Shown here: one piece after another, positions 1 to 64,000 of the stretch
Numbering within the stretch: the stretch's first letter is position 1
Layout: each line of letters starts with the position of its first letter
Assembly (NCBI GenBank): GCA_047286285.1
Contig: JBJBBP010000001.1
Location: 9,149 to 73,148 of the forward strand
Length of the DNA: 64,000 nt
Source: Synechococcus sp.
GTDB lineage: Bacteria > Cyanobacteriota > Cyanobacteriia > PCC-6307 > Cyanobiaceae
Direction: 5' to 3'
Notes under the pieces: model-generated
The model's input: the letters and a program-made list of their open reading frames with translations, nothing else
The model's database searches: none
Told to the model about the DNA's origin: nothing
Made by a program: the position numbers and the translations under genes

Positions 1-111
1 AACGTTAGTAATAAGAATCAACTGCTCTCGTTGAATACCACCAGGAATGATAACCTCTCTTTCAGAAGCATCAAAGAGATAGTAATTAGTCTTAATGGAT
101 TTCCTTGCCAT
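1..111 (-). CDS. Partial CDS (N-terminal 37 aa, runs off the left edge); hypothetical protein of the virion module
   Basis: ATG at 111..109. The frame MARKSIKTNYYLFDASEREVIIPGGIQREQLILITNV stays open to base 1. An AGGT lies just upstream and a GATAAATA box lies 36 nt upstream. Too short to appear in the ORF track. Confidence 0.45.
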   Translation of the reverse strand, partial: MARKSIKTNYYLFDASEREVIIPGGIQREQLILITNV

Positions 112-147
112 TACCTATGTTCCTCGGATTAAATATTATGCTTTATG

Positions 148-155
148 TATTTATC
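148..155 (-). promoter_or_regulatory. T4-type late-promoter-like box GATAAATA
   Basis: Minus-strand GATAAATA overlaps the TGA stop of the 1463-aa ORF and ends 36 nt upstream of the ATG at 111. Same octamer as at 18561..18568. Confidence 0.4.
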
Positions 156-3100
156 AGACTCCGTACTTGCCACGAGTAGCCTCGAAGTTTTGGGATACTT
201 CTGATCCTGACAATGCTGCAGAATAGATACGACACTCACCCACCTTTCCATTCAACCACTCTCCACCAGTGCTACCAATACCATAAGTTCCAACTCTAAA
301 GAAAGATGAGTTATTATTACCATTGCTTCCCATAGTAGTATTAGCTTCTAGTTGACCATTAACATAGATTTTAATGTCGTTTCCACTGTTACCATCATAT
401 GATCCTACTATATGATACCAAGTGTTAGTAGTTGCAGTAACACCACTGTTAGTATTAATACCACCTCCACCACCATTTCTTCCAACCCTAATAGTATTAT
501 TTGAAGCAAATGCAATTTGAGTATTAGATCCACCAATAGAACACACAGTTTGCCATGAACCTAAAGTAGAAATCTGTGCCCATGCTTCCATAGTAAATGG
601 AGTAGTGGGACTTGCTGCTATTGGAGAAGAAGAAGTTTCTATCTTATCATTTGTTCCATCAAACTCAAAGTATCCAGAATTATTATATACAGCTCCGTCG
701 ATTGTACCATTGAGAAGGTTACTTGAGAGGTTCTTGACTTTGGTTGGTGGTGTAATAGCAGTTCCATATGTTGTGATAAGTCTACCAGCAGAAGATGCTT
801 CTTCTAGTTGAGGTCCCCAAACATAAATCACATCACCTGAAACTGGAAGTCCACTATTGATGTTAGACTGGTATTGTGGTTCAAATCCTATGTTCACATT
901 TGTTTCATCACTTCCACCAATTGTTTTTGTAAAGGTAATTCTCTTCCATGATCCATCAGCAGGAATAGTTGAATTAGCATTTGTAGAATATGGAGCACCA
1001 CCTATTCTGAATTGAAGTACCTGACCTGCCATATTAGTTCCTGCCTTCACCCACATACTCATTGTATATGTTTTGTTTGCAGTTAAAGTACCTTGGTGAT
1101 AAAAATATGGATCAGTACCAGTAAATTCCCATTTTGTAGCAGTGTATGATCCATCTGGTGCTGATACTTCTTTAGTATTCTTTGTAATTATTGATGCAGC
1201 AGGACCAGCACCACTCCAACCAACACCTGGTTCAAATGATTTTGGAAATAAATTCTCAGTACGATCATAAGTCGCTCTGTTTGAGAAGTCATAATTCAGA
1301 ACTGCGTCACTACCATATACAATTTTAGTACCAATCTTGGGTGCTGTGTCAGGTGCTTCATTGATATACCGAGACTTAGTAGCATTATAATTTTGTTTAA
1401 CTTCTGTGGGATCTAAAGCTTTAGGATAAAATCTAAACTGTGAAATATCACCATCCATATATTCTCTGGTGTCACCACCACCAGATCCAGAACCATCCTC
1501 ATCTTTTCCTACATTGGTAGAAGGAAATAATCTATTTGTACCCCATACAATTCTTATTGCACCACCAGCTCCATTTGCTGCTCCATTATCACCATCATCT
1601 TCGTTACCAGTTCCTCCACCACCGTATCCTTTCTCTTGAATGCTAGTCTGTGGATTATCAGATGTTCCACCAGATCCTGCATAACCTCTCGATTGCTGAA
1701 CATCAAATGCACTTGTTCCACTTGCAGATACGCCAGCAGCTCCACTAACACCCTCTCCATAGATACCGACTCCACCACCACCTTCTGTAGGCAAATAATT
1801 TCCTGTGCTGTTTAAACCACCAGCACCTCCGCCACCTCCACCTGATCCAGCGGTTGCATTACTATTAGATCCATCACTACCACTACCACCATTACCAGAA
1901 TATCCACCAGCTCCTCCGCCACCACCACATTGGTGACCACTTTGTCCACGACCACCACGACCGCCGTTGCCACCGCCACCGCCGTATGTTCCTGAATAAT
2001 TTGTTCCACCATTGTTAACAACAACAGGATTATTATATTCTCCTTTACCACCGCCACCTGCTCTAAAAATAATAGTTCCACTATGACTACCTGTTCTAAT
2101 AACAGTATCTCCTCCAGCAGTAGCAGTATCATTATTAGGAGGTGGACTACCACCTTGACCACCAGCACCAACAGTTACGTACAAGCTTGTTTCTCCACTG
2201 ACATCAAGATTATTGATCCAACTCAAGGCACCACCGCCTCCGCCTCCTCCAGAGACACCATTTTGCTGAACAGTTGATGCAGATCCACCACCTCCACCAC
2301 CAACACCAACAACTGATACTGATGTTAGATTAGAAACAGTAAATACATACTGACCAGGAGTTGTAATCTCTGCTTCTCCTGCTGCAACACCTAGACTTTC
2401 TGTGGATGATCCAAGTACAAAAGGTGAAGTTAGTTCTAAACTTTTAATTGCATCAAAACTTGCTATGGTTTCGTCAACTATTTCTCCATCTACATACAGT
2501 CTTGTTTCACTACGTATAGCACTCATTGTACCAACAACATGATACCATTGACCTGTCTGAACAAGATCAGTAGAATCTACTTCATGAATACTATGACTTT
2601 GTACATATGTAAACATTTCAAATTTACCACTTGTACCTACACGTAATCCAGCTCCAGAAGCACCAGGTGATTGATCCCAAATATATCCTTTGGAACTACC
2701 TAGACTGGGTAAACTATCGAACCTAACCCATGTTTCAAAAGAAGCTTCTGTCAGACCACCAATATCAAATAGATAACTTTCAAGTCGTTTTCCATTTCCA
2801 ACCTCCCAATGAGCTACTGGAGTCGATACATGTGATGGAGTTCCCTGAGCAAAGAAGGAATAATAATCATCAGATTTTGCGTTACTATACCAAGTAGTAT
2901 TTCCAAATTTACTTTCAGGTAATAAATTTATTTCCATAAAATCCAGCACTCTAACAGCAGGAGCACTTACACCTAAGTTTAAATTAAATCCATCTAGAGT
3001 GTGCATAAAACTATCAGCACTATCCATCTGTCTCTTTTTGTTAGAGACTGGAGTAGCAAGATCATCAAAGACAATCTTACTAGCATTAAAAGGATATGTA

Positions 3101-4545
3101 ATTAAATCACTACTATCATTCCTAACAGAACCATCAGATAATCTTCCAATTTTATTTTCTGCATTTGCAACAATTGTATAGTCTATGTTTCCAGCACTAT
3201 TGCCAGGATCATATTCAAAACTACCTAAACCGTTACCAGATGTACTTACTTTACCAAAGAAATATCTATCTGGTTCTCCTGCTATAGAGCTGATTTGTTG
3301 ATCTCTAAACAAAACATAATAAAACGATGGGTCAGCATCTAAACTAGCATTACCTAAAGTGTTATTACCTTTACTAATTTGTCTTCTAAAAACTAAAGTG
3401 CCATCTTTAGAATACTTTGATACGAAAATATTAGCATTATTAAGAGCAAAAGGTCCTTCATTCTCTACAGATAAAACCACAGTCTGTTGCGTATCAGTAT
3501 CTGATTTGACATCAAATGGAACCATATTAGGAGCACTGTCAAGAGCTGTATGGTGATCTGTATGGTTCTCACGTTGCCATAATATATTTCCCTCAGGACT
3601 ATACTTAACTAAGAATTCTCCTACTCCATTATCTACAGGAACAACACCATCAATACTACCAACAACATAGATTAAATTATTGCCATCAATATAACAAGCA
3701 GTGCATCTTACAAATGCAGGTGAAATATCATCATTACTATTTCCACCTCTACCAGATATATTTCTCTCTAAAGTTCTATCCCATAAAATTTCTCCTGTTG
3801 CTGTATCAATCTTTACGATGTAACCTTTGTCTGCACTATCATCTTCTAGATATCCAACAGCAATTAATTGACCTTTACTATTAATAGAGATTTTTTCTAA
3901 CTTAACATCTCTACCTAACATAAAAGATGCCTGACCCCATTGAGGATTACCATAAGAATCATACTTTTCTACATATGCTAGAGCTTTATCTGAATTTGTG
4001 CCAGTATCTTTGACAGTACCACAAGCATAATAATTTGTTCCATCAGAACATACACCTGTATACTCTACGTTAGATGTTTGTGAAGTGGATTGCCAATCAA
4101 GATTACCATCATGTGAATACTTAGCTATCCATGGAACTCCTCTAAGTCCAACTTTACCAACCACCACTAAACTAGGTGTCGCAGTATCACCATCAATAAG
4201 TTCCATAGCACGTAAGGTTACCCTTGTGGAGTTAGCACCATAAGTGTGTTCAACGTGTATTGAACTTTGTAGTGTTGACGTTGGAACTGAAGGATTATTA
4301 TCTACATCTGGATCATAATCTCTCCTCTCAACCCATCCAATATTTTTATTATCACTTACTTTTGATGCTGTACCAGCAATAAAATATTCTGTTCCATAAG
4401 AAGAATATCTTATTTCGTCTGGTTGAAAGACATCAAGATCAGATGCACTTTTATCAACTGTTTTAAAAAAGTTTGTTACAACATCTGCTCCAGAGGAACC
4501 TAAAAGAAATAGATTCCGAGGAGGACTACTAAAACTCTGTGGCAT
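154..4545 (-). CDS. Giant multidomain virion (fibre/baseplate-module) protein: beta-propeller-like repeats, a split LamG/ConA-like domain with a ~300-aa glycine-rich insert, a CBM/jelly-roll-like module, and a C-terminal LamG-like domain
   Basis: 1463-aa ORF with an ATG start. N-terminal repeats of the type YVEKYDSYGNPQW / YIVKIDTATGEILW / FLVKYSPEGNILW. LamG-like signatures WYHVVGT..RLYVDGE and WYHIVGSYDG..IYVNGQLE..GECRIYSAALS. Gly-rich block GVGGGGGGS...GGAIRIVWG. YVWGPQLEE module. Confidence 0.85.
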   Translation of the reverse strand: MPQSFSSPPRNLFLLGSSGADVVTNFFKTVDKSASDLDVFQPDEIRYSSYGTEYFIAGTASKVSDNKNIGWVERRDYDPDVDNNPSVPTSTLQSSIHVEHTYGANSTRVTLRAMELIDGDTATPSLVVVGKVGLRGVPWIAKYSHDGNLDWQSTSQTSNVEYTGVCSDGTNYYACGTVKDTGTNSDKALAYVEKYDSYGNPQWGQASFMLGRDVKLEKISINSKGQLIAVGYLEDDSADKGYIVKIDTATGEILWDRTLERNISGRGGNSNDDISPAFVRCTACYIDGNNLIYVVGSIDGVVPVDNGVGEFLVKYSPEGNILWQRENHTDHHTALDSAPNMVPFDVKSDTDTQQTVVLSVENEGPFALNNANIFVSKYSKDGTLVFRRQISKGNNTLGNASLDADPSFYYVLFRDQQISSIAGEPDRYFFGKVSTSGNGLGSFEYDPGNSAGNIDYTIVANAENKIGRLSDGSVRNDSSDLITYPFNASKIVFDDLATPVSNKKRQMDSADSFMHTLDGFNLNLGVSAPAVRVLDFMEINLLPESKFGNTTWYSNAKSDDYYSFFAQGTPSHVSTPVAHWEVGNGKRLESYLFDIGGLTEASFETWVRFDSLPSLGSSKGYIWDQSPGASGAGLRVGTSGKFEMFTYVQSHSIHEVDSTDLVQTGQWYHVVGTMSAIRSETRLYVDGEIVDETIASFDAIKSLELTSPFVLGSSTESLGVAAGEAEITTPGQYVFTVSNLTSVSVVGVGGGGGGSASTVQQNGVSGGGGGGGALSWINNLDVSGETSLYVTVGAGGQGGSPPPNNDTATAGGDTVIRTGSHSGTIIFRAGGGGKGEYNNPVVVNNGGTNYSGTYGGGGGNGGRGGRGQSGHQCGGGGGAGGYSGNGGSGSDGSNSNATAGSGGGGGGAGGLNSTGNYLPTEGGGGVGIYGEGVSGAAGVSASGTSAFDVQQSRGYAGSGGTSDNPQTSIQEKGYGGGGTGNEDDGDNGAANGAGGAIRIVWGTNRLFPSTNVGKDEDGSGSGGGDTREYMDGDISQFRFYPKALDPTEVKQNYNATKSRYINEAPDTAPKIGTKIVYGSDAVLNYDFSNRATYDRTENLFPKSFEPGVGWSGAGPAASIITKNTKEVSAPDGSYTATKWEFTGTDPYFYHQGTLTANKTYTMSMWVKAGTNMAGQVLQFRIGGAPYSTNANSTIPADGSWKRITFTKTIGGSDETNVNIGFEPQYQSNINSGLPVSGDVIYVWGPQLEEASSAGRLITTYGTAITPPTKVKNLSSNLLNGTIDGAVYNNSGYFEFDGTNDKIETSSSPIAASPTTPFTMEAWAQISTLGSWQTVCSIGGSNTQIAFASNNTIRVGRNGGGGGINTNSGVTATTNTWYHIVGSYDGNSGNDIKIYVNGQLEANTTMGSNGNNNSSFFRVGTYGIGSTGGEWLNGKVGECRIYSAALSGSEVSQNFEATRGKYGV

Positions 4546-4557
4546 TTGTTTCTCCTC

Positions 4558-7500
4558 TTAACTGAAGTCAGTGTTTCCTTGACCGTATACTCTAATTACA
4601 CCACCACTATCCTTAACAATTAAGAATGTGAGAATGTCTGTATTGGATGTGGCAATAGGTGGAGAACCACCAGACCATCTAACACCAGTTGGAACATTAT
4701 TTCCATCCACAGTACAGTCATCACCATATGTAGACGCTGTGCTGGCATCAATAATTAATGTGATGGTTAGAGATTGTCCATTAGCAAGTGTGGTTCCATC
4801 TGGATCTGCTGTACTAAACGCCCAAGTATTAATTGCAGAGTTTGCAGTAGTAGTTTCACCACAAATAGTATTTGCAGCTGCAGTTATAACAGTTAAGGTA
4901 TTAGAACTCAATGAGAATCCAGTTGCCATACTACTAAATGTTTTTTCAATAACACGACCACCAAGAACAGCAGCACCATCAGTCTGAAGTGCAGGTTGAC
5001 CAGTAGCACCTACGAGAACACCAACAGATGTTAATGAAGAGTTAACAACACCATCACCAAGGGTTGTTCCACTTAATATTAATTGGTTTCCAATTGCAAA
5101 TTCTTTTCCGTTAGCAAGTTCTAAATTCTCAGTTGATACAAAATATTTTTTAGTTCTACTATGATCATAAAGGAATGTCTTATCTCCTGAACCACCAAGA
5201 GATACTGGAGTTCCTTTTAATATAATACCACCACCATCAGCTGCAGTATCAGTAGGACCACTAACGATGAATGTCTCTTCTGCAAGAGAGGTTGAAACAG
5301 CGTTTGATAATACAGCAATTTTAGTTTGAGGGTTTAGAGATACAATAGTAGTTCCTGCAGGTACAGCACCTCCTGCTGAACTAATTTGCATACCTTCAAT
5401 AATACCACTAATAGGAGTAATGTTACTGATAGTAGTATTACCATTGTTCACAGTAGCGGTAATGGTTAAGTTTACAACTGCTGCCAACTCAATATTTTTA
5501 TCATCAACCGTAAGTGTTGTACTGTTAATACTAACAACAGATCCATCAACACGAAGATCACCAATAATTCTTGCGTTACCATCAACTGTTAAATCATTTG
5601 GTGTAGTAACATTGAAGGAAGAATCTCCTCTAATCCATGCTCCAGTACCAGATCCAATAACAAGTTGTCTATCCCCAGAAGAATTTGGAGTAACATAAGT
5701 TGTACTGAGAGAGTTTTCTGTATCTGCAGGTCCGATAAGAACATTACCAACACCTGTTACTGCGTGTCCAGAGAAGTGTCCAATACAAACGTTATATCCA
5801 CTGCCAGGATTATTTTCTAAAGAACTAACACCAATAGCAATATTTCCAGATCCTGTATCGTTAATTAGAAGAGCATCCTTACCAATACCAATGTTGTTAT
5901 TTCCGTTATCATTATCTCGTAGTGCATTATAACCGAGTGCAGTATTGGCAGCACCTGCTACGTTACTGATAAGAGCTGAGTATCCTGCTGCAGTGTTTTG
6001 AGATCCTGCTTGGTTAGCAGAAAGAGCAGCGTAGCCAAGAGCAGTGTTTGAAGAAACTGCACTACCACCTCTACCAACTGTCATAGAAGCTGCATCAGTT
6101 CCTCTGATTGTAATATCATGATTATCAAAGTTGGGAGCACCTTCTATAAGTAGTGTATCAGTACTAGCATTACCTAGTGTGACATTACCATCAACTTGTA
6201 GATCATGTCGAATGGTTGTAGTTCCAGTTGTAGCACCCATAGTGATGTCAGTGGCATCTCCACCAAAATCAATATCCAATGCAGATGTATTAATAAGATC
6301 AAATGCATTACTTGAGGTAAGAATACTGTCAACAATAACTGGGTTGGTATCAAACATCAACTTACCAGATCCAGACTTATCCTGAATCTTACCAGACAAC
6401 TGAGTTGATGTTGTTAAAGCAAACTGTCCTAAATGATAGGTATTATATGCAACCTTAGCACCAGAACCACCACCATTATCAAAGTTTACCTGAACAGCAC
6501 CACCAGCATCAGAAGCATTTAATGTAATAGAACTGTTGACAGTTAATGTTTTTAGATCTGCCATATCAAATGTGGAGGCAGATGTTGCAGCGATTGCTAA
6601 TCCATTGTAAGTTGTTGCAGAAGCAGAACCCAGAATTGGGTTAGTCATCGTTGGAGATGTTAGAGTCTTATTGGTAAGAGTCTGTGTATCATCTTCTGTT
6701 ACAAATCTCTTTGCAACTGATCCATCATAAGATCTCCAGTATGTACCAGCTTCATACCATTCAATTCTATTGAAACTTAAGACTCCACCTGTGCCATCAG
6801 TAGTTCTATTGACCTGAATACCTCCGTCAGTACCAGTAAGACCATTTCCTTTTCTAAGTTCAATAACATTATCTTCTACAACTAAAGTTGTAGTCTCTAA
6901 AATTGTTTGAGTACCCTGTACAAGTAAGTCACCGTCAATTGTTACAGTGTTTCCATCATCAGTAATACTACCATTTGCAAACTGACCATTAGCATCATCC
7001 CATACAGGAATTCTGTTATCAATTAAGTTGTTAGCGTTCTTAATTGAGAAATTATTACTACTAAAGACAAGACCCTCTCCTGCACCAAATGATGCACCAG
7101 TATCACTGTTTAGAGAATCAATTTCAATCTCAATTGTTCCATCGTTAAGAGTGGTTTGAGTAATTGTAGTAGCACCTGATTGTTTAAATCTAAAATTACC
7201 TGATGCTAATGCTTCTACACCAGAAGCAAGTTGAGTTATAGTATTGGTGTCTGTACTATCAATTTCAATTGTACTTCCACTTTGAGATACTTGTACGTTT
7301 CCACCAAGAGCATTTCCACCAGTGACAGTAACATCTCCAGATACAAATGATCCAGATGCACCACCTTTTAATCTTGTAATTGTATCAACAGAAGCAATTG
7401 TTATAGTAGGATCATTATTAACATCTAGACCTTGAGTGATTGTTACCTCACTTCCTTCAAGGAAAGTAAAATTACCAGCAGAAAAAACTTGTCCTGTCCC

Positions 7501-8214
7501 ACCTCTTAATTGAGTAATGGTATCATCATTTGCAGTATTAATATTAATTGTTTTACTTGCACTATCCTGAGTAACAGTAGCTCCTCCTGATCCAGAGATA
7601 GTCATCGCACCAGATTGTGCAGTTCCACCAACTGCTGACTGAAGAGTAGTAACAGTGTCAGCATCTACAACAGTTCCAGATAAAGTAATAACTTCATTGG
7701 ATCTATCAATTGTTAATGCTAAAGCTTTAGATCCTGATGGAATAGTTTGTGGTGCGGAAACTGCTAGTTTAACTTCTTCTGATCCTGTGCCAGATCCACC
7801 TGCCGTTAATCTAATAATTTTTTGAGTAGCTACGCTACCATCATCAGCTGTAAATGCATATGTTGTATTAGTATCTGGAGTATTATAACTGTCACCTAAA
7901 GATACGATGGTTCCATTCAAACTAATAGAAGAACTTACTAACGATGAGTTAGCAATATTGGATATTGTATTAAGACTTGCATCAACAATACATGTCTCAA
8001 GTGTTTTATTAGTTAAAGTCTGTGTTTGATCTAGATAAACATCACCAGGACTGTCCCAGAAGACGACTGTTCCATCGCTGGTCAGATACTTTCCCGCACC
8101 AGTATCTCCACTGACAATGATGCCATTGCCAGACAGGTCTAAATTGTCACCCGATACAATTTCTTCAATCTTCTTTGATACGGAGTTAACAATTAACGGA
8201 AAACGATCAGCCAT
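4558..8214 (-). CDS. Tail-fibre-like structural protein (1218 aa)
   Basis: ATG start, 12 nt downstream of it lies the next gene. N-terminus MADRFPLIVNS..DLSGNGIIVSGDTGAGKYLTSDG. Two TQTLTNKTL motifs. Long Thr/Ser/Gly/Asn-rich fibre-like sequence. Confidence 0.8.
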   Translation of the reverse strand: MADRFPLIVNSVSKKIEEIVSGDNLDLSGNGIIVSGDTGAGKYLTSDGTVVFWDSPGDVYLDQTQTLTNKTLETCIVDASLNTISNIANSSLVSSSISLNGTIVSLGDSYNTPDTNTTYAFTADDGSVATQKIIRLTAGGSGTGSEEVKLAVSAPQTIPSGSKALALTIDRSNEVITLSGTVVDADTVTTLQSAVGGTAQSGAMTISGSGGATVTQDSASKTININTANDDTITQLRGGTGQVFSAGNFTFLEGSEVTITQGLDVNNDPTITIASVDTITRLKGGASGSFVSGDVTVTGGNALGGNVQVSQSGSTIEIDSTDTNTITQLASGVEALASGNFRFKQSGATTITQTTLNDGTIEIEIDSLNSDTGASFGAGEGLVFSSNNFSIKNANNLIDNRIPVWDDANGQFANGSITDDGNTVTIDGDLLVQGTQTILETTTLVVEDNVIELRKGNGLTGTDGGIQVNRTTDGTGGVLSFNRIEWYEAGTYWRSYDGSVAKRFVTEDDTQTLTNKTLTSPTMTNPILGSASATTYNGLAIAATSASTFDMADLKTLTVNSSITLNASDAGGAVQVNFDNGGGSGAKVAYNTYHLGQFALTTSTQLSGKIQDKSGSGKLMFDTNPVIVDSILTSSNAFDLINTSALDIDFGGDATDITMGATTGTTTIRHDLQVDGNVTLGNASTDTLLIEGAPNFDNHDITIRGTDAASMTVGRGGSAVSSNTALGYAALSANQAGSQNTAAGYSALISNVAGAANTALGYNALRDNDNGNNNIGIGKDALLINDTGSGNIAIGVSSLENNPGSGYNVCIGHFSGHAVTGVGNVLIGPADTENSLSTTYVTPNSSGDRQLVIGSGTGAWIRGDSSFNVTTPNDLTVDGNARIIGDLRVDGSVVSINSTTLTVDDKNIELAAVVNLTITATVNNGNTTISNITPISGIIEGMQISSAGGAVPAGTTIVSLNPQTKIAVLSNAVSTSLAEETFIVSGPTDTAADGGGIILKGTPVSLGGSGDKTFLYDHSRTKKYFVSTENLELANGKEFAIGNQLILSGTTLGDGVVNSSLTSVGVLVGATGQPALQTDGAAVLGGRVIEKTFSSMATGFSLSSNTLTVITAAANTICGETTTANSAINTWAFSTADPDGTTLANGQSLTITLIIDASTASTYGDDCTVDGNNVPTGVRWSGGSPPIATSNTDILTFLIVKDSGGVIRVYGQGNTDFS

Positions 8215-8245
8215 TTACTTCCCAGTCGATACTAGTGCTCAGGTT

Positions 8246-8253
8246 TATTTATG
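8246..8253 (-). promoter_or_regulatory. T4-type late-promoter-like box CATAAATA
   Basis: Lies in the 42-nt gap between the 822-aa ORF stop (8257) and the 1218-aa ORF ATG (8214), and ends 31 nt upstream of that ATG. Confidence 0.4.
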
Positions 8254-8256
8254 ACG

Positions 8257-10725
8257 TTAAGATATAATGATACTTCCCGACATGTCTAAATGATTTTGAC
8301 AAACGTAATACAAAGTAGTTCCTGCCATACCAAATGTGAAAAGTAATACCTCACCTTCAATAGCTCCACCTCCCATACTACCACCATCATCCCAATTTTG
8401 TCCGTTAACCCAAGTAGGAAGTTGATCGCCAGTACCAGGAGTAAGTGCAGTCTTAAGTAGAAATGGATGAACATCGTATGGAGGACCACCAACGTATGTT
8501 CCTAAACTAACATTAAATTTGATTATATCATTAGCATTACAATTAAGTGTTGGGTTGGCAGCATTATCATGATTGGTTACTCTATCAGAACCATTAAAAA
8601 TATATGCAGTGTTTCCAGAGTAAGTAACACTAACTGTTATTACTTGACCAGTTCCTGGTGCTGATCTATTAAGTGTTGAGACTCTAGGAAAAGTAAGACC
8701 ACTAGTAGATCTAAGTCCTCTTGGTTCAGACATCAATCCTGTTACACCCTCTCTAGGATTTTTGGCATGTAGATATAAATTTGGACTATCTTTACTGCAA
8801 CTAGGATCAGCAAATGTTCCAGCAGTATTTGTTACTTGTATTACGTCGATATCTCCTACCATGCCAGGATGCACAGCACACTGATACTTAAATGAACCTG
8901 CAGTATTAGGTGTCCATGACACTGTGTTGTTACCAGTAGAACCTTGACCAGTAGCAGGTGGTGTACTTACATTTGCACCACCAGCTGATACTCTGATATA
9001 AAATGGGTGAATAGTTGATACGTTACTCAAGTTAAAATTAACTGTGTCACCAACATATATTGTTACAGGTGCATTGTTACCAGATACAGAACCAAGTCTA
9101 TCAGTTCCATTGAGTGTATACACCGATGCTGACGGTGCAGTTGTTGTTATGTTATAAGTTGTTGGTGTAGATGATGCACCACCAGGATTAGAATCAAAAG
9201 TCATATCACCAAAGATGCTATGATCTTTTAAATATTTTCTTGCAATCGAATTTGTAAATCTATCCTTACCAGTAGCTAGACATGCTAGTACACCTGCTAC
9301 CTGTGGTGATGCCATGCTAGTTCCTTGGATAGGATAGTAAAAGTTTGTTGGTGCTCCACCATACTTATTGTCAGGAATTCCAGCACTATTGTATGCAGAC
9401 AGAATATTATTTCCTGGTGCAAAGATATCAATATTAGGACCGAAGTTAGAGTAAGTAGATCTTCTGAAATCAGCATAGTTACTTAAAGCTCCAACACAAA
9501 TTGCATTAGGAGAATTTCCTGGCGATGATCCTCTGTTATAAAAAACTGTTCCTAGTCCAGAAATAGTTACTGTATTATAGTAATCAGGATCACCATCAGA
9601 AACACAGTGAAAATCATTATTACCAGCTGCTGCAACAATTACAACACCATCTGAAATAGCATCTTCAATATCAGCGTTGGTAAATGCGTTATCTGCATTA
9701 AGTCTCATTTTGTTAGGTGCAAAACCAAAGTCCACTTCGATTCCACCCCAAGTCCAACCACTAGGATTAGGATTACTACTACTGTAAGTTACTCCTCTGT
9801 AATCTATTTGAATAATATCACTAAGATCAAGACTTTCTTTCTCTAAAATATCATCTAAGGAATAACCATAACTCCAACTATGATTTGTAATTGTTGGATT
9901 CTTTATACCAGTGGCAGGATTAATTGCTTTGTTCTGATGGAAAGCTCTTAAGTAATCAAAGATTAATAGATCTGGCACAGGTGTTCCCGTGTTTGCAAGA
10001 TTACCAAGGACTTGCAAACTGTAGATATTTGCTTCTCTTGCCCATCCATAGTGTTGTCCTGCTACTGTTCCAGCAACGTGTGTGCCATGACTCTCAGTGT
10101 TAGTAGCATTATCAAAGTAATTTGAATATGGTGCAGCAGGTGTTGATTGACCATCATCATCAATTGATGTTACAAGACTATTAAGTTCAGTATACCAATC
10201 ATAAGTTTTAAATCTTGTCGTACCTGTGCTAGGACTATCCCATTCACCACAGTCAATTGATACTGGATCATCACAGATCACTACATCAACATGCTTACCA
10301 TCACTAAAAATATCTACAGCATCAATTGATTGTTCGTAAGATCCACCTTCACTAATAAGACCCCATTGGTTCTTAGCTCTCTGTACAGTATCACCAGCAC
10401 AATGTAACTGTCCCCACTGCTTATTTTGATCGTTTAAACCACCTGAATTATATCCTTTCCAAAAACTTCCACTAGCATTGTATGTCGTATAGTTAGTAGT
10501 CTCTCTACCAATAGATATACCACGTTCTTCTGGTGGTAATTGTACATCCCAAACTCTAGGATCTTGACGTAATTTTTCTGCTTGCTCCTCATTCATCTTA
10601 TAATGAGTGTTCCTACTCATAGGACGTTTCATTACTAGATGATAATCATTAGACTCCATCTCACTGTAAAACTGCTCTAGATCCTCATGTTTGTAGAGCG
10701 TTACGATGTAGATCTTATCTTCCAT
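8257..10725 (-). CDS. Pro-subtilase (S8-like serine protease with I9-like propeptide) fused to two C-terminal cupredoxin-like modules
   Basis: 822-aa ORF with an ATG start. Propeptide-like IYIVTLYK..AEKLRQDPRVWDV. Subtilase motifs in order: VVICDD (D152), SHGTHVAGT (H213), AAAGNN (N369), GTSMASPQVAG (S470). Copper-site-like motifs IHPFY..YQCAVHPGMVG and VHPFL..YYVCQNHLDMSG. Confidence 0.85.
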   Translation of the reverse strand: MEDKIYIVTLYKHEDLEQFYSEMESNDYHLVMKRPMSRNTHYKMNEEQAEKLRQDPRVWDVQLPPEERGISIGRETTNYTTYNASGSFWKGYNSGGLNDQNKQWGQLHCAGDTVQRAKNQWGLISEGGSYEQSIDAVDIFSDGKHVDVVICDDPVSIDCGEWDSPSTGTTRFKTYDWYTELNSLVTSIDDDGQSTPAAPYSNYFDNATNTESHGTHVAGTVAGQHYGWAREANIYSLQVLGNLANTGTPVPDLLIFDYLRAFHQNKAINPATGIKNPTITNHSWSYGYSLDDILEKESLDLSDIIQIDYRGVTYSSSNPNPSGWTWGGIEVDFGFAPNKMRLNADNAFTNADIEDAISDGVVIVAAAGNNDFHCVSDGDPDYYNTVTISGLGTVFYNRGSSPGNSPNAICVGALSNYADFRRSTYSNFGPNIDIFAPGNNILSAYNSAGIPDNKYGGAPTNFYYPIQGTSMASPQVAGVLACLATGKDRFTNSIARKYLKDHSIFGDMTFDSNPGGASSTPTTYNITTTAPSASVYTLNGTDRLGSVSGNNAPVTIYVGDTVNFNLSNVSTIHPFYIRVSAGGANVSTPPATGQGSTGNNTVSWTPNTAGSFKYQCAVHPGMVGDIDVIQVTNTAGTFADPSCSKDSPNLYLHAKNPREGVTGLMSEPRGLRSTSGLTFPRVSTLNRSAPGTGQVITVSVTYSGNTAYIFNGSDRVTNHDNAANPTLNCNANDIIKFNVSLGTYVGGPPYDVHPFLLKTALTPGTGDQLPTWVNGQNWDDGGSMGGGAIEGEVLLFTFGMAGTTLYYVCQNHLDMSGSIIIS
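8260..8643 (-). other. Cupredoxin-like module 2 of the 822-aa protein (aa ~695-822)
   Basis: NDIIKFNVS..YDVHPFLLK ... TTLYYVCQNHLDMSGSIIIS. Candidate ligands are H753, C809, H812 and M815. Their codons were checked: CAT 8469..8467, TGT 8301..8299, CAT 8292..8290, ATG 8283..8281. Confidence 0.55.
8830..9144 (-). other. Cupredoxin-like module 1 of the 822-aa protein (aa ~528-632)
   Basis: VTIYVGDTVNFNLSNVSTIHPFYIR ... GSFKYQCAVHPGMVGDIDV. Candidate ligands are H573, C616, H619 and M622. Their codons were checked in the DNA: CAC 9009..9007, TGT 8880..8878, CAT 8871..8869, ATG 8862..8860. Confidence 0.6.
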
Positions 10726-10726
10726 T

Positions 10727-11572
10727 TTAAGCCTCTAGTTTGAGATAGGTAAGAGTTACACCAACAACTGCTGTGGATCCACTTTGGTTTACAATTTTAG
10801 CGTATGTTGTTCCTGTTCCTCCCTCGTTATAACAAATAGTAGCAGGAGTAATAGCTTGTGTTTGAGCACCAGTAGTAATTACCTCAGAAAGAACACCAGA
10901 ACCAGGTGTTGGATCAGTAAATTGAGATCTAGTAGCATCACTTGTCCTAGCAGATGTACTAGAATATAATGTTACCCATGCAGCATGTGTTGTTTGAATG
11001 CTCATCAACGCATATGATTTGGGAGTTGAGAAAGAAACATTAACATAAGATAGGTTTGCAATAGACCATGATCCTGACACTGTAGTTCTTGTTTGTAGTC
11101 CTCCAGAAGGAGGAAGAGATTTCCATTGACTAGTAGTGCCATCATATGTTAATACATCACCAGTCGTAACAGTTCCAAGAGTTACATCAGAAAGACCATT
11201 TATTCCTAGTGTAGTTAAATATCCTGCACTAGCGTGGTTACCCCAACCATATGCTGTATTCCAATTGGTAATATTGGTGCTGGAAATACCAGAAGCTGCA
11301 GATGCACCAAATACAGGATCAGTTTCTGACGTTAGATAACCAGAAAGATCAGGTGGAGTATAAGAAAAAACACCAGTAGCACTGGTGTATGAAAGAGATG
11401 GAGTTCCAGCAGAGTTAGTAGTAACACTAAAGAGAGTCGTGTCAGTAGCACTCGCTCCAGCACCAGCTGCTTGCCATGAAGATCCGTTCCACGAGTAAGT
11501 AATACCAGCTACCGTATAGGTATAAGATCCATTTGTTGGTTGTCCTGCAGTTGCAGGAAAATTGATTGCCAT
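10727..11572 (-). CDS. Short tail-fibre-like protein (281 aa)
   Basis: N-terminus MAINFPATAG..ITYSWNGSSW parallels that of ORF 11603..12862. One ETDPVF..NWNTAYGWGNHASAGYLT repeat. The C-terminal ~115 aa (AWVTLYSS..DPTPGSGVLSEV..TLTYLKLEA) parallel the C-terminus of ORF 15527..18523. Confidence 0.8.
   Translation of the reverse strand: MAINFPATAGQPTNGSYTYTVAGITYSWNGSSWQAAGAGASATDTTLFSVTTNSAGTPSLSYTSATGVFSYTPPDLSGYLTSETDPVFGASAASGISSTNITNWNTAYGWGNHASAGYLTTLGINGLSDVTLGTVTTGDVLTYDGTTSQWKSLPPSGGLQTRTTVSGSWSIANLSYVNVSFSTPKSYALMSIQTTHAAWVTLYSSTSARTSDATRSQFTDPTPGSGVLSEVITTGAQTQAITPATICYNEGGTGTTYAKIVNQSGSTAVVGVTLTYLKLEA
11214..11272 (-). repeat. DNA repeat copy X (46 nt perfect, 59 nt with 2 mismatches) shared with 17991..18049
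   Basis: gttaaatatcctgcactagcgtggttaccccaaccatatgctgtat is identical at 11214..11259 and 17991..18036. It encodes part of the WGNH fibre repeat. Confidence 0.9.
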
Positions 11573-11596
11573 TTCTTAAGATGCTCCTTCCGTTGG

Positions 11597-11604
11597 TATT
11601 TATT
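11597..11604 (-). promoter_or_regulatory. T4-type late-promoter-like box AATAAATA
   Basis: Overlaps the TAA stop of ORF 11603..12862 and ends 24 nt upstream of the ATG at 11572. Confidence 0.4.
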
Positions 11605-12862
11605 AAGCGTCAGTTATAGCTAGGATTGCTGATTTAAAATCTTCAAAACTACTAGAGGCATTCAATGCTTCTTTTAATTTAGCAAGAGTTATAACATAAC
11701 TTGTTGTTTGTGCAGATCCACCTGCATCATGTTGTGCAGTTTTAATGAAAGGTCCTTCATGATAAAGAGTATTATCTGACAAGAATAAGTGGCGAATCTT
11801 ATACTCAGCAGATCCAATGTCATGTGCAGCATTAGTATCAGGAAGAATATGTGCCTTCATACTTACAGTTCCAGATGCACCAATGGTAGTTGCATCTGCC
11901 AATGGTGGAGATGCATCAACCCACTGAGAACTATCGGTATCTGTGTAGTATACTTTCAGACGACCAGTGTCACTTTCCCACCATAGATCACCAGCACTAG
12001 GAGATCCTGCAGGAATAGTATCAGAGATAGTTACGTTAGCACCACCCTGAGCACCGCCACCACCTTGTGCAGCAGCTGGTGCCCATGCAGAACCATTCCA
12101 AGTTAATACATCATTTGAACTAGGAGCAGTACTAGAGACATTACCAAGGTCACCAATCTCGGATCCTTCATCTAGTAATTGAACCCATGTACCACCATGT
12201 GCAAAGTATCCATGACCCTCAGCATGAACATGTGCAAACATACCATGATAGGTAGTTGCATTAACAGCATTAAGTGCAGTTAGATCAGCAAAGTTATTGG
12301 AATAAAAAATCTTTCCTGTAGTTGTAATATCAGTAGTAGTTGTTGCACCTCTACCTGTTACAGTAGCAAGAGTATCTGCCTCTGCTGTTAAATATCCTCC
12401 AGTGCTATGGTCACCCCAGTTGTAAGCGGTGTTCCAGTTAGTAATATTTGTTCCTGTAATACCACCAGCTGGTGATGCAGCGAATACAGGATCTGTTTCT
12501 GTGTATGAAGTTAAAAAATTAGGAGTCCAATTTTCCCAAGCAGCGTTAGCAACACTGTACTTTAGTAACTGTGCATCTTGTAGAGTTGTTATACTTACAT
12601 CAGTATGAGAACTAATAGATCCTGTAGAAGTTAGATATCCAGCAGCACCATGATCTCCCCAACCATATGATGTGTCCCAATTTGTAATATGCGTTGATAG
12701 AATATTACTGGCAGGAGACGCACTAAAGATAGGATCAGTTTCAGATGAGGTAAACTGGAATCTACCTAACACCTTCCACGTTGTTCCATCCCATGTCCAT
12801 GTTACACCACCAGAAGTATATGTGTCATTAATATTCGGTGATGCAGGAAAATCTAATGCCAT
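11603..12862 (-). CDS. Tail-fibre-like protein (419 aa)
   Basis: N-terminus MALDFPASPN..VTWTWDGTTW. Two ETDP(I/V)F..NW(D/N)T(S/A)Y.WGDH..GYLT repeats. The SAGDLWWESDTGRLKVYYTDTDSSQWVDASPP motif is shared with ORF 15527..18523. Confidence 0.8.
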   Translation of the reverse strand: MALDFPASPNINDTYTSGGVTWTWDGTTWKVLGRFQFTSSETDPIFSASPASNILSTHITNWDTSYGWGDHGAAGYLTSTGSISSHTDVSITTLQDAQLLKYSVANAAWENWTPNFLTSYTETDPVFAASPAGGITGTNITNWNTAYNWGDHSTGGYLTAEADTLATVTGRGATTTTDITTTGKIFYSNNFADLTALNAVNATTYHGMFAHVHAEGHGYFAHGGTWVQLLDEGSEIGDLGNVSSTAPSSNDVLTWNGSAWAPAAAQGGGGAQGGANVTISDTIPAGSPSAGDLWWESDTGRLKVYYTDTDSSQWVDASPPLADATTIGASGTVSMKAHILPDTNAAHDIGSAEYKIRHLFLSDNTLYHEGPFIKTAQHDAGGSAQTTSYVITLAKLKEALNASSSFEDFKSAILAITDA

Positions 12863-12887
12863 TTCTAGACGATACTACTTTCTTTTG

Positions 12888-12895
12888 TATTTAGT
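12888..12895 (-). promoter_or_regulatory. Weak late-promoter-like box ACTAAATA
   Basis: Overlaps the TAA stop of ORF 12895..13182 and ends 25 nt upstream of the ATG at 12862. One mismatch to the NATAAATA pattern. Confidence 0.3.
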
Positions 12896-13182
12896 TATCT
12901 ATTGTAGTACCCTCTTGGGAACAGTAATCCAAAGTATGGTCTTCTACCTCTTAGGAAACCACGTTGAGGACGACGCTTCTGATATGGTTGATTGTTTTGA
13001 GGTCCAGAATAATCTAAGTTATTAATATCAAAGTTATTAGGTGTACCTGCCTCAGCAGTTACTCTATCAATAGAAGAAAAAACAGTTGCGATGAAAGCAG
13101 TTGCAGTATTTGGTTGCAACTTGGTTTCATCAAAACCATCTATAGGAGCAGCAGGTGCTTCCGAGAGTGTTATTAATGCCAT
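12895..13182 (-). CDS. Small hypothetical protein (95 aa) with an Arg/Gly/Tyr-rich C-terminal tail
   Basis: The ATG shares 1 nt with the upstream TGA (TGATG). Tail sequence QKRRPQRGFLRGRRPYFGLLFPRGYYNR. No recognisable family. Confidence 0.55.
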   Translation of the reverse strand: MALITLSEAPAAPIDGFDETKLQPNTATAFIATVFSSIDRVTAEAGTPNNFDINNLDYSGPQNNQPYQKRRPQRGFLRGRRPYFGLLFPRGYYNR

Positions 13183-15521
13183 CAGCTAATCCTTGCTAAG
13201 AACAACATACCAATTGTAGAATTATTATCTACACCATCAAGACCATTCTGTTGCGTTTGATATGAACCACGAATAATTTCATATGTTTCAGTTCCACCAA
13301 CGGTTACAGTATCACCTGTTCTAAATTGTGTTAGACCAGGAGTTGTTGATACCTGTAGCATTACAAAATCATCTGGTAGATAATAAGGACATGGAACCAT
13401 TCTCTCATTGATTGGCAAACCTTTAAATGGTTTGTAGTAATTTGCTTCTGATGCTACAGAATTTCCAAGGTGTTGATCATAAGCATTGTTTCTATAATAC
13501 AGATACATGTCTTGATTCTCTCCACCTTCTGTTTCTATGTTACATTTATAACTACTTGTGGTGAATAGATTTGGATAGTCAGGATCTCTTAGGTAACCAA
13601 AGAAAGCCTCTCTGGCGATACTATTTTGACTAACTGGTTCTGCATTAGTTCCTACCTGTGTACTATAAGATCTCACAGGAGAACATGAACAATGATCTAA
13701 CTCAATAGATCTTGTACCAGTACCATATATCATCATTGATCCATTGAAAACATAATCATAATCCCAAACATTAGTTCCAAATGTAGCACCTCTATAAATT
13801 GTAAAGGCACCGTAAGGTTGAACAATATTATTAATTGTTTGACAGAACTGAATGACAGCAAAGTCAGTGTCTTGTGGTGCTTGTGCTCTATACACCCTGA
13901 TTTCTAAAGGATATGCTGTTGGAGTAGAGTTAGTACAATAATTAATAGATGGGAAAGAGTAATAACTGCTATTAGTAGAGGTAAGTGGATAAGCAAAAGA
14001 ATTCATGTAATCCAATCCAAGTTTTCCTACAAACTCACCAGCATTAGAAGATCCAGAAGATGAACGAGTTCCAATTTTATTCAACCATTTATATCCACTT
14101 CCAGAATTGAATACCAATCTATTGTTCGCAGTAGTATCAAATCCAAATGAATAGTAAGTAGTTCCATATGTTTTAGAAGCATCATTGATATTTTTTAAGA
14201 TAGCCCACCGACCATTGTTTGCTTTCTGAAAGAAATTAGAACCACCACCTACATTTGTTATACGAACAGAAGGTGTGCCATCATTACCATTACTATCATT
14301 AAATACCCCAAATACAATATCATTAGCAGGTGTTGCTCCACCAATCTGATCGCCAGGAATAGTAAAGACATCACTATCATTCCATCCAGTTCCCTTAGTT
14401 AAAATTTCAACGTTGTGTATACTTCCTCTATAAGAACTCTGTGTAGATGTATACCTATACACTCTAACTTTTAAGGCAGATCTACCACCACTTGCAGGAA
14501 CTTCATAATCCCAGAAAGGACTATATTGAGAGGTATTGCTTTTGGCTTGTGGGGTTATATTAATTACACCCTTCATCCCAGAGTTAGTATCATTAGCGTA
14601 AATATATTTTCTTCCTGCTCCTACAGCTTCTGATGGAGAAAACAATTCCGCATCAGCAGGATTAGTAAACGATTGTCTATATCCATTAGTATTCCATACT
14701 ATAGTGCCAGTATCAGATCCAGTTCCAGTGGGAGGAGTTGTATTGTAATCGGATTGATCTAACAATGAACCAACTCCGTTCCATCCATTTACAACATACT
14801 TATTAGCATCATAGTCATCGGTATCATAACAAAGATACATATTACCACTTCCAGCAGTATCTAAACTAATGTTTAGAACATCACCTAAAGGAATATTGAT
14901 GGTACGGTTATTAAAAGAAGCATCATCAATATCCCTGAAACCATATACAGTACTAGATTTAGTAGCAATATTTGTCTGATACCCACCATCACTTAGAACA
15001 ACATTAGTACCATTACCAGCGTCTGTAGCATTTGCTGCTAACTTAAAATAATTTTCATCAACAAGAATAACATAATAAACTGTATCTAATGTCAAACCTT
15101 CAACACCATAGTTTGCATTTGTTCCACCAGGAGCAAAATGAACTGCTTGACCTTGAGTAAATCCATGTTGGTCAATTCTAATCTGATTTGGATATGTACT
15201 ATCAGTACTAGAATACCAATAATAATATTGCTGGGATGGAACCGACCTCAAGAGTCTGTAAGCAGATGTACCATCTGCTGTTGCAATATAATAATGTGTT
15301 TTAGTAGTATACCAAACTGCAGGACCACCTGTGTTTCTCCATGACTCATCAAAACCAGTAACACCAGCTGGACTGATCATTGCTTGAGGAACACCAGTTG
15401 AAGCACTACCACCATGAAATCCTAGGTTAGCAAATACAGTCTCCAACGCATCCATCACGTCAGATTCAGTCCAACCAGTGTTGCCGTTATTGACATCAAC
15501 GACTGACTTTAAAATTGCCAT
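13182..15521 (-). CDS. Virion structural protein (779 aa), function unknown
   Basis: Long ORF with an ATG start, embedded between fibre genes. Contains YYVILVDENYFKLAANATDAGNGTNVVL, a segment type seen in phage fibre/baseplate proteins. Confidence 0.75.
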   Translation of the reverse strand: MAILKSVVDVNNGNTGWTESDVMDALETVFANLGFHGGSASTGVPQAMISPAGVTGFDESWRNTGGPAVWYTTKTHYYIATADGTSAYRLLRSVPSQQYYYWYSSTDSTYPNQIRIDQHGFTQGQAVHFAPGGTNANYGVEGLTLDTVYYVILVDENYFKLAANATDAGNGTNVVLSDGGYQTNIATKSSTVYGFRDIDDASFNNRTINIPLGDVLNISLDTAGSGNMYLCYDTDDYDANKYVVNGWNGVGSLLDQSDYNTTPPTGTGSDTGTIVWNTNGYRQSFTNPADAELFSPSEAVGAGRKYIYANDTNSGMKGVINITPQAKSNTSQYSPFWDYEVPASGGRSALKVRVYRYTSTQSSYRGSIHNVEILTKGTGWNDSDVFTIPGDQIGGATPANDIVFGVFNDSNGNDGTPSVRITNVGGGSNFFQKANNGRWAILKNINDASKTYGTTYYSFGFDTTANNRLVFNSGSGYKWLNKIGTRSSSGSSNAGEFVGKLGLDYMNSFAYPLTSTNSSYYSFPSINYCTNSTPTAYPLEIRVYRAQAPQDTDFAVIQFCQTINNIVQPYGAFTIYRGATFGTNVWDYDYVFNGSMMIYGTGTRSIELDHCSCSPVRSYSTQVGTNAEPVSQNSIAREAFFGYLRDPDYPNLFTTSSYKCNIETEGGENQDMYLYYRNNAYDQHLGNSVASEANYYKPFKGLPINERMVPCPYYLPDDFVMLQVSTTPGLTQFRTGDTVTVGGTETYEIIRGSYQTQQNGLDGVDNNSTIGMLFLARIS

Positions 15522-15526
15522 CTTTG

Positions 15527-21765: not shown

Positions 21766-22455
21766 TTAGGGTTCGTCAAACAATACTTCGTTAATGTAGT
21801 CATCTGCCCACTTTTCTCCAAAATATTTTTCTAAAATTTTTCTAGTTTTATCGTTCTTTTTCTGTTTTTCGCAGTAATTTATCTGTCCTTCGTATCTCTC
21901 GTCTGCTCTGTTGTAATTCATAGTTGATTTCCACACAGCACCAACAAATACATCAAGATATTCATTAACTACATGACAAAATTTATCAATTTCCTCACTA
22001 TCATCTAGTCTTGCAAACTTACTGTAAGGTGAAAATATTGTACCCCACGTAGGAATCTCTCTATTGTGTCTAAAACTGTAGTATCTGGCAATATCCTCAA
22101 CATCTTCGTAAATTGGATGATCTATGCCATCAACAGGAGAGATGTCTGTAATAGCAGCAGTAACAATCTTCTGATTAGCTACGATATCAGCACCAAAAAT
22201 AGGCAAATCAAACTCAGGATCTGGATACCAGATACAATGCAGGATATCCAGAGGTCCTAGACTAGCAATTTCCATATGTACCTTGCGTAATCCAGTACAC
22301 ATGTGCATGTCATTCTCAATGACTAGGTTACCATCTTCAGTTTCTTTGTAGACCTCCTTAAATTTATCCTTAACATCCAATTCTTCTACATTAGGTAGAG
22401 TTTTCTGGTGCTCACGAATAATATTGGCTAGGTCATTAATTATTTGTCTTGCCAT
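21766..22455 (-). CDS. pcyA: Ferredoxin-dependent bilin reductase, PcyA-like (phycocyanobilin:ferredoxin oxidoreductase family)
   Basis: HMEIASLGPLDILHCIWYPDPEFDLPIFGADIVAN, AAITDISPV and YCEKQKKNDKTRKILEKYFGEKWADDYINEVLFD parallel cyanobacterial PcyA blocks. Confidence 0.8.
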   Translation of the reverse strand: MARQIINDLANIIREHQKTLPNVEELDVKDKFKEVYKETEDGNLVIENDMHMCTGLRKVHMEIASLGPLDILHCIWYPDPEFDLPIFGADIVANQKIVTAAITDISPVDGIDHPIYEDVEDIARYYSFRHNREIPTWGTIFSPYSKFARLDDSEEIDKFCHVVNEYLDVFVGAVWKSTMNYNRADERYEGQINYCEKQKKNDKTRKILEKYFGEKWADDYINEVLFDEP

Positions 22456-22457
22456 TT

Positions 22458-23084
22458 TTATGCATAACTGAAAAAGAATTCTTTGATTAGAGTTTGTGAC
22501 TCATTTTTACCAAATCTACTAGACAAATATCCAGAAATAGGGTCAAGTCTTATCATATACCTATCAAAGTCAACATACTGTGTGGTATCAGTTCCAATTG
22601 GTTGATGCTCATTCAGCATATTTTTGTAATATTGTAGATATTTTTCAAATAAAGGTAGGTGTTCATCTACCTCATCAGGTTTACAATATCTAACGACTAA
22701 ATTGTCAGAAAAATGATTACCTGCTTCAAAAAACCTGTACTTACCTTCTACTTTAGGTAGATCTGGTGTGTAAAACAAGTATTTTTCTACAGGATGTTGG
22801 AAATCAAACACAATGACAACTCTCTTGTCACTCATGCCCATGAGATCCATACCAAAACAGGGTAAATTAGATCCTGTTCTAGGATATAGAATGTTATTAT
22901 AGATGCTGCAAGATTTGTTATCCCAGATTTCAACTTGTCTTGACTTAATTAGGTGTTCACCTGAGTACAAATCAGCAGTCAAGTTTACATCTTTATCGTT
23001 AGTCCATTTAGCATGTCTGCTAACAAATTTCATATCAGGAAAAATCTTAGCAATGGATGCCTTATAATTTTTCCAAAGATTCAT
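22458..23084 (-). CDS. pebS: Ferredoxin-dependent bilin reductase, phage PebS-like (phycoerythrobilin synthase)
   Basis: 208 aa. ILYPRTGSNLPCFGMDLMGMSDKRVVIVFDFQHPVEKYLF..GKYRFFEAGNHFS..VRYCKPDEVD. This is the FDBR family core in the short phage form. Confidence 0.8.
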   Translation of the reverse strand: MNLWKNYKASIAKIFPDMKFVSRHAKWTNDKDVNLTADLYSGEHLIKSRQVEIWDNKSCSIYNNILYPRTGSNLPCFGMDLMGMSDKRVVIVFDFQHPVEKYLFYTPDLPKVEGKYRFFEAGNHFSDNLVVRYCKPDEVDEHLPLFEKYLQYYKNMLNEHQPIGTDTTQYVDFDRYMIRLDPISGYLSSRFGKNESQTLIKEFFFSYA

Positions 23085-23136
23085 AATTTACCTATGCCTT
23101 TTGAAAAATTCTTTCATTGAGGTTTGATAACCAGAT

Positions 23137-23562
23137 TCACGATAGGGAGGTTCCTTGATCCCCACTACCTTTTTGTAGTCCTGATGCATCGCTCCCAAAA
23201 GCCATGCTTGACTCAGACTCTTCGGTCCTTCTTTCAACAATCGGGTTTGAAATTTGGATAGACCAGCCTTCCTCGCCAAATACTCCTCTCTCCACTCTAT
23301 GTGGTGTGATTTGTCTGTCATTTTCCTCCCAGAATTCATGTAGTTTTTTGGTTTCTAAGTCAACACCTGCCATGGTTTGCAGAACTTTACCATCCCAGTA
23401 CCATTTTTCTATGTATGAAAAAAGATATTTAAGGATGGTGTTCCAAGGTGGTTTCTGTTTGCTGATCCACCTCTTTATCTTCTGTAAAGTTGTTTCTTTT
23501 TCCTTGTCAAAGACAATTTCAAAGTTATAACTGAAACCCTGCGAAGGTGTCTTTTTTGACAT
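23137..23562 (-). CDS. Hypothetical protein (141 aa) with an acidic/Gly-Ser-rich C-terminus
   Basis: ATG start. In the region shared with the alternative 83-aa frame, this frame has the purine-rich first codon position and low G at the third position typical of this genome's genes. Confidence 0.55.
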   Translation of the reverse strand: MSKKTPSQGFSYNFEIVFDKEKETTLQKIKRWISKQKPPWNTILKYLFSYIEKWYWDGKVLQTMAGVDLETKKLHEFWEENDRQITPHRVERGVFGEEGWSIQISNPIVERRTEESESSMAFGSDASGLQKGSGDQGTSLS

Positions 23563-24709
23563 CCTGTTTAATGCTCCCGATTAGGTAAGACTCAACCTCT
23601 GTCTCCTGTGGAGCTACTTGCATACCCTTAGAGGATAACCAATGTGCTGTCCATGGAAGAGGATTGTTGCTGATAGGAGTGTCAAAGATTGCATTGAGTC
23701 CGATAGACTTCAAGCGACGATTAGCAGTCCATTCAACATACTTCTGTAGTAATTTATCATTCAAACCAATGATAGATCCATCTTTGAACAGATACTCTGC
23801 CCATAGATTCTCTTCTTCCACAGCTTGACGGAACATGTTGTAAACATTTTCTTCTTCTTCCTTAGCAATCTGCCTCATTTCTGGATCATCATCCTTTTTC
23901 CAGTTGTTAAGGATGTTCTGAGTGACAGTCATGTGCTGTGATTCATCTCTCGCAATAAGACCAATGATCTTAGCAGATCCTTCAAGGAGTTTAAGTTCAC
24001 CAAAAGCGAAGGAACAAGCGAAGGATACGTAGAATCTGATTCCTTCAAGGATGTAGACATTTGCAACTGCTCTATATAAATTTCGTTTTAGATCATGGAT
24101 CTCCCACTTTGCAGTTGGAGAATCTTTCCATCCATCACGCCACATATTTCCTGTGCCATACTGTTGAGCAATATTAATAAAGTCGTCGTATGCCTTGGTA
24201 ACTGATTGTGCTCTCTGGAGGATCTTCTCGTCGTCTAGAATGTGGTCAAAAACATCAGAAGGATCAGCATATACATTCTTGATAATGTGAGTGTATGAGC
24301 GACTATGGATCATCTCCATGGTCTGCCAGATATTCATACATCCTTCTAACTCAGGTAGACTGCAATAAGGCATGAAAGCCATGCCAGGACCACGACCTTG
24401 TACGGAGTCCAAGAGGATCTGATACTTGAGATTGCTAGTAAATATGTGTTTTTGTGCATTATTTAAAGTCTGATAGTCAGCGCGATCTTTCTGTAGAGAT
24501 ACCTCCTCAGGTCTCCAGAAAAAACCAAGTTGATTCTGTGTCAACTTATCAAAGATAGGATACCTAAACTTATCATATCTTTGTACTCCTAGAGGAGGAC
24601 CGAAGAACATTGTTTGTTTGGTAGTATCAACAACATCAGTGTTGAATACTGTCATGCCTTCTACGCTAGTCATGGGTTCGTTGTTAGTTCTAAATTTTGC
24701 AACTGTCAC
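23525..24709 (-). CDS. nrdB: Ribonucleotide reductase class Ia beta subunit
   Basis: Di-iron ligand motifs EMIHSRSY and RDESQH. EGIRFYVSFACSFAF. The track start 24709 is GTG, preceded by GGAGGA. Alternative ATGs lie at 24673 and at 24655 (MTVFNTD, which aligns with the T4 NrdB N-terminus). Confidence 0.9.
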   Translation of the reverse strand: MTVAKFRTNNEPMTSVEGMTVFNTDVVDTTKQTMFFGPPLGVQRYDKFRYPIFDKLTQNQLGFFWRPEEVSLQKDRADYQTLNNAQKHIFTSNLKYQILLDSVQGRGPGMAFMPYCSLPELEGCMNIWQTMEMIHSRSYTHIIKNVYADPSDVFDHILDDEKILQRAQSVTKAYDDFINIAQQYGTGNMWRDGWKDSPTAKWEIHDLKRNLYRAVANVYILEGIRFYVSFACSFAFGELKLLEGSAKIIGLIARDESQHMTVTQNILNNWKKDDDPEMRQIAKEEEENVYNMFRQAVEEENLWAEYLFKDGSIIGLNDKLLQKYVEWTANRRLKSIGLNAIFDTPISNNPLPWTAHWLSSKGMQVAPQETEVESYLIGSIKQDVKKDTFAGFQL

Positions 24710-27005
24710 AGTCTTCCTCCTCTGTTTCTAAAATGTCTGTTAATAAATCTTCAATACTTTGTTTCTTTTCTTCAGTCAGTTCAGGTTCTTCTCCTTTCTG
24801 ATCGTATGTGTTCTGGTAGTAGGAAGTCTTCCATCCATACTTATACGTTTTAAGAAGGTCACCTGCCATTTCTGAAACAGGAACTTCATTATTAGCATAA
24901 TTTTCTGGGTTGTAGCTCCAGTTGCCAGAAATTGCTTGGTCAAAGAACTTCTGCATCGCTGCTACAATTTTAATATATCCATCATTATTTTTCATGTCCC
25001 AAAGAAGAGTGTAGTTAGTCTTGAGACTACCGAACTGAGGGACAATCTGCTTGAGAGGTCCTTTCTTTGACTTCTTAGTGGACAAGTATGCTCTAGGTGG
25101 TTCAATTCCGTTTGTTGCGTTAGACACAACGGAACTGCTCTCCGATGGCATCTGTGCGGACAATGTGCTGTGTCTAAGACCATGGGTGGTGATAGATGTC
25201 CTAAGAGATTCCCAATCATAATTCAACTCAGTCCCACAGAACTCATCAATGTCACGCTTGTAAGTGTCGATTGGGAGGATACCGTCTGCATACTTGGTGC
25301 GAGGGAAGTATTCACACGCACCTTTTTCCTGTGCGATTGTGTTACTGGATCTGAGTAGATAGAACTGGAAAGCTTCAGACAGGTCATGGATGAGTTTCCA
25401 TGCTGCTGGATCTTCATATTTGTATCCATTTTTTGCTAAGTAATGTGCGAGTCCAATATAACCAATACCAAGAGAACGACGTGCAAGTGTGCTACGTTCT
25501 GCTGCGTTAACAGGATACTCTTGATAATCAATCAACTCCTCAAGACCACGTACAGCAAGATCACAGAGGTCTTCAAGTTCATCTAACTTATTAATCTTAC
25601 CCACATTAATAGCAGATAAGATGCAAAGTGCGATTTCACCCTCTCCATCAATATGTTGTAGTGGTGTCGTAGGAAGTGTAATCTCTTGACAGAGGTTACT
25701 CATACTTACTTTGTCTTGGAAGGAAGAATGAGTATTGCAATGATCAATATTCATGATGTATAACCTTCCAGTTTCTGCTCTTTCCTTACATAAGTCTAGA
25801 ATAAGTTCCTGAGCTCCAATAGTTTTCTTCGGAATAGATCCATCAGATTCATAACGTGTATAGAGATCATCAAACTCGTCAGTGCCAAAAGCATCGTACA
25901 AACCTGGCGTATCGTGAGGTGAGAATAAGGTGATGTTTCCATTCGCAATGAATCTTTCATAGAAAAGTTTAGAAATTTGGATACTATAATCTAGTTTCCT
26001 GACCCTATTGTCTTCAGTTCCTTTGTTGTTCTTAAGAACTAGGATGTCTTCGATTTCTTGGTGCCAGATAGGAAAGTGAACTGTAGCAGAACCACCTCTG
26101 ATGCCGTTTTGTGTACAGCATCTGACAGTTGCTTCAAACTTTTTGAGGAAGGGGACAACACCTGTGTGTTGTACCTCTCCGCCTCTGATTTTAGCGTTGA
26201 TCCCACGGATTCTGCCAGCGTTAATACCGATGCCAGCCCTTTGAGCGACGTACCTGCCAATAGCCATATCACTGCTAAAGATACTATCGAGGGTGTCATC
26301 AGCATCAACGAGAACACAAGATGCAAATTGACGAAGGGGTGTTCTGACCCCTGCCATGATCGGTGTTGGGATGTTGATCTTGTGTTTGGAAATGGCATTG
26401 TAGTAACGTCTAATGTATTCTAGGCGATTCTCACCATAATCTCTGAACAGAGTTACAGCAATCATCATGTACATATATTGAGGTGTCTCATATACCTCAT
26501 TAGAACTGCGATCTTGTACCAGATACTTGTCAACTACTTGGCGAAGACCAGCGTAAGTGAATAATGTATCTCTATCATGATCAATATAAGAGTTAATCTT
26601 AGTCCACTCTTCGTATGTATACTTATCAATAATTTCGGAATCGTATACCTTTTTCTCAACACATGTATAGCAGTGATCAAGCACTGAAGGGAGACCTTGA
26701 ACCCACTCAGATCCAAAGACTTGCTTGTATACACCGTACAATAGAAGACGAGCAGCAACGAACTGATAGTTAGGACTATCAAGACTAATCAGGTCACTAG
26801 CAGAACGCACTAGAATTTCTTGAATATCCTTTGTTTCAATCTCATCAAAGAACTGCAGACCAGAATTCATTTCAACTGCAGAAGGACTCACACCGCTTCC
26901 TAGACCTTCGCAAGCTTCTTCTACTACCTTATGAATCTTATCAAGATTCAGAGGGGTCAGAGACCCGTCACGCTTGCGAACTTTAATTCCGTTCCCGTTT
27001 GTCAT
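24690..27005 (-). CDS. nrdA: Ribonucleotide reductase class Ia alpha subunit
   Basis: N-terminal ATP-cone (IKVRKRDGSLTPLNLDKIHKV), a long catalytic core and a C-terminal Cys pair (CDSCKI). The track start 27017 is TTG. The ATG at 27005 forms ATGA with the primase stop. Confidence 0.92.
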   Translation of the reverse strand: MTNGNGIKVRKRDGSLTPLNLDKIHKVVEEACEGLGSGVSPSAVEMNSGLQFFDEIETKDIQEILVRSASDLISLDSPNYQFVAARLLLYGVYKQVFGSEWVQGLPSVLDHCYTCVEKKVYDSEIIDKYTYEEWTKINSYIDHDRDTLFTYAGLRQVVDKYLVQDRSSNEVYETPQYMYMMIAVTLFRDYGENRLEYIRRYYNAISKHKINIPTPIMAGVRTPLRQFASCVLVDADDTLDSIFSSDMAIGRYVAQRAGIGINAGRIRGINAKIRGGEVQHTGVVPFLKKFEATVRCCTQNGIRGGSATVHFPIWHQEIEDILVLKNNKGTEDNRVRKLDYSIQISKLFYERFIANGNITLFSPHDTPGLYDAFGTDEFDDLYTRYESDGSIPKKTIGAQELILDLCKERAETGRLYIMNIDHCNTHSSFQDKVSMSNLCQEITLPTTPLQHIDGEGEIALCILSAINVGKINKLDELEDLCDLAVRGLEELIDYQEYPVNAAERSTLARRSLGIGYIGLAHYLAKNGYKYEDPAAWKLIHDLSEAFQFYLLRSSNTIAQEKGACEYFPRTKYADGILPIDTYKRDIDEFCGTELNYDWESLRTSITTHGLRHSTLSAQMPSESSSVVSNATNGIEPPRAYLSTKKSKKGPLKQIVPQFGSLKTNYTLLWDMKNNDGYIKIVAAMQKFFDQAISGNWSYNPENYANNEVPVSEMAGDLLKTYKYGWKTSYYQNTYDQKGEEPELTEEKKQSIEDLLTDILETEEEDCDSCKI

Positions 27006-27991
27006 ACTTTTTTCCAATCGTTAAATTTTAGTTTTGCTTGTAATCCTTGGTAGACATTAGATTCTACCAGAGTTTGCACATCATGTCCAGCAAGATGCAT
27101 GTCATTGATGTCTTTCTGTAATATGTTTTTTGGCCAGACGACTACCTTATCTCCTCTGTCGATGACTTTGGAGAGTCTGGCGACGATCTCTCTATTGCGT
27201 GGTTCGTTATCAAAAACCCAAATATAATCGCTCCAATTAAGCGACCGAATATCAGCATCGGAACCAGCCATGGCAACCGAGTTTTCCAAGAAGGTCGAGT
27301 CAAAAGGTCCCTCTACAATGTAAATTGATTCGTCTATGTTAATCCTATCCAATCCAAAGATCTTGGGTTGATCTTCATCAAGCATGATCGTAATGTATCT
27401 GATCTTTGCCTTAGGGGCTAGCGATCTGCCTTGATATCCAAACAACTTCCCTTGTTTGTCTTTGAATGGGATGATGATGCGATCACTATCTTGTCTCAGG
27501 GTATCAAATGTCTTCTTTTGTTTGTTTGTCCATTCCTTAAACTTAGGACAATAATAGAAGTAATCTAGATCTTTGATACCACGTTTTTCAAGATAGACTC
27601 GCGCTGGGTGAAAAATATTTAGGTCAGAAATTTTCTCAAGATCGGTATTAGTTTTAACAAATTTCGGTTTGCTAAAATTAAATTTTGGGTTAGGAGTAGC
27701 AGTTCCCTTGCCAGTGCTACCTTCCTTAAATTTCTCCATGATATATTGATCATAAAGATTTACATCATGATCTTTTAGGAAGTTTGAAAGTGATCTACCA
27801 ACACCACAATTGTGACATTTATACGTAAAATTATTTTTAATCTTAAACAAATATCCCCTAGCCTTGTTGCGTCTCTTTTTAGAGTCACCACAGTAAGGAC
27901 ACCTGAAATTATACAGGTCTGCCTTCTTGCGACTGAAAAGAGTCAGGCGAGGGGATATTAAGTTGATATATTTTACGTCAAGAAAACTCAC
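27002..27991 (-). CDS. g61: DNA primase (T4 gp61-like)
   Basis: Zn-ribbon CPYCGDSKKRRNKARGYLF..CHNCG followed by a Toprim-like core (IYIVEGPFDS, VFDNEPRN). The start codon is GTG; there is no nearby in-frame ATG. Confidence 0.88.
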   Translation of the reverse strand: MSFLDVKYINLISPRLTLFSRKKADLYNFRCPYCGDSKKRRNKARGYLFKIKNNFTYKCHNCGVGRSLSNFLKDHDVNLYDQYIMEKFKEGSTGKGTATPNPKFNFSKPKFVKTNTDLEKISDLNIFHPARVYLEKRGIKDLDYFYYCPKFKEWTNKQKKTFDTLRQDSDRIIIPFKDKQGKLFGYQGRSLAPKAKIRYITIMLDEDQPKIFGLDRINIDESIYIVEGPFDSTFLENSVAMAGSDADIRSLNWSDYIWVFDNEPRNREIVARLSKVIDRGDKVVVWPKNILQKDINDMHLAGHDVQTLVESNVYQGLQAKLKFNDWKKV

Positions 27992-28376
27992 TAAGAGGCA
28001 TATCCACTGCAGATATACTAGCAGGTGGTATCGAAGGTGTCAAGTTTTTAATGAGTGCCTGACCTGGTGCGGATACAAGGAAACAAATCACAGATAATGC
28101 TCCTGCTATTGTCCACATTTTTTTCTCGATCAAACGGATTCTATCATCAACCAGTCTTATGTCTCTCTCGCATCCTTTCTTAATAGCAAGTGTCTCTCTT
28201 GCTAAGTCAGTAGTAATTCTGTCTAGCTTTTCAAACAGAACCTCATCTACCTTATCTTGTTTGTCTAACTTTTCATTATGAACAGCAAGTAGTTGACCCA
28301 TCTTCACAGAGTTTTCCTGTAAAGTATCAACCACTTTTTCTAATCTTTCTAGAATTGCTGTATTGATGTCGGACAT
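27978..28376 (-). CDS. Hypothetical coiled-coil protein with a C-terminal transmembrane helix (132 aa)
   Basis: ATG start. Heptad-like N-terminus and a hydrophobic WTIAGALSVICFLVSAPG segment. Confidence 0.6.
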   Translation of the reverse strand: MSDINTAILERLEKVVDTLQENSVKMGQLLAVHNEKLDKQDKVDEVLFEKLDRITTDLARETLAIKKGCERDIRLVDDRIRLIEKKMWTIAGALSVICFLVSAPGQALIKNLTPSIPPASISAVDMPLSEFS

Positions 28377-28386
28377 CCTTTTAACT

Positions 28387-29097
28387 TTATACGTTTCTTA
28401 CGGCAAAGTCAAGAGCAGTTTGATAAGAAGAAGCATCTTTGTTCAACAAGTACTGGAACTGTTGCTTGTGTGTATCATCTAACTGTGCATAACAAGCAGC
28501 AATACGTTTTGCTGAAAAATTATCTAGGTTTTGTACTGATCCATCTCCAAATTGGATCTTAGCGAAGTTTTGTTCGCCTTGTGGATTGAGTTCAGAAGTT
28601 GCAACATCTAATGCAACCTGTACTACATCCTGATTTTCAGTCATAATTTCTTTAGTCACTTCAGTTTCTTCACGTTTTAATTTTTTAGTTTGATTAGACG
28701 CTTTCTTTTTAAAGTCAGCAAGTCTTGCTTTCATGAGCGTGTCCATTTCTTTGGACTTACGCACCATTTTTTCTTTAGCTTCACCACGCTTCTTTTGTAA
28801 GTCTTTTTGTCTAGACAACTTTTTCTGTTGTCCAATAGACTTCTGAGCTCTCTCGGTTTCAGTAGCGGTGTACTCAAGAATTTGTGTTTCTTTTTCTTCT
28901 TTCATTTTTCTACGTTGAATACGGGAAAACAGATCTTTCGCTCCTTTGGAACGACCATCAATTTTTTCATTGTTTTTCTTATACTTACGATGTTGTCTAG
29001 GATTTACCATAACAAATGCGGGAGGTAACTGGAGTCCAGAACCGTCACCAGCGGAGTTAATCATCTCATTCATATTAGATTCAGTAGTCTTAGACAT
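28387..29097 (-). CDS. Hypothetical Lys/Glu-rich protein (236 aa)
   Basis: ATG at 29097. An alternative ATG at 29073 forms ATGA with the upstream stop. Highly charged central region. Confidence 0.6.
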   Translation of the reverse strand: MSKTTESNMNEMINSAGDGSGLQLPPAFVMVNPRQHRKYKKNNEKIDGRSKGAKDLFSRIQRRKMKEEKETQILEYTATETERAQKSIGQQKKLSRQKDLQKKRGEAKEKMVRKSKEMDTLMKARLADFKKKASNQTKKLKREETEVTKEIMTENQDVVQVALDVATSELNPQGEQNFAKIQFGDGSVQNLDNFSAKRIAACYAQLDDTHKQQFQYLLNKDASSYQTALDFAVRNV

Positions 29098-29426
29098 TCT
29101 TCGTCAGCATCTTTGCTCATTGAAGGTGGTAATCTATTTAGAAACAACATAAACGCCTTGATTTGTGACCAGTATGTTGCCTCAATCTTGTAAAATAGCA
29201 GTGCTGTTCCTGCTTCACCAAAAACATTATATAAAACAATCACATGATTAAGTATCAGGTGAGTCTTCATCTCTCCCGTCGTCTCGTACCTCTTAAACAG
29301 TCTTTTGATGTACTTAAATCTCTTTAAGTCTTCCTCAAAATCTGAATAAGTGACGGACGACGGGTTATTATAATTTTGAATAGCAAAGAATAACCAGTTA
29401 TCTGGTGTCAATTCAGTAATGTTCAT
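29070..29426 (-). CDS. Hypothetical protein (118 aa)
   Basis: ATG start, compact spacing to its neighbours. No recognisable motif. Confidence 0.6.
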   Translation of the reverse strand: MNITELTPDNWLFFAIQNYNNPSSVTYSDFEEDLKRFKYIKRLFKRYETTGEMKTHLILNHVIVLYNVFGEAGTALLFYKIEATYWSQIKAFMLFLNRLPPSMSKDADEECLRLLNLI

Positions 29427-29431
29427 TCATA

Positions 29432-30010
29432 TTACGATGTGGTTACAACAGCGACATCAGAAATTAGTTCCTTACCACCATTGGTTGAATTAATCTTGAC
29501 TCTGTATGTTCCAGCATTAGCAGCTGCGTAAGTAGCAACTGTGTATGCTGCAGAAGTTGCACCAGAAACATTGCTGTAACGGTTACCAGACTTCTTCTGC
29601 CACTGGTATGTGAGAACAGAGTTGTCGCCAGGTGGTGTAGCAGTTGCAGTAACAGTAAGTTGTAACTGAGCACCTACAGCAACAGCAGTATCTGCTGGTT
29701 GTGTCTGAATAGCAATAACAACATTAGCATCTGCTGCTGTTGCATCATCTGCCTGAGTTTCATTAGCGTTGGTATCACCACCAGCAATGAAAACTAGTTG
29801 CTCTGCCTTATGGCGAGTAGCTCCACTACTATCTGTATAGGTGAAATAAGACCACCAACCAGGTGCGTTTAGACCACGCTCCTTGTTTGCTTCTAGTGCT
29901 GCCTCAGTTTCATCAATATAGATGGTTTGTTTTGCCTGACTTGACGCTCCAATGCCCACACCAGCTTTGGTTTTGTTTGCATTGCTGTCAGTTCTTCCGT
30001 AAAGGGACAT
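29432..30010 (-). CDS. Ig-like-domain protein (192 aa), candidate capsid/tail decoration protein
   Basis: C-terminal LTYQWQKKSGNRYSNVSGATSAAYTVATYAAANAGTYRVKINSTNG fits the Ig-like pattern (W..G..A..Y.....aG.Y.v). Preceded by a canonical TATAAATA box. Confidence 0.7.
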   Translation of the reverse strand: MSLYGRTDSNANKTKAGVGIGASSQAKQTIYIDETEAALEANKERGLNAPGWWSYFTYTDSSGATRHKAEQLVFIAGGDTNANETQADDATAADANVVIAIQTQPADTAVAVGAQLQLTVTATATPPGDNSVLTYQWQKKSGNRYSNVSGATSAAYTVATYAAANAGTYRVKINSTNGGKELISDVAVVTTS

Positions 30011-30041
30011 TGACGTGTACTCCGAGTTATATTCTAAGTGT

Positions 30042-30049
30042 TATTTATA
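30042..30049 (-). promoter_or_regulatory. Canonical T4 late promoter box TATAAATA
   Basis: Exact minus-strand TATAAATA in the 46-nt gap, ending 31 nt upstream of the ATG at 30010. Confidence 0.55.
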
Positions 30050-30056
30050 AAAAGGA

Positions 30057-30254
30057 CTATTCCTTTGCTGCAATAGCAGCTTTGACAGTCTCAAGTAGCT
30101 TGTCATCCATATCGGTCTTGGTCAGTTTGACTGCCTTACCTAGGATAACTAAGCAAATTTCAATAAGTTTTTCTCCAAGTTCCTCATTGTCAGGAATCTT
30201 AGCTACTGCGTCTGAAATAATTTTCGTTGCTAGTGGAAGTAAAAAAGAAAACAT
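30057..30254 (-). CDS. Small hypothetical protein (65 aa)
   Basis: ATG start, with an AATAAATA box 25 nt upstream. Confidence 0.55.
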   Translation of the reverse strand: MFSFLLPLATKIISDAVAKIPDNEELGEKLIEICLVILGKAVKLTKTDMDDKLLETVKAAIAAKE

Positions 30255-30279
30255 GGTAATATTCCATAGTGTGTTCTTT

Positions 30280-30287
30280 TATTTATT
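30280..30287 (-). promoter_or_regulatory. T4-type late-promoter-like box AATAAATA
   Basis: Overlaps the TAA stop of ORF 30286..30807 and ends 25 nt upstream of the ATG at 30254. Confidence 0.4.
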
Positions 30288-30807
30288 ACTTCTCCCACTC
30301 ATCCAAAATATCTGTAAGTTTTGACATGAATTGTTTGAAAGTCATCAACGAACCAGAGCGGTAATCGCGACGTGCTTTCTGAACTCCTGTCTCAAATGAC
30401 TCTTTCTTAACTTTCTTTTCTGGAAGACCTTTATGCTTTGTTGATGCAAAATCTTTTACATCACTTTTCTTCATGCTGGAAGCAGCTCTTTGAACCTGTG
30501 ACGACGCTTTCCCCATTTCACCTTTTTGAGTCGCTCTAACCATCCCGAAGAACCTTTGTTGGGATTTTGATTTGGCTCGTTCTGTGATTGGGTCAAATCC
30601 TCGTCCTTTGACGACATCAGACCAAGGTGCATATAAAGGACCTTCATAATTTTTTGCCTCGTTGGTTGGTTTGGTAGTCATTCCTTTCTGACTATCAGGA
30701 ATCTCAGGCATTACCTCAATATTACCAGACTTTTTCTTCTTAGATTTTACCTTACTTTCCTTTTTTTCGCAACCACACTCTTCGCGGAACTGCTTAAAGG
30801 GTTTCAT
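30286..30807 (-). CDS. Hypothetical Lys-rich protein with a DUF3008-like segment
   Basis: AKSKSQQRFFGMVRATQKGEMGKASSQVQRAASSMKKSDVKDFASTKHKGLPEKK resembles the DUF3008 consensus as I remember it. ATGA overlap with the upstream gene. Confidence 0.6.
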   Translation of the reverse strand: MKPFKQFREECGCEKKESKVKSKKKKSGNIEVMPEIPDSQKGMTTKPTNEAKNYEGPLYAPWSDVVKGRGFDPITERAKSKSQQRFFGMVRATQKGEMGKASSQVQRAASSMKKSDVKDFASTKHKGLPEKKVKKESFETGVQKARRDYRSGSLMTFKQFMSKLTDILDEWEK

Positions 30808-31601
30808 TTTTTCTTCTTCATTGCGAGGATTTTGCCTACCTTCTTGCGTCTAGCAATTAGGTACTTGTCAGACTTATCATGGTCACCGTCGTTATCAATG
30901 TCCTTATCTTCCTTACCAACTGGGTCTAGTTTTTTCTCAGTTAGTTCAACCTCTTCTTTCTTAGCAGTCTTCGCTGCTTTCTTAAATGCGTCCTTAGCAG
31001 GATAGTCTTCATGACCAGGCTTAGCAGGTGCTTCACCTCTCTTCCTCTTTGCATGAATGTTAGCATAGAGACCCTTCTTTGCTTCTTCTAATTCCTCTCC
31101 TTCATGTGGAATTGTATTACCATCTTTATCTTTCTGATGATGGAACTCATCTTCTTTCACACAATTAGGAACAGTCTTACCACCTTTCTTCTTAGTTCCT
31201 TTTGCCTTGTATCCTTTCCAGCATGTAGAAGCACCAACGTTAGCTCTTGCTGTTTTCATGTCACCTTCAGCGGTGAAGTATCTTCTCTTCTCTAGAATCC
31301 AAGTCTCTCCATCAAGTTCAAATTCTTCTGTCTCAAGAACCTCATACTCCTCTTCTTGTACTTTAAGTTCTTTTGCTCCAAGTGGAGTTACTTTTTTTAC
31401 TTCCTTCTTTTTGATAGAAGTCTGTTCAATCTCAGCACCGTTAGACTGAGGATCCATTCCGTCAAATGGAGCTTCATGTAAATCAGGCATCTCAGTGTTC
31501 TGGAAACAATCGCCACTCATCCACTTACCATAGGATTCCATCAATCCACTGGAAAATTCATCCTGATTTTTTACTTTATTAATTGGATCTGGTTTCTTCA
31601 T
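30804..31601 (-). CDS. Hypothetical Lys/Glu-rich protein (265 aa) built from short dispersed motifs
   Basis: Contains CWKGYKAKGTKKKGGKTVPNCV and LYANIHAKRKRGEAPAKPGHEDYPAKDAFKKA. From memory, both motif types recur in unrelated phage/virus hypothetical proteins. Confidence 0.6.
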   Translation of the reverse strand: MKKPDPINKVKNQDEFSSGLMESYGKWMSGDCFQNTEMPDLHEAPFDGMDPQSNGAEIEQTSIKKKEVKKVTPLGAKELKVQEEEYEVLETEEFELDGETWILEKRRYFTAEGDMKTARANVGASTCWKGYKAKGTKKKGGKTVPNCVKEDEFHHQKDKDGNTIPHEGEELEEAKKGLYANIHAKRKRGEAPAKPGHEDYPAKDAFKKAAKTAKKEEVELTEKKLDPVGKEDKDIDNDGDHDKSDKYLIARRKKVGKILAMKKKK

Positions 31602-31833
31602 CGTTCAATAAGGAGGTTCTTCTCGTATTATTTATAGTTCTAATATTCTTTATCCACTCACGTAACATATTTCCATCGTCTGTAATGACAATAGCATAGT
31701 TACCACCTACTCTGTGAATGCGTCCTTTGTCTCCTGTACGAGCAGACATAACTGCATCACCTTCTTTAAAGACTTCTACTTGACGTTGCTGTTGTCGTAG
31801 TGCTTCTTCACGTAACTTCTTAAAATCCTTCAT
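31579..31833 (-). CDS. Hypothetical protein (84 aa)
   Basis: ATG start in an ATGA overlap with the upstream stop. Confidence 0.6.
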   Translation of the reverse strand: MKDFKKLREEALRQQQRQVEVFKEGDAVMSARTGDKGRIHRVGGNYAIVITDDGNMLREWIKNIRTINNTRRTSLLNDEETRSN

Positions 31834-32393
31834 TTAAAATTTGCAGGCAAGTTTGCTGCTATCTCTGCCATAAGAGTACCGCAATCATTATCATTTAATG
31901 CACTGGGTATACCTGTTCGGAATGTTTTAAAGTCACCAGCAGCTGCTGCACGACGCATTTTTGTTCCTGAAATGGCAAAGGTATCACCATCAGCATCTCT
32001 ACTTCCAGAAGATTTAATGTCAATCTTCCTAAAGGAAAAATCTTTTCCGTTATATTTATGGAGGAATTGCATAGCAGAAACCCTGTCAGATCCTACCAAA
32101 AATACAACCTCATCATATCCTGCCATCATAAGATCCTGTAGTATAGCTACTGGTTGTTTAGGACCTGAATATATCTTGCCACGATGCATTGGAAACATCT
32201 TATTCATATAGAATAACTTTCTGTTAGGCAATAAAGGATTACTACCTTTAGTATCTACAGTCTGTGAAATGTATATACGATAATCATTCATGCCAGCAGC
32301 ACGTTTCACACCATCAAAGTTTTCCTTATGACCTGTGGTTGGTGGTTGAAACCTACCAAATGTAAAGTAGCAAACCTTTCCGTCTAACGCCAT
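31830..32393 (-). CDS. Nucleotidyltransferase of the HxGH/cytidylyltransferase-like superfamily (NMNAT/PPAT-like fold)
   Basis: Both signature motifs are present: FGRFQPPTTGH (aa 12-22) and ISGTKMR (aa 141-147, the ISxTxxR motif). 187 aa. Confidence 0.7.
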   Translation of the reverse strand: MALDGKVCYFTFGRFQPPTTGHKENFDGVKRAAGMNDYRIYISQTVDTKGSNPLLPNRKLFYMNKMFPMHRGKIYSGPKQPVAILQDLMMAGYDEVVFLVGSDRVSAMQFLHKYNGKDFSFRKIDIKSSGSRDADGDTFAISGTKMRRAAAAGDFKTFRTGIPSALNDNDCGTLMAEIAANLPANFK

Positions 32394-33577
32394 TGCTTCT
32401 GAAGAGTGAAGTTATTGTATGCGAACTCAAGACGGTTAACGAACTTGATCATGTCTCCATCTTTATGAAGAACATATCCCTCAGGAGTTGTGACCTTGTA
32501 TCCTTTTTCCGTCTGAACAAAAGTTCTGAATTCTTCTAGATGATCAAGTTTATCTATAACCATTTGTTTAACTTCCTGTAGTTCCTTGTACAGAGACAAC
32601 ATAGATTTAAACTTACTCTCATTCTTCATGAGATAGTTTTCACTCTCATATACTAGATTACGTTTCTTGACTAGGTTTGCAGGAGTTTTGATCTTAGCAA
32701 GTTCCTTGCTCATCTTTGCATGATAAAAATTTCCTAACTCAGTCAATGCTCTATCTACATTAGTAATACTACGAGCATTCTTAATTTCATTATTGAAGAA
32801 CTGCTTTAGATAAGATGATATGTGAAACTTAGCATCACCTGTAGTACCACTAGCACCTACTAATTCATCTAGAAAATCACCACACGCCTTACACATACGT
32901 TCAATGTTTGCTACGTATGTATCAAATTTTGTTTCTTCTGCATGACTCAATCCAACACGATCCATAGGTGTGTCATTCTTTATGACAAGAGCATCAGTTG
33001 ATCCATTTACTTTTGCACCAGCAAGAGCTTGCATAGATTGAAAATCATCACCAGCATAATGTGTATGAAATACTACGCCGATCTTCGCTCTGCCCGCTGC
33101 TTGTCCAATAGGATGATGCACTGGAATAGCATAAGTAATCGTATTAGGTCTGAATGTGTAAAGTCTTTCACCATGAATTGTTTCTGTCCTTAAAGTAGAA
33201 TTAGTAAAGAGAAGATCTCCTTGCACAATACCTTTGATGCCTAGACCAGAAAAGTATTTCAAAGAGAACTTAAGTTTCTCTGCAAGATCACCTTCATAGT
33301 ATAGGTCTACATCAAAATCTGTGTAGCAAATCTTTGGTGTTTTTGCAAAGACAGATTTAGTCCCCACAAAAAACATACCACTGTTGGGATCAGTACCACA
33401 TATAACTGATGGTGCTCCATCCCATTTTGTTTGCATGAAACCTGTGCTGTTATCACAACCAAGCATCTTACGTAGTTCTTTCAAAAAAGACACAGCAGCT
33501 TTGCAACCCTCAACTCCGTAGTTGAGCATTTCATCTTCTAAATGTTCTAAGTGTTTGAGTTGCTTTACGTTTGCCAT
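32384..33577 (-). CDS. Covalent-nucleotidyltransferase (ligase-family)-like protein, divergent
   Basis: Motif-I-like TKWDG (K51). Motif-III-like IVQGDLLF. C-terminal PEGYVLHKDGDMIKFVNR resembles motifs IV/V (compare T4 Rnl1 EGYVAVMKDGSHFKIK). The I-to-IV spacing is unusually long (~315 aa). Confidence 0.45.
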   Translation of the reverse strand: MANVKQLKHLEHLEDEMLNYGVEGCKAAVSFLKELRKMLGCDNSTGFMQTKWDGAPSVICGTDPNSGMFFVGTKSVFAKTPKICYTDFDVDLYYEGDLAEKLKFSLKYFSGLGIKGIVQGDLLFTNSTLRTETIHGERLYTFRPNTITYAIPVHHPIGQAAGRAKIGVVFHTHYAGDDFQSMQALAGAKVNGSTDALVIKNDTPMDRVGLSHAEETKFDTYVANIERMCKACGDFLDELVGASGTTGDAKFHISSYLKQFFNNEIKNARSITNVDRALTELGNFYHAKMSKELAKIKTPANLVKKRNLVYESENYLMKNESKFKSMLSLYKELQEVKQMVIDKLDHLEEFRTFVQTEKGYKVTTPEGYVLHKDGDMIKFVNRLEFAYNNFTLQKQWR

Positions 33578-34725
33578 TAGTCTTGAAATACCGTCTCGAT
33601 ACTTTCTCCTTTCATTTTATATCCTGACTGTAGTTTATCTGGATACACACGATCTGGATCAGATGTAGTTCCTCTGTCAGAGGTATTTCTAATATTAAAT
33701 GTCATATCCAAAAGAGGTGTAGTCATATGAATGTTTACTCTCTTTGCTCCACCTGTTTCTCCACCATATGAGATTCTAACGTTAGTAACGTTAGCTGCTT
33801 GATTCAAGAATCTTTCAGTAATCTCCATATGTTTGATCTTACCTTTGTTTAAATGAACATAATGATATCCATAACCAAGAGATCCTTTAATTAATTCTTG
33901 TAGTAATGGTTTGTTATAATTTGGAGAAGCATCTACTACTTTAAAATTTTTATTGCCTGCTTGATATTGATTGAAGGTAGCACAAAAATTTGCTTCGTCC
34001 AGTCCAAAAGTTTTCATCAATGCAATACCATCAGTAGTAGTAATCTTTCCTTCCTTAACTTGATCAACAGGAAAAACACTTGTCTTTAGACCTAGATTAG
34101 ATAGAGTAGTTGTGCCACTAGTTTTTAACGACAGATAATACTTATGAAGTGGTTTGCCTTTACACTTACTTTCTAATGTTAGATCAGTAATAGTGGATCC
34201 AATTTCATATCCAGTTGACAACGATGCTGTTCCAATCTTCCAGTGACCATTCACAAGTTGCATAGGTCTTTTCTTATTCTCACCACCCTCTGCAATAACT
34301 CTAACTGCAATACAATCTTCTAGATGGTAATGTTTTACCAGACCGTAAATAAAATCTCTATATTTGTTATTAGCAAGTTCACTAGTCTCAATCCAATCGT
34401 TGATACCTGCTTCTAGTTGTTGCTCAAATAAATTTCCTTGGTTACCTGATCCTCTATTACCTCTACTACCATCACCAAAGTCAACTTTTAATGCACTTAT
34501 TTTTAACTTCTTTCTTATCTCTGCTTTTGTAAATTCTGTTTGTAATGCTCTAGCTATCTTTACTTGTTTTTTATTTGTTGGATCAAATGCAAGAGGATTG
34601 TTCATGCCATATGTATTGACAAGATAATTCCACAATCTAAGTCCCTCTGCTGCTGCAGCATTATCCATATGCTTTACAGAAGAACCAGCATCCGAAAATG
34701 TAGATGGTATAAGGTTATATGCCAT
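33577..34725 (-). CDS. Hypothetical protein (382 aa), first gene of the ligase-like cassette
   Basis: ATG start. Its stop shares 1 nt with the next ATG. No confident motif. ITDLTLESKCKG..YYLSLKTSG is only vaguely PD-(D/E)xK-like. Confidence 0.65.
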   Translation of the reverse strand: MAYNLIPSTFSDAGSSVKHMDNAAAAEGLRLWNYLVNTYGMNNPLAFDPTNKKQVKIARALQTEFTKAEIRKKLKISALKVDFGDGSRGNRGSGNQGNLFEQQLEAGINDWIETSELANNKYRDFIYGLVKHYHLEDCIAVRVIAEGGENKKRPMQLVNGHWKIGTASLSTGYEIGSTITDLTLESKCKGKPLHKYYLSLKTSGTTTLSNLGLKTSVFPVDQVKEGKITTTDGIALMKTFGLDEANFCATFNQYQAGNKNFKVVDASPNYNKPLLQELIKGSLGYGYHYVHLNKGKIKHMEITERFLNQAANVTNVRISYGGETGGAKRVNIHMTTPLLDMTFNIRNTSDRGTTSDPDRVYPDKLQSGYKMKGESIETVFQD

Positions 34726-34744
34726 GAGAAAACCTCCCGTCTAT

Positions 34745-34945
34745 CTATTTAGAGGAGAGGTTGTTAAGATAATCCTTTTCATTTTGATAGGGGTGTGTCT
34801 GTCCTGACCATATTCTATACCCCTCTGCAACTTCTGGCAATAGCCACTGATCTACCCTGTAACAATACTTCCAGTTAACTGGTTGAATACAATTAATCAC
34901 AACAACTTGAAAGAATGCCACAAGGTGTATCCAAACAGTTAGCAT
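34745..34945 (-). CDS. Small hypothetical protein (66 aa), Trp/Cys-rich with a hydrophobic N-terminus
   Basis: The ATG shares 1 nt with the upstream TAA (TAATG). Confidence 0.45.
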   Translation of the reverse strand: MLTVWIHLVAFFQVVVINCIQPVNWKYCYRVDQWLLPEVAEGYRIWSGQTHPYQNEKDYLNNLSSK

Positions 34946-35235
34946 TATGGATGATCAGCAACAAAATATTTATCAATAACTTGAATACGTTCTTCTGCCT
35001 TTGCAATCAAATCAATTTGTTCTTGAATTGCAGCAAGAACATCAGAGTGTTCGCCAATACCTGCAGGATTATGCAGGTAAATTTCAACGTTTGCTTTTGC
35101 CTTACTGATCTCACCTAGTGCAGATTCACGTAGAGCTGATAATGTAATTTGTGTTAGGTTACAAGACATGAGGTTTTCTTCTATGTATGTGATGTCGGGT
35201 TGGTTGATGTAGTGACTTTCGTAATCTCCACTCAT
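34945..35235 (-). CDS. Hypothetical protein (96 aa)
   Basis: ATG in an ATGA overlap with the mazG stop. Confidence 0.6.
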   Translation of the reverse strand: MSGDYESHYINQPDITYIEENLMSCNLTQITLSALRESALGEISKAKANVEIYLHNPAGIGEHSDVLAAIQEQIDLIAKAEERIQVIDKYFVADHP

Positions 35236-35636
35236 CGGTCTCCAGCAGCACGAACTTCAGATTTTTGAATGTCAAATTTACCGCCAGGATATCTCTTCTC
35301 TAGTTTCTTTACGTTACGTTCAATAACATCATCAAAAGAAATTTCAAGTGCCATACATGCTTGTGCCACATACCACATCACATCACCCAACTCAATGATA
35401 AGATGTTCTTTGTTATCCTCATCCCATGGTTTTCCTTGGAAGATCATCTTCTTAATGATCTCAAGAAACTCACCACCTTCAGCATTGATACCAACACCAG
35501 AAGTCAGAAGACGTTCAATGTTAGCACCTTCACGATCTAACTCGCCAATACGATCAGCGAAGTCAACGAAGTTTGTTGATGCTTCAGAAGTAACTGCAGA
35601 AACAAACTCTTCGTATCGGTTAAAATTAATTGTCAT
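35232..35636 (-). CDS. mazG: MazG-type nucleoside triphosphate pyrophosphohydrolase
   Basis: EGGEFLEIIKK and ELGDVMWYVAQ motifs. The ATG at 35636 forms ATGA with the g41 stop (the track start 35645 is 3 codons upstream). Confidence 0.88.
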   Translation of the reverse strand: MTINFNRYEEFVSAVTSEASTNFVDFADRIGELDREGANIERLLTSGVGINAEGGEFLEIIKKMIFQGKPWDEDNKEHLIIELGDVMWYVAQACMALEISFDDVIERNVKKLEKRYPGGKFDIQKSEVRAAGDR

Positions 35637-37018
35637 ACATTCCACTCTGCGAATTTTGATAGTCTAGATTGTGTATCAGCAAATTGCTGGAAGTCCTCAC
35701 CAGGATCTTCTTGATTGATGTCAATAGCAGATGCATCATCTGCAACATCATACAGCTTCATCTTCGCTCTGTCAATCCCCACCATGAATTTTCTAGAGGT
35801 AACGAGGTCTGAGTATCTGTTTTTAAGTTGTTTGACCAAGATGCGACCTTGTTGCTCAAGCTCCTCAGTAGATATAAGGGCAAACATAAAGTCAGCAGTG
35901 GCAGGTAGACCAAAAGACTCAGAAGTATCGGTAAGGTCTGGATCGCTATTGCCATAACCACTACGAGTAGTTTGAGTGGCACTGACAATAGGTAAAGAAC
36001 ATTCCACAGCAAGACCGCGAAGCTCCTCCGCAATCGCCTTAACGTAGGTATACGAGTTAACAATGGCACCTTTGTACCTCACACTTGCACATATGTTTAA
36101 ATAATCAACGAAAATAATATCTGGTTTGAAGTCTTTCTTCAATTTGAGATCGCTTAAGAGTGCCTTAAAGTGTCCTACATGAGCAGACGCTGTTGGATAC
36201 TCTTTGATAATAAGTTTTCCTCTAGTCTTTTTAGCGATCTCTTGAACCTTACTAGAGAATAGAACTTCGGGTAGTTCTACAATGTCTTTGACATTAACGT
36301 TTAGAAGATTTGCGTCAATTCGTTCAGCAATCTTCTCCTCTGCCATTTCACATGTAATGTAGAGAACGTTGTAGCCCTGAGTGAGGGCGGAACCAGCCAT
36401 GTGGCACATGAATAGAGACTTCCCGACACCCGTACCAGCAAGAGCGACGTTGAGAGTCTTGTTAGGGAGACCACCTTTCGTGATAAAGTTAAACTTTTCC
36501 AAATCAAAGGGAATCTTCTCTTCTTTTCTGTGATAGAACTCGTATCTATCTGATGATTGTTCAATGTAATCGTGTCCAATGTGTTCATCAAAGGAGACAG
36601 CAAGAGCATCTTGCAGGATGCTAGGGATAGCACCCTTATCTAATTTTTTATCTCCGCCATCAGCAATCTTGATTGACTGCATGAGTGCCAAGTATATAGC
36701 TCTGTCTTGACACCACTTTTCTGTGGCATCTAACAACCAGTCATAATCCACCCAATCATCTGTGAGAGAGTTTATTCCCTGTAATGAATCTTGGAATGTC
36801 TCTTCTGTAAGATCTGCTCTACTCTGGAGATTAATTTTAAGAACTTCTTTAGTAGGGATCTTGTCATACTTCGTAGCGAAGTCAGCAATCTCCTCAAAGA
36901 TAACCTTTTCGTGGTAAGTCTCATAATATTCTGCTTTTAGAAAAGGAATTACTTTACGATAGTACTCCTCATTATAAATGAGGTTTCGTAAGATAGTTTC
37001 CTCAATGCGTTCACTCAT
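35633..37018 (-). CDS. g41: Replicative DNA helicase (T4 gp41, DnaB-like)
   Basis: 461 aa. Walker A LAGTGVGKS, Walker B-like IIFVDYL, RecA-type core. Confidence 0.9.
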   Translation of the reverse strand: MSERIEETILRNLIYNEEYYRKVIPFLKAEYYETYHEKVIFEEIADFATKYDKIPTKEVLKINLQSRADLTEETFQDSLQGINSLTDDWVDYDWLLDATEKWCQDRAIYLALMQSIKIADGGDKKLDKGAIPSILQDALAVSFDEHIGHDYIEQSSDRYEFYHRKEEKIPFDLEKFNFITKGGLPNKTLNVALAGTGVGKSLFMCHMAGSALTQGYNVLYITCEMAEEKIAERIDANLLNVNVKDIVELPEVLFSSKVQEIAKKTRGKLIIKEYPTASAHVGHFKALLSDLKLKKDFKPDIIFVDYLNICASVRYKGAIVNSYTYVKAIAEELRGLAVECSLPIVSATQTTRSGYGNSDPDLTDTSESFGLPATADFMFALISTEELEQQGRILVKQLKNRYSDLVTSRKFMVGIDRAKMKLYDVADDASAIDINQEDPGEDFQQFADTQSRLSKFAEWNV

Positions 37019-37952
37019 CTAGTTTTAACCTCGCAAAAGATTTTTCACTTAATCTTTTCTGAATTAGTCTACCATAATCTTCATGCAGTTCGCAACCAAT
37101 GTAATGTCTTTGTAAGGATTTGGATACTAATGCAGTTGTACCAGATCCCATAAAAGGATCTAATACAATATCACCTTCTTCACTACCTGCCTTAATACAT
37201 GGTTCAATTAAGTCAGGTGGATACACAGCAAAGTGAGCTCCTTTGTAAGGTTTGTTCGTTACTGTCCAGACAGATCGTTTATTCTTTGTTGTATATGATT
37301 TTGTAAGTCCCGAATGTGGTGCCAGTCCTGTTCCTTCGTTGTGATATTTTCCGTTCGTTCTGTTTCTTGTTCCCCAATCTTGTTTGACTGGTTCTTTGAT
37401 TGCTTCATTGTCGTAATAGTATTTTCTATTTTTACTAAACAAAAATATATATTCATGAGATTTTGTACACCTATCTCTCACGCTCTCTGGCATCGGATTA
37501 GGTTTGTGCCAGATTATATCTTGTCTAAGATACCAACCATCAGAACGTAAAGCAAATGCGAGCATCCAAGGGATTCCGATTAAATCTTTTTCTTTTAATC
37601 CTTCTAATTTATTTCCTCGTTTATTGCATTGTTCTGGGAGATCTTGTTTCGTTTTACTCACTGATTGTTTAGGATAGGATTGACCTTTGCCAGGTCTATA
37701 GTTGTAGTAACTATCTCCTATGTTTACCCACAGTGTACCATCATCAGCTAGTACATCTCGTACTGATCTGAATACTTCAACCAAACTTTGGATATATTCT
37801 TCTGGTGTTTGTTCTTGTCCTATCTGAGATTGCTCTCCACCATAATCTCTAAGACCATAATAAGGAGGTGATGTAACACACATCCTAGGTCTCTCTTCTA
37901 ACGTTTTTAATGTTTCGCGACAGTCACCGAATAAAATTGTATCAACTGCCAT
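37011..37952 (-). CDS. DNA methyltransferase, beta-class N6-adenine/N4-cytosine family (N6_N4_Mtase-like)
   Basis: Motif [13 protein letters not shown] lies near the N-terminus and motif [10 protein letters not shown] near the C-terminus. The start was re-set to ATG 37952 ([11 protein letters not shown]). Confidence 0.85.
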
Positions 37953-38955
37953 ATGAAAATTCCTGACGTGCTGCCTCTTCAAGTTTTTGCATCACTTCTT
38001 CAGTGAAATACTTCTCAGGATTAGCGAGGATAGATTTAGGATAAACAGAAGATTCACCAACCTTAATACGATTGCCAACCCGCTGGAAGACTCCGTATTG
38101 TTCACCCAACTCCAATAACCCGTAATACTTGTCAAGTCCACGGTCGTCAAAAAATAGACGAGTTTCAACTTTACTACCCTCCTTTGTTAAACGTGATTTT
38201 TTAGCTTCACACTTGATAATATTACCAACTAGTTCAGTACCATCTTTTTCTTTCTTCTTTCCAAGATAGATGATAGTAGACGCTGCATACTTCAGACCTG
38301 TACCACCACCCATTTCCTTTGCAGGAACATAAGAACCAATTACATCATATGTATGGTTAGTCACAATCATAGGAACACTTGCTTGTCCTAGTTTCAATGT
38401 CAATACACGAAATGCACCTTTGATTAATTGTGATTTTGTCATGTCACGAACCTGCTTGTCATTAGCAATGTCTTCCATCTCTTTAGATGTAGAAAGCATA
38501 CCTAGACTATCAAGAACAAACATCATAGGCACACGTTTGTCCTTAGGTTCTTTCATATACTTATCCAGAATCCTACATGCCTGTGTCCTAAACTCTTCAA
38601 TTGTAGCTACGGGAAACAGCACCATACGTGAACTGTCAATACCACGCGACTCAATCATCTCACGGGAAATGGCGGATTCAGTTTCAAAATAAATGACACC
38701 ACCTGTAGGATTAGCGTCAAGGAAATTACGAACGACACTAAGAGCAAAGAAAGTTTTTCCAGTGCTGCTTTCTCCTGCAAGAGCGGTGACTTTGTTTGAA
38801 GGCAAACCTCCAAAAAGCGAACCACTAACCAAGGCGTTAAAGATATAACTGCCAGTATCAACGTAATTAGTAATGTCACCTGCAGCGACTCCTTCACTGA
38901 CCAGACCAGCAAACTCATTTCCACTGTCCTTAATTACGGTATCTAAGAATCCCAT
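37942..38955 (-). CDS. uvsX: Recombinase UvsX (RecA-like)
   Basis: 337 aa. Walker A GESSTGKT, RecA-core layout, position next to g43/g41 as in T4-like phages. Confidence 0.9.
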
Positions 38956-38977
38956 TGTGTTACTTTATAAAATTTAA

Positions 38978-41470
38978 TCATTCAAAGAAACTGCTAATTG
39001 CAATGGTCTTTTCATGTTTCCAACCAATGCATTGTAGCACATTCTTTAGTGGTTCAAGAAATGATTTCTCAAACTGTGTTTGGTAATCCACATATTTCTC
39101 AATACCAAACTCCTTAGGTAACTCACCAAAGAAGCTAATGACATTCTGATGAATTGGATTTGGTGTCTTGAGATACACGAACTTAACTTTTTCACCCTCT
39201 TGAATGAGAGGATGCTTGTTCTCTACATTATAGTGCTTTACGTAGTGATTGTAAAGTAGGGCACCCCTTACTGCGATGGGTGTTCCTTTTTGATAGATTT
39301 CCTTAGGGTGACGGTACTTGGCAAGGTTGTTAACTCCTCTGGGAAAGGCGACTTCCTCATAGGGTCGTTCTTTGGTTTCTGTTCGGACTCCATTAATGAA
39401 ATTGATAAGTTCATCATTTGTTTTGCCGATAATAATCTTAAACGCTGCATACAATTTGTCTCTGAAATAAGCTGGGGTTGATGACCTAGCTGTTTCTAAA
39501 CCCATGATCTTCATCTTGGGTTCTTTATATCTAACTCCCTCACTATCCCAAACATTTAGGATGTACCTTTTCTTTGCAGTCCAGATGCCACGATCAGCGA
39601 TGTTCTCTCGCTTCATGCTCATTTTTTGGTCATACGCTGAAACATACGACGCAAGTTCTTGATACGAACGTTCAATAAAAGGTTCCAGTTTCTCTTGGCA
39701 GATCTTGTCAAGTATAGTAACAACTGCTGCTTTATCGCCAGATTTATTACCAAAAAATTTACTAACAAGAGGTCCGAGATTAAGATAGATTGAGTCAGTG
39801 TCAGATGCAATGACATAATCCTCCTTTTCTGTGGAGAGCAATTTATTTAGGTAATCGTTCATACGGTTCTCAATCCATCTGATTGATACCTGACCCGACA
39901 ATGTGATAGCTTCGGCATTTGCAAGACGGTAATAACGGAAATGTTCGTTACCGATAGCACCATAGGCAGAGTTAAGAGAGATCTTCTTTGCCATCTGAAT
40001 GTTATTACAGCGAGCAATCTCTTTCATCAATTCAACAGTAGGAGTTTTCTCGTACTGTTGCTTTGCCTTGATCATCTTCTTCTTAAAGATAACACGACTG
40101 TCGTACATTTTCTGCATCATTTCTGGCAGGAACCCATGCTTATCTTTACAGTATTGAGCACCATTTGCACACACAGCATACTCACCGTCAATTTCTACTT
40201 TCTTTTCAAGTATCTTATCAACTGTAATCGCTGGATGTCTAGTGTCCTGTAAGGTTTCGGGCGAGATATTGTACTGCATAATAAGATGAGGGTACAGAGA
40301 GTTAAGGTCAAAAGACACCACCCAATCATAGAATCCAGGAATCGGTTCCTTGACATAAGCACCCGCATACTTCTCAGTTTTAGTAGCACTCTCCTTCTTA
40401 GGAGGAATTGCAATCTTGCGTTTATTTAATTCGTTGTAGATATAATTATCCCACATACGAACCTGACTAAACACATCTTCATAATTTACCTTGGCATCAT
40501 ATGCCATGGTATAAGCTAGTTCAATCAACCTCATCTTGTCATCAAGTTTATCAACCAGACGAACGTCATGGATGTTGTACTCAATAAACTTCTGCCAGTT
40601 GTTTTCGTAAAACTCTTTGAATGTATCATACTCAGAGTGATCTAGTTTCTTCTCACCAAGTTCTACATTGCAAATGTGATCAAGACGATATGACTCTTGG
40701 TTAGTATAAGTAAACTTCTTATACAACTCAAGATAATCTAGACATGAGATACCAAGAGTATCAATAGCAAATTGTTTACGACCCTTGATAAAGATCTCAC
40801 GTTGAGAAACAAGTCTCCATGGAGAAAGAAGTTTAGTAAACTTTTCACCCATGATACGATTAACACGATTGTGAATGTACGGCATATCGAACAACTGTAC
40901 ATTCCATCCTGTAACTACGTCAGGATAATTTTCTTGCCAGTAGTCGAGGAATGCTCCCAACATGCTTTCTTCTGATCTGAAATGCATGTAGTCCACCATG
41001 GAGTCTTTGTTATCATATGGTCTCGCTCCGAACACAGTAATCCGACCAGAGAAACTATCTTTGACTGAGATGGCGAGTATTTCCTGATCGGCAGATTCAA
41101 TATCGGGAAACCCATTTTCTGCTGCGGTTTCAATATCAATGTTGAATATACGGATCTTGGTGCTGTCAAATTTAATTTGATCTTCTGGATGTTGTTCTGC
41201 GATGTATTGGTATAAAAATCTTGTGTTGCCATAGATATCAAAATCAGGAACCTCTTTGTATTTTTTAACGAACTCACGAGCTTCTTGAATAGAACCAAAC
41301 TTATGTGGTTCTACACATTCTCCTTCTAGTGTTTTCCATTTTGAATAATTCTTTGTAGGCAAAAACAGCGTAGGATTAAAAGGAACCCTGACGCTGTAAC
41401 GATTGCCATTCTCATAACCACGTACAAGCAGACGATTGCCTGCTTGCTCAACACTAGTGTAAAAATTCAT
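38978..41470 (-). CDS. g43: DNA polymerase (T4 gp43, family B)
   Basis: 830 aa. Exo I FNIDIE, SLYPH, polymerase motif ASDTDSIY, KKRY-like. Confidence 0.93.
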   Translation of the reverse strand: MNFYTSVEQAGNRLLVRGYENGNRYSVRVPFNPTLFLPTKNYSKWKTLEGECVEPHKFGSIQEAREFVKKYKEVPDFDIYGNTRFLYQYIAEQHPEDQIKFDSTKIRIFNIDIETAAENGFPDIESADQEILAISVKDSFSGRITVFGARPYDNKDSMVDYMHFRSEESMLGAFLDYWQENYPDVVTGWNVQLFDMPYIHNRVNRIMGEKFTKLLSPWRLVSQREIFIKGRKQFAIDTLGISCLDYLELYKKFTYTNQESYRLDHICNVELGEKKLDHSEYDTFKEFYENNWQKFIEYNIHDVRLVDKLDDKMRLIELAYTMAYDAKVNYEDVFSQVRMWDNYIYNELNKRKIAIPPKKESATKTEKYAGAYVKEPIPGFYDWVVSFDLNSLYPHLIMQYNISPETLQDTRHPAITVDKILEKKVEIDGEYAVCANGAQYCKDKHGFLPEMMQKMYDSRVIFKKKMIKAKQQYEKTPTVELMKEIARCNNIQMAKKISLNSAYGAIGNEHFRYYRLANAEAITLSGQVSIRWIENRMNDYLNKLLSTEKEDYVIASDTDSIYLNLGPLVSKFFGNKSGDKAAVVTILDKICQEKLEPFIERSYQELASYVSAYDQKMSMKRENIADRGIWTAKKRYILNVWDSEGVRYKEPKMKIMGLETARSSTPAYFRDKLYAAFKIIIGKTNDELINFINGVRTETKERPYEEVAFPRGVNNLAKYRHPKEIYQKGTPIAVRGALLYNHYVKHYNVENKHPLIQEGEKVKFVYLKTPNPIHQNVISFFGELPKEFGIEKYVDYQTQFEKSFLEPLKNVLQCIGWKHEKTIAISSFFE

Positions 41471-41724
41471 TCAAGACATTCAAGATAACGAGCAAGGATT
41501 GCCTTGCTTGGATTTGTCACCACCAACAAATCAGATGACCTGACGTTGAATTCACGCTCTGCAGCGTGCTCTGCCCATGGGCATAGTTGACCTTCATAGT
41601 CTAGCACATAGGGTTCGATTAGCCAAACATCAGGATCACCTGGTAATGTGTCCCCTTCAACTGGTTCTACTTGAGCGACGATCCACTCACTCTGCAGTTT
41701 CAGCAGGTTTGCTGTCAGTTCCAT
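41467..41724 (-). CDS. Hypothetical protein (85 aa)
   Basis: ATG start. Its stop forms ATGA with the g43 ATG. Confidence 0.6.
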   Translation of the reverse strand: MELTANLLKLQSEWIVAQVEPVEGDTLPGDPDVWLIEPYVLDYEGQLCPWAEHAAEREFNVRSSDLLVVTNPSKAILARYLECLE

Positions 41725-42079
41725 CTTTTACCTCTTCATTTGGAAAGAAAATTTGTTCATCAGTTAGACCAACTTCGCGAAGTCTATTTGCAAAGTTATC
41801 AACGATACCGTTATCAGGAAATACAACACTGATGATATGTTCTCCACCAAGACGATGTTCTTCTACAGGAGAGAAAGGACACCAACGTGTATATGAAATA
41901 GGAATAGTTCTATCTTCATTCTCCTCACCAAGAGTTAGTTTGTATGGATAAAGCATACGATATCCGACAACTTTATCGTCATCTCCACGAATCTCACCAA
42001 ACATACAGAGAACATTATCACCAGTTGTAAGATTTACAACACGGATATTGTGATTAGTCTTCAACTTTTGTTCCGTCAT
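41687..42079 (-). CDS. Hypothetical small beta-rich protein, paralog family member 2
   Basis: IRVVNLTTGDNVLCMFGEI..YPYKLTL..YTRWCPFSP aligns with ORFs 42054..42404 and 57520..57918. Confidence 0.65.
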   Translation of the reverse strand: MTEQKLKTNHNIRVVNLTTGDNVLCMFGEIRGDDDKVVGYRMLYPYKLTLGEENEDRTIPISYTRWCPFSPVEEHRLGGEHIISVVFPDNGIVDNFANRLREVGLTDEQIFFPNEEVKDGTDSKPAETAE

Positions 42080-42404
42080 TTTCTAATTCTTTCTTTTGTG
42101 TAAGTTTTTGTTTCCAAGCATTTTCCAGACCTGGTTCTGGATTACTAATAGTCATAACACTATCATAGGGAATCTTAAACATATTGTCAATAGAATAAGG
42201 ATTCCATTTACTAAACCTCACCTGATATTCCATACCAGTTTGTTCAGTAAGATATTGTGGTGTTGCACCATCTAAGTTTAGGATGTATGGATCTTCCATG
42301 ATGAGGCAAATACCTTTTTGGTTTTCACCCTCACCATCAAAGGCTTCCTTCAACTCAGTAATAATACGATCACCTGTTTTCAAGGTTATAATTGATACCG
42401 CCAT
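42054..42404 (-). CDS. Hypothetical small beta-rich protein, paralog family member 1
   Basis: SIITLKTGDRIITELKEA..DPYILNL..FSKWNPYSIDNMFKIPYDSVMTIS aligns with ORFs 41687..42079 and 57520..57918. Confidence 0.65.
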   Translation of the reverse strand: MAVSIITLKTGDRIITELKEAFDGEGENQKGICLIMEDPYILNLDGATPQYLTEQTGMEYQVRFSKWNPYSIDNMFKIPYDSVMTISNPEPGLENAWKQKLTQKKELENDGTKVED

Positions 42405-42436
42405 AGATTTCTTGAGTCAGCTATAAGTTTAACACT

Positions 42437-42460
42437 AAAAAAGGGCACCGTCAAGTGCCC
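42437..42460 (-). terminator. Rho-independent terminator downstream of hsp20
   Basis: On the minus strand: GGGCAC-TTGACG-GTGCCC followed by TTTTTT. Starts 9 nt after the hsp20 stop. Confidence 0.8.
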
Positions 42461-42468
42461 ATGTTGAT

Positions 42469-42882
42469 TTAAAAATGTTTCTTTCGTTTCTGTTTTTCTG
42501 GTAGTTCTTTTTTCAGAGTGATTGTTAATAGACCATCTTCAAATTTTACTGTCTCAACCTCTACATCATCTGACATTTGCCAGTTCTTTGAAAAAGATCT
42601 CTGTGAAATACCTTTATGTTGATATTGTTTTTCTTCCTTAGAAGATTTATTTGCTGAGACTGTTAGAACATTCCGTTCTGTCTCCACTTGAATATCTCCT
42701 CTTGAAAATCCCGCAAGAGCGAGTTCCAGTATGGTTCTACCATCAGATCCATTAATGACATTGTGAGGAGGATAGTTGTCTCTTGTTCCTGCAAGAGTCT
42801 CAAGTCTGTGGAATGTTTCATCGAACCCTAATGTGATTGGAGTATAAGTCTCCCAATTAAATGTTTTATTAAATGTTACCAT
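42469..42882 (-). CDS. hsp20: Small heat-shock protein (Hsp20/alpha-crystallin family)
   Basis: 137 aa. ALAGFSRGDIQVETERNVLTVSANK..SFSKNWQMSDDVEVETVKFEDGLLTITL is the alpha-crystallin domain pattern. Confidence 0.88.
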   Translation of the reverse strand: MVTFNKTFNWETYTPITLGFDETFHRLETLAGTRDNYPPHNVINGSDGRTILELALAGFSRGDIQVETERNVLTVSANKSSKEEKQYQHKGISQRSFSKNWQMSDDVEVETVKFEDGLLTITLKKELPEKQKRKKHF

Positions 42883-42989
42883 TGTCCTATAAAAGCGACG
42901 TTTACATGTGACCCATAAGGCATCACATTATTATTTAACCATATAGTACAATGGATGAAGGTGTGATAAACCCTCACTATAACTACGGT

Positions 42990-43418
42990 TTACTCTACTT
43001 CTTGTTTCTTACGACCAATATTGTATTTTGACTCAAGCGTCCACTCACCTTTCTCTTTAAAACTTAACACTTTAATTTGATTTAAGGGAGCTAGGTCTGT
43101 AATTTTTTCTTGACTCTCTGTAGAGATACTTACCAATCCCCAATCAAATAATAGTTGCACAATACGATTACGACGTTGTACATCATTCAAAGAGATATTT
43201 GCTTTCTTTCCATCTAATGCAAAAAGTTCTTTGAAGTGTACGATATAATACTTTCCTTGTTTATGTAAGATATGACATGACTGATAGATCTTTCTTTCTT
43301 TACGTGATGCCACACCAATTCTTGTTAGTGTTTCTCTCACTTTGAGAAAGTCGTCTGGTTCTCCCAGAACCACCTCCACCATATCAGATTGTTTCCACTG
43401 GATTTCTGTCTCACCCAT
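42990..43418 (-). CDS. regA: Translational repressor RegA
   Basis: PDDFLKVRETLTRIGVASRKERKIYQSCHILHKQGKYYIVHFKELFALDGK closely parallels T4 RegA. ATG 43418 is preceded by AAGGTGG. An alternative ATG at 43382 aligns with the T4 N-terminus. The track start 43427 is GTG. Confidence 0.9.
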   Translation of the reverse strand: MGETEIQWKQSDMVEVVLGEPDDFLKVRETLTRIGVASRKERKIYQSCHILHKQGKYYIVHFKELFALDGKKANISLNDVQRRNRIVQLLFDWGLVSISTESQEKITDLAPLNQIKVLSFKEKGEWTLESKYNIGRKKQEVE

Positions 43419-43797
43419 TTTTACCACCTTTACTCAATGATTTTTGTATATTATCTAATTGATCCTTGGTGAGAATCCTGAGTGCTTGTAGAGCTTTATC
43501 GTCATTATAACCATAATACTCTTTTACTACGTCAAGATAATCAATAGAATCTTTTCGTGCCCAAGGAGAGAAACGCTTCCTTGGTTTCACACTATTTAGG
43601 AAAAAATCATATTGCATCTTGTTTGGAATGTGTGAGTTCTTGTTCATTTCATTCGCAAACAAGATAGTGTCAGTAAAGGAACTTAAACACCTATTAATAA
43701 TATAAGAAGGATACTTTTTCTGCGCATCAGCATCATCATCCAGTATGTTTTTCTTGGATTGATTGATGCTGTATAGGTAGTCTTTCAGTTGGTACAT
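43411..43797 (-). CDS. g62: Clamp-loader small subunit (T4 gp62)
   Basis: YPSYIINRCLSSFTDTILFANEMN..FLNSVKPRKRFSPWARK parallels T4 gp62 [37 protein letters not shown]. Synteny g44-g62-regA-g43. Confidence 0.8.
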   Translation of the reverse strand: MYQLKDYLYSINQSKKNILDDDADAQKKYPSYIINRCLSSFTDTILFANEMNKNSHIPNKMQYDFFLNSVKPRKRFSPWARKDSIDYLDVVKEYYGYNDDKALQALRILTKDQLDNIQKSLSKGGKNG

Positions 43798-43969
43798 TGT
43801 TCCAGTGGCGGATTACTCCGCTAATAATAAAGCAGTTAGTGATAAGATAGCTGATGAATATAACAGTGCGTACCACAACCACGTAATTGTCATATTCTTT
43901 TGTTCTGTCGTCTGAGAATGATCCGAGTGCATATTTCCAGATGGTGAGCATTTTATTTAAAAGATGCAT
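43736..43969 (-). CDS. Small hypothetical membrane protein (77 aa)
   Basis: ATG start. One hydrophobic helix VVVRTVIFISYLITNCFIISGVI. Overlaps g62 by 62 nt. Confidence 0.45.
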   Translation of the reverse strand: MHLLNKMLTIWKYALGSFSDDRTKEYDNYVVVVRTVIFISYLITNCFIISGVIRHWNNVPTERLPIQHQSIQEKHTG

Positions 43970-44096
43970 TCACACCGACCACTGTAGCATTTGGATTTCT
44001 AGCAAGTGCAACCTGACGTGCATCTTGATAGTCTTTAGCAATCACTTCTTCTGTGAAGACAGTTCCTGCTTTGAATAATTTAACTTCGCATTTCAT
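43953..44096 (-). CDS. Micro-ORF (47 aa), below the track cut-off
   Basis: ATG 44096 lies 2 nt after the dam TAA. MKCEVKLFKAGTVFTEEVIAKDYQDARQVALARNPNATVVGVNASFK. Fills an otherwise empty 129-nt gap. Confidence 0.45.
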   Translation of the reverse strand: MKCEVKLFKAGTVFTEEVIAKDYQDARQVALARNPNATVVGVNASFK

Positions 44097-44098
44097 AG

Positions 44099-44938
44099 TT
44101 AATAGTTGTAAAGGACAAGCTCTTTTCTAGATGCCTGATCTATATTATAACTCCCCACAGACCGCATGGTGTAAGTGTGTGCAAATTCTGCAGCTGTCCA
44201 CCCATCAAAACGATCTTTGATAATTTGATCGGAGTTGTAAGAAACTAACTGACGACCAGCATATCTGTCACATTGGATAGCAAACTCATCATGATTGAAT
44301 CCTTTATGCATGTTACCTTTTTTACCATACAGATTTGATTTGATCTCATATGGAGGATCAAGATAAATGAAAACACTTCTATCATCAGTAAGAAGTTGTT
44401 CATATGATTCGTTAGTAAACTTCCAGTTTGCAATCAGTTCTTGATAACCAGTTAACTTCTCAATCCCATTGAGAGAGAAGTTGGAGTCACTTGCTTGTTT
44501 CGAGAAGGAACTCGATTCTGTAAGACCTGAGAAACTACACTTATTAACAACATAGAAAGAAACAGCACGATGAATTGCTTCAGTCTCACTGGTATCTTTT
44601 TCAAGGTACTTTTTAGCATCCAAGAAAAGTGACTTAGCGGAACTGGGGTCAGGGTGCCTTTGTTTAAGTTGGAGGAGGATGTTCTTAACTTCATTACCGT
44701 TGTCTTGGATTTCTCTCCAGAAGTTGTATAGTGGTTCATAAAGATCGTTTACCCAGATCTTTAAGTGAGGATATCTTTTAGTAACTTCAAGAGCTACACT
44801 ACCACCACCTAAGAATGGTTCACGATACTCAGTGTAAGTTGACAGATCAGGAATAAATTGAAACAGTTTACTTAGAGCACGAGACTTACCGCCAGGATAT
44901 CTGAGTGGTGTCTTATACGATTTCATCATCTGGTTCAT
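44099..44938 (-). CDS. dam: DNA adenine methyltransferase (Dam, MethyltransfD12-like)
   Basis: PLRYPGGKSRAL, EPFLGGGSV (FxGxG) and IYLDPPY (DPPY) motifs in Dam order. Confidence 0.88.
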   Translation of the reverse strand: MNQMMKSYKTPLRYPGGKSRALSKLFQFIPDLSTYTEYREPFLGGGSVALEVTKRYPHLKIWVNDLYEPLYNFWREIQDNGNEVKNILLQLKQRHPDPSSAKSLFLDAKKYLEKDTSETEAIHRAVSFYVVNKCSFSGLTESSSFSKQASDSNFSLNGIEKLTGYQELIANWKFTNESYEQLLTDDRSVFIYLDPPYEIKSNLYGKKGNMHKGFNHDEFAIQCDRYAGRQLVSYNSDQIIKDRFDGWTAAEFAHTYTMRSVGSYNIDQASRKELVLYNY

Positions 44939-45152
44939 TGTATTTTAAGTATTCCCTAAAGGTTAACTTTAGTTGTTTGATTGTCATGCCACAATGTGCT
45001 GCAGCATTAGGTAAGTTCATAGTAGCATGAAATAATGCTTCATGTGCTTCCTTTACATTTTCTGGTGTTGTTTTTATAGAAGTATTCCCATTGTCGTTTA
45101 GGTTCATCTTCCAACCGTTGAAGTAATTCTCTAAGTGATTTTGTTTTTGCAT
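44913..45152 (-). CDS. Hypothetical protein (79 aa)
   Basis: ATG start. Overlaps the dam start by 26 nt. No motif. Confidence 0.5.
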   Translation of the reverse strand: MQKQNHLENYFNGWKMNLNDNGNTSIKTTPENVKEAHEALFHATMNLPNAAAHCGMTIKQLKLTFREYLKYNEPDDEIV

Positions 45153-45176
45153 CTTCTTCTACAAATTTAAGTAAAC

Positions 45177-45341
45177 TCATCTTTCAATAAGAATAACTTT
45201 TTCTACTCTACTGTCTAAGAAGTCAGTAATTTTCATTATACCATATGCAGTAAATACCTGCGGTACTATGAATGCAATCATGGCTACTACCCAAAAAAGA
45301 TAGTAGTAATTCTCTTTGTTTTGTGTTCTTTTTTTAGTCAT
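45177..45341 (-). CDS. Micro membrane protein (54 aa from ATG 45341)
   Basis: MTKKRTQNKENYYYLFWVVAMIAFIVPQVFTAYGIMK.. The ATG overlaps the TAA of the preceding micro-ORF (GATGACTAA). The track version (start 45410) would overlap that ORF by 77 nt. Confidence 0.5.
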   Translation of the reverse strand: MTKKRTQNKENYYYLFWVVAMIAFIVPQVFTAYGIMKITDFLDSRVEKVILIER

Positions 45342-45483
45342 CGTGGTCATCAAATGGATCTTCAAGTCCTTCGTTTGCAAAGAACCCTCGGTAAACACCG
45401 TAGAAAACAAACATCACAACAATAACCATAATGGAAATTGGAAAGGTGATGTTAGGATCAAAATTGTAATGTGGAATCATCAT
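45334..45483 (-). CDS. Micro membrane protein (49 aa), below the track cut-off
   Basis: ATGATG at 45483 forms ATGA with the g44 TGA. MMIPHYNFDPNITFPISIMVIVVMFVFYGVYRGFFANEGLEDPFDDHDD has one transmembrane helix and an acidic tail. Confidence 0.5.
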   Translation of the reverse strand: MMIPHYNFDPNITFPISIMVIVVMFVFYGVYRGFFANEGLEDPFDDHDD

Positions 45484-46424
45484 TTGAATTCACAACTCAT
45501 CATAATTTCTGTTAAACATGCCAAGAGATTAATCTCCTGATCTGGAACAATAGTAATGTCTTTCATATACTTTGCAATAATAAGAACTGCTTCTGGAATA
45601 GATGCAGGTTTCAACATACCATAAAGACTGTCATAGATCTTACGCATAACCATGCTTGGATCATTGTCCATATGTTGTACAACCCATTTCTTTACCGTGG
45701 TAAATTCTTTTCGTTTGAGACTCCCCATAAGATCGTTGAGATTGATATCAGCAACATCAACGAGAATAGCGGAATCAATAGATCCAGAGGCAGCGTAACG
45801 CTGACACTCATTAATAAGCCTGCGCCAATCAGGATAATACCTTTTAGTAAGTTTGGCAAGAACCTTATCTTCAAATTGAACTTTCTCATTAGTCAGAATA
45901 GTTTTAAGACGTGTAAAAAAATCACCTTGTAATTGAACTGCTTGTTCTGGTTTGATTCTAAAATCAACAACAGTGCATCTTGAATGCAATGGTTCAATGA
46001 TCTTATTAATGAAGTTACAAGTGAAAATGAAACGACAGTTGCCATGAAACTCCTCTACAGCAGTCCTCAGGGACAGTTGCACGTCGTTGGTGGTGTTGTC
46101 TGCCTCATCAATAATGACGACCTTGTGAGCAGCACCAGAGGTCAGAGAGACCGTGGTAGCAAACTGACGTACGCGATTACGTACGGTATCAAGAAATCGT
46201 CCTTCATCAGATCCGTTAATAACAATGTAAGAAGCACCAATCTCCTCACACATAGCTTTGGCAATAGTAGTCTTGCCAACACCTGCAGTTCCTGTTAGGA
46301 GCAGGTTAGGAAGTTCTCCCTGATCAACAAAACCCTGAAACACATCTTTAGTGCTTGCAGGGAGAATGCAATCTTTCACAACACTGGGACGGTATTTCTC
46401 CACCCACAAAAATTCTTTGCTCAT
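45480..46424 (-). CDS. g44: Clamp-loader large subunit (T4 gp44, RFC-like AAA+)
   Basis: EKYRP, Walker A GTAGVGKTT, Walker B VIIDEAD, SRC motif LHSRCTV. The track start 46436 is TTG; the ATG at 46424 lies 2 nt after the speD stop. Confidence 0.9.
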   Translation of the reverse strand: MSKEFLWVEKYRPSVVKDCILPASTKDVFQGFVDQGELPNLLLTGTAGVGKTTIAKAMCEEIGASYIVINGSDEGRFLDTVRNRVRQFATTVSLTSGAAHKVVIIDEADNTTNDVQLSLRTAVEEFHGNCRFIFTCNFINKIIEPLHSRCTVVDFRIKPEQAVQLQGDFFTRLKTILTNEKVQFEDKVLAKLTKRYYPDWRRLINECQRYAASGSIDSAILVDVADINLNDLMGSLKRKEFTTVKKWVVQHMDNDPSMVMRKIYDSLYGMLKPASIPEAVLIIAKYMKDITIVPDQEINLLACLTEIMMSCEFK

Positions 46425-46426
46425 AA

Positions 46427-46768
46427 TTAAATCCAATCAGATCTGTCACATGTCCACTTCTTGACTTCACAAGAGTGGAATCTCTCTTTCATATATTCTA
46501 ACACTTTTTTGTAGTTCGTGTCTACACTGCATGAAAATAGATCACATCTAGCGACGTTATCCTCTGGCCACGTATGTACACTGATGTGACTTTCTGCAAG
46601 TAATGCATACGCAGTCACACCGTGTGGTTCAAACTTATGAGTGTCAACCTTCAACACTTCTAAGTTACCGATTTCTGCTGCCTCTATTAAAGTTTCCTTG
46701 ATGTACTTTTCATCATCCAATAGACTAGTAAATAGACATTCTTTCAAATCAAATAGTACGTGTTTCAT
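46427..46768 (-). CDS. speD: S-adenosylmethionine decarboxylase proenzyme (SpeD/SpeH-like)
   Basis: HGVTAYALLAESHISVHTWPE contains the E-S self-cleavage site and the HTWPE motif. The ATG at 46768 forms ATGA with the upstream stop (the track start 46774 is GTG). Confidence 0.85.
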   Translation of the reverse strand: MKHVLFDLKECLFTSLLDDEKYIKETLIEAAEIGNLEVLKVDTHKFEPHGVTAYALLAESHISVHTWPEDNVARCDLFSCSVDTNYKKVLEYMKERFHSCEVKKWTCDRSDWI

Positions 46769-47328
46769 ACCCACTCTGGTTTACGTGATGGGTCACGAAG
46801 ATAGTTGGTAGCAACCCAAGGTTTAGATGCAACATAACGTTTGTATGCAGTGAAGATATCAATACTTGTATCGTACTTGAACTCGTCAGGACCTGCAAAT
46901 GTAAAGGATGATGGTCTGTATGGACTAGGTGCAGAAGGTATGATAGTTGTTGCTTCTATCAATGTTTTTTCACAACTATGATTCTTACCATAGCGATGCT
47001 CATACTCATTACACAAAGCTAGACCATGTGCAAGTAACCACCATGTATTTTCTAAGCAATCGTTTGCCCATACAGTACATGGATGATTACGAAACGCACC
47101 TTTTTCTGTCTTGTATGCTTGACCATCAAGACGATGTAGATCACCGTAACTATGACCCCACTTGTCAGAGCAAACAATAGAAAGCATCTGACAGGTTTCT
47201 AGAGGCATCTTGACAATGTGTTTGTCAGGTAGATGTCTAGCAGACGTAGTAGGTGATGGGTCAGTTACGAAAATATTCAAGGTTCTAATGCGATGTAATA
47301 AGTTAAGTCTACATCGGTATTGACCCAT
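46765..47328 (-). CDS. Conserved hypothetical protein (187 aa as tracked); start uncertain
   Basis: NIFVTDPSPTTSARHLPDKHIVKMPLETCQML..NHPCTVW. ATG 47328 overlaps g45 by 52 nt. A TTG at 47280 (giving LNIFV..) forms a 4-nt TTGA overlap with the g45 stop. Confidence 0.65.
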   Translation of the reverse strand: MGQYRCRLNLLHRIRTLNIFVTDPSPTTSARHLPDKHIVKMPLETCQMLSIVCSDKWGHSYGDLHRLDGQAYKTEKGAFRNHPCTVWANDCLENTWWLLAHGLALCNEYEHRYGKNHSCEKTLIEATTIIPSAPSPYRPSSFTFAGPDEFKYDTSIDIFTAYKRYVASKPWVATNYLRDPSRKPEWV

Positions 47329-47948
47329 TCGGAAATCAAATGTTTAGAAACCTTGACAGTATAGTCACCTGGTAAAACACGAATGTTTTCAATCTTGAGA
47401 TCAAGAGAAAAGGTGCCAGTACAATCACCACCCACGGTGATATCGTAAGTATTACTGGTATCATTTTCTTTATCCCTAAGAATAAGTTTGATAGTGTCGG
47501 ATCCTTCTTCAGAATAGAAAGTAAGATCAGGTAAACTGTAAATAGCAGATGCTTTTTGTAGTGCTAGAAGATCATCACTAGAAAGATTGAACTCAAGATC
47601 AGAGCCAGGAAAGTTTACGTTTCTTTCTGGTGCAGACTTAAGTGTAATCTCAGGATCAGAGAAGTAGTACTTAGCAGACTGGCGACCACCTTTGATGTTC
47701 ACAAAATCAGAAGTTGTGAACTCTAGTTGTGGATCATTGAACAATGAGATGCCACTAAGGAACTGACTAAGATCATAGATTGCAAAATCAGAAGGAAAGA
47801 TTTCTTCGCCAGTAAATTTTGCTAGAATGTTTTCTGCATTGGAGATTGTTCTTACAGTGCTTCCTTTACGAAAGACGATTGAAGAATTGATAGTGCTGAA
47901 GTTTTTAAGAACGTCAAGCGTTTTTTTAGATAGTGTTACTTTGCTCAT
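47277..47948 (-). CDS. g45: Sliding clamp (T4 gp45)
   Basis: LSKKTLDVLKNFSTINSSIVFRKG..FAIYDLSQFLSGISL parallels T4 gp45 LSKDTTALLKNFATINSGIMLKSG..VAIYDLNGFLGILSL. Confidence 0.9.
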   Translation of the reverse strand: MSKVTLSKKTLDVLKNFSTINSSIVFRKGSTVRTISNAENILAKFTGEEIFPSDFAIYDLSQFLSGISLFNDPQLEFTTSDFVNIKGGRQSAKYYFSDPEITLKSAPERNVNFPGSDLEFNLSSDDLLALQKASAIYSLPDLTFYSEEGSDTIKLILRDKENDTSNTYDITVGGDCTGTFSLDLKIENIRVLPGDYTVKVSKHLISEWVNTDVDLTYYIALEP

Positions 47949-48256
47949 TTGTCATAATCAACTGAAAGGGATGTCGGTGTATTTGCGTTTAGTTCTGCTG
48001 CTCTAGCAGACTTATCGCTGAAGTGTAGAAGAAGAACTGCATAGTGAACAATCTTAAAAAGATCTTTTCTTGCTGTTCCTTTTCTATCATACCGTGAAGC
48101 ATATTTCAAAATGTTAGACCTACAGAATGCTTCAGCATCACCAACAGAGTCAATAAGATCCAATGTTTGAATCCCATGTTTGCTGTAGTGTGCACCGTAG
48201 GTGCTAGAGATATACTCTGAGATCTCTTTCAAGATCTCTTGTTCATTGTACTTCAA
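47945..48256 (-). CDS. DUF3310-like phage protein (103 aa)
   Basis: YGAHYSKHGIQTLDLIDSVGDAEAFCRSNILKYASRYDRKG fits the DUF3310 pattern as I recall it. The start is TTG in a TTGA overlap, with GGAG 8 nt upstream. Confidence 0.6.
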   Translation of the reverse strand: MKYNEQEILKEISEYISSTYGAHYSKHGIQTLDLIDSVGDAEAFCRSNILKYASRYDRKGTARKDLFKIVHYAVLLLHFSDKSARAAELNANTPTSLSVDYDK

Positions 48257-48438
48257 TTCTCACTCCAGACATGTTCTATGTCACCATGATAACATTGAAA
48301 AGTGTTTCCGTCAAGGTCAACAACATTAATTTTATGTGTTGCTTTCCATTCTTCTCCACCATCCCCAATGATACGGACACTCCTGCCGTCTTTGAGACGG
48401 AGGATGTGTCCAAGGTATCCATTAAATTTCTCTGTCAT
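48253..48438 (-). CDS. Small hypothetical protein (61 aa from ATG 48438)
   Basis: MTEKFNGYLGHILRLKDGRSVRIIGDGGEEWKATHKINVVDLDGNTFQCYHGDIEHVWSEN. The ATG lies 14 nt before the cobS stop. The longer track version would overlap cobS by 110 nt. Confidence 0.5.
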   Translation of the reverse strand: MTEKFNGYLGHILRLKDGRSVRIIGDGGEEWKATHKINVVDLDGNTFQCYHGDIEHVWSEN

Positions 48439-49522
48439 TCTTGTCCTCCTCATTAAGGTCAACTCCAGCATCAATCTTATCATACAACTCAATGAAGGAT
48501 TGCTTAGTCTCTTCATCAAAACGATTGACACAAACTTTGATAGCTTTCACACGGTTGTTCCAGATAGCATATGCTCTCATGATGTGAACAAGTCTACGAG
48601 TAGAGATAACTTCATCAATACCACCGTCTTTGAAAGTTCTACGGATGATGTCTGCCCAGTTAGCAAGGTTTTTGCAGAACTCCTCATCGTGCTTACCAAC
48701 AGATGCAGCAACACTGACGAGAATCTTAGTTTCAGTAGCAGGTGTAGGATACTCTTGCTCAAATGTCAAAGCAAATCTCTCAAGGAATGCTTCATTAAGA
48801 ACGTTAGTACCGATGAACCTACCATCATCAGAACCTTTACCTTTAGTATTGGCAGTAGCAATAACGTTGAATCCTGCAGCAGGTTTGATGTACTTACCAA
48901 TCTTCTTGAGGAAGATACCCTTGCCTTCAAGAACAGATTGCAAACAAAGAATCTTGTTAGATGCAAGATCAACTTCATCTAGAAGTAGTACAGCTCCCCT
49001 TTCCAGAGCTTCAACCACAGGTCCGTTGTGCCAAACAGTGTTGCCATTAACAAGACGAAACCCGCCAATAAGATCATCTTCGTCGGTTTCAATTGTGATG
49101 TTTACACGAATCAACTCTCTATTTAGAGTTGCACATGCTTGCTCAACAGAGAATGTTTTACCATTACCTGACATACCAGTGATGAAAACTGGGTAGAACA
49201 ATTTAGACTGGATAACTTTCTTTACATCAGGAAAGTTACCGAAAGGAACATAACCATCATCCTTAGCAGGAATCAAGTTTTGTACAACTGCAGGCATAGC
49301 AGCAGGAGCATTGAAAGTTTGCTCAAGTTTTTCTTGAACAGTAAGATTCCACTTACCAATGCCTTGCTTATAAGACTTGAGTCTCTTCTTGACAGTAGCA
49401 AGAGAACAGTTGAAGTGCTCAGATGCTTCAAATAAAGCTTTAGTGTTTACTTCAGCACCTACCTTATCAGAAAGGTATGTAACGAGATCTTCAGTAGTAA
49501 CAGGAACGGGTTCAAAAGGCAT
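48422..49522 (-). CDS. cobS: CobS-type AAA+ ATPase (MoxR/cobaltochelatase small-subunit family), a cyanophage auxiliary gene
   Basis: 366 aa. Walker A GMSGNGKT, Walker B VLLLDEVD, AAA+ core with a C-terminal lid. Confidence 0.85.
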   Translation of the reverse strand: MPFEPVPVTTEDLVTYLSDKVGAEVNTKALFEASEHFNCSLATVKKRLKSYKQGIGKWNLTVQEKLEQTFNAPAAMPAVVQNLIPAKDDGYVPFGNFPDVKKVIQSKLFYPVFITGMSGNGKTFSVEQACATLNRELIRVNITIETDEDDLIGGFRLVNGNTVWHNGPVVEALERGAVLLLDEVDLASNKILCLQSVLEGKGIFLKKIGKYIKPAAGFNVIATANTKGKGSDDGRFIGTNVLNEAFLERFALTFEQEYPTPATETKILVSVAASVGKHDEEFCKNLANWADIIRRTFKDGGIDEVISTRRLVHIMRAYAIWNNRVKAIKVCVNRFDEETKQSFIELYDKIDAGVDLNEEDKNDREI

Positions 49523-49560
49523 CGGATTAAAAAAGGATTTGGTTTGTTGTGTATGAATAT

Positions 49561-49589
49561 AGTATAGGGTGTGGTGGGGTTGTGTTCAA
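49561..49589 (-). promoter_or_regulatory. Weak sigma70-like promoter candidate TTGAAC-N17-TATACT upstream of cobS
   Basis: On the minus strand the -35 is at 49589..49584 (inside the hairpin) and the -10 at 49566..49561. 38 nt lie between the -10 and the cobS ATG. Confidence 0.3.
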
Positions 49590-49615
49590 CCCCTTGTGTG
49601 CCACTTTGTCAACTG
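49576..49615 (-). repeat. Gene-boundary element copy A: CAGTTGA-CAA-AGTGGCACA-CA-AGG plus a 7-bp hairpin
   Basis: The minus-strand motif spans 49615..49592 and includes the last codon and TGA of the 723-aa ORF. The hairpin GGGGTTG-AACA-CAACCCC is at 49593..49576. Confidence 0.6.
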
Positions 49616-51780
49616 ACATACCCTATGAAAGAACTGAGTAGTTTTTTGTTGGTGGATTTGTTACCAAGCATTTTTTTGAATGCTCTGGAGATCTCACCTT
49701 TTTGAGCACCAGACTCAACATTGAACTCAACATCTTTGTTCAATGATTTACCATTGATAGCGTACAATGCACTGTAAGCTTTTGGATTTCTGATAATAGC
49801 AGACTTCTCTTTCTTCCATTGTTTTTGAATTTCGCTATAACCTTCGTAAGATGCATAACGTCCAACAAAATTGGAAAGTGAAGAACCATCAAGAATACGG
49901 AAACCGATAACATTTACAGCAGGATTGCGGTCACGCAACTGTTGAATGAAGATGTTGGTAATGTTGTCATACTCAAACCCTTCATAAGTGCGACCAGTTT
50001 TACGGTCACGAAGAACTGCTGACCAATCAAGACGTGAGACACGAATCTTATACTCGTCTTGGTATTCATCATAAATCTCTCTACCGTATCCAGTTGTGCA
50101 TCCTTCACCATCAGACAAGATGCAAAGGTTTACTTTCTGGAGATCATTCTGTTTCTGGAAATTAGGAATGATGTAATTCATCATAACGATTGCTTCATTC
50201 AAAGGAGTTCCAGAAAGTTGAAGACCCATTGTGTACTGATAACCAGTGTAGTTTCTGTAGTAGGAAGCTTCTCTCCAGAGATTCTTGCACATACGCTCAT
50301 AGTCTTTACCATTAGAACGAGATGAGATAAAGTTTACTAGGTGGAACCAGTCATCATTGATGTAAACAATGTTCTTCTCAGCATTCTCTTTCTTGTACTC
50401 ATAGTAATCAACATTCCTAGCATCATTCTGGATAGCACGTTCTGCAATAATCCAGTCATTAGTAAATCCATAAACCTCAAAAGGAATTTGAACTTTTCTA
50501 CAGAATGCAGTTAGGTTAAGTAATTGTTTTACAGTTGAAAGAATCTCATTCTGCATAGAACCAGACCAATCAAGAAGGAATAGAAGACCGTGATTCTTAC
50601 CATCAGGAAGAACAGTTATTTTTTTGAAGATGTCTTCGTTATAAAGATAAGTATGTAACTTTGTAGTATCAAGCACACCAGTTTTAGATTGACCAGAACG
50701 AGCATAAGCGTCAGCAGACTTACGGCACTCAAATTCTTTAACAAGATAGTTTACCTCCTTCTGAGACTGCTTACGGAAAGTTCTGTAATTGCTGTCAACA
50801 TCAGCGTAAACTACTGGATCGTTTGATTGACTATCAATCCAATCGTGAAGTTTTTTCCAGTCAACAATATGTTTATCTAGGTCAACTTTCTCAGGAATTT
50901 CAACATAAGTTAGATTTTTTGCGTCACGAGAAGAAAGTTTTTCCGATGCATCGTCAAAAGAACGTTGAGTTTTAGATGTAGTACCACCTTCAGAACCTGC
51001 TGCATCATCTTCTTCATCTTCATCATCCCAATCATCAATGTAATCCTCTTCCTCTTGATCTACAGAGTTGTCAACTTTGTGATTAGCATTAGAAGATGAT
51101 CCACCTGCTGATGGTTGTGCATTAGGTTGATCTTCTTCAGATTGATCTCCTTGATCAGATTGCTGACCTTCAGATCCTTCACTGCTGTTAGAATTAGATT
51201 GCTCAGGAGCAATTGAAATTTCTTGCTCTGCAACTTTTTCTTGCTGACTAAATGCATGTACATCTTGAGCGATCTGCAATACCTCTTCAAAGGTTTCAGC
51301 AAGATCAGTACGTGCAACGAATAGCTGTTCCTCAATAGAGAATGGAATCATTGCTCTAGCACCAATCTTGAAGTGAAGATTGATACGGTCAATCAAACTG
51401 AAGGTGCTGAGATCTTCACCTTGAACACTGAAGAAATCCATGTCATGAAGTTCTTTGTAACCACCTGCAAAAGACTTGTTAAGACCTGGAAACTTACGCT
51501 TCATAAGTTTCTCGATACGTGCATCTTCGATGACGTTAACAAAATCTTTAGGGCAATCTGCGATATCTCTCCAGTCTTCGTTAGGTGTGAACAATGCATG
51601 TCCTACCTCATGACCTACTAGCATGTCATATACTGTGCTAGATGCTTTATCCCACATTGGCAATGTCAATACACGACGGTCAACGTCAAACATTGCAGTA
51701 GGAACCTTGCGGTGCTCTACAATTAGATTTTCTGTAGCAAGTAGTCTTGCAAGGTTACCTTTGATTTCTTGGGTTTGCAT
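49609..51780 (-). CDS. VWA-domain protein with an N-terminal HExxH metallopeptidase-like motif and a long acidic linker (CobT-like / DUF2201-like partner of the AAA+ ATPase)
   Basis: 723 aa. HEVGH (aa 57-61, nt 51598..51612) plus downstream IEDARIE. Asp/Glu/Ser-rich stretch aa ~195-265. MIDAS motif DWSGS (aa 404-408, nt 50557..50571). The MIDAS codons and the first four HEVGH codons (His57-Gly60) were read directly in the DNA. Confidence 0.8.
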   Translation of the reverse strand: MQTQEIKGNLARLLATENLIVEHRKVPTAMFDVDRRVLTLPMWDKASSTVYDMLVGHEVGHALFTPNEDWRDIADCPKDFVNVIEDARIEKLMKRKFPGLNKSFAGGYKELHDMDFFSVQGEDLSTFSLIDRINLHFKIGARAMIPFSIEEQLFVARTDLAETFEEVLQIAQDVHAFSQQEKVAEQEISIAPEQSNSNSSEGSEGQQSDQGDQSEEDQPNAQPSAGGSSSNANHKVDNSVDQEEEDYIDDWDDEDEEDDAAGSEGGTTSKTQRSFDDASEKLSSRDAKNLTYVEIPEKVDLDKHIVDWKKLHDWIDSQSNDPVVYADVDSNYRTFRKQSQKEVNYLVKEFECRKSADAYARSGQSKTGVLDTTKLHTYLYNEDIFKKITVLPDGKNHGLLFLLDWSGSMQNEILSTVKQLLNLTAFCRKVQIPFEVYGFTNDWIIAERAIQNDARNVDYYEYKKENAEKNIVYINDDWFHLVNFISSRSNGKDYERMCKNLWREASYYRNYTGYQYTMGLQLSGTPLNEAIVMMNYIIPNFQKQNDLQKVNLCILSDGEGCTTGYGREIYDEYQDEYKIRVSRLDWSAVLRDRKTGRTYEGFEYDNITNIFIQQLRDRNPAVNVIGFRILDGSSLSNFVGRYASYEGYSEIQKQWKKEKSAIIRNPKAYSALYAINGKSLNKDVEFNVESGAQKGEISRAFKKMLGNKSTNKKLLSSFIGYVS

Positions 51781-51818
51781 AGGTCTCTGTGTCTGATGTA
51801 TACATCATAACAAAGAAC

Positions 51819-51857
51819 AGGACTATGTAATCAGTCCTTGTGCCACTAATTCAACTG
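51819..51857 (-). repeat. Gene-boundary element copy B: CAGTTGA-ATT-AGTGGCACA-AGG plus a 6-bp hairpin
   Basis: The minus-strand motif spans 51857..51836 and includes the last codon and TGA of the 2OG oxygenase ORF. The hairpin AGGACT-GATTACAT-AGTCCT is at 51838..51819. Confidence 0.6.
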
Positions 51858-52435
51858 TCCACACATACATTAAATGCTATGGAAATTCTATTTTCATTTG
51901 ATTTACTTGGAGTTACCATGTGCTCTAAGTATGATGGAAACAATAGGAGAGTTCCTTCTACTAGATGATACCCAAAAGCTTTTGGTTGATCTTCTTCAAA
52001 TGCTGAAGCAACTATAGAAATTTTTCTAGGGTCAAAGAATACAATTTCTCCACTGTCTTCTGGAACTTTTACATAATAAACACCAGAAAGATCTGTTCCT
52101 ACATGATCATGAACAAAATTCCAATCTCCTTTTTCATTGACGTTTGCCCAAGAAGTGATTGAGAGTTTTGTTTCTTCTGTTATTTTTAATTTAGTTACCC
52201 TAAGAGTTTGTAGTATAGTTTCTATATAGTTTTTAAAAATAGGTTCATCTTGATGGTTATCAATATTTGCTTGCCATCCACCTTGATTAGTTAAATTTCT
52301 ACTCTCTGTTGTTTTTTTATAATTTAAAATCCATTCGGATATTTTTTCATTATCAATATTATCAACCACTGTCCTATACAAATACGTTGGCCACAGTTGA
52401 GATACTTCAACATTTTTTGTTGGATCAAAAATCAT
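51851..52435 (-). CDS. 2OG-Fe(II) oxygenase-superfamily protein (TIGR02466-like)
   Basis: NFVHDHVGTDLSGVYYVKVPEDSGEIVFFDPR..LLFPSYLEHMVTPS..RISIAFNV. The start was re-set to ATG 52435 (MIFDPTKN), 1 nt after the upstream TAA. Confidence 0.8.
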   Translation of the reverse strand: MIFDPTKNVEVSQLWPTYLYRTVVDNIDNEKISEWILNYKKTTESRNLTNQGGWQANIDNHQDEPIFKNYIETILQTLRVTKLKITEETKLSITSWANVNEKGDWNFVHDHVGTDLSGVYYVKVPEDSGEIVFFDPRKISIVASAFEEDQPKAFGYHLVEGTLLLFPSYLEHMVTPSKSNENRISIAFNVCVDS

Positions 52436-52436
52436 T

Positions 52437-53078
52437 TTAATAATGGAACATTGAATCAGACGAACCTTGCAATCCTTTTGGCATGACATTAAGTGCTAAA
52501 GAACGTCTCAACTTATCATTTTTTCCATGCAGAATCTGATGAAATACTTGACTAGGAAATAAAAGAATCATACCCTTTGCAGGATGCACATTGAATGCAC
52601 TACTATTCATGTAATTATGTTGTTGTGGTTCTACCCAAATTTGTTGCATCTCCTGTGTAAAATGAATTGCTGAAGAAGTGTCATCATATTCATCAAAATA
52701 AATTACAGAACTCCACCAAGAATTTGTATGTTTATGTTGCCTACACTGTCCATCTTTTTCAGTAATAGTAAACCAAGATGTTGTTATCTGTAATTCTGTA
52801 TTAAATCCCAACATTCCTAATCCACTATAACAATAATTTAAAAGATATTTTTTTAAATCTTCATCTTTATTGAGAACATATTTATCACTAGAAGCTCCAT
52901 TGTTTACTGATCCAGAATCTGGTGTATCTCTAAACCATTCTGTGTTGTCTGCTAGTTTTTGTAATTTAATACAAGCTTCTTCATCAATAAATGAAATTGA
53001 AATTGGTTTTGGAAACAATGGTGTGATATTCCATTTAAGTTTAGTTTCTCTGTCGTCAATGTTTATGGGATCGAACAT
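52437..53078 (-). CDS. 2OG-Fe(II) oxygenase-superfamily protein, tandem paralog
   Basis: CRQHKHTNSWWSSVIYF..ILLFPSQVFHQILHG..RRSLALNV. Same architecture as the downstream neighbour. Confidence 0.75.
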   Translation of the reverse strand: MFDPINIDDRETKLKWNITPLFPKPISISFIDEEACIKLQKLADNTEWFRDTPDSGSVNNGASSDKYVLNKDEDLKKYLLNYCYSGLGMLGFNTELQITTSWFTITEKDGQCRQHKHTNSWWSSVIYFDEYDDTSSAIHFTQEMQQIWVEPQQHNYMNSSAFNVHPAKGMILLFPSQVFHQILHGKNDKLRRSLALNVMPKGLQGSSDSMFHY

Positions 53079-53116
53079 GATAAAAATGATATAGAATATT
53101 ATAAAGGAAGAACTGG

Positions 53117-54862
53117 TTATCCAACCAATCCATGTGTCACTTCATTGACTGTCTGAGTTAGAGTAGAATAATTTTTTACCTTTTCCACAGTGATAGTTCT
53201 ATCAAATTTATCATCAAGTCCTTGTTTGTGACTGATAACAAATACTTTAGTGCTCTCATCAAAGTTTCTAAGAATCCATCCTAAGTCTGATGTCCCAGAC
53301 TGATCAAGAGATCCGTCAAAGATCTCGTCGAGTATAAGGAGGTTAGTATCCACGCTATTCTTAAGCTTAGCAATACTACGCCAAGTGAGCAGAAGAGCGA
53401 TATCAATACGAGCTTTTTCGCCTTCACTGAAACTATCATAGGAAAATACGTCACGGTATCTAGATTTGATTATCTCCTCAAAGTTCTCATCGAGAGTAAA
53501 ATTGACATAAAACTCCATCCTTTGTAAGAAATCGTTAATCAATTTATTCATGGTAGGAAGATAGGTCTTGATGATCCTAGTCTTGATACCATTGTCTTTG
53601 AGGAGTTGACCTGCTGTTATTAGAACATCACGATCTTGCTTTAAGGTAGCATGTTCTTTACTATAATCCTTCTTATTGTTTACAAGAAGTTGTAATTTAT
53701 CTAACTCTGCTTTTTTGTCAGGATTAGATCCTTCTAGTTCCTTGATCTCATTCTCTAGAGATTCCATTTGTTTGCGAATTGTCAACAACTGGAAGTTTGT
53801 CTGTGAGATGGTGGTATTAATATTATTAACTTCTGTAGATAGATCAGTAAATTTATCTAACCTTTTTTGCTCATCAGAGATTGCTTTTTGAAGATCTTCA
53901 AAACCAATATTCATCTCATTGACCTTGTTTTTTCCTTCTTCTAGTTTCTCATTACGAAACTCTTCGGATAGCTCTTGTGTACACGTAGGACACACATAGT
54001 TGGACTCAAAGAATTTATTTTCCTTCTTACATGTGTTCATCTTATGTGTCAACTTGATCAAGTATGTGTTCAACTTGTTCAACTTTTGATTAGATGTAGA
54101 ATATTCCTGCATTTCTTTATTAAGATTACAGATTTGTTCTGTAAGAACTGATACTTCTTCAGCACCTTGTAGTTCTGTATTTTTATACTCGTTTATCTTT
54201 TCTTTCTTACGATCAATTTCTTCTTGAGTTTTCTTCTGTAAAGAAAGCATATGTTGTTTCTGTAACTCAATCTTATCTTTTAGTAGATCAAGTTGGTAAT
54301 CAACATCACGTAGCTCCTCATTATTAGTACGCATCTTATCCTTGAGAAGAACATTCATAGTAGAGAATACTTGGATGTCTAGGATGTCCTCAATGATGTC
54401 ACGACGTTGACCACCAGGCAACTTCATGAATGGAACAAATGTAGATGATCCCAACACCACAATCTGTGTGAATGACTTGTAGTTCATCTTGAGAACATTT
54501 GCTTCAAAGTTCTTTTGCTGTTCTACAACACTACTATCTTGATTCCATGCCTTTCCATTGCAGTAGATCTCAAACTTATTAGGTTTCATACCACGTACAA
54601 CTTTGTACTCTATCTTACCAATACGAAACTCAATCTCCACCACACAATCTTTTTCGTTGATACTATTGATCAACATACTCTTACTAATCTTACGAAAAGG
54701 TTTTGCAAACAGCGAAAAAGTAAGAGCATCCAAGATGGTGCTCTTACCTGCTCCGTTGCTTCCAACGATTAGATTTGTTCTACTTGATTCTAAATCAATT
54801 TCACTAAAAACATTACCCGTAGAAAGAAAGTTCTTCCAACGAATTTTTTCAAATACAATCAT
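53117..54862 (-). CDS. g46: Recombination endonuclease subunit (T4 gp46, Rad50/SbcC-like)
   Basis: Walker A GSNGAGKST, central coiled coil with a CPTC zinc hook, signature/Walker B LLILDEIFDG. Confidence 0.9.
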   Translation of the reverse strand: MIVFEKIRWKNFLSTGNVFSEIDLESSRTNLIVGSNGAGKSTILDALTFSLFAKPFRKISKSMLINSINEKDCVVEIEFRIGKIEYKVVRGMKPNKFEIYCNGKAWNQDSSVVEQQKNFEANVLKMNYKSFTQIVVLGSSTFVPFMKLPGGQRRDIIEDILDIQVFSTMNVLLKDKMRTNNEELRDVDYQLDLLKDKIELQKQHMLSLQKKTQEEIDRKKEKINEYKNTELQGAEEVSVLTEQICNLNKEMQEYSTSNQKLNKLNTYLIKLTHKMNTCKKENKFFESNYVCPTCTQELSEEFRNEKLEEGKNKVNEMNIGFEDLQKAISDEQKRLDKFTDLSTEVNNINTTISQTNFQLLTIRKQMESLENEIKELEGSNPDKKAELDKLQLLVNNKKDYSKEHATLKQDRDVLITAGQLLKDNGIKTRIIKTYLPTMNKLINDFLQRMEFYVNFTLDENFEEIIKSRYRDVFSYDSFSEGEKARIDIALLLTWRSIAKLKNSVDTNLLILDEIFDGSLDQSGTSDLGWILRNFDESTKVFVISHKQGLDDKFDRTITVEKVKNYSTLTQTVNEVTHGLVG

Positions 54863-55128
54863 TATTTGGGATCAGGTTCATCAGGTGGTATTAAAAAATC
54901 GTCAGGTGTAATTATGGAAAATCTTTGTCCACGATCTTGACATGCTCCTATTATAACATGATCTTCCATTTCCACAACCTGCATGTCTGGATAATCTTCT
55001 TCTTGTATCATCATCAAGTATCTTTCGGCATCATCAATCTGAGTCCAGATAGGAATAACACGAGTTTCATCATCATCAAAAACAGAAAACACACCTTCGG
55101 GATGGTTTGCTACAGTTAGGACGAACAT
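54862..55128 (-). CDS. Hypothetical acidic protein (88 aa) between g47 and g46
   Basis: ATG start. 1-nt overlaps (TGATG / TAATG) at both ends. Confidence 0.6.
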   Translation of the reverse strand: MFVLTVANHPEGVFSVFDDDETRVIPIWTQIDDAERYLMMIQEEDYPDMQVVEMEDHVIIGACQDRGQRFSIITPDDFLIPPDEPDPK

Positions 55129-56168
55129 CAGACTACTTGACAGCTTTCAATATATAGGGATCTCATCAGTGTCTTCAAGTCAGATTTGTCTACGGAGATC
55201 TCCACCTCATCAATGTATTCATTAAGAAGTGTCATGGTATCTTTTGTTTCTAAATCTGCGTCATCAACTCCTTCAGCATCTACTAGTGTCTCAACAATTT
55301 TTACATCATGAGCACCTACGTTGTAAAGGCGATCAACCAGTGTTTCAAACATCTGGTAGTCTCGCTTCTCTTCGACAATGAGTTTGATGAACTTGTCTTT
55401 ATAATCAGATACATCTGATTTGTTGTAGTCATACTTGGCATCATCGTAGAAAATTTTCTCAAAGATTTCATACGGGTTTCTGATAAACTTAAGTCTATCA
55501 CTTTCAGTATCGTAGATATGGAATCCACGAACATCCTTATAATCATTCCAGAACATCTGATAGGGGTTGCCAAGGTATTGAACATTGCCATGTTTTGATT
55601 TGTGATGAAAGTGTCCAGACCAAACACGTTTGAAATTTTTAAAGTCAGAAACTTTAAATCCACCTTCAAATTTCATGCCAGGCGTAACTTCAAAACCATC
55701 ACACTCCATGTGACTACACACAACATCCGCTTCACTCTCATGAATAAATTTCAAAGATTCTTCTTTGTTGCCTGCATTAATCCAAGGAAGCATCAAGAAT
55801 ACTTTCTTACCCATTGAAATTTTTTGTGGTTCAGAATAGATCTTAATGTTACTATACTTCTCTAGTAGTAGTTCTGGTGAATTAATTTTGTTAGTGTTCT
55901 TGTAGTAAGTACAATGATTACCAAGAATCATGTGAACTTCATAATCTTTTAATCGTTGGAAATAATTAGTATCAACACGGTTAAAAGTATTATAGTCCAT
56001 AGACTTTCGGTTATCAAAAGTGTCACCCAAGTCAAAGACGACTTTGATACCTTCTTTTTCAAGAGTTGGAAAAAAGATGTTGTCGTAAAATTTTTGAAAG
56101 TAGTTCCAAAAATGGATGTTTCCTTTTCGTCCATCAAGATGCTGATCAGTTATTATTGCTATCTTCAT
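55128..56168 (-). CDS. g47: Recombination endonuclease subunit (T4 gp47, Mre11/SbcD-like)
   Basis: Phosphoesterase motifs ITDQHLDG, DLGDTFDN, ILGNHCTY, SGHFHH. The start was re-set to ATG 56168 (MKIAIITDQH). The 35-aa track extension looks non-coding. Confidence 0.9.
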   Translation of the reverse strand: MKIAIITDQHLDGRKGNIHFWNYFQKFYDNIFFPTLEKEGIKVVFDLGDTFDNRKSMDYNTFNRVDTNYFQRLKDYEVHMILGNHCTYYKNTNKINSPELLLEKYSNIKIYSEPQKISMGKKVFLMLPWINAGNKEESLKFIHESEADVVCSHMECDGFEVTPGMKFEGGFKVSDFKNFKRVWSGHFHHKSKHGNVQYLGNPYQMFWNDYKDVRGFHIYDTESDRLKFIRNPYEIFEKIFYDDAKYDYNKSDVSDYKDKFIKLIVEEKRDYQMFETLVDRLYNVGAHDVKIVETLVDAEGVDDADLETKDTMTLLNEYIDEVEISVDKSDLKTLMRSLYIESCQVV

Positions 56169-56391
56169 CTTTTTTCCATTCGTTTTTTTCGTAATCAAAT
56201 CTTGGATGCGGTGCAGCAGAAACCACTGGGTCTTTAGTCTTGTTCTTAATAACAATAAACTTATCTGCAGCAAATGTTCCTGCTAGATTGACCTCAATCT
56301 CATCAGTGTCCTTCCAGTTGACAGTACCATCTTTCTTGGTATGTAGCATTGCCTCTTGGATCTTGTCAATGATTTCCTGTGTTAGTTTCAT
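56146..56391 (-). CDS. Hypothetical protein (81 aa)
   Basis: ATG start in an ATGA overlap with the upstream micro-ORF stop. Confidence 0.6.
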   Translation of the reverse strand: MKLTQEIIDKIQEAMLHTKKDGTVNWKDTDEIEVNLAGTFAADKFIVIKNKTKDPVVSAAPHPRFDYEKNEWKKDEDSNNN

Positions 56392-56531
56392 ACTTCAATG
56401 TCGTATTCAATTTCAATAACTTTAGACGATCTTCCCATAGAGTTTGCTCTAGTCAACTTCGTCATCTTACCACCTAGAAGGATGGCTAGTTCTTCCATCC
56501 TTTTAATGATACGTTCTTTAGATTCATTCAT
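56388..56531 (-). CDS. Micro-ORF (47 aa), below the track cut-off
   Basis: MNESKERIIKRMEELAILLGGKMTKLTRANSMGRSSKVIEIEYDIEV. ATGA overlaps at both ends (with 56528..56755 and 56146..56391). Confidence 0.5.
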   Translation of the reverse strand: MNESKERIIKRMEELAILLGGKMTKLTRANSMGRSSKVIEIEYDIEV

Positions 56532-56755
56532 TGAGGTTTATGATCTTTCATTCCGCCATGGTTACCATCACCAGGCAACTTTCCAAACGCTAGGTATTCT
56601 ACTGCTTGTAGAGAACCTTCTAACCTAGTCAAGTCTCTTTGAATTCTAAGATACTCGTCATGTGCTTCTTTTACTTCTGCTAGTCTAGCAGATAATTGAG
56701 TAGTTCTTTTTGTAAAACGCTCGATAAGTTGTTCGTAGTTTTCAGTAGGTTTCAT
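56528..56755 (-). CDS. Hypothetical protein (75 aa)
   Basis: ATG start, helical sequence, coupled to its neighbours. Confidence 0.6.
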   Translation of the reverse strand: MKPTENYEQLIERFTKRTTQLSARLAEVKEAHDEYLRIQRDLTRLEGSLQAVEYLAFGKLPGDGNHGGMKDHKPQ

Positions 56756-56891
56756 GTTTAGTTTTGTTGTAAATTATCACTTTTTTACCGTCATGGGTGA
56801 AGACTAATTCGTCATCATGATCCCAACACAGTTCTTCATAGAGAGCATTAAGCTTTTCCATGTCATCATATAAGGCATTCGGGTCAGGCAT
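56742..56891 (-). CDS. Micro-ORF (49 aa), below the track cut-off
   Basis: MPDPNALYDDMEKLNALYEELCWDHDDELVFTHDGKKVIIYNKTKHETY. The ATG shares 1 nt with the g55 TGA (TGATG). Its stop lies 14 nt inside the next ORF. Confidence 0.5.
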   Translation of the reverse strand: MPDPNALYDDMEKLNALYEELCWDHDDELVFTHDGKKVIIYNKTKHETY

Positions 56892-57400
56892 CAGCGATTC
56901 ATTTTTGTTTCAATGTTTTCTTTAATGCTACCCATATCAGAATAGGAAGCATTCATACCAGACATATTACCTTCATATCTGTCAGTGTGCATAACTTCAT
57001 CATATCCTGACCTTTCTAGGATCTTACCTTTGATCTCTAGTTGCTTTTTCTCCTTCTGGATCCTACGCAAGAATGCATAGTAAATGATCTGAGTGAAGTA
57101 AGCAAAAGGATTCTTAGATTTTTCTGGGTCGAAGTTGTCAATATACTGGAGGCAGTTTTCAATGCCGTCACAGATCATGTCCTCACGGAACATGTAGTTA
57201 ACAAAGTTCGGTTTATACGATAAGTGTGTTGCGATCTTTAGAAAACAACTGCCAAGATAGTTTGTAACTCTTGGGCGAGGTTTATCAGCTTCTCTAGCAG
57301 CATGAACCTTTTGACGATAATCTGTGATCGCAGCAAGAAACTCTTTGTTGTTGACGTAGTATTCGGTCTTTTTTCGTGTCATTACTGCTTTATATGCCAT
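56891..57400 (-). CDS. g55: Late-transcription sigma factor (T4 gp55)
   Basis: YYVNNKEFLAAITDY parallels T4 gp55 YNYVNNKELLQAIIDW. NPFAYFTQIIYYAFLRRIQKEKK parallels [23 protein letters not shown]. ATG 57400 chosen; ATG 57382 (MTRKKTEYY) aligns even better with T4. Confidence 0.88.
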   Translation of the reverse strand: MAYKAVMTRKKTEYYVNNKEFLAAITDYRQKVHAAREADKPRPRVTNYLGSCFLKIATHLSYKPNFVNYMFREDMICDGIENCLQYIDNFDPEKSKNPFAYFTQIIYYAFLRRIQKEKKQLEIKGKILERSGYDEVMHTDRYEGNMSGMNASYSDMGSIKENIETKMNR

Positions 57401-57426
57401 GGGATGGTTACCATTATCATGTCTTA

Positions 57427-57455
57427 ATGGTAGCACATGGAAATGGATTTGTAAA
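57427..57455 (-). promoter_or_regulatory. sigma70-like promoter candidate TTTACA-N17-TACCAT (with TGc extended -10) upstream of g55
   Basis: On the minus strand the -35 is at 57455..57450 and the -10 at 57432..57427. Lies in the 119-nt non-coding gap. Confidence 0.3.
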
Positions 57456-57461
57456 GGGGAC

Positions 57462-57490
57462 TTGACAAACCTCATAAACCTCAGTACAAT
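57462..57490 (+). promoter_or_regulatory. Near-consensus sigma70 promoter TTGACA-N17-TACAAT on the PLUS strand (antisense to all genes)
   Basis: TTGACA at 57462..57467, a 17-nt spacer, TACAAT at 57485..57490. Lies 6 nt from the divergent minus-strand -35 and points into the 3' end of ORF 57520..57918. Confidence 0.4.
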
Positions 57491-57519
57491 TAACCTTGTA
57501 GAGGTTCAGAAGAGATATA

Positions 57520-57918
57520 TTAGCTTTTATTAAAGATATCTTCTAGAGATTTTTTCTTATCTTTTACTGATCCTAGATACCCAGACCCGCGTGGTAACTT
57601 ACCACCTTTACCAGTTAGAGTCCTTCCATTCTCCATTCTCAATAAAGTTTGATTATAAAAATCAACAATAGGACCTTCCAACTCACTAACTGTAATTATG
57701 TGATCTCTGTTTATAATAAACATATTGTCAAAGGTAGCACACATCCATTCCTTGAAAGAAAATCCAGAAATTTCTAACGCACCTCTTCTTTGTTTAGCTG
57801 AATCTACTTGAAGAGGATTTTCTAGCATGACTTTATCTTCATCTTCTAGGTAGACAATCTTAGCGACTATCTCTTCCCCAGTTGTAAGTTTTATTGTTCC
57901 GATAAATTCTTCATCCAT
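57520..57918 (-). CDS. Hypothetical small beta-rich protein, paralog family member 3
   Basis: IGTIKLTTGEEIVAKIVYL..ENPLQV..FKEWMCATFDNMFIINRDHIITVS aligns with ORFs 42054..42404 and 41687..42079. Confidence 0.65.
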   Translation of the reverse strand: MDEEFIGTIKLTTGEEIVAKIVYLEDEDKVMLENPLQVDSAKQRRGALEISGFSFKEWMCATFDNMFIINRDHIITVSELEGPIVDFYNQTLLRMENGRTLTGKGGKLPRGSGYLGSVKDKKKSLEDIFNKS

Positions 57919-57920
57919 AT

Positions 57921-59387
57921 TTAATTTGCTCTAAGGTTTACTTTGATTACCTCATACTTAAAGTTCTCATCATTATAAATGTTAACTCTCTCATTCAAAT
58001 GTTTGAGTGTATAATTTTGACCGCCGATGTTATCAGCAATATCGTACAAGGTTGCTATCTCCTTTCCTTCGCCTTTTCTAAGTACTCTACCAATTGACTG
58101 GAGGTTCCTAATTCTTGATTTAGACGGAGATGCGAATATGATGTTGTGAAGACGTTTAATGTTAATTCCAGTTGAGAAGGTGCCGTAACTGGCAACGATG
58201 ATTGCATTGGATTCTGTTTCTGTAATCTGGCGAACTTCTTCTCTATCTTCAACTTCTGTTCCACCATGAACAAAAAACAGTTTTCGTTCAGGGTCTATGG
58301 TATTATTTATTAACTCGTAAAGTGGCTCTCCGTGCTTCTCTACATAGTTAAAGAGCACAAGAGTGTTTCCTTTCAAATCATTAACTAGATTTTTAATCAA
58401 GTTGTTTCTTCCTTTATGTTCGACAAGATACTCCATCTCGTCATGATATGATTCAAAATATTGAGGAGCGTGGTCACAGAGCAACACTTTAATTCTAAAT
58501 TTGCTAAGATAACCAGACTTGATTAAATCATCTGTTTTAGTAACTCTTTCACAATCACCAAACAATCCTTCTAGTACCCACTTGTGTGTCTTGCTACCAT
58601 CAAGTGTTCCAGTAAAACCAAAACGGTACTTAGCATTGTGTAGTTTAGTCATGATACCTGTCAATGACTTTGACTTGAAGAGATGTGCTTCGTCGCCAAT
58701 TACACAATCAATGTCATCAAAGTATCTTTTAGGAAACTTGTAGATAGACTGCCAAGTAGAAATGATGATTGGTTTATCAGTATTCTTATCCTTACCAGAG
58801 TAAATCTTATGCACAAAATCGTTGGCATTCCACCCGTAAGAAATAAAATCATTGACCATCTGCTCAACGAGGGATGTAGTTGGGACGACTATAAGTATCT
58901 TCTTTGCGGTGGCAGCATAGTATCTGACTATGGAGTAGATCATGAGAGACTTCCCAGATCCCGTAGGAGAAAGAAGTAACTTACGATTGTATTTTAAAGC
59001 TTCGTAAACTGCCTTGTATTGGTATGGACGAGGTTTTATATTGCACACCTTATCCATAAAGTGTTTAACACCAGCAGGAGACACGAATTTATTATCGTCT
59101 TCTACATCTCCGTACCAGTCATTCTTTTCGTACTCTACAGTATATTGTTTTTCATCCGCCCACTCTTGTACATGAGTCATTAGACCATGATATAATTCAC
59201 CTGTGGCAGGAGAGTATAAACGTATGGTTCCATCCCAGTATTTGTATCTAGGATTTTTCTTCAGGAACTTAGCTTCAGGAACCTCAAAGGTGAAGTAGTC
59301 TGACAGTTCTCTATGTACATGCTCTTCTGGAGAATGAATGGTAATATAAACTTCGTTCTTCTTTTTAATACTGAGAGTTGTCATCAT
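57921..59387 (-). CDS. uvsW: DNA/RNA helicase UvsW (SF2)
   Basis: Walker A LLLSPTGSGKS, DEAH box VIGDEAHLF, helicase C-terminal motifs. The ATG at 59387 forms ATGA with the uvsY stop. Confidence 0.9.
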   Translation of the reverse strand: MMTTLSIKKKNEVYITIHSPEEHVHRELSDYFTFEVPEAKFLKKNPRYKYWDGTIRLYSPATGELYHGLMTHVQEWADEKQYTVEYEKNDWYGDVEDDNKFVSPAGVKHFMDKVCNIKPRPYQYKAVYEALKYNRKLLLSPTGSGKSLMIYSIVRYYAATAKKILIVVPTTSLVEQMVNDFISYGWNANDFVHKIYSGKDKNTDKPIIISTWQSIYKFPKRYFDDIDCVIGDEAHLFKSKSLTGIMTKLHNAKYRFGFTGTLDGSKTHKWVLEGLFGDCERVTKTDDLIKSGYLSKFRIKVLLCDHAPQYFESYHDEMEYLVEHKGRNNLIKNLVNDLKGNTLVLFNYVEKHGEPLYELINNTIDPERKLFFVHGGTEVEDREEVRQITETESNAIIVASYGTFSTGINIKRLHNIIFASPSKSRIRNLQSIGRVLRKGEGKEIATLYDIADNIGGQNYTLKHLNERVNIYNDENFKYEVIKVNLRAN

Positions 59388-59857
59388 TGTCCATTTACAA
59401 ATTTCTCCCACTCAATAGCACTCTTGATCTGAAATCCTCTATTGGAAATTTGTTTCATAACCTGATCCAACCAATACAGCATCTGTTCCAGATACTTTAT
59501 CTTCGCCTCAAGGTTGATGATCTCATCATCAGACTCAAGGTAGGTTTTCATTTTCTCAGAAGTTTTTATGTGTGATCCAAATGGTTTTGCTGCGTAGGTT
59601 TTGGCATCTGCCTCACCCGAATAATACTCACGTTTTTCTCTAACCAATTTGCGGATCTCAAATTCCAGTGAAGTTTTGATCTGTTGAATGTCAGTGTAAT
59701 GGTTTAAATATTTATTGTGTTGAAAAGGGATGTCTAATGCAAGTTGTCCCAGATCTGTGCTATATTGTTTGTTCTTGAATTGAAAGTCAACAGCAGAATC
59801 TTCTGCCCAATCATTTCTTAATTTGTCAAATTTATTACGAAGAGATTCAAAATTCAT
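59384..59857 (-). CDS. uvsY: Recombination mediator UvsY
   Basis: REKREYYSGEAD and ISNRGFQIKSAIEWEKF parallel T4 UvsY ARLDYYSGRGD and IKSRGFAIKHIQDMRAF. Position next to uvsW. Confidence 0.8.
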   Translation of the reverse strand: MNFESLRNKFDKLRNDWAEDSAVDFQFKNKQYSTDLGQLALDIPFQHNKYLNHYTDIQQIKTSLEFEIRKLVREKREYYSGEADAKTYAAKPFGSHIKTSEKMKTYLESDDEIINLEAKIKYLEQMLYWLDQVMKQISNRGFQIKSAIEWEKFVNGQ

Positions 59858-60375
59858 AAAGATTGCATAGATTTATCACGAATGAAGAACTGCTGGTGTT
59901 TAAACACTACCTCTGCAGTTATATACTCCACATCACTTATTGTAGCATCAAATTGTAAGTTAGTGAGAGACACAGGAAATAGATCTCTAAACTCTACAAC
60001 GAAAGCTGGGTTGTATTGTGATGTAACAATGTGTAGTTGTCCGTTTGTATAGATGTCTGCCTCAGGTGTAGTTCTTGCCATTTGATCTGCATTACCATTA
60101 TCCCTCATCCACTTGTGAATTGAATAATAATTCTTTAGATCTTCGTCAACAATAAAACGCACAGAAAAATCCCCGAAAGTAACACCGCCACCAGGCACGA
60201 TTGGCAAATTCCTAAAAGGACTTGCTACATCAATACTGGGCATGTTAATGTCAGGGACATTTGCTCCTTGGCAAAAGAAATCTACTCCATCAAACTTTTC
60301 TAGTTTGAGAAGATAACCAATAGGGTTTAGAAAGTTTCTATTACTGGGTTGTTCTTTATACCAGTCAGCAGACAT
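59854..60375 (-). CDS. g3: Tail completion / sheath stabiliser protein (T4 gp3-like), tail-tube-fold family
   Basis: 173 aa. Assigned mainly by synteny (g23 - g3 - uvsY - uvsW in T4-like cyanophages) and a tube-fold-like pattern (GANVPDINMPSIDV..VPGGGVTFGDFSVRFIVDED..YYSIHKWM). Confidence 0.6.
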   Translation of the reverse strand: MSADWYKEQPSNRNFLNPIGYLLKLEKFDGVDFFCQGANVPDINMPSIDVASPFRNLPIVPGGGVTFGDFSVRFIVDEDLKNYYSIHKWMRDNGNADQMARTTPEADIYTNGQLHIVTSQYNPAFVVEFRDLFPVSLTNLQFDATISDVEYITAEVVFKHQQFFIRDKSMQSL

Positions 60376-60397
60376 TTTAATATCTTGAGCTACTTAG

Positions 60398-60405
60398 TAT
60401 TTAGG
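60398..60405 (-). promoter_or_regulatory. Weak late-promoter-like box CCTAAATA
   Basis: Overlaps the TAA of micro-ORF 60401..60580 and ends 22 nt upstream of the g3 ATG. Shares the CTAAATA core with 12888..12895. Confidence 0.3.
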
Positions 60406-60580
60406 GGTTGTTAGGATCCATCCCTAGACCAAGCAAATACTCTTCCCACCATGTAACCTTATGACTTTTCCATAATGGTACAGGTAGTCCTTTCTCCGCA
60501 TAATATTTTTCTATAACTTCATCTATAGTTTCCGCAATCTTCAATTTCCAAATCCTTTTTTGTAAAACGTCCATTCGCAT
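60401..60580 (-). CDS. Micro-ORF (59 aa from ATG 60580; 57 aa from ATG 60574), below the track cut-off
   Basis: M(RM)DVLQKRIWKLKIAETIDEVIEKYYAEKGLPVPLWKSHKVTWWEEYLLGLGMDPNNP. Fills the 207-nt gap between ORF 60583..60909 and g3. Confidence 0.35.
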   Translation of the reverse strand: MRMDVLQKRIWKLKIAETIDEVIEKYYAEKGLPVPLWKSHKVTWWEEYLLGLGMDPNNP

Positions 60581-60582
60581 GG

Positions 60583-60909
60583 TTACATTTGTTTTAATAC
60601 TTCGTCTTTCAATTTATCCACTACATCCTGTACAATACTTACATCAATACCCATGAATGGTGGAATGATTCCCAGTGTTCTGAATAAACCATCAGCAAAC
60701 AGAGCAATAAATGTAAACCCTAATGCCATACTAATCAAACCAGCATTTCTATTGTGCTGATTGATAGCAAACTCAATCATAGCTTCACACTCTTCCCGTG
60801 TAAAAACCTCTTGTTTTTTCTCTATAGGACGAGGAGTTATTACAACCTCAATTTCTTCTTCTACTTTTTTTCTAGAGAGTAAATCTCTACCGTAATTAGA
60901 TAGTACCAT
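60583..60909 (-). CDS. Hypothetical membrane protein (108 aa)
   Basis: ATG start. Hydrophobic segment GLISMALGFTFIALFADGLF. Confidence 0.6.
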   Translation of the reverse strand: MVLSNYGRDLLSRKKVEEEIEVVITPRPIEKKQEVFTREECEAMIEFAINQHNRNAGLISMALGFTFIALFADGLFRTLGIIPPFMGIDVSIVQDVVDKLKDEVLKQM

Positions 60910-60917
60910 GATAGTAG

Positions 60918-61106
60918 TTAATAGTTGTCGTCCTCTTCTTCATCATCATCCCAGACGATGTAAGGACCGTGTTGCATTCTTTTTAATTTCTCTGTCTCTG
61001 AACTAAACCTCATGGTTTCAGTTAACCATAGAGAAATTTTAATTACAAGAAATATCACCAGCATGGGTGATAAACATAGCAATAGTATAACAGATGATTG
61101 ACTCAT
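60918..61106 (-). CDS. Small membrane protein (62 aa) with an acidic C-terminus
   Basis: The ATG at 61106 forms ATGA with the upstream stop (the track start 61112 is TTG). SVILLLCLSPMLVIFLVIKISLW transmembrane helix. DDDEEEDDNY tail. Confidence 0.55.
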   Translation of the reverse strand: MSQSSVILLLCLSPMLVIFLVIKISLWLTETMRFSSETEKLKRMQHGPYIVWDDDEEEDDNY

Positions 61107-61267
61107 TGCCAATACTCGTCAAGGACATCAAACACTCTATTCAAATAATCATTCGCTCCTTTACATTCCCACTCTCCTTTCTCGCCAATCTCACATTTAT
61201 AGTGTAGCTCTCTTTTAAGTTGCATCAACCTATTGGTCATAGCAACCTTGTCTAGTCTGCCGTTCAT
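61103..61267 (-). CDS. Small hypothetical protein (54 aa from ATG 61267)
   Basis: The 5' part of the track ORF (61268..61363) contains the g23 terminator hairpin. The first ATG after the terminator gives MNGRLDKVAMTNRLMQLKRELHYKCEIGEKGEWECKG... Confidence 0.5.
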   Translation of the reverse strand: MNGRLDKVAMTNRLMQLKRELHYKCEIGEKGEWECKGANDYLNRVFDVLDEYWQ

Positions 61268-61301
61268 GTGACATGTCCATTCTGTACTACTATTTAAGCA
61301 T

Positions 61302-61327
61302 AAAAAAAGGGATCCCGTAGGATCCCT
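61302..61327 (-). terminator. Strong rho-independent terminator downstream of g23
   Basis: On the minus strand: AGGGATCC-TACG-GGATCCCT (8-bp perfect stem) followed by TTTTTTT. Lies 39 nt after the g23 stop. A second small hairpin CCTAAC-ATT-GTTAGG lies at 61338..61352. Confidence 0.85.
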
Positions 61328-61365
61328 GTTAGTGTTTCCTAACAATGTTAGGATGTTTTCCACAA

Positions 61366-62790
61366 TTAAGTTAGGTTAGCAACTCTAACTCTTCTGTAAT
61401 ACTGGTTGCGGTTGTGTGTAAGTGCTTCAGCATCAGGTGTGCCATTAGCCTGTACAACAAATGGGTTAGCAACCATACCGTATCTAGTCTTGAAGCCAAT
61501 CTTGGGCTGGAAGGTAGATGGGTCAATGCTTCTGAGCATTTGTAGGGGAACGTATGGGCAGTAGAACAGTCCACTGTCATAAGGTGAAGTACCTTTGTAT
61601 CCAACAACGTAGTAGTGAGTGTTAGAAACGTTTGCAGAGTAAGGATCAACGAAGACCTTAATTCTACCGTTCATTGTACCCACAAGTAGGTTACCTGTGT
61701 CATCAACTTCACCGATGGAAGGACCACCAGCTCCAGTTAGACCAGAAGAGTAGTCAAGAGTACCAGACATAGCAAGAGCACTAGCAACATCAGCAGATGT
61801 GATGATGAAGTTACCCTTCCCTCTACGAGTTTGCTGTGCGATTGCGTTAGCATCTCTTTCAATCTGGAACATAAGTCCCTTGAATTTCTCAACTGACCAT
61901 CTTCCGTTTGAGTCAACGTCTAGGTCAAATACACCAGCGTTGGCAACGTTGTTCTGAGCACCTTGTTTTGCAACAGTGTAAACAGTTCTAACAACTTCAC
62001 GGTTGATTTCTGCAAGGATCTCGCTAGAAAGTAAGTTAGCAAGTTCCTGCTCTGCATCAAGACCGTGAATTGCTTTCAAGTCTTGTGCTAGTTCTAGAGT
62101 GTATTCTGCTTTGAGAGCTCTGGTCTTTGCAGTAACAGAGGTTTTCTCAATGCTGAAGCTCATCTCGTTAAAGAGAGTAGATCCAGAACCAAGTGTTTCA
62201 GCGTCTTCTCTTGCAATGTTGCCTGCTTGACGCTCATAGTTACCAGCAGTTGTACCGCCACCAGTAGCGTCGTTAAGTAAACCTGGGTTAGCATCAGTTG
62301 CTCCACCGTCTCCAAGAGGAGATACAGGATCGTTGTATGCTGCAGGTCCTTGTGAGTTACCAGAGAAGTTTGTATCAGGCTCGTTGTATAGTGCCTCGGA
62401 ACCAGCTCTTAGTGCTGCACCGTTTTCTTGGTAATGTGACTTCATCGCAAAGATTAGTCCAGTAGGACCACTCATTGGTTGAACGCCACAGATGTCGTAT
62501 GCAACAAGGTTAGGCATTGCACGACGGATGAGACTGATCATCACAGGATCGAAACCTGCTAGACCGCCTGTTTTTGTATCAAGTCCAGAACCAGAGAGTG
62601 CGTTTGTACCAATGGCACCAACAGTGTTGGATGCTTCATTGATCATACCACGCTCTTCTCTTAGTTGAGACTCAGTGTTTTCTAACAAAACAGCGGTAAC
62701 AGCCTTTCTATAATTGTCTTTGATGGCACCTGCGCCTTCGTGACTTAGAACAGGGTTCCACTTTTCTGTTAGAGCTTTTGAGTTAAACAT
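61366..62790 (-). CDS. g23: Major capsid protein (T4 gp23)
   Basis: 474 aa. MPNLVAYDICGVQPMSGPTGLIFAMKS and the overall layout are typical of gp23. A strong AAGGAG SD lies 10 nt upstream of the ATG. Confidence 0.92.
   Translation of the reverse strand: MFNSKALTEKWNPVLSHEGAGAIKDNYRKAVTAVLLENTESQLREERGMINEASNTVGAIGTNALSGSGLDTKTGGLAGFDPVMISLIRRAMPNLVAYDICGVQPMSGPTGLIFAMKSHYQENGAALRAGSEALYNEPDTNFSGNSQGPAAYNDPVSPLGDGGATDANPGLLNDATGGGTTAGNYERQAGNIAREDAETLGSGSTLFNEMSFSIEKTSVTAKTRALKAEYTLELAQDLKAIHGLDAEQELANLLSSEILAEINREVVRTVYTVAKQGAQNNVANAGVFDLDVDSNGRWSVEKFKGLMFQIERDANAIAQQTRRGKGNFIITSADVASALAMSGTLDYSSGLTGAGGPSIGEVDDTGNLLVGTMNGRIKVFVDPYSANVSNTHYYVVGYKGTSPYDSGLFYCPYVPLQMLRSIDPSTFQPKIGFKTRYGMVANPFVVQANGTPDAEALTHNRNQYYRRVRVANLT

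Positions 62791-64000: not shown

What the first reader, a model, noticed from the sequence alone, without database searches (positions are those of the whole stretch)
8257..10725. Pro-subtilase fused to two cupredoxin modules with intact blue-copper ligand sets, inside the tail-fibre module
The 822-aa ORF lies between fibre-like genes. Read from N to C it contains three parts.
1. An I9-like propeptide (IYIVTLYK..AEKLRQDPRVWDV).
2. A subtilase core with the catalytic signature in canonical order: D152 in VVICDD, H213 in SHGTHVAGT, N369 in AAAGNN, S470 in GTSMASPQVAG.
3. Two beta-sandwich-sized modules. Each carries a complete type-1 copper ligand set with amicyanin-like C-x2-H-x2-M spacing. 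Module 1 has H573 (IHPFY) ... C616/H619/M622 (YQCAVHPGMVG). Module 2 has H753 (VHPFL) ... C809/H812/M815 (YYVCQNHLDMSG).
All eight ligand codons were read directly in the DNA.
Free-standing plastocyanin genes and head-maturation proteases are known in cyanophages. I cannot map a secreted-type pro-protease welded to tandem cupredoxins in the host-recognition region onto any described phage function.
Possible roles are a virion-borne protease acting on the host envelope or S-layer, a fibre-maturation protease, or a copper/redox-gated adsorption device.
Basis: partly seen in the sequence, partly recalled or inferred. Interest (0 to 1): 0.78.

Follow-up and report, generated by a model that had tools for sequence, protein, structure and literature searches.

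The report
Cyanophage fibre-module protease with blue-copper domains
A marine cyanobacterial virus encodes, among its tail-fibre genes, a subtilisin-type protease fused to two small domains that keep the full metal-binding residues of blue copper proteins; the same domain also sits on baseplate and fibre proteins of many related viruses, and I found no paper describing it.

Summary

Domain assignments:
- **Protease:** Pfam Peptidase_S8 scores 98 bits. D152/H213/N369/S470 are invariant in 121 homologues.
- **Propeptide:** the N-terminus is I9-like. AF2 gives the beta-alpha-beta-beta-alpha-beta topology, but the Pfam I9 hit is sub-threshold (E=0.0045).
- **C-terminal modules:** both are cupredoxins. 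A family profile hits plastocyanin at 8e-6 with all four ligands aligned. All top 50 Foldseek PDB hits are cupredoxin-domain proteins.

The His/Cys/His/Met quartet supplies four of only seven fully invariant columns in 183 module copies. In a wider sample, 146 of 159 modules keep all four ligands and the other 13 have at least one replaced, mostly two to four at once.

The fusion is not rare: 2,893 database proteins match at E<=1e-10, including five isolated Synechococcus phages. The module is also mobile. It occurs on gp9 baseplate connectors and tail fibres, and in the isolate collection only in cyanophages.

Ten literature searches found no description. There is no signal peptide, so "secreted-type" does not hold.

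Most likely it is a virion-associated, self-activating protease carrying copper-stabilised surface modules. That function is inferred, not shown.

The parts
8257..10725 (-). Whole ORF: 822 codons plus TAA stop (8257-8259). The ATG at 10723-10725 lies one base after the stop of the upstream ORF, with AGAGG about 9 nt upstream.
10522..10725 (-). Residues 1-68: I9-like propeptide (beta-alpha-beta-beta-alpha-beta). No signal peptide.
   Evidence: AF2 secondary structure E4-10 H13-25 E29-32 E39-44 H46-52 E58-62. Pfam PF05922 E=0.0045, residues 6-60, below the gathering score. Highly conserved in the family.
10486..10521 (-). Residues 69-80: low-confidence junction after the propeptide, the probable region of autoprocessing (inferred).
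   Evidence: pLDDT below 50 for residues 71-78
9190..10485 (-). Residues 81-512: subtilase (S8A, proteinase-K-like) catalytic domain with D152, H213, N369 and S470.
   Evidence: Pfam PF00082 98.3 bits. PDB phmmer proteinase K 1.4e-12. Foldseek TMt 0.69-0.76. Catalytic residues invariant in 121 sequences.
8836..9165 (-). Residues 521-630: cupredoxin module 1, with ligands H573, C616, H619 and M622.
   Evidence: NCBIfam amicyanin E=0.0036
8650..8835 (-). Residues 631-692: conserved linker. GTFADxxCxKxSPN is partly ordered. A predicted-disordered stretch follows, carrying the motif PRGLRSTSGLTFPRVSTLNR (GLTFPRV at 8680-8700).
   Evidence: Invariant or near-invariant G636 F638 D640 C643 R658 G663 R672 P680 R681. 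pLDDT below 50 for residues 660-692. Motif recurrence.
8260..8649 (-). Residues 693-822: cupredoxin module 2, with ligands H753, C809, H812 and M815.
10727..11572 (-). Upstream neighbour, 281 aa, fibre-related (phrog_9627 / phrog_9729 tail fiber), abutting the protease gene.
4558..8214 (-). Downstream neighbour, 1218 aa, virion structural protein (phrog_6002). The gene at the same position in S-RSM4 is annotated as similar to an MS-identified S-PM2 structural protein.
12895..13182 (-). 95-aa ORF in the same fibre module. Its C-terminus RGFLRGRRPYFGLLFPRGYYNR carries the same short motif as the protease linker. It is a homologue of the C-terminal half of 'cupredoxin module + tail' proteins.

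Best explanation
The gene encodes an accessory component of the tail-fibre and baseplate-periphery module of a T4-like cyanomyovirus (Kyanoviridae-like). It is a cytoplasmically made pro-subtilase.

Proposed mechanism:
1. The N-terminal I9-like propeptide acts as an intramolecular chaperone and temporary inhibitor, and is removed by autoprocessing.
2. The active proteinase-K-like domain is carried on the virion.
3. The two C-terminal cupredoxin modules are of the type that also decorates gp9 and the fibres. Each binds one copper through His/Cys/His/Met, which staples the exposed beta-sandwich.
4. These modules present the enzyme to, or hold it at, the proteinaceous outer surface of the host. 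There the protease clears surface protein so that the baseplate can reach its receptor.

Shown here: domain identities, intact and selected catalytic and ligand residues, conserved position in the fibre operon, and sharing of the module with true baseplate and fibre proteins. Inferred: copper occupancy, autoprocessing, presence in the virion, and the substrate.
For: - **S8 domain:** Pfam 98.3 bits, and D/H/N/S invariant in 121 sequences. The fold matches proteinase-K-like enzymes. Long Foldseek alignments reach pro-forms and multidomain subtilases: ProN-Tk-SP, fervidolysin, pro-subtilisin E.
- **Propeptide:** the fold fits I9, with a Pfam I9 match at E=0.0045.
- **Cupredoxin sequence evidence:** the module profile hits plastocyanin at 8e-6, then rusticyanin, amicyanin, pseudoazurin and nitrite-reductase domains. 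The ligands align to the plastocyanin ligands.
- **Cupredoxin fold evidence:** AF2 gives the modules pLDDT above 90, and all top 50 Foldseek PDB hits are cupredoxin-domain proteins, down to 2e-9.
- **Ligand conservation:** the four ligands are among only 7 fully invariant columns in 183 unique modules. In the wider sample, 146 of 159 modules read HCHM, and the other 13 have at least one ligand replaced, mostly two to four together.
- **Module location elsewhere:** it is found only in cyanophages among 50,697 phage records. It sits on gp9 connectors and tail-fibre proteins, which keep the ligands.
- **Synteny:** the order fibre genes, S8, virion structural proteins is conserved in S-H9-1, S-RSM4 and P-SSM2. 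In P-SSM2 a module-less S8 gene lies next to a fibre protein with two modules.
- **Virion evidence:** a distant S8-containing protein of S-SCSM1 is flagged as a virion protein. That phage's paper reports a 45-protein virion proteome by mass spectrometry (PMC9602691).
Against: - There is no proteomic evidence for this orthologue group. S-PM2, Syn9 and S-SM1, the cyanomyoviruses with virion proteomes named in PMC3037559, are not among the 55 phage records with a homologue.
- The S-SCSM1 homologue is only 29% identical and has no cupredoxin module.
- Copper loading in the cytoplasm is not established.
- The first ligand His is followed by an invariant Pro. By my recollection classical cupredoxins usually have Asn there, so the site may differ from textbook type-1 sites.
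- Ligand geometry could not be measured, because the tools give no model coordinates.
- The substrate is unknown.
- Relatives such as S-RSM4 and S-WAM2 have the protease without modules, so the modules are dispensable for the core function.
Confidence: 0.42

Rival explanations
1. Assembly or maturation protease. The enzyme works inside the infected cell on fibre-module proteins, or only on itself as PCSK9 does. It is absent from the virion, or present only as an inactive structural piece. The conserved disordered motif ...G-L-x-F/Y-P-R-V/G..., found in its own linker and at the C-termini of small fibre-module proteins, would be its cleavage or docking site.
For: The motif recurs in 88 of 120 family members. 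It also forms the extreme C-terminus of the 95-aa ORF at 12895..13182 and of ~190-aa 'module + tail' proteins. Sequence and fold searches hit PCSK9 strongly. By my knowledge, self-cleaving S74 chaperone domains are established in phage fibres; a P-SSM5 'Peptidase S74 domain-containing protein' also carries the module.
Against: No cleavage has been shown. The motif also occurs on contigs where no S8 gene is seen nearby. The I9 plus proteinase-K-like architecture is typical of broad-specificity enzymes that act in trans. Sharing a module with exposed gp9 and fibre proteins fits a virion location.
Confidence: 0.25
2. Redox or copper sensor. The type-1 copper centres on the protease, gp9 and the fibres switch between Cu(I) and Cu(II), or between apo and holo forms, with ambient redox, light-driven ROS or copper level. 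That switch would gate adsorption or protease activity.
For: The ligands are conserved more strictly than anything else in the module, and when lost they are mostly lost several at a time. This points to selection on the metal site itself. The modules sit on gp9, which in T4 connects the long fibres to the baseplate (established T4 biology).
Against: Nothing here bears on electron transfer or conformational change. Metal stapling of the fold explains the same conservation. About 8% of modules have lost one or more ligands while staying in the same kinds of protein.
Confidence: 0.12
3. Non-structural host-directed protease (auxiliary gene). The enzyme degrades host proteins during infection, for example to recycle amino acids, and the cupredoxin modules target it to copper- or photosynthesis-related partners.
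For: By profile, cyanobacterial plastocyanins are the closest solved relatives of the module. Cyanophages are known to carry petE (PMC3037559).
Against: The gene abuts its neighbours inside the fibre and structural operon, and its position is conserved. The module is attached to bona fide baseplate and fibre proteins. No targeting or signal peptide is present.
Confidence: 0.08
4. The modules are metal-free Ig-like decoration domains. The H/C/H/M residues would be conserved for packing rather than for copper.
For: This protein's own Pfam Copper-bind score is below threshold. The His-Pro pair is, by my recollection, atypical. Some modules lack the ligands yet persist.
Against: All four residues align to the plastocyanin ligands. 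They supply four of the 7 invariant columns. A lone surface-loop Cys kept in 100% of 183 copies, and mostly lost together with the His residues, is the pattern expected of a metal site.
Confidence: 0.1

Closest known systems
Proteinase-K-like subtilases (MEROPS S8A) made with an I9 propeptide and C-terminal beta-sandwich domains, e.g. fervidolysin (1R6V) and Tk-SP (3AFG)
   Same: The order is propeptide, catalytic domain, then C-terminal beta-sandwich domains. The triad order is D-H-S with an oxyanion Asn. Foldseek aligns 684-749 columns to these multidomain pro-forms.
   Different: There is no signal peptide. The gene is phage-encoded in a fibre operon. The catalytic domain is about 150 residues longer than proteinase K. 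The C-terminal domains are cupredoxins with a metal-ligand set, not the kinds of accessory domain I recall for those enzymes.
Small blue copper proteins: plastocyanin, amicyanin, rusticyanin, pseudoazurin (Pfam PF00127 / PF13473)
   Same: The fold is a Greek-key beta-sandwich. The ligands are His ... Cys-x2-His-x2-Met, with the short amicyanin-type loop. The profile E-value to plastocyanin is 8e-6, with ligands in register.
   Different: The modules are domains of large virion-module proteins, not free electron carriers. An invariant Pro follows the first His. The family-specific N-terminal half (Y..G.DR ... GD.I.F) is not shared. No redox partner is apparent.
Ig-like and other decoration domains on tailed-phage structural proteins (e.g. 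T4 Hoc; Fraser et al. 2006, from my own knowledge)
   Same: It is a small beta-sandwich module, shuffled among fibre, baseplate and other virion proteins of one phage group, in variable copy number (1-7 per protein).
   Different: It carries a strictly conserved metal-ligand quartet. It is also fused to an enzyme.
Cyanophage S8 peptidase genes already annotated in genomes (P-SSM2 PSSM2_297 'contains PF00082 domain'; P-HM1/P-HM2 'S8 peptidase'; S-H9-1 'subtilisin-like serine protease')
   Same: Same gene family and same locus (PMC3037559).
   Different: Those annotations stop at the protease domain. Neither the propeptide, nor the cupredoxin modules, nor their ligand sets are described. P-SSM2_297 itself lacks the modules.

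Membership tests
Peptidase S8 (subtilase) | Significant match to the family profile above the curated threshold | tested here: met
   PF00082 E=6.5e-28, 98.3 bits against a cut-off of 21.8
Peptidase S8 (subtilase) | Catalytic Asp, His and Ser in that order, plus an oxyanion-hole Asn | tested here: met
   D152, H213, N369 and S470 are present. D, H and N are invariant in 121 of 121 sequences; Ser is present in 120, with one gap.
Peptidase S8 (subtilase) | Subtilisin alpha/beta fold | tested here: met
   AF2 mean pLDDT 85. Foldseek against proteinase-K-like enzymes gives E about 1e-16 and TMt 0.69-0.76.
Peptidase S8 (subtilase) | Proteolytic activity | not testable with these tools
   Needs an enzyme assay
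Inhibitor I9 propeptide | Match to PF05922 above the gathering score | tested here: inconclusive
   E=0.0045, 18.1 bits against 21.2, residues 6-60 on profile positions 2-72 of 82. Four of 6 family N-termini match. A profile search against PDB found nothing.
Inhibitor I9 propeptide | beta-alpha-beta-beta-alpha-beta fold directly N-terminal to an S8 domain | tested here: met
   E4-10 H13-25 E29-32 E39-44 H46-52 E58-62
Inhibitor I9 propeptide | Autocatalytic removal | not testable with these tools
   Needs expression and N-terminal sequencing
Cupredoxin / type-1 blue copper domain | Match to Copper-bind (PF00127) or Cupredoxin_1 above threshold | tested here: inconclusive
   This protein scores 13.3-15 bits against 21.2. 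Nine of 16 representative modules hit PF00127 (best 2.5e-5) and 5 of 16 hit PF13473. Many orthologues have precomputed PF00127/PF13473. The family profile hits plastocyanin in PDB at 8e-6.
Cupredoxin / type-1 blue copper domain | Greek-key beta-sandwich (cupredoxin) fold | tested here: met
   Both modules have pLDDT above 90 and are all-beta. All top 50 Foldseek PDB hits are cupredoxin-domain proteins (Cu nitrite reductases, laccases and other multicopper oxidases, coagulation factors V/VIII), with E down to 2e-9.
Cupredoxin / type-1 blue copper domain | His ... Cys ... His ... Met ligands in register with known sites | tested here: met
   The HMM alignment to Phormidium plastocyanin places H, C, H and M on that protein's H, C, H and M. 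The two modules align to each other with the ligands matched.
Cupredoxin / type-1 blue copper domain | Ligands under selection | tested here: met
   100% conserved in 183 unique modules, supplying 4 of only 7 invariant columns. 146 of 159 modules read HCHM; the rest have at least one ligand replaced, mostly several together.
Cupredoxin / type-1 blue copper domain | Ligand atoms converge to type-1 geometry in the model | not testable with these tools
   Structure prediction returns no coordinates
Cupredoxin / type-1 blue copper domain | Binds copper (600 nm band, EPR) | not testable with these tools
   Needs biochemistry
Cyanomyovirus fibre/baseplate module protein | Encoded inside the conserved fibre/structural gene block | tested here: met
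Cyanomyovirus fibre/baseplate module protein | Shares modules with proven baseplate and fibre proteins | tested here: met
   Module found on gp9 (P-RSM4 and others), on the P-SSM2 fibre protein PSSM2_298 and on the S-CAM1 fibre
Cyanomyovirus fibre/baseplate module protein | Detected in purified virions | not tested
   The only evidence is for a 29%-identical S8-containing protein of S-SCSM1, flagged 'virion protein' in the record; the paper reports virion mass spectrometry.

The most novel reading that the evidence does not exclude
Cyanomyovirus particles carry genuine type-1 copper centres on gp9, on the fibres and on this fibre-module protease. These centres would act as redox, light or copper sensors that gate adsorption or unleash the protease. 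The result would be a metallo-redox switch in a virus attachment apparatus. The recurring disordered G-L-x-F/Y-P-R motif would be the docking or cleavage element that links the parts.
Probability: 0.12. Interest if true: 0.9.

Novelty: new variant of a known kind. Interest (0 to 1): 0.62.

Why it matters
If the modules bind copper, marine cyanophage particles would be copper metalloprotein assemblies. The family is large: 2,458 clusters at 50% identity match at E<=1e-10. A strictly conserved metal site on the adsorption apparatus is a concrete, mutable handle on host recognition in the most abundant phototroph-virus systems. A virion-borne broad-type protease would be a proteolytic counterpart to the polysaccharide depolymerases of tailspikes. 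The work also gives a usable definition of the module: H-P ... Y-x-C-x2-H-x2/3-M-x-G-x-I. That definition can re-annotate many 'hypothetical' and 'Ig-like' fibre proteins.

Tried and rejected
- **Plus-strand translation** of the coordinates gives only stops. The gene is on the minus strand.
- **Profile of A1 against PDB** was swamped by the S8 part of the full-length rows and said nothing about the modules. I repeated it with a module-only alignment, A3.
- **Profile of the propeptide against PDB** found only chance hits.
The single-protein scan of 185,579 species genomes gave one locus, a MAG contig that has the phage synteny.
- **Ten literature searches** found no description of the fusion or of a cupredoxin domain on a phage virion. 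The terms combined cyanophage, cupredoxin, plastocyanin-like, subtilisin, PF00082, tail fiber and virion.
- **Rejected: head-maturation protease.** The fold family and the locus are both wrong.
- **Rejected: free petE-type plastocyanin.** The modules are domains of an 822-aa protein, and no other module or T1-Cu loop exists in the window.
- **Rejected: chance ligand pattern.** Conservation rules it out.
- **Ligand distances** could not be measured, because no model coordinates are exposed.
Full report
**1. What is there**

The coordinates 8257..10725 hold one 822-codon ATG ORF on the minus strand. The plus strand at these coordinates is full of stops. The ATG lies one base after the stop codon of the upstream 281-aa ORF, with an AGAGG about 9 nt upstream.

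I read their codons directly.

The N-terminus MEDKIYIVTLYK has no hydrophobic signal sequence.

**2. The source**

The window has no close DNA match at the gene itself. Its replication genes are 78-80% identical to those of Synechococcus myoviruses Sf-CH1b, S-RSM4, S-WAM2 and ACG-2014e/j. So this is an undescribed T4-like cyanomyovirus, Kyanoviridae-like.

The genes around the ORF are fibre or virion-structural:
- 154..4545: Laminin_G_3, CBM_4_9, and a 'virion structural protein' PHROG.
- 4558..8214: phrog_6002, virion structural protein.
- 10727..11572, 11603..12862 and 15527..18523: tail-fibre PHROGs.

The same order (fibre genes, a small gene, S8 gene, large structural proteins) occurs in three isolates:
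- S-H9-1.
- S-RSM4. There the next gene is annotated as similar to an MS-identified S-PM2 structural protein.
- P-SSM2. PSSM2_297 is annotated 'contains PF00082 domain'.

**3. Protease**

- Pfam Peptidase_S8 gives E=6.5e-28, 98.3 bits against a cut-off of 21.8.
- The best solved relatives are proteinase K and Vibrio/Serratia proteinase-K-like enzymes.
- The full-length AF2 model has mean pLDDT 85.
- Foldseek matches those enzymes at E about 1e-16 and TMt 0.69-0.76.
- Foldseek also gives long alignments to pro-forms and multidomain subtilases: ProN-Tk-SP 3AFG, fervidolysin 1R6V, unprocessed pro-subtilisin E 3WHI, EpiP and PCSK9.
- In an alignment with 120 database homologues, D152, H213 and N369 are invariant in 121 of 121, and S470 in 120 with one gap.

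**4. Propeptide**

AF2 gives E4-10, H13-25, E29-32, E39-44, H46-52 and E58-62, which is the beta-alpha-beta-beta-alpha-beta arrangement of I9 prosegments. A low-confidence junction follows at residues 71-78.

Scanned alone, residues 1-72 hit Pfam Inhibitor_I9 at E=0.0045 (18.1 bits, gathering score 21.2), covering profile positions 2-72 of 82. Four of six divergent family N-termini hit it. A profile search of PDB found nothing.

I call it I9-like. The fold and position tests are met; the curated sequence threshold is not.

**5. The two C-terminal modules**

*Sequence evidence*
- On its own the protein gives only a sub-threshold Copper-bind hit (E=0.11).
- The two modules are homologous to each other (BLASTP E=2e-4) with His, Cys, His and Met in register.
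- I collected 245 module instances from the 166 database proteins and the query itself. Of these, 207 are complete and 183 unique.
- A 16-sequence representative alignment (A3) searched as a profile against PDB finds cyanobacterial plastocyanins at 8e-6. Rusticyanin, a nitrite-reductase cupredoxin domain, amicyanin, pseudoazurin and auracyanin follow.
- The printed alignment puts the module's H-P on the plastocyanin ligand His, and Y-x-C-x2-H-x2-M-x-G-x-I-x-V on Y-Y-C-A-P-H-R-G-A-G-M-V-G-K-I-T-V.
- Individually, 9 of 16 modules hit PF00127 (best 2.5e-5) and 5 of 16 hit PF13473.
- NCBIfam gives a weak amicyanin hit, E=0.0036.

*Fold evidence*
- An AF2 model of residues 505-822 gives both modules pLDDT above 90, all-beta.
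- All top 50 Foldseek PDB hits are cupredoxin-domain proteins: copper nitrite reductases, laccases and other multicopper oxidases, and coagulation factors V/VIII. E reaches 2e-9.
- The low TM-scores and large rmsd reflect the undefined relative orientation of the two modules across a disordered linker.

**6. Are the ligands under selection?**

- In 183 unique complete modules only seven columns are 100% invariant: H, P (the H-P pair), Y, C, H, M and I. All four ligand positions are therefore among them.
- If invariance fell at random on about 110 columns, the chance that four named columns all lie among seven is about 6e-6 (my arithmetic).
- Spacing is C-x2-H-x2-M in 166 modules and x3 in 17.
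- In the full-length family, module 1 has H/C/H/M in all 50 sequences that possess it, and module 2 in 116 of 121. The five exceptions are truncated ORFs or proteins with a different, glycine-rich C-terminal domain.
- An exhaustive profile search of 1.84 billion cluster representatives finds 6,030 proteins at E<=1e-3 and 2,458 at E<=1e-10.
- In 159 complete modules from the best 149 of these, 146 are H-C-H-M.
- The other 13 have at least one ligand replaced. Most replace two to four together (QSSM, QSVM, HSSV, NSNA, GDDC and others); one changes only the Met (HCHL).
- All-or-mostly-none behaviour is what a metal site predicts and what a packing role does not.
- One peculiarity: the first His is followed by an invariant Pro. 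By my own knowledge plastocyanin, azurin and amicyanin have Asn there, so the second shell is not textbook.

**7. The fusion is common and the module is mobile**

- The full-length protein has 2,893 database relatives at E<=1e-10, the closest 93% identical.
- Many carry precomputed PF00127/PF13473 plus PF00082. JGI's pipeline names some 'plastocyanin/subtilisin family serine protease'.
- Family architectures: S8 alone (S-RSM4; S-WAM2 matched only over residues 3-516), S8 plus one module (about 680 aa), plus two (about 800-830 aa), plus three to five domain hits (920-1040 aa), or plus a glycine-rich domain.
- Isolates with full-length homologues at about 49% identity are S-H9-1, S-CAM4 and ACG-2014e/i/j.

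The module itself, searched by tblastn against 50,697 phage records, occurs in 54 records. All are cyanophages or marine single-cell viral assemblies. It lies on these proteins:
- gp9 'baseplate wedge tail fiber connector' in P-RSM4, S-TIM4, P-TIM40, S-WAM1, S-B64, S-H35, S-SZBM1 and P-RSM6.
- Tail-fibre proteins in P-SSM2, S-CAM1 and Sf-CH5/8.
- S8 proteins.

BFVD fold search agrees. P-RSM4 gp9 ends in ...GGAHPFRIQ...LYYQCTIHSQMNGTITVVS. P-SSM2 PSSM2_298 carries two modules with intact ligands.

In P-SSM2 the module-less S8 gene sits directly upstream of that two-module fibre protein. This is a gene-neighbour version of the fusion seen here.

In 185,579 species genomes the close-relative scan found one locus, a 15.7-kb MAG contig with the phage synteny. 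Within this window only the S8 ORF has modules.

**8. The linker**

Residues 631-692 are conserved in sequence: G636, F638, D640, C643, R658, G663, R672, P680 and R681 are invariant or nearly so. Yet residues 660-692 are predicted disordered.

This linker holds ...PRGLRSTSGLTFPRVSTLNR.... The same short motif appears elsewhere:
- It forms the extreme C-terminus of the 95-aa ORF at 12895..13182 (RGFLRGRRPYFGLLFPRGYYNR*).
- It forms the C-terminus of ~190-aa 'cupredoxin module + tail' proteins (...GRRPASGMLYPRGVYNK*).
- That 95-aa ORF is homologous to the tail half of those proteins (E=2e-14).
- Its upstream 779-aa partner is conserved too (E=3e-119).

I read the motif as a docking peptide or a cleavage/pseudo-substrate site. 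That is untested.

**9. Mechanism**

*Shown:* an intact, selected subtilase; an I9-like prosegment; two cupredoxin domains with selected type-1 ligand sets; conserved residence in the fibre operon; module sharing with genuine baseplate and fibre proteins.

*Inferred:*
- The prosegment folds and then leaves the enzyme. This is established behaviour of I9/S8 pairs.
- The modules bind copper, which stabilises an exposed beta-sandwich.
- The protein rides on the particle and digests host surface protein during adsorption.

Support for a virion location is indirect. A 29%-identical S8-containing 1411-aa protein of S-SCSM1 is flagged 'virion protein' in the record. That phage's paper reports 45 virion proteins by mass spectrometry (PMC9602691). 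S-PM2, Syn9 and S-SM1, the cyanomyoviruses with virion proteomes named in PMC3037559, have no homologue in the phage search.

I put 0.42 on this reading and 0.25 on an intracellular or self-only maturation role. The redox-sensor, non-structural and metal-free readings get about 0.1 each.

**10. Novelty**

S8 genes at this locus have been annotated since the P-SSM2 genome. An 'S8 peptidase' in P-HM1/P-HM2 is mentioned in PMC3037559. Pipelines have also labelled the cupredoxin part.

Ten full-text searches found no paper that describes the fusion, the propeptide, or any cupredoxin or blue-copper domain on a phage virion. The parts are known kinds. Their combination, and above all a conserved type-1 copper ligand set on a virus's attachment apparatus, is a new variant.

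The finding as written is accurate. Its main understatement is that the protease is only one host of a large, cyanophage-specific copper-module family.

Noticed in passing
window 8680-8700 (-) and 12895-13182 (-); P0026, P0028-P0035, P0037, P0221, P0297: A short linear motif, roughly [RK]RPxxG[LMQ]x[FY]PR[GV]xxN[KR], recurs. It sits in the predicted-disordered linker of the S8 protein and at the extreme C-terminus of the 95-aa fibre-module ORF. It also sits at the C-terminus of ~190-aa 'cupredoxin + tail' metagenome proteins, or just upstream of a terminal module. It may be a docking peptide or a protease site.
   Followed up: partly
window 13182-15521 (-), 779 aa; L008 3221-5689: A large protein with no PHROG or Pfam hit. 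It is conserved (33% identity, E=3e-119) and always followed by the small motif-bearing ORF, so it looks like an uncharacterised two-gene unit of the fibre module. In other phages the small partner carries a cupredoxin module.
   Followed up: partly
L005 526-1758 (P-RSM4 gp9); one search hits H106-H122: In many cyanomyoviruses the gp9 baseplate-wedge/tail-fibre connector ends in a cupredoxin module with intact His/Cys/His/Met. The profile of phrog_677 includes this module at positions ~286-410 of 412.
   Followed up: partly
L003 5575-7410 and 7431-10715 (P-SSM2 PSSM2_297 / PSSM2_298): In P-SSM2 the S8 gene has no cupredoxin module, but the adjacent fibre protein ('tail spike protein' / 'putative T4-like proximal tail fiber') has two. 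This is a split version of the fusion in this window.
   Followed up: partly
L007 (PARM01000056.1, MAG 'Gammaproteobacteria bacterium SP107'): This 15.7-kb contig, binned into a gammaproteobacterial MAG, carries the cyanophage fibre, phrog_9627 and S8-cupredoxin synteny. It is probably a mis-binned phage fragment.
   Followed up: partly
window 154-4545 (-), 1463 aa: A giant virion structural protein with two Laminin_G_3 (ConA-like lectin) stretches, a CBM_4_9 carbohydrate-binding domain and a Gly_rich_2 domain. It is a likely host-glycan-binding fibre component next to the protease block.
   Followed up: no
P0200, P0283 (2,404-2,677 aa) and others: About 8% of modules in the wider family have one or more copper ligands replaced, mostly several together (e.g. 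Q/S/S/M). Some sit in tandem in giant proteins. They are natural 'apo' controls for the metal-site hypothesis.
   Followed up: partly
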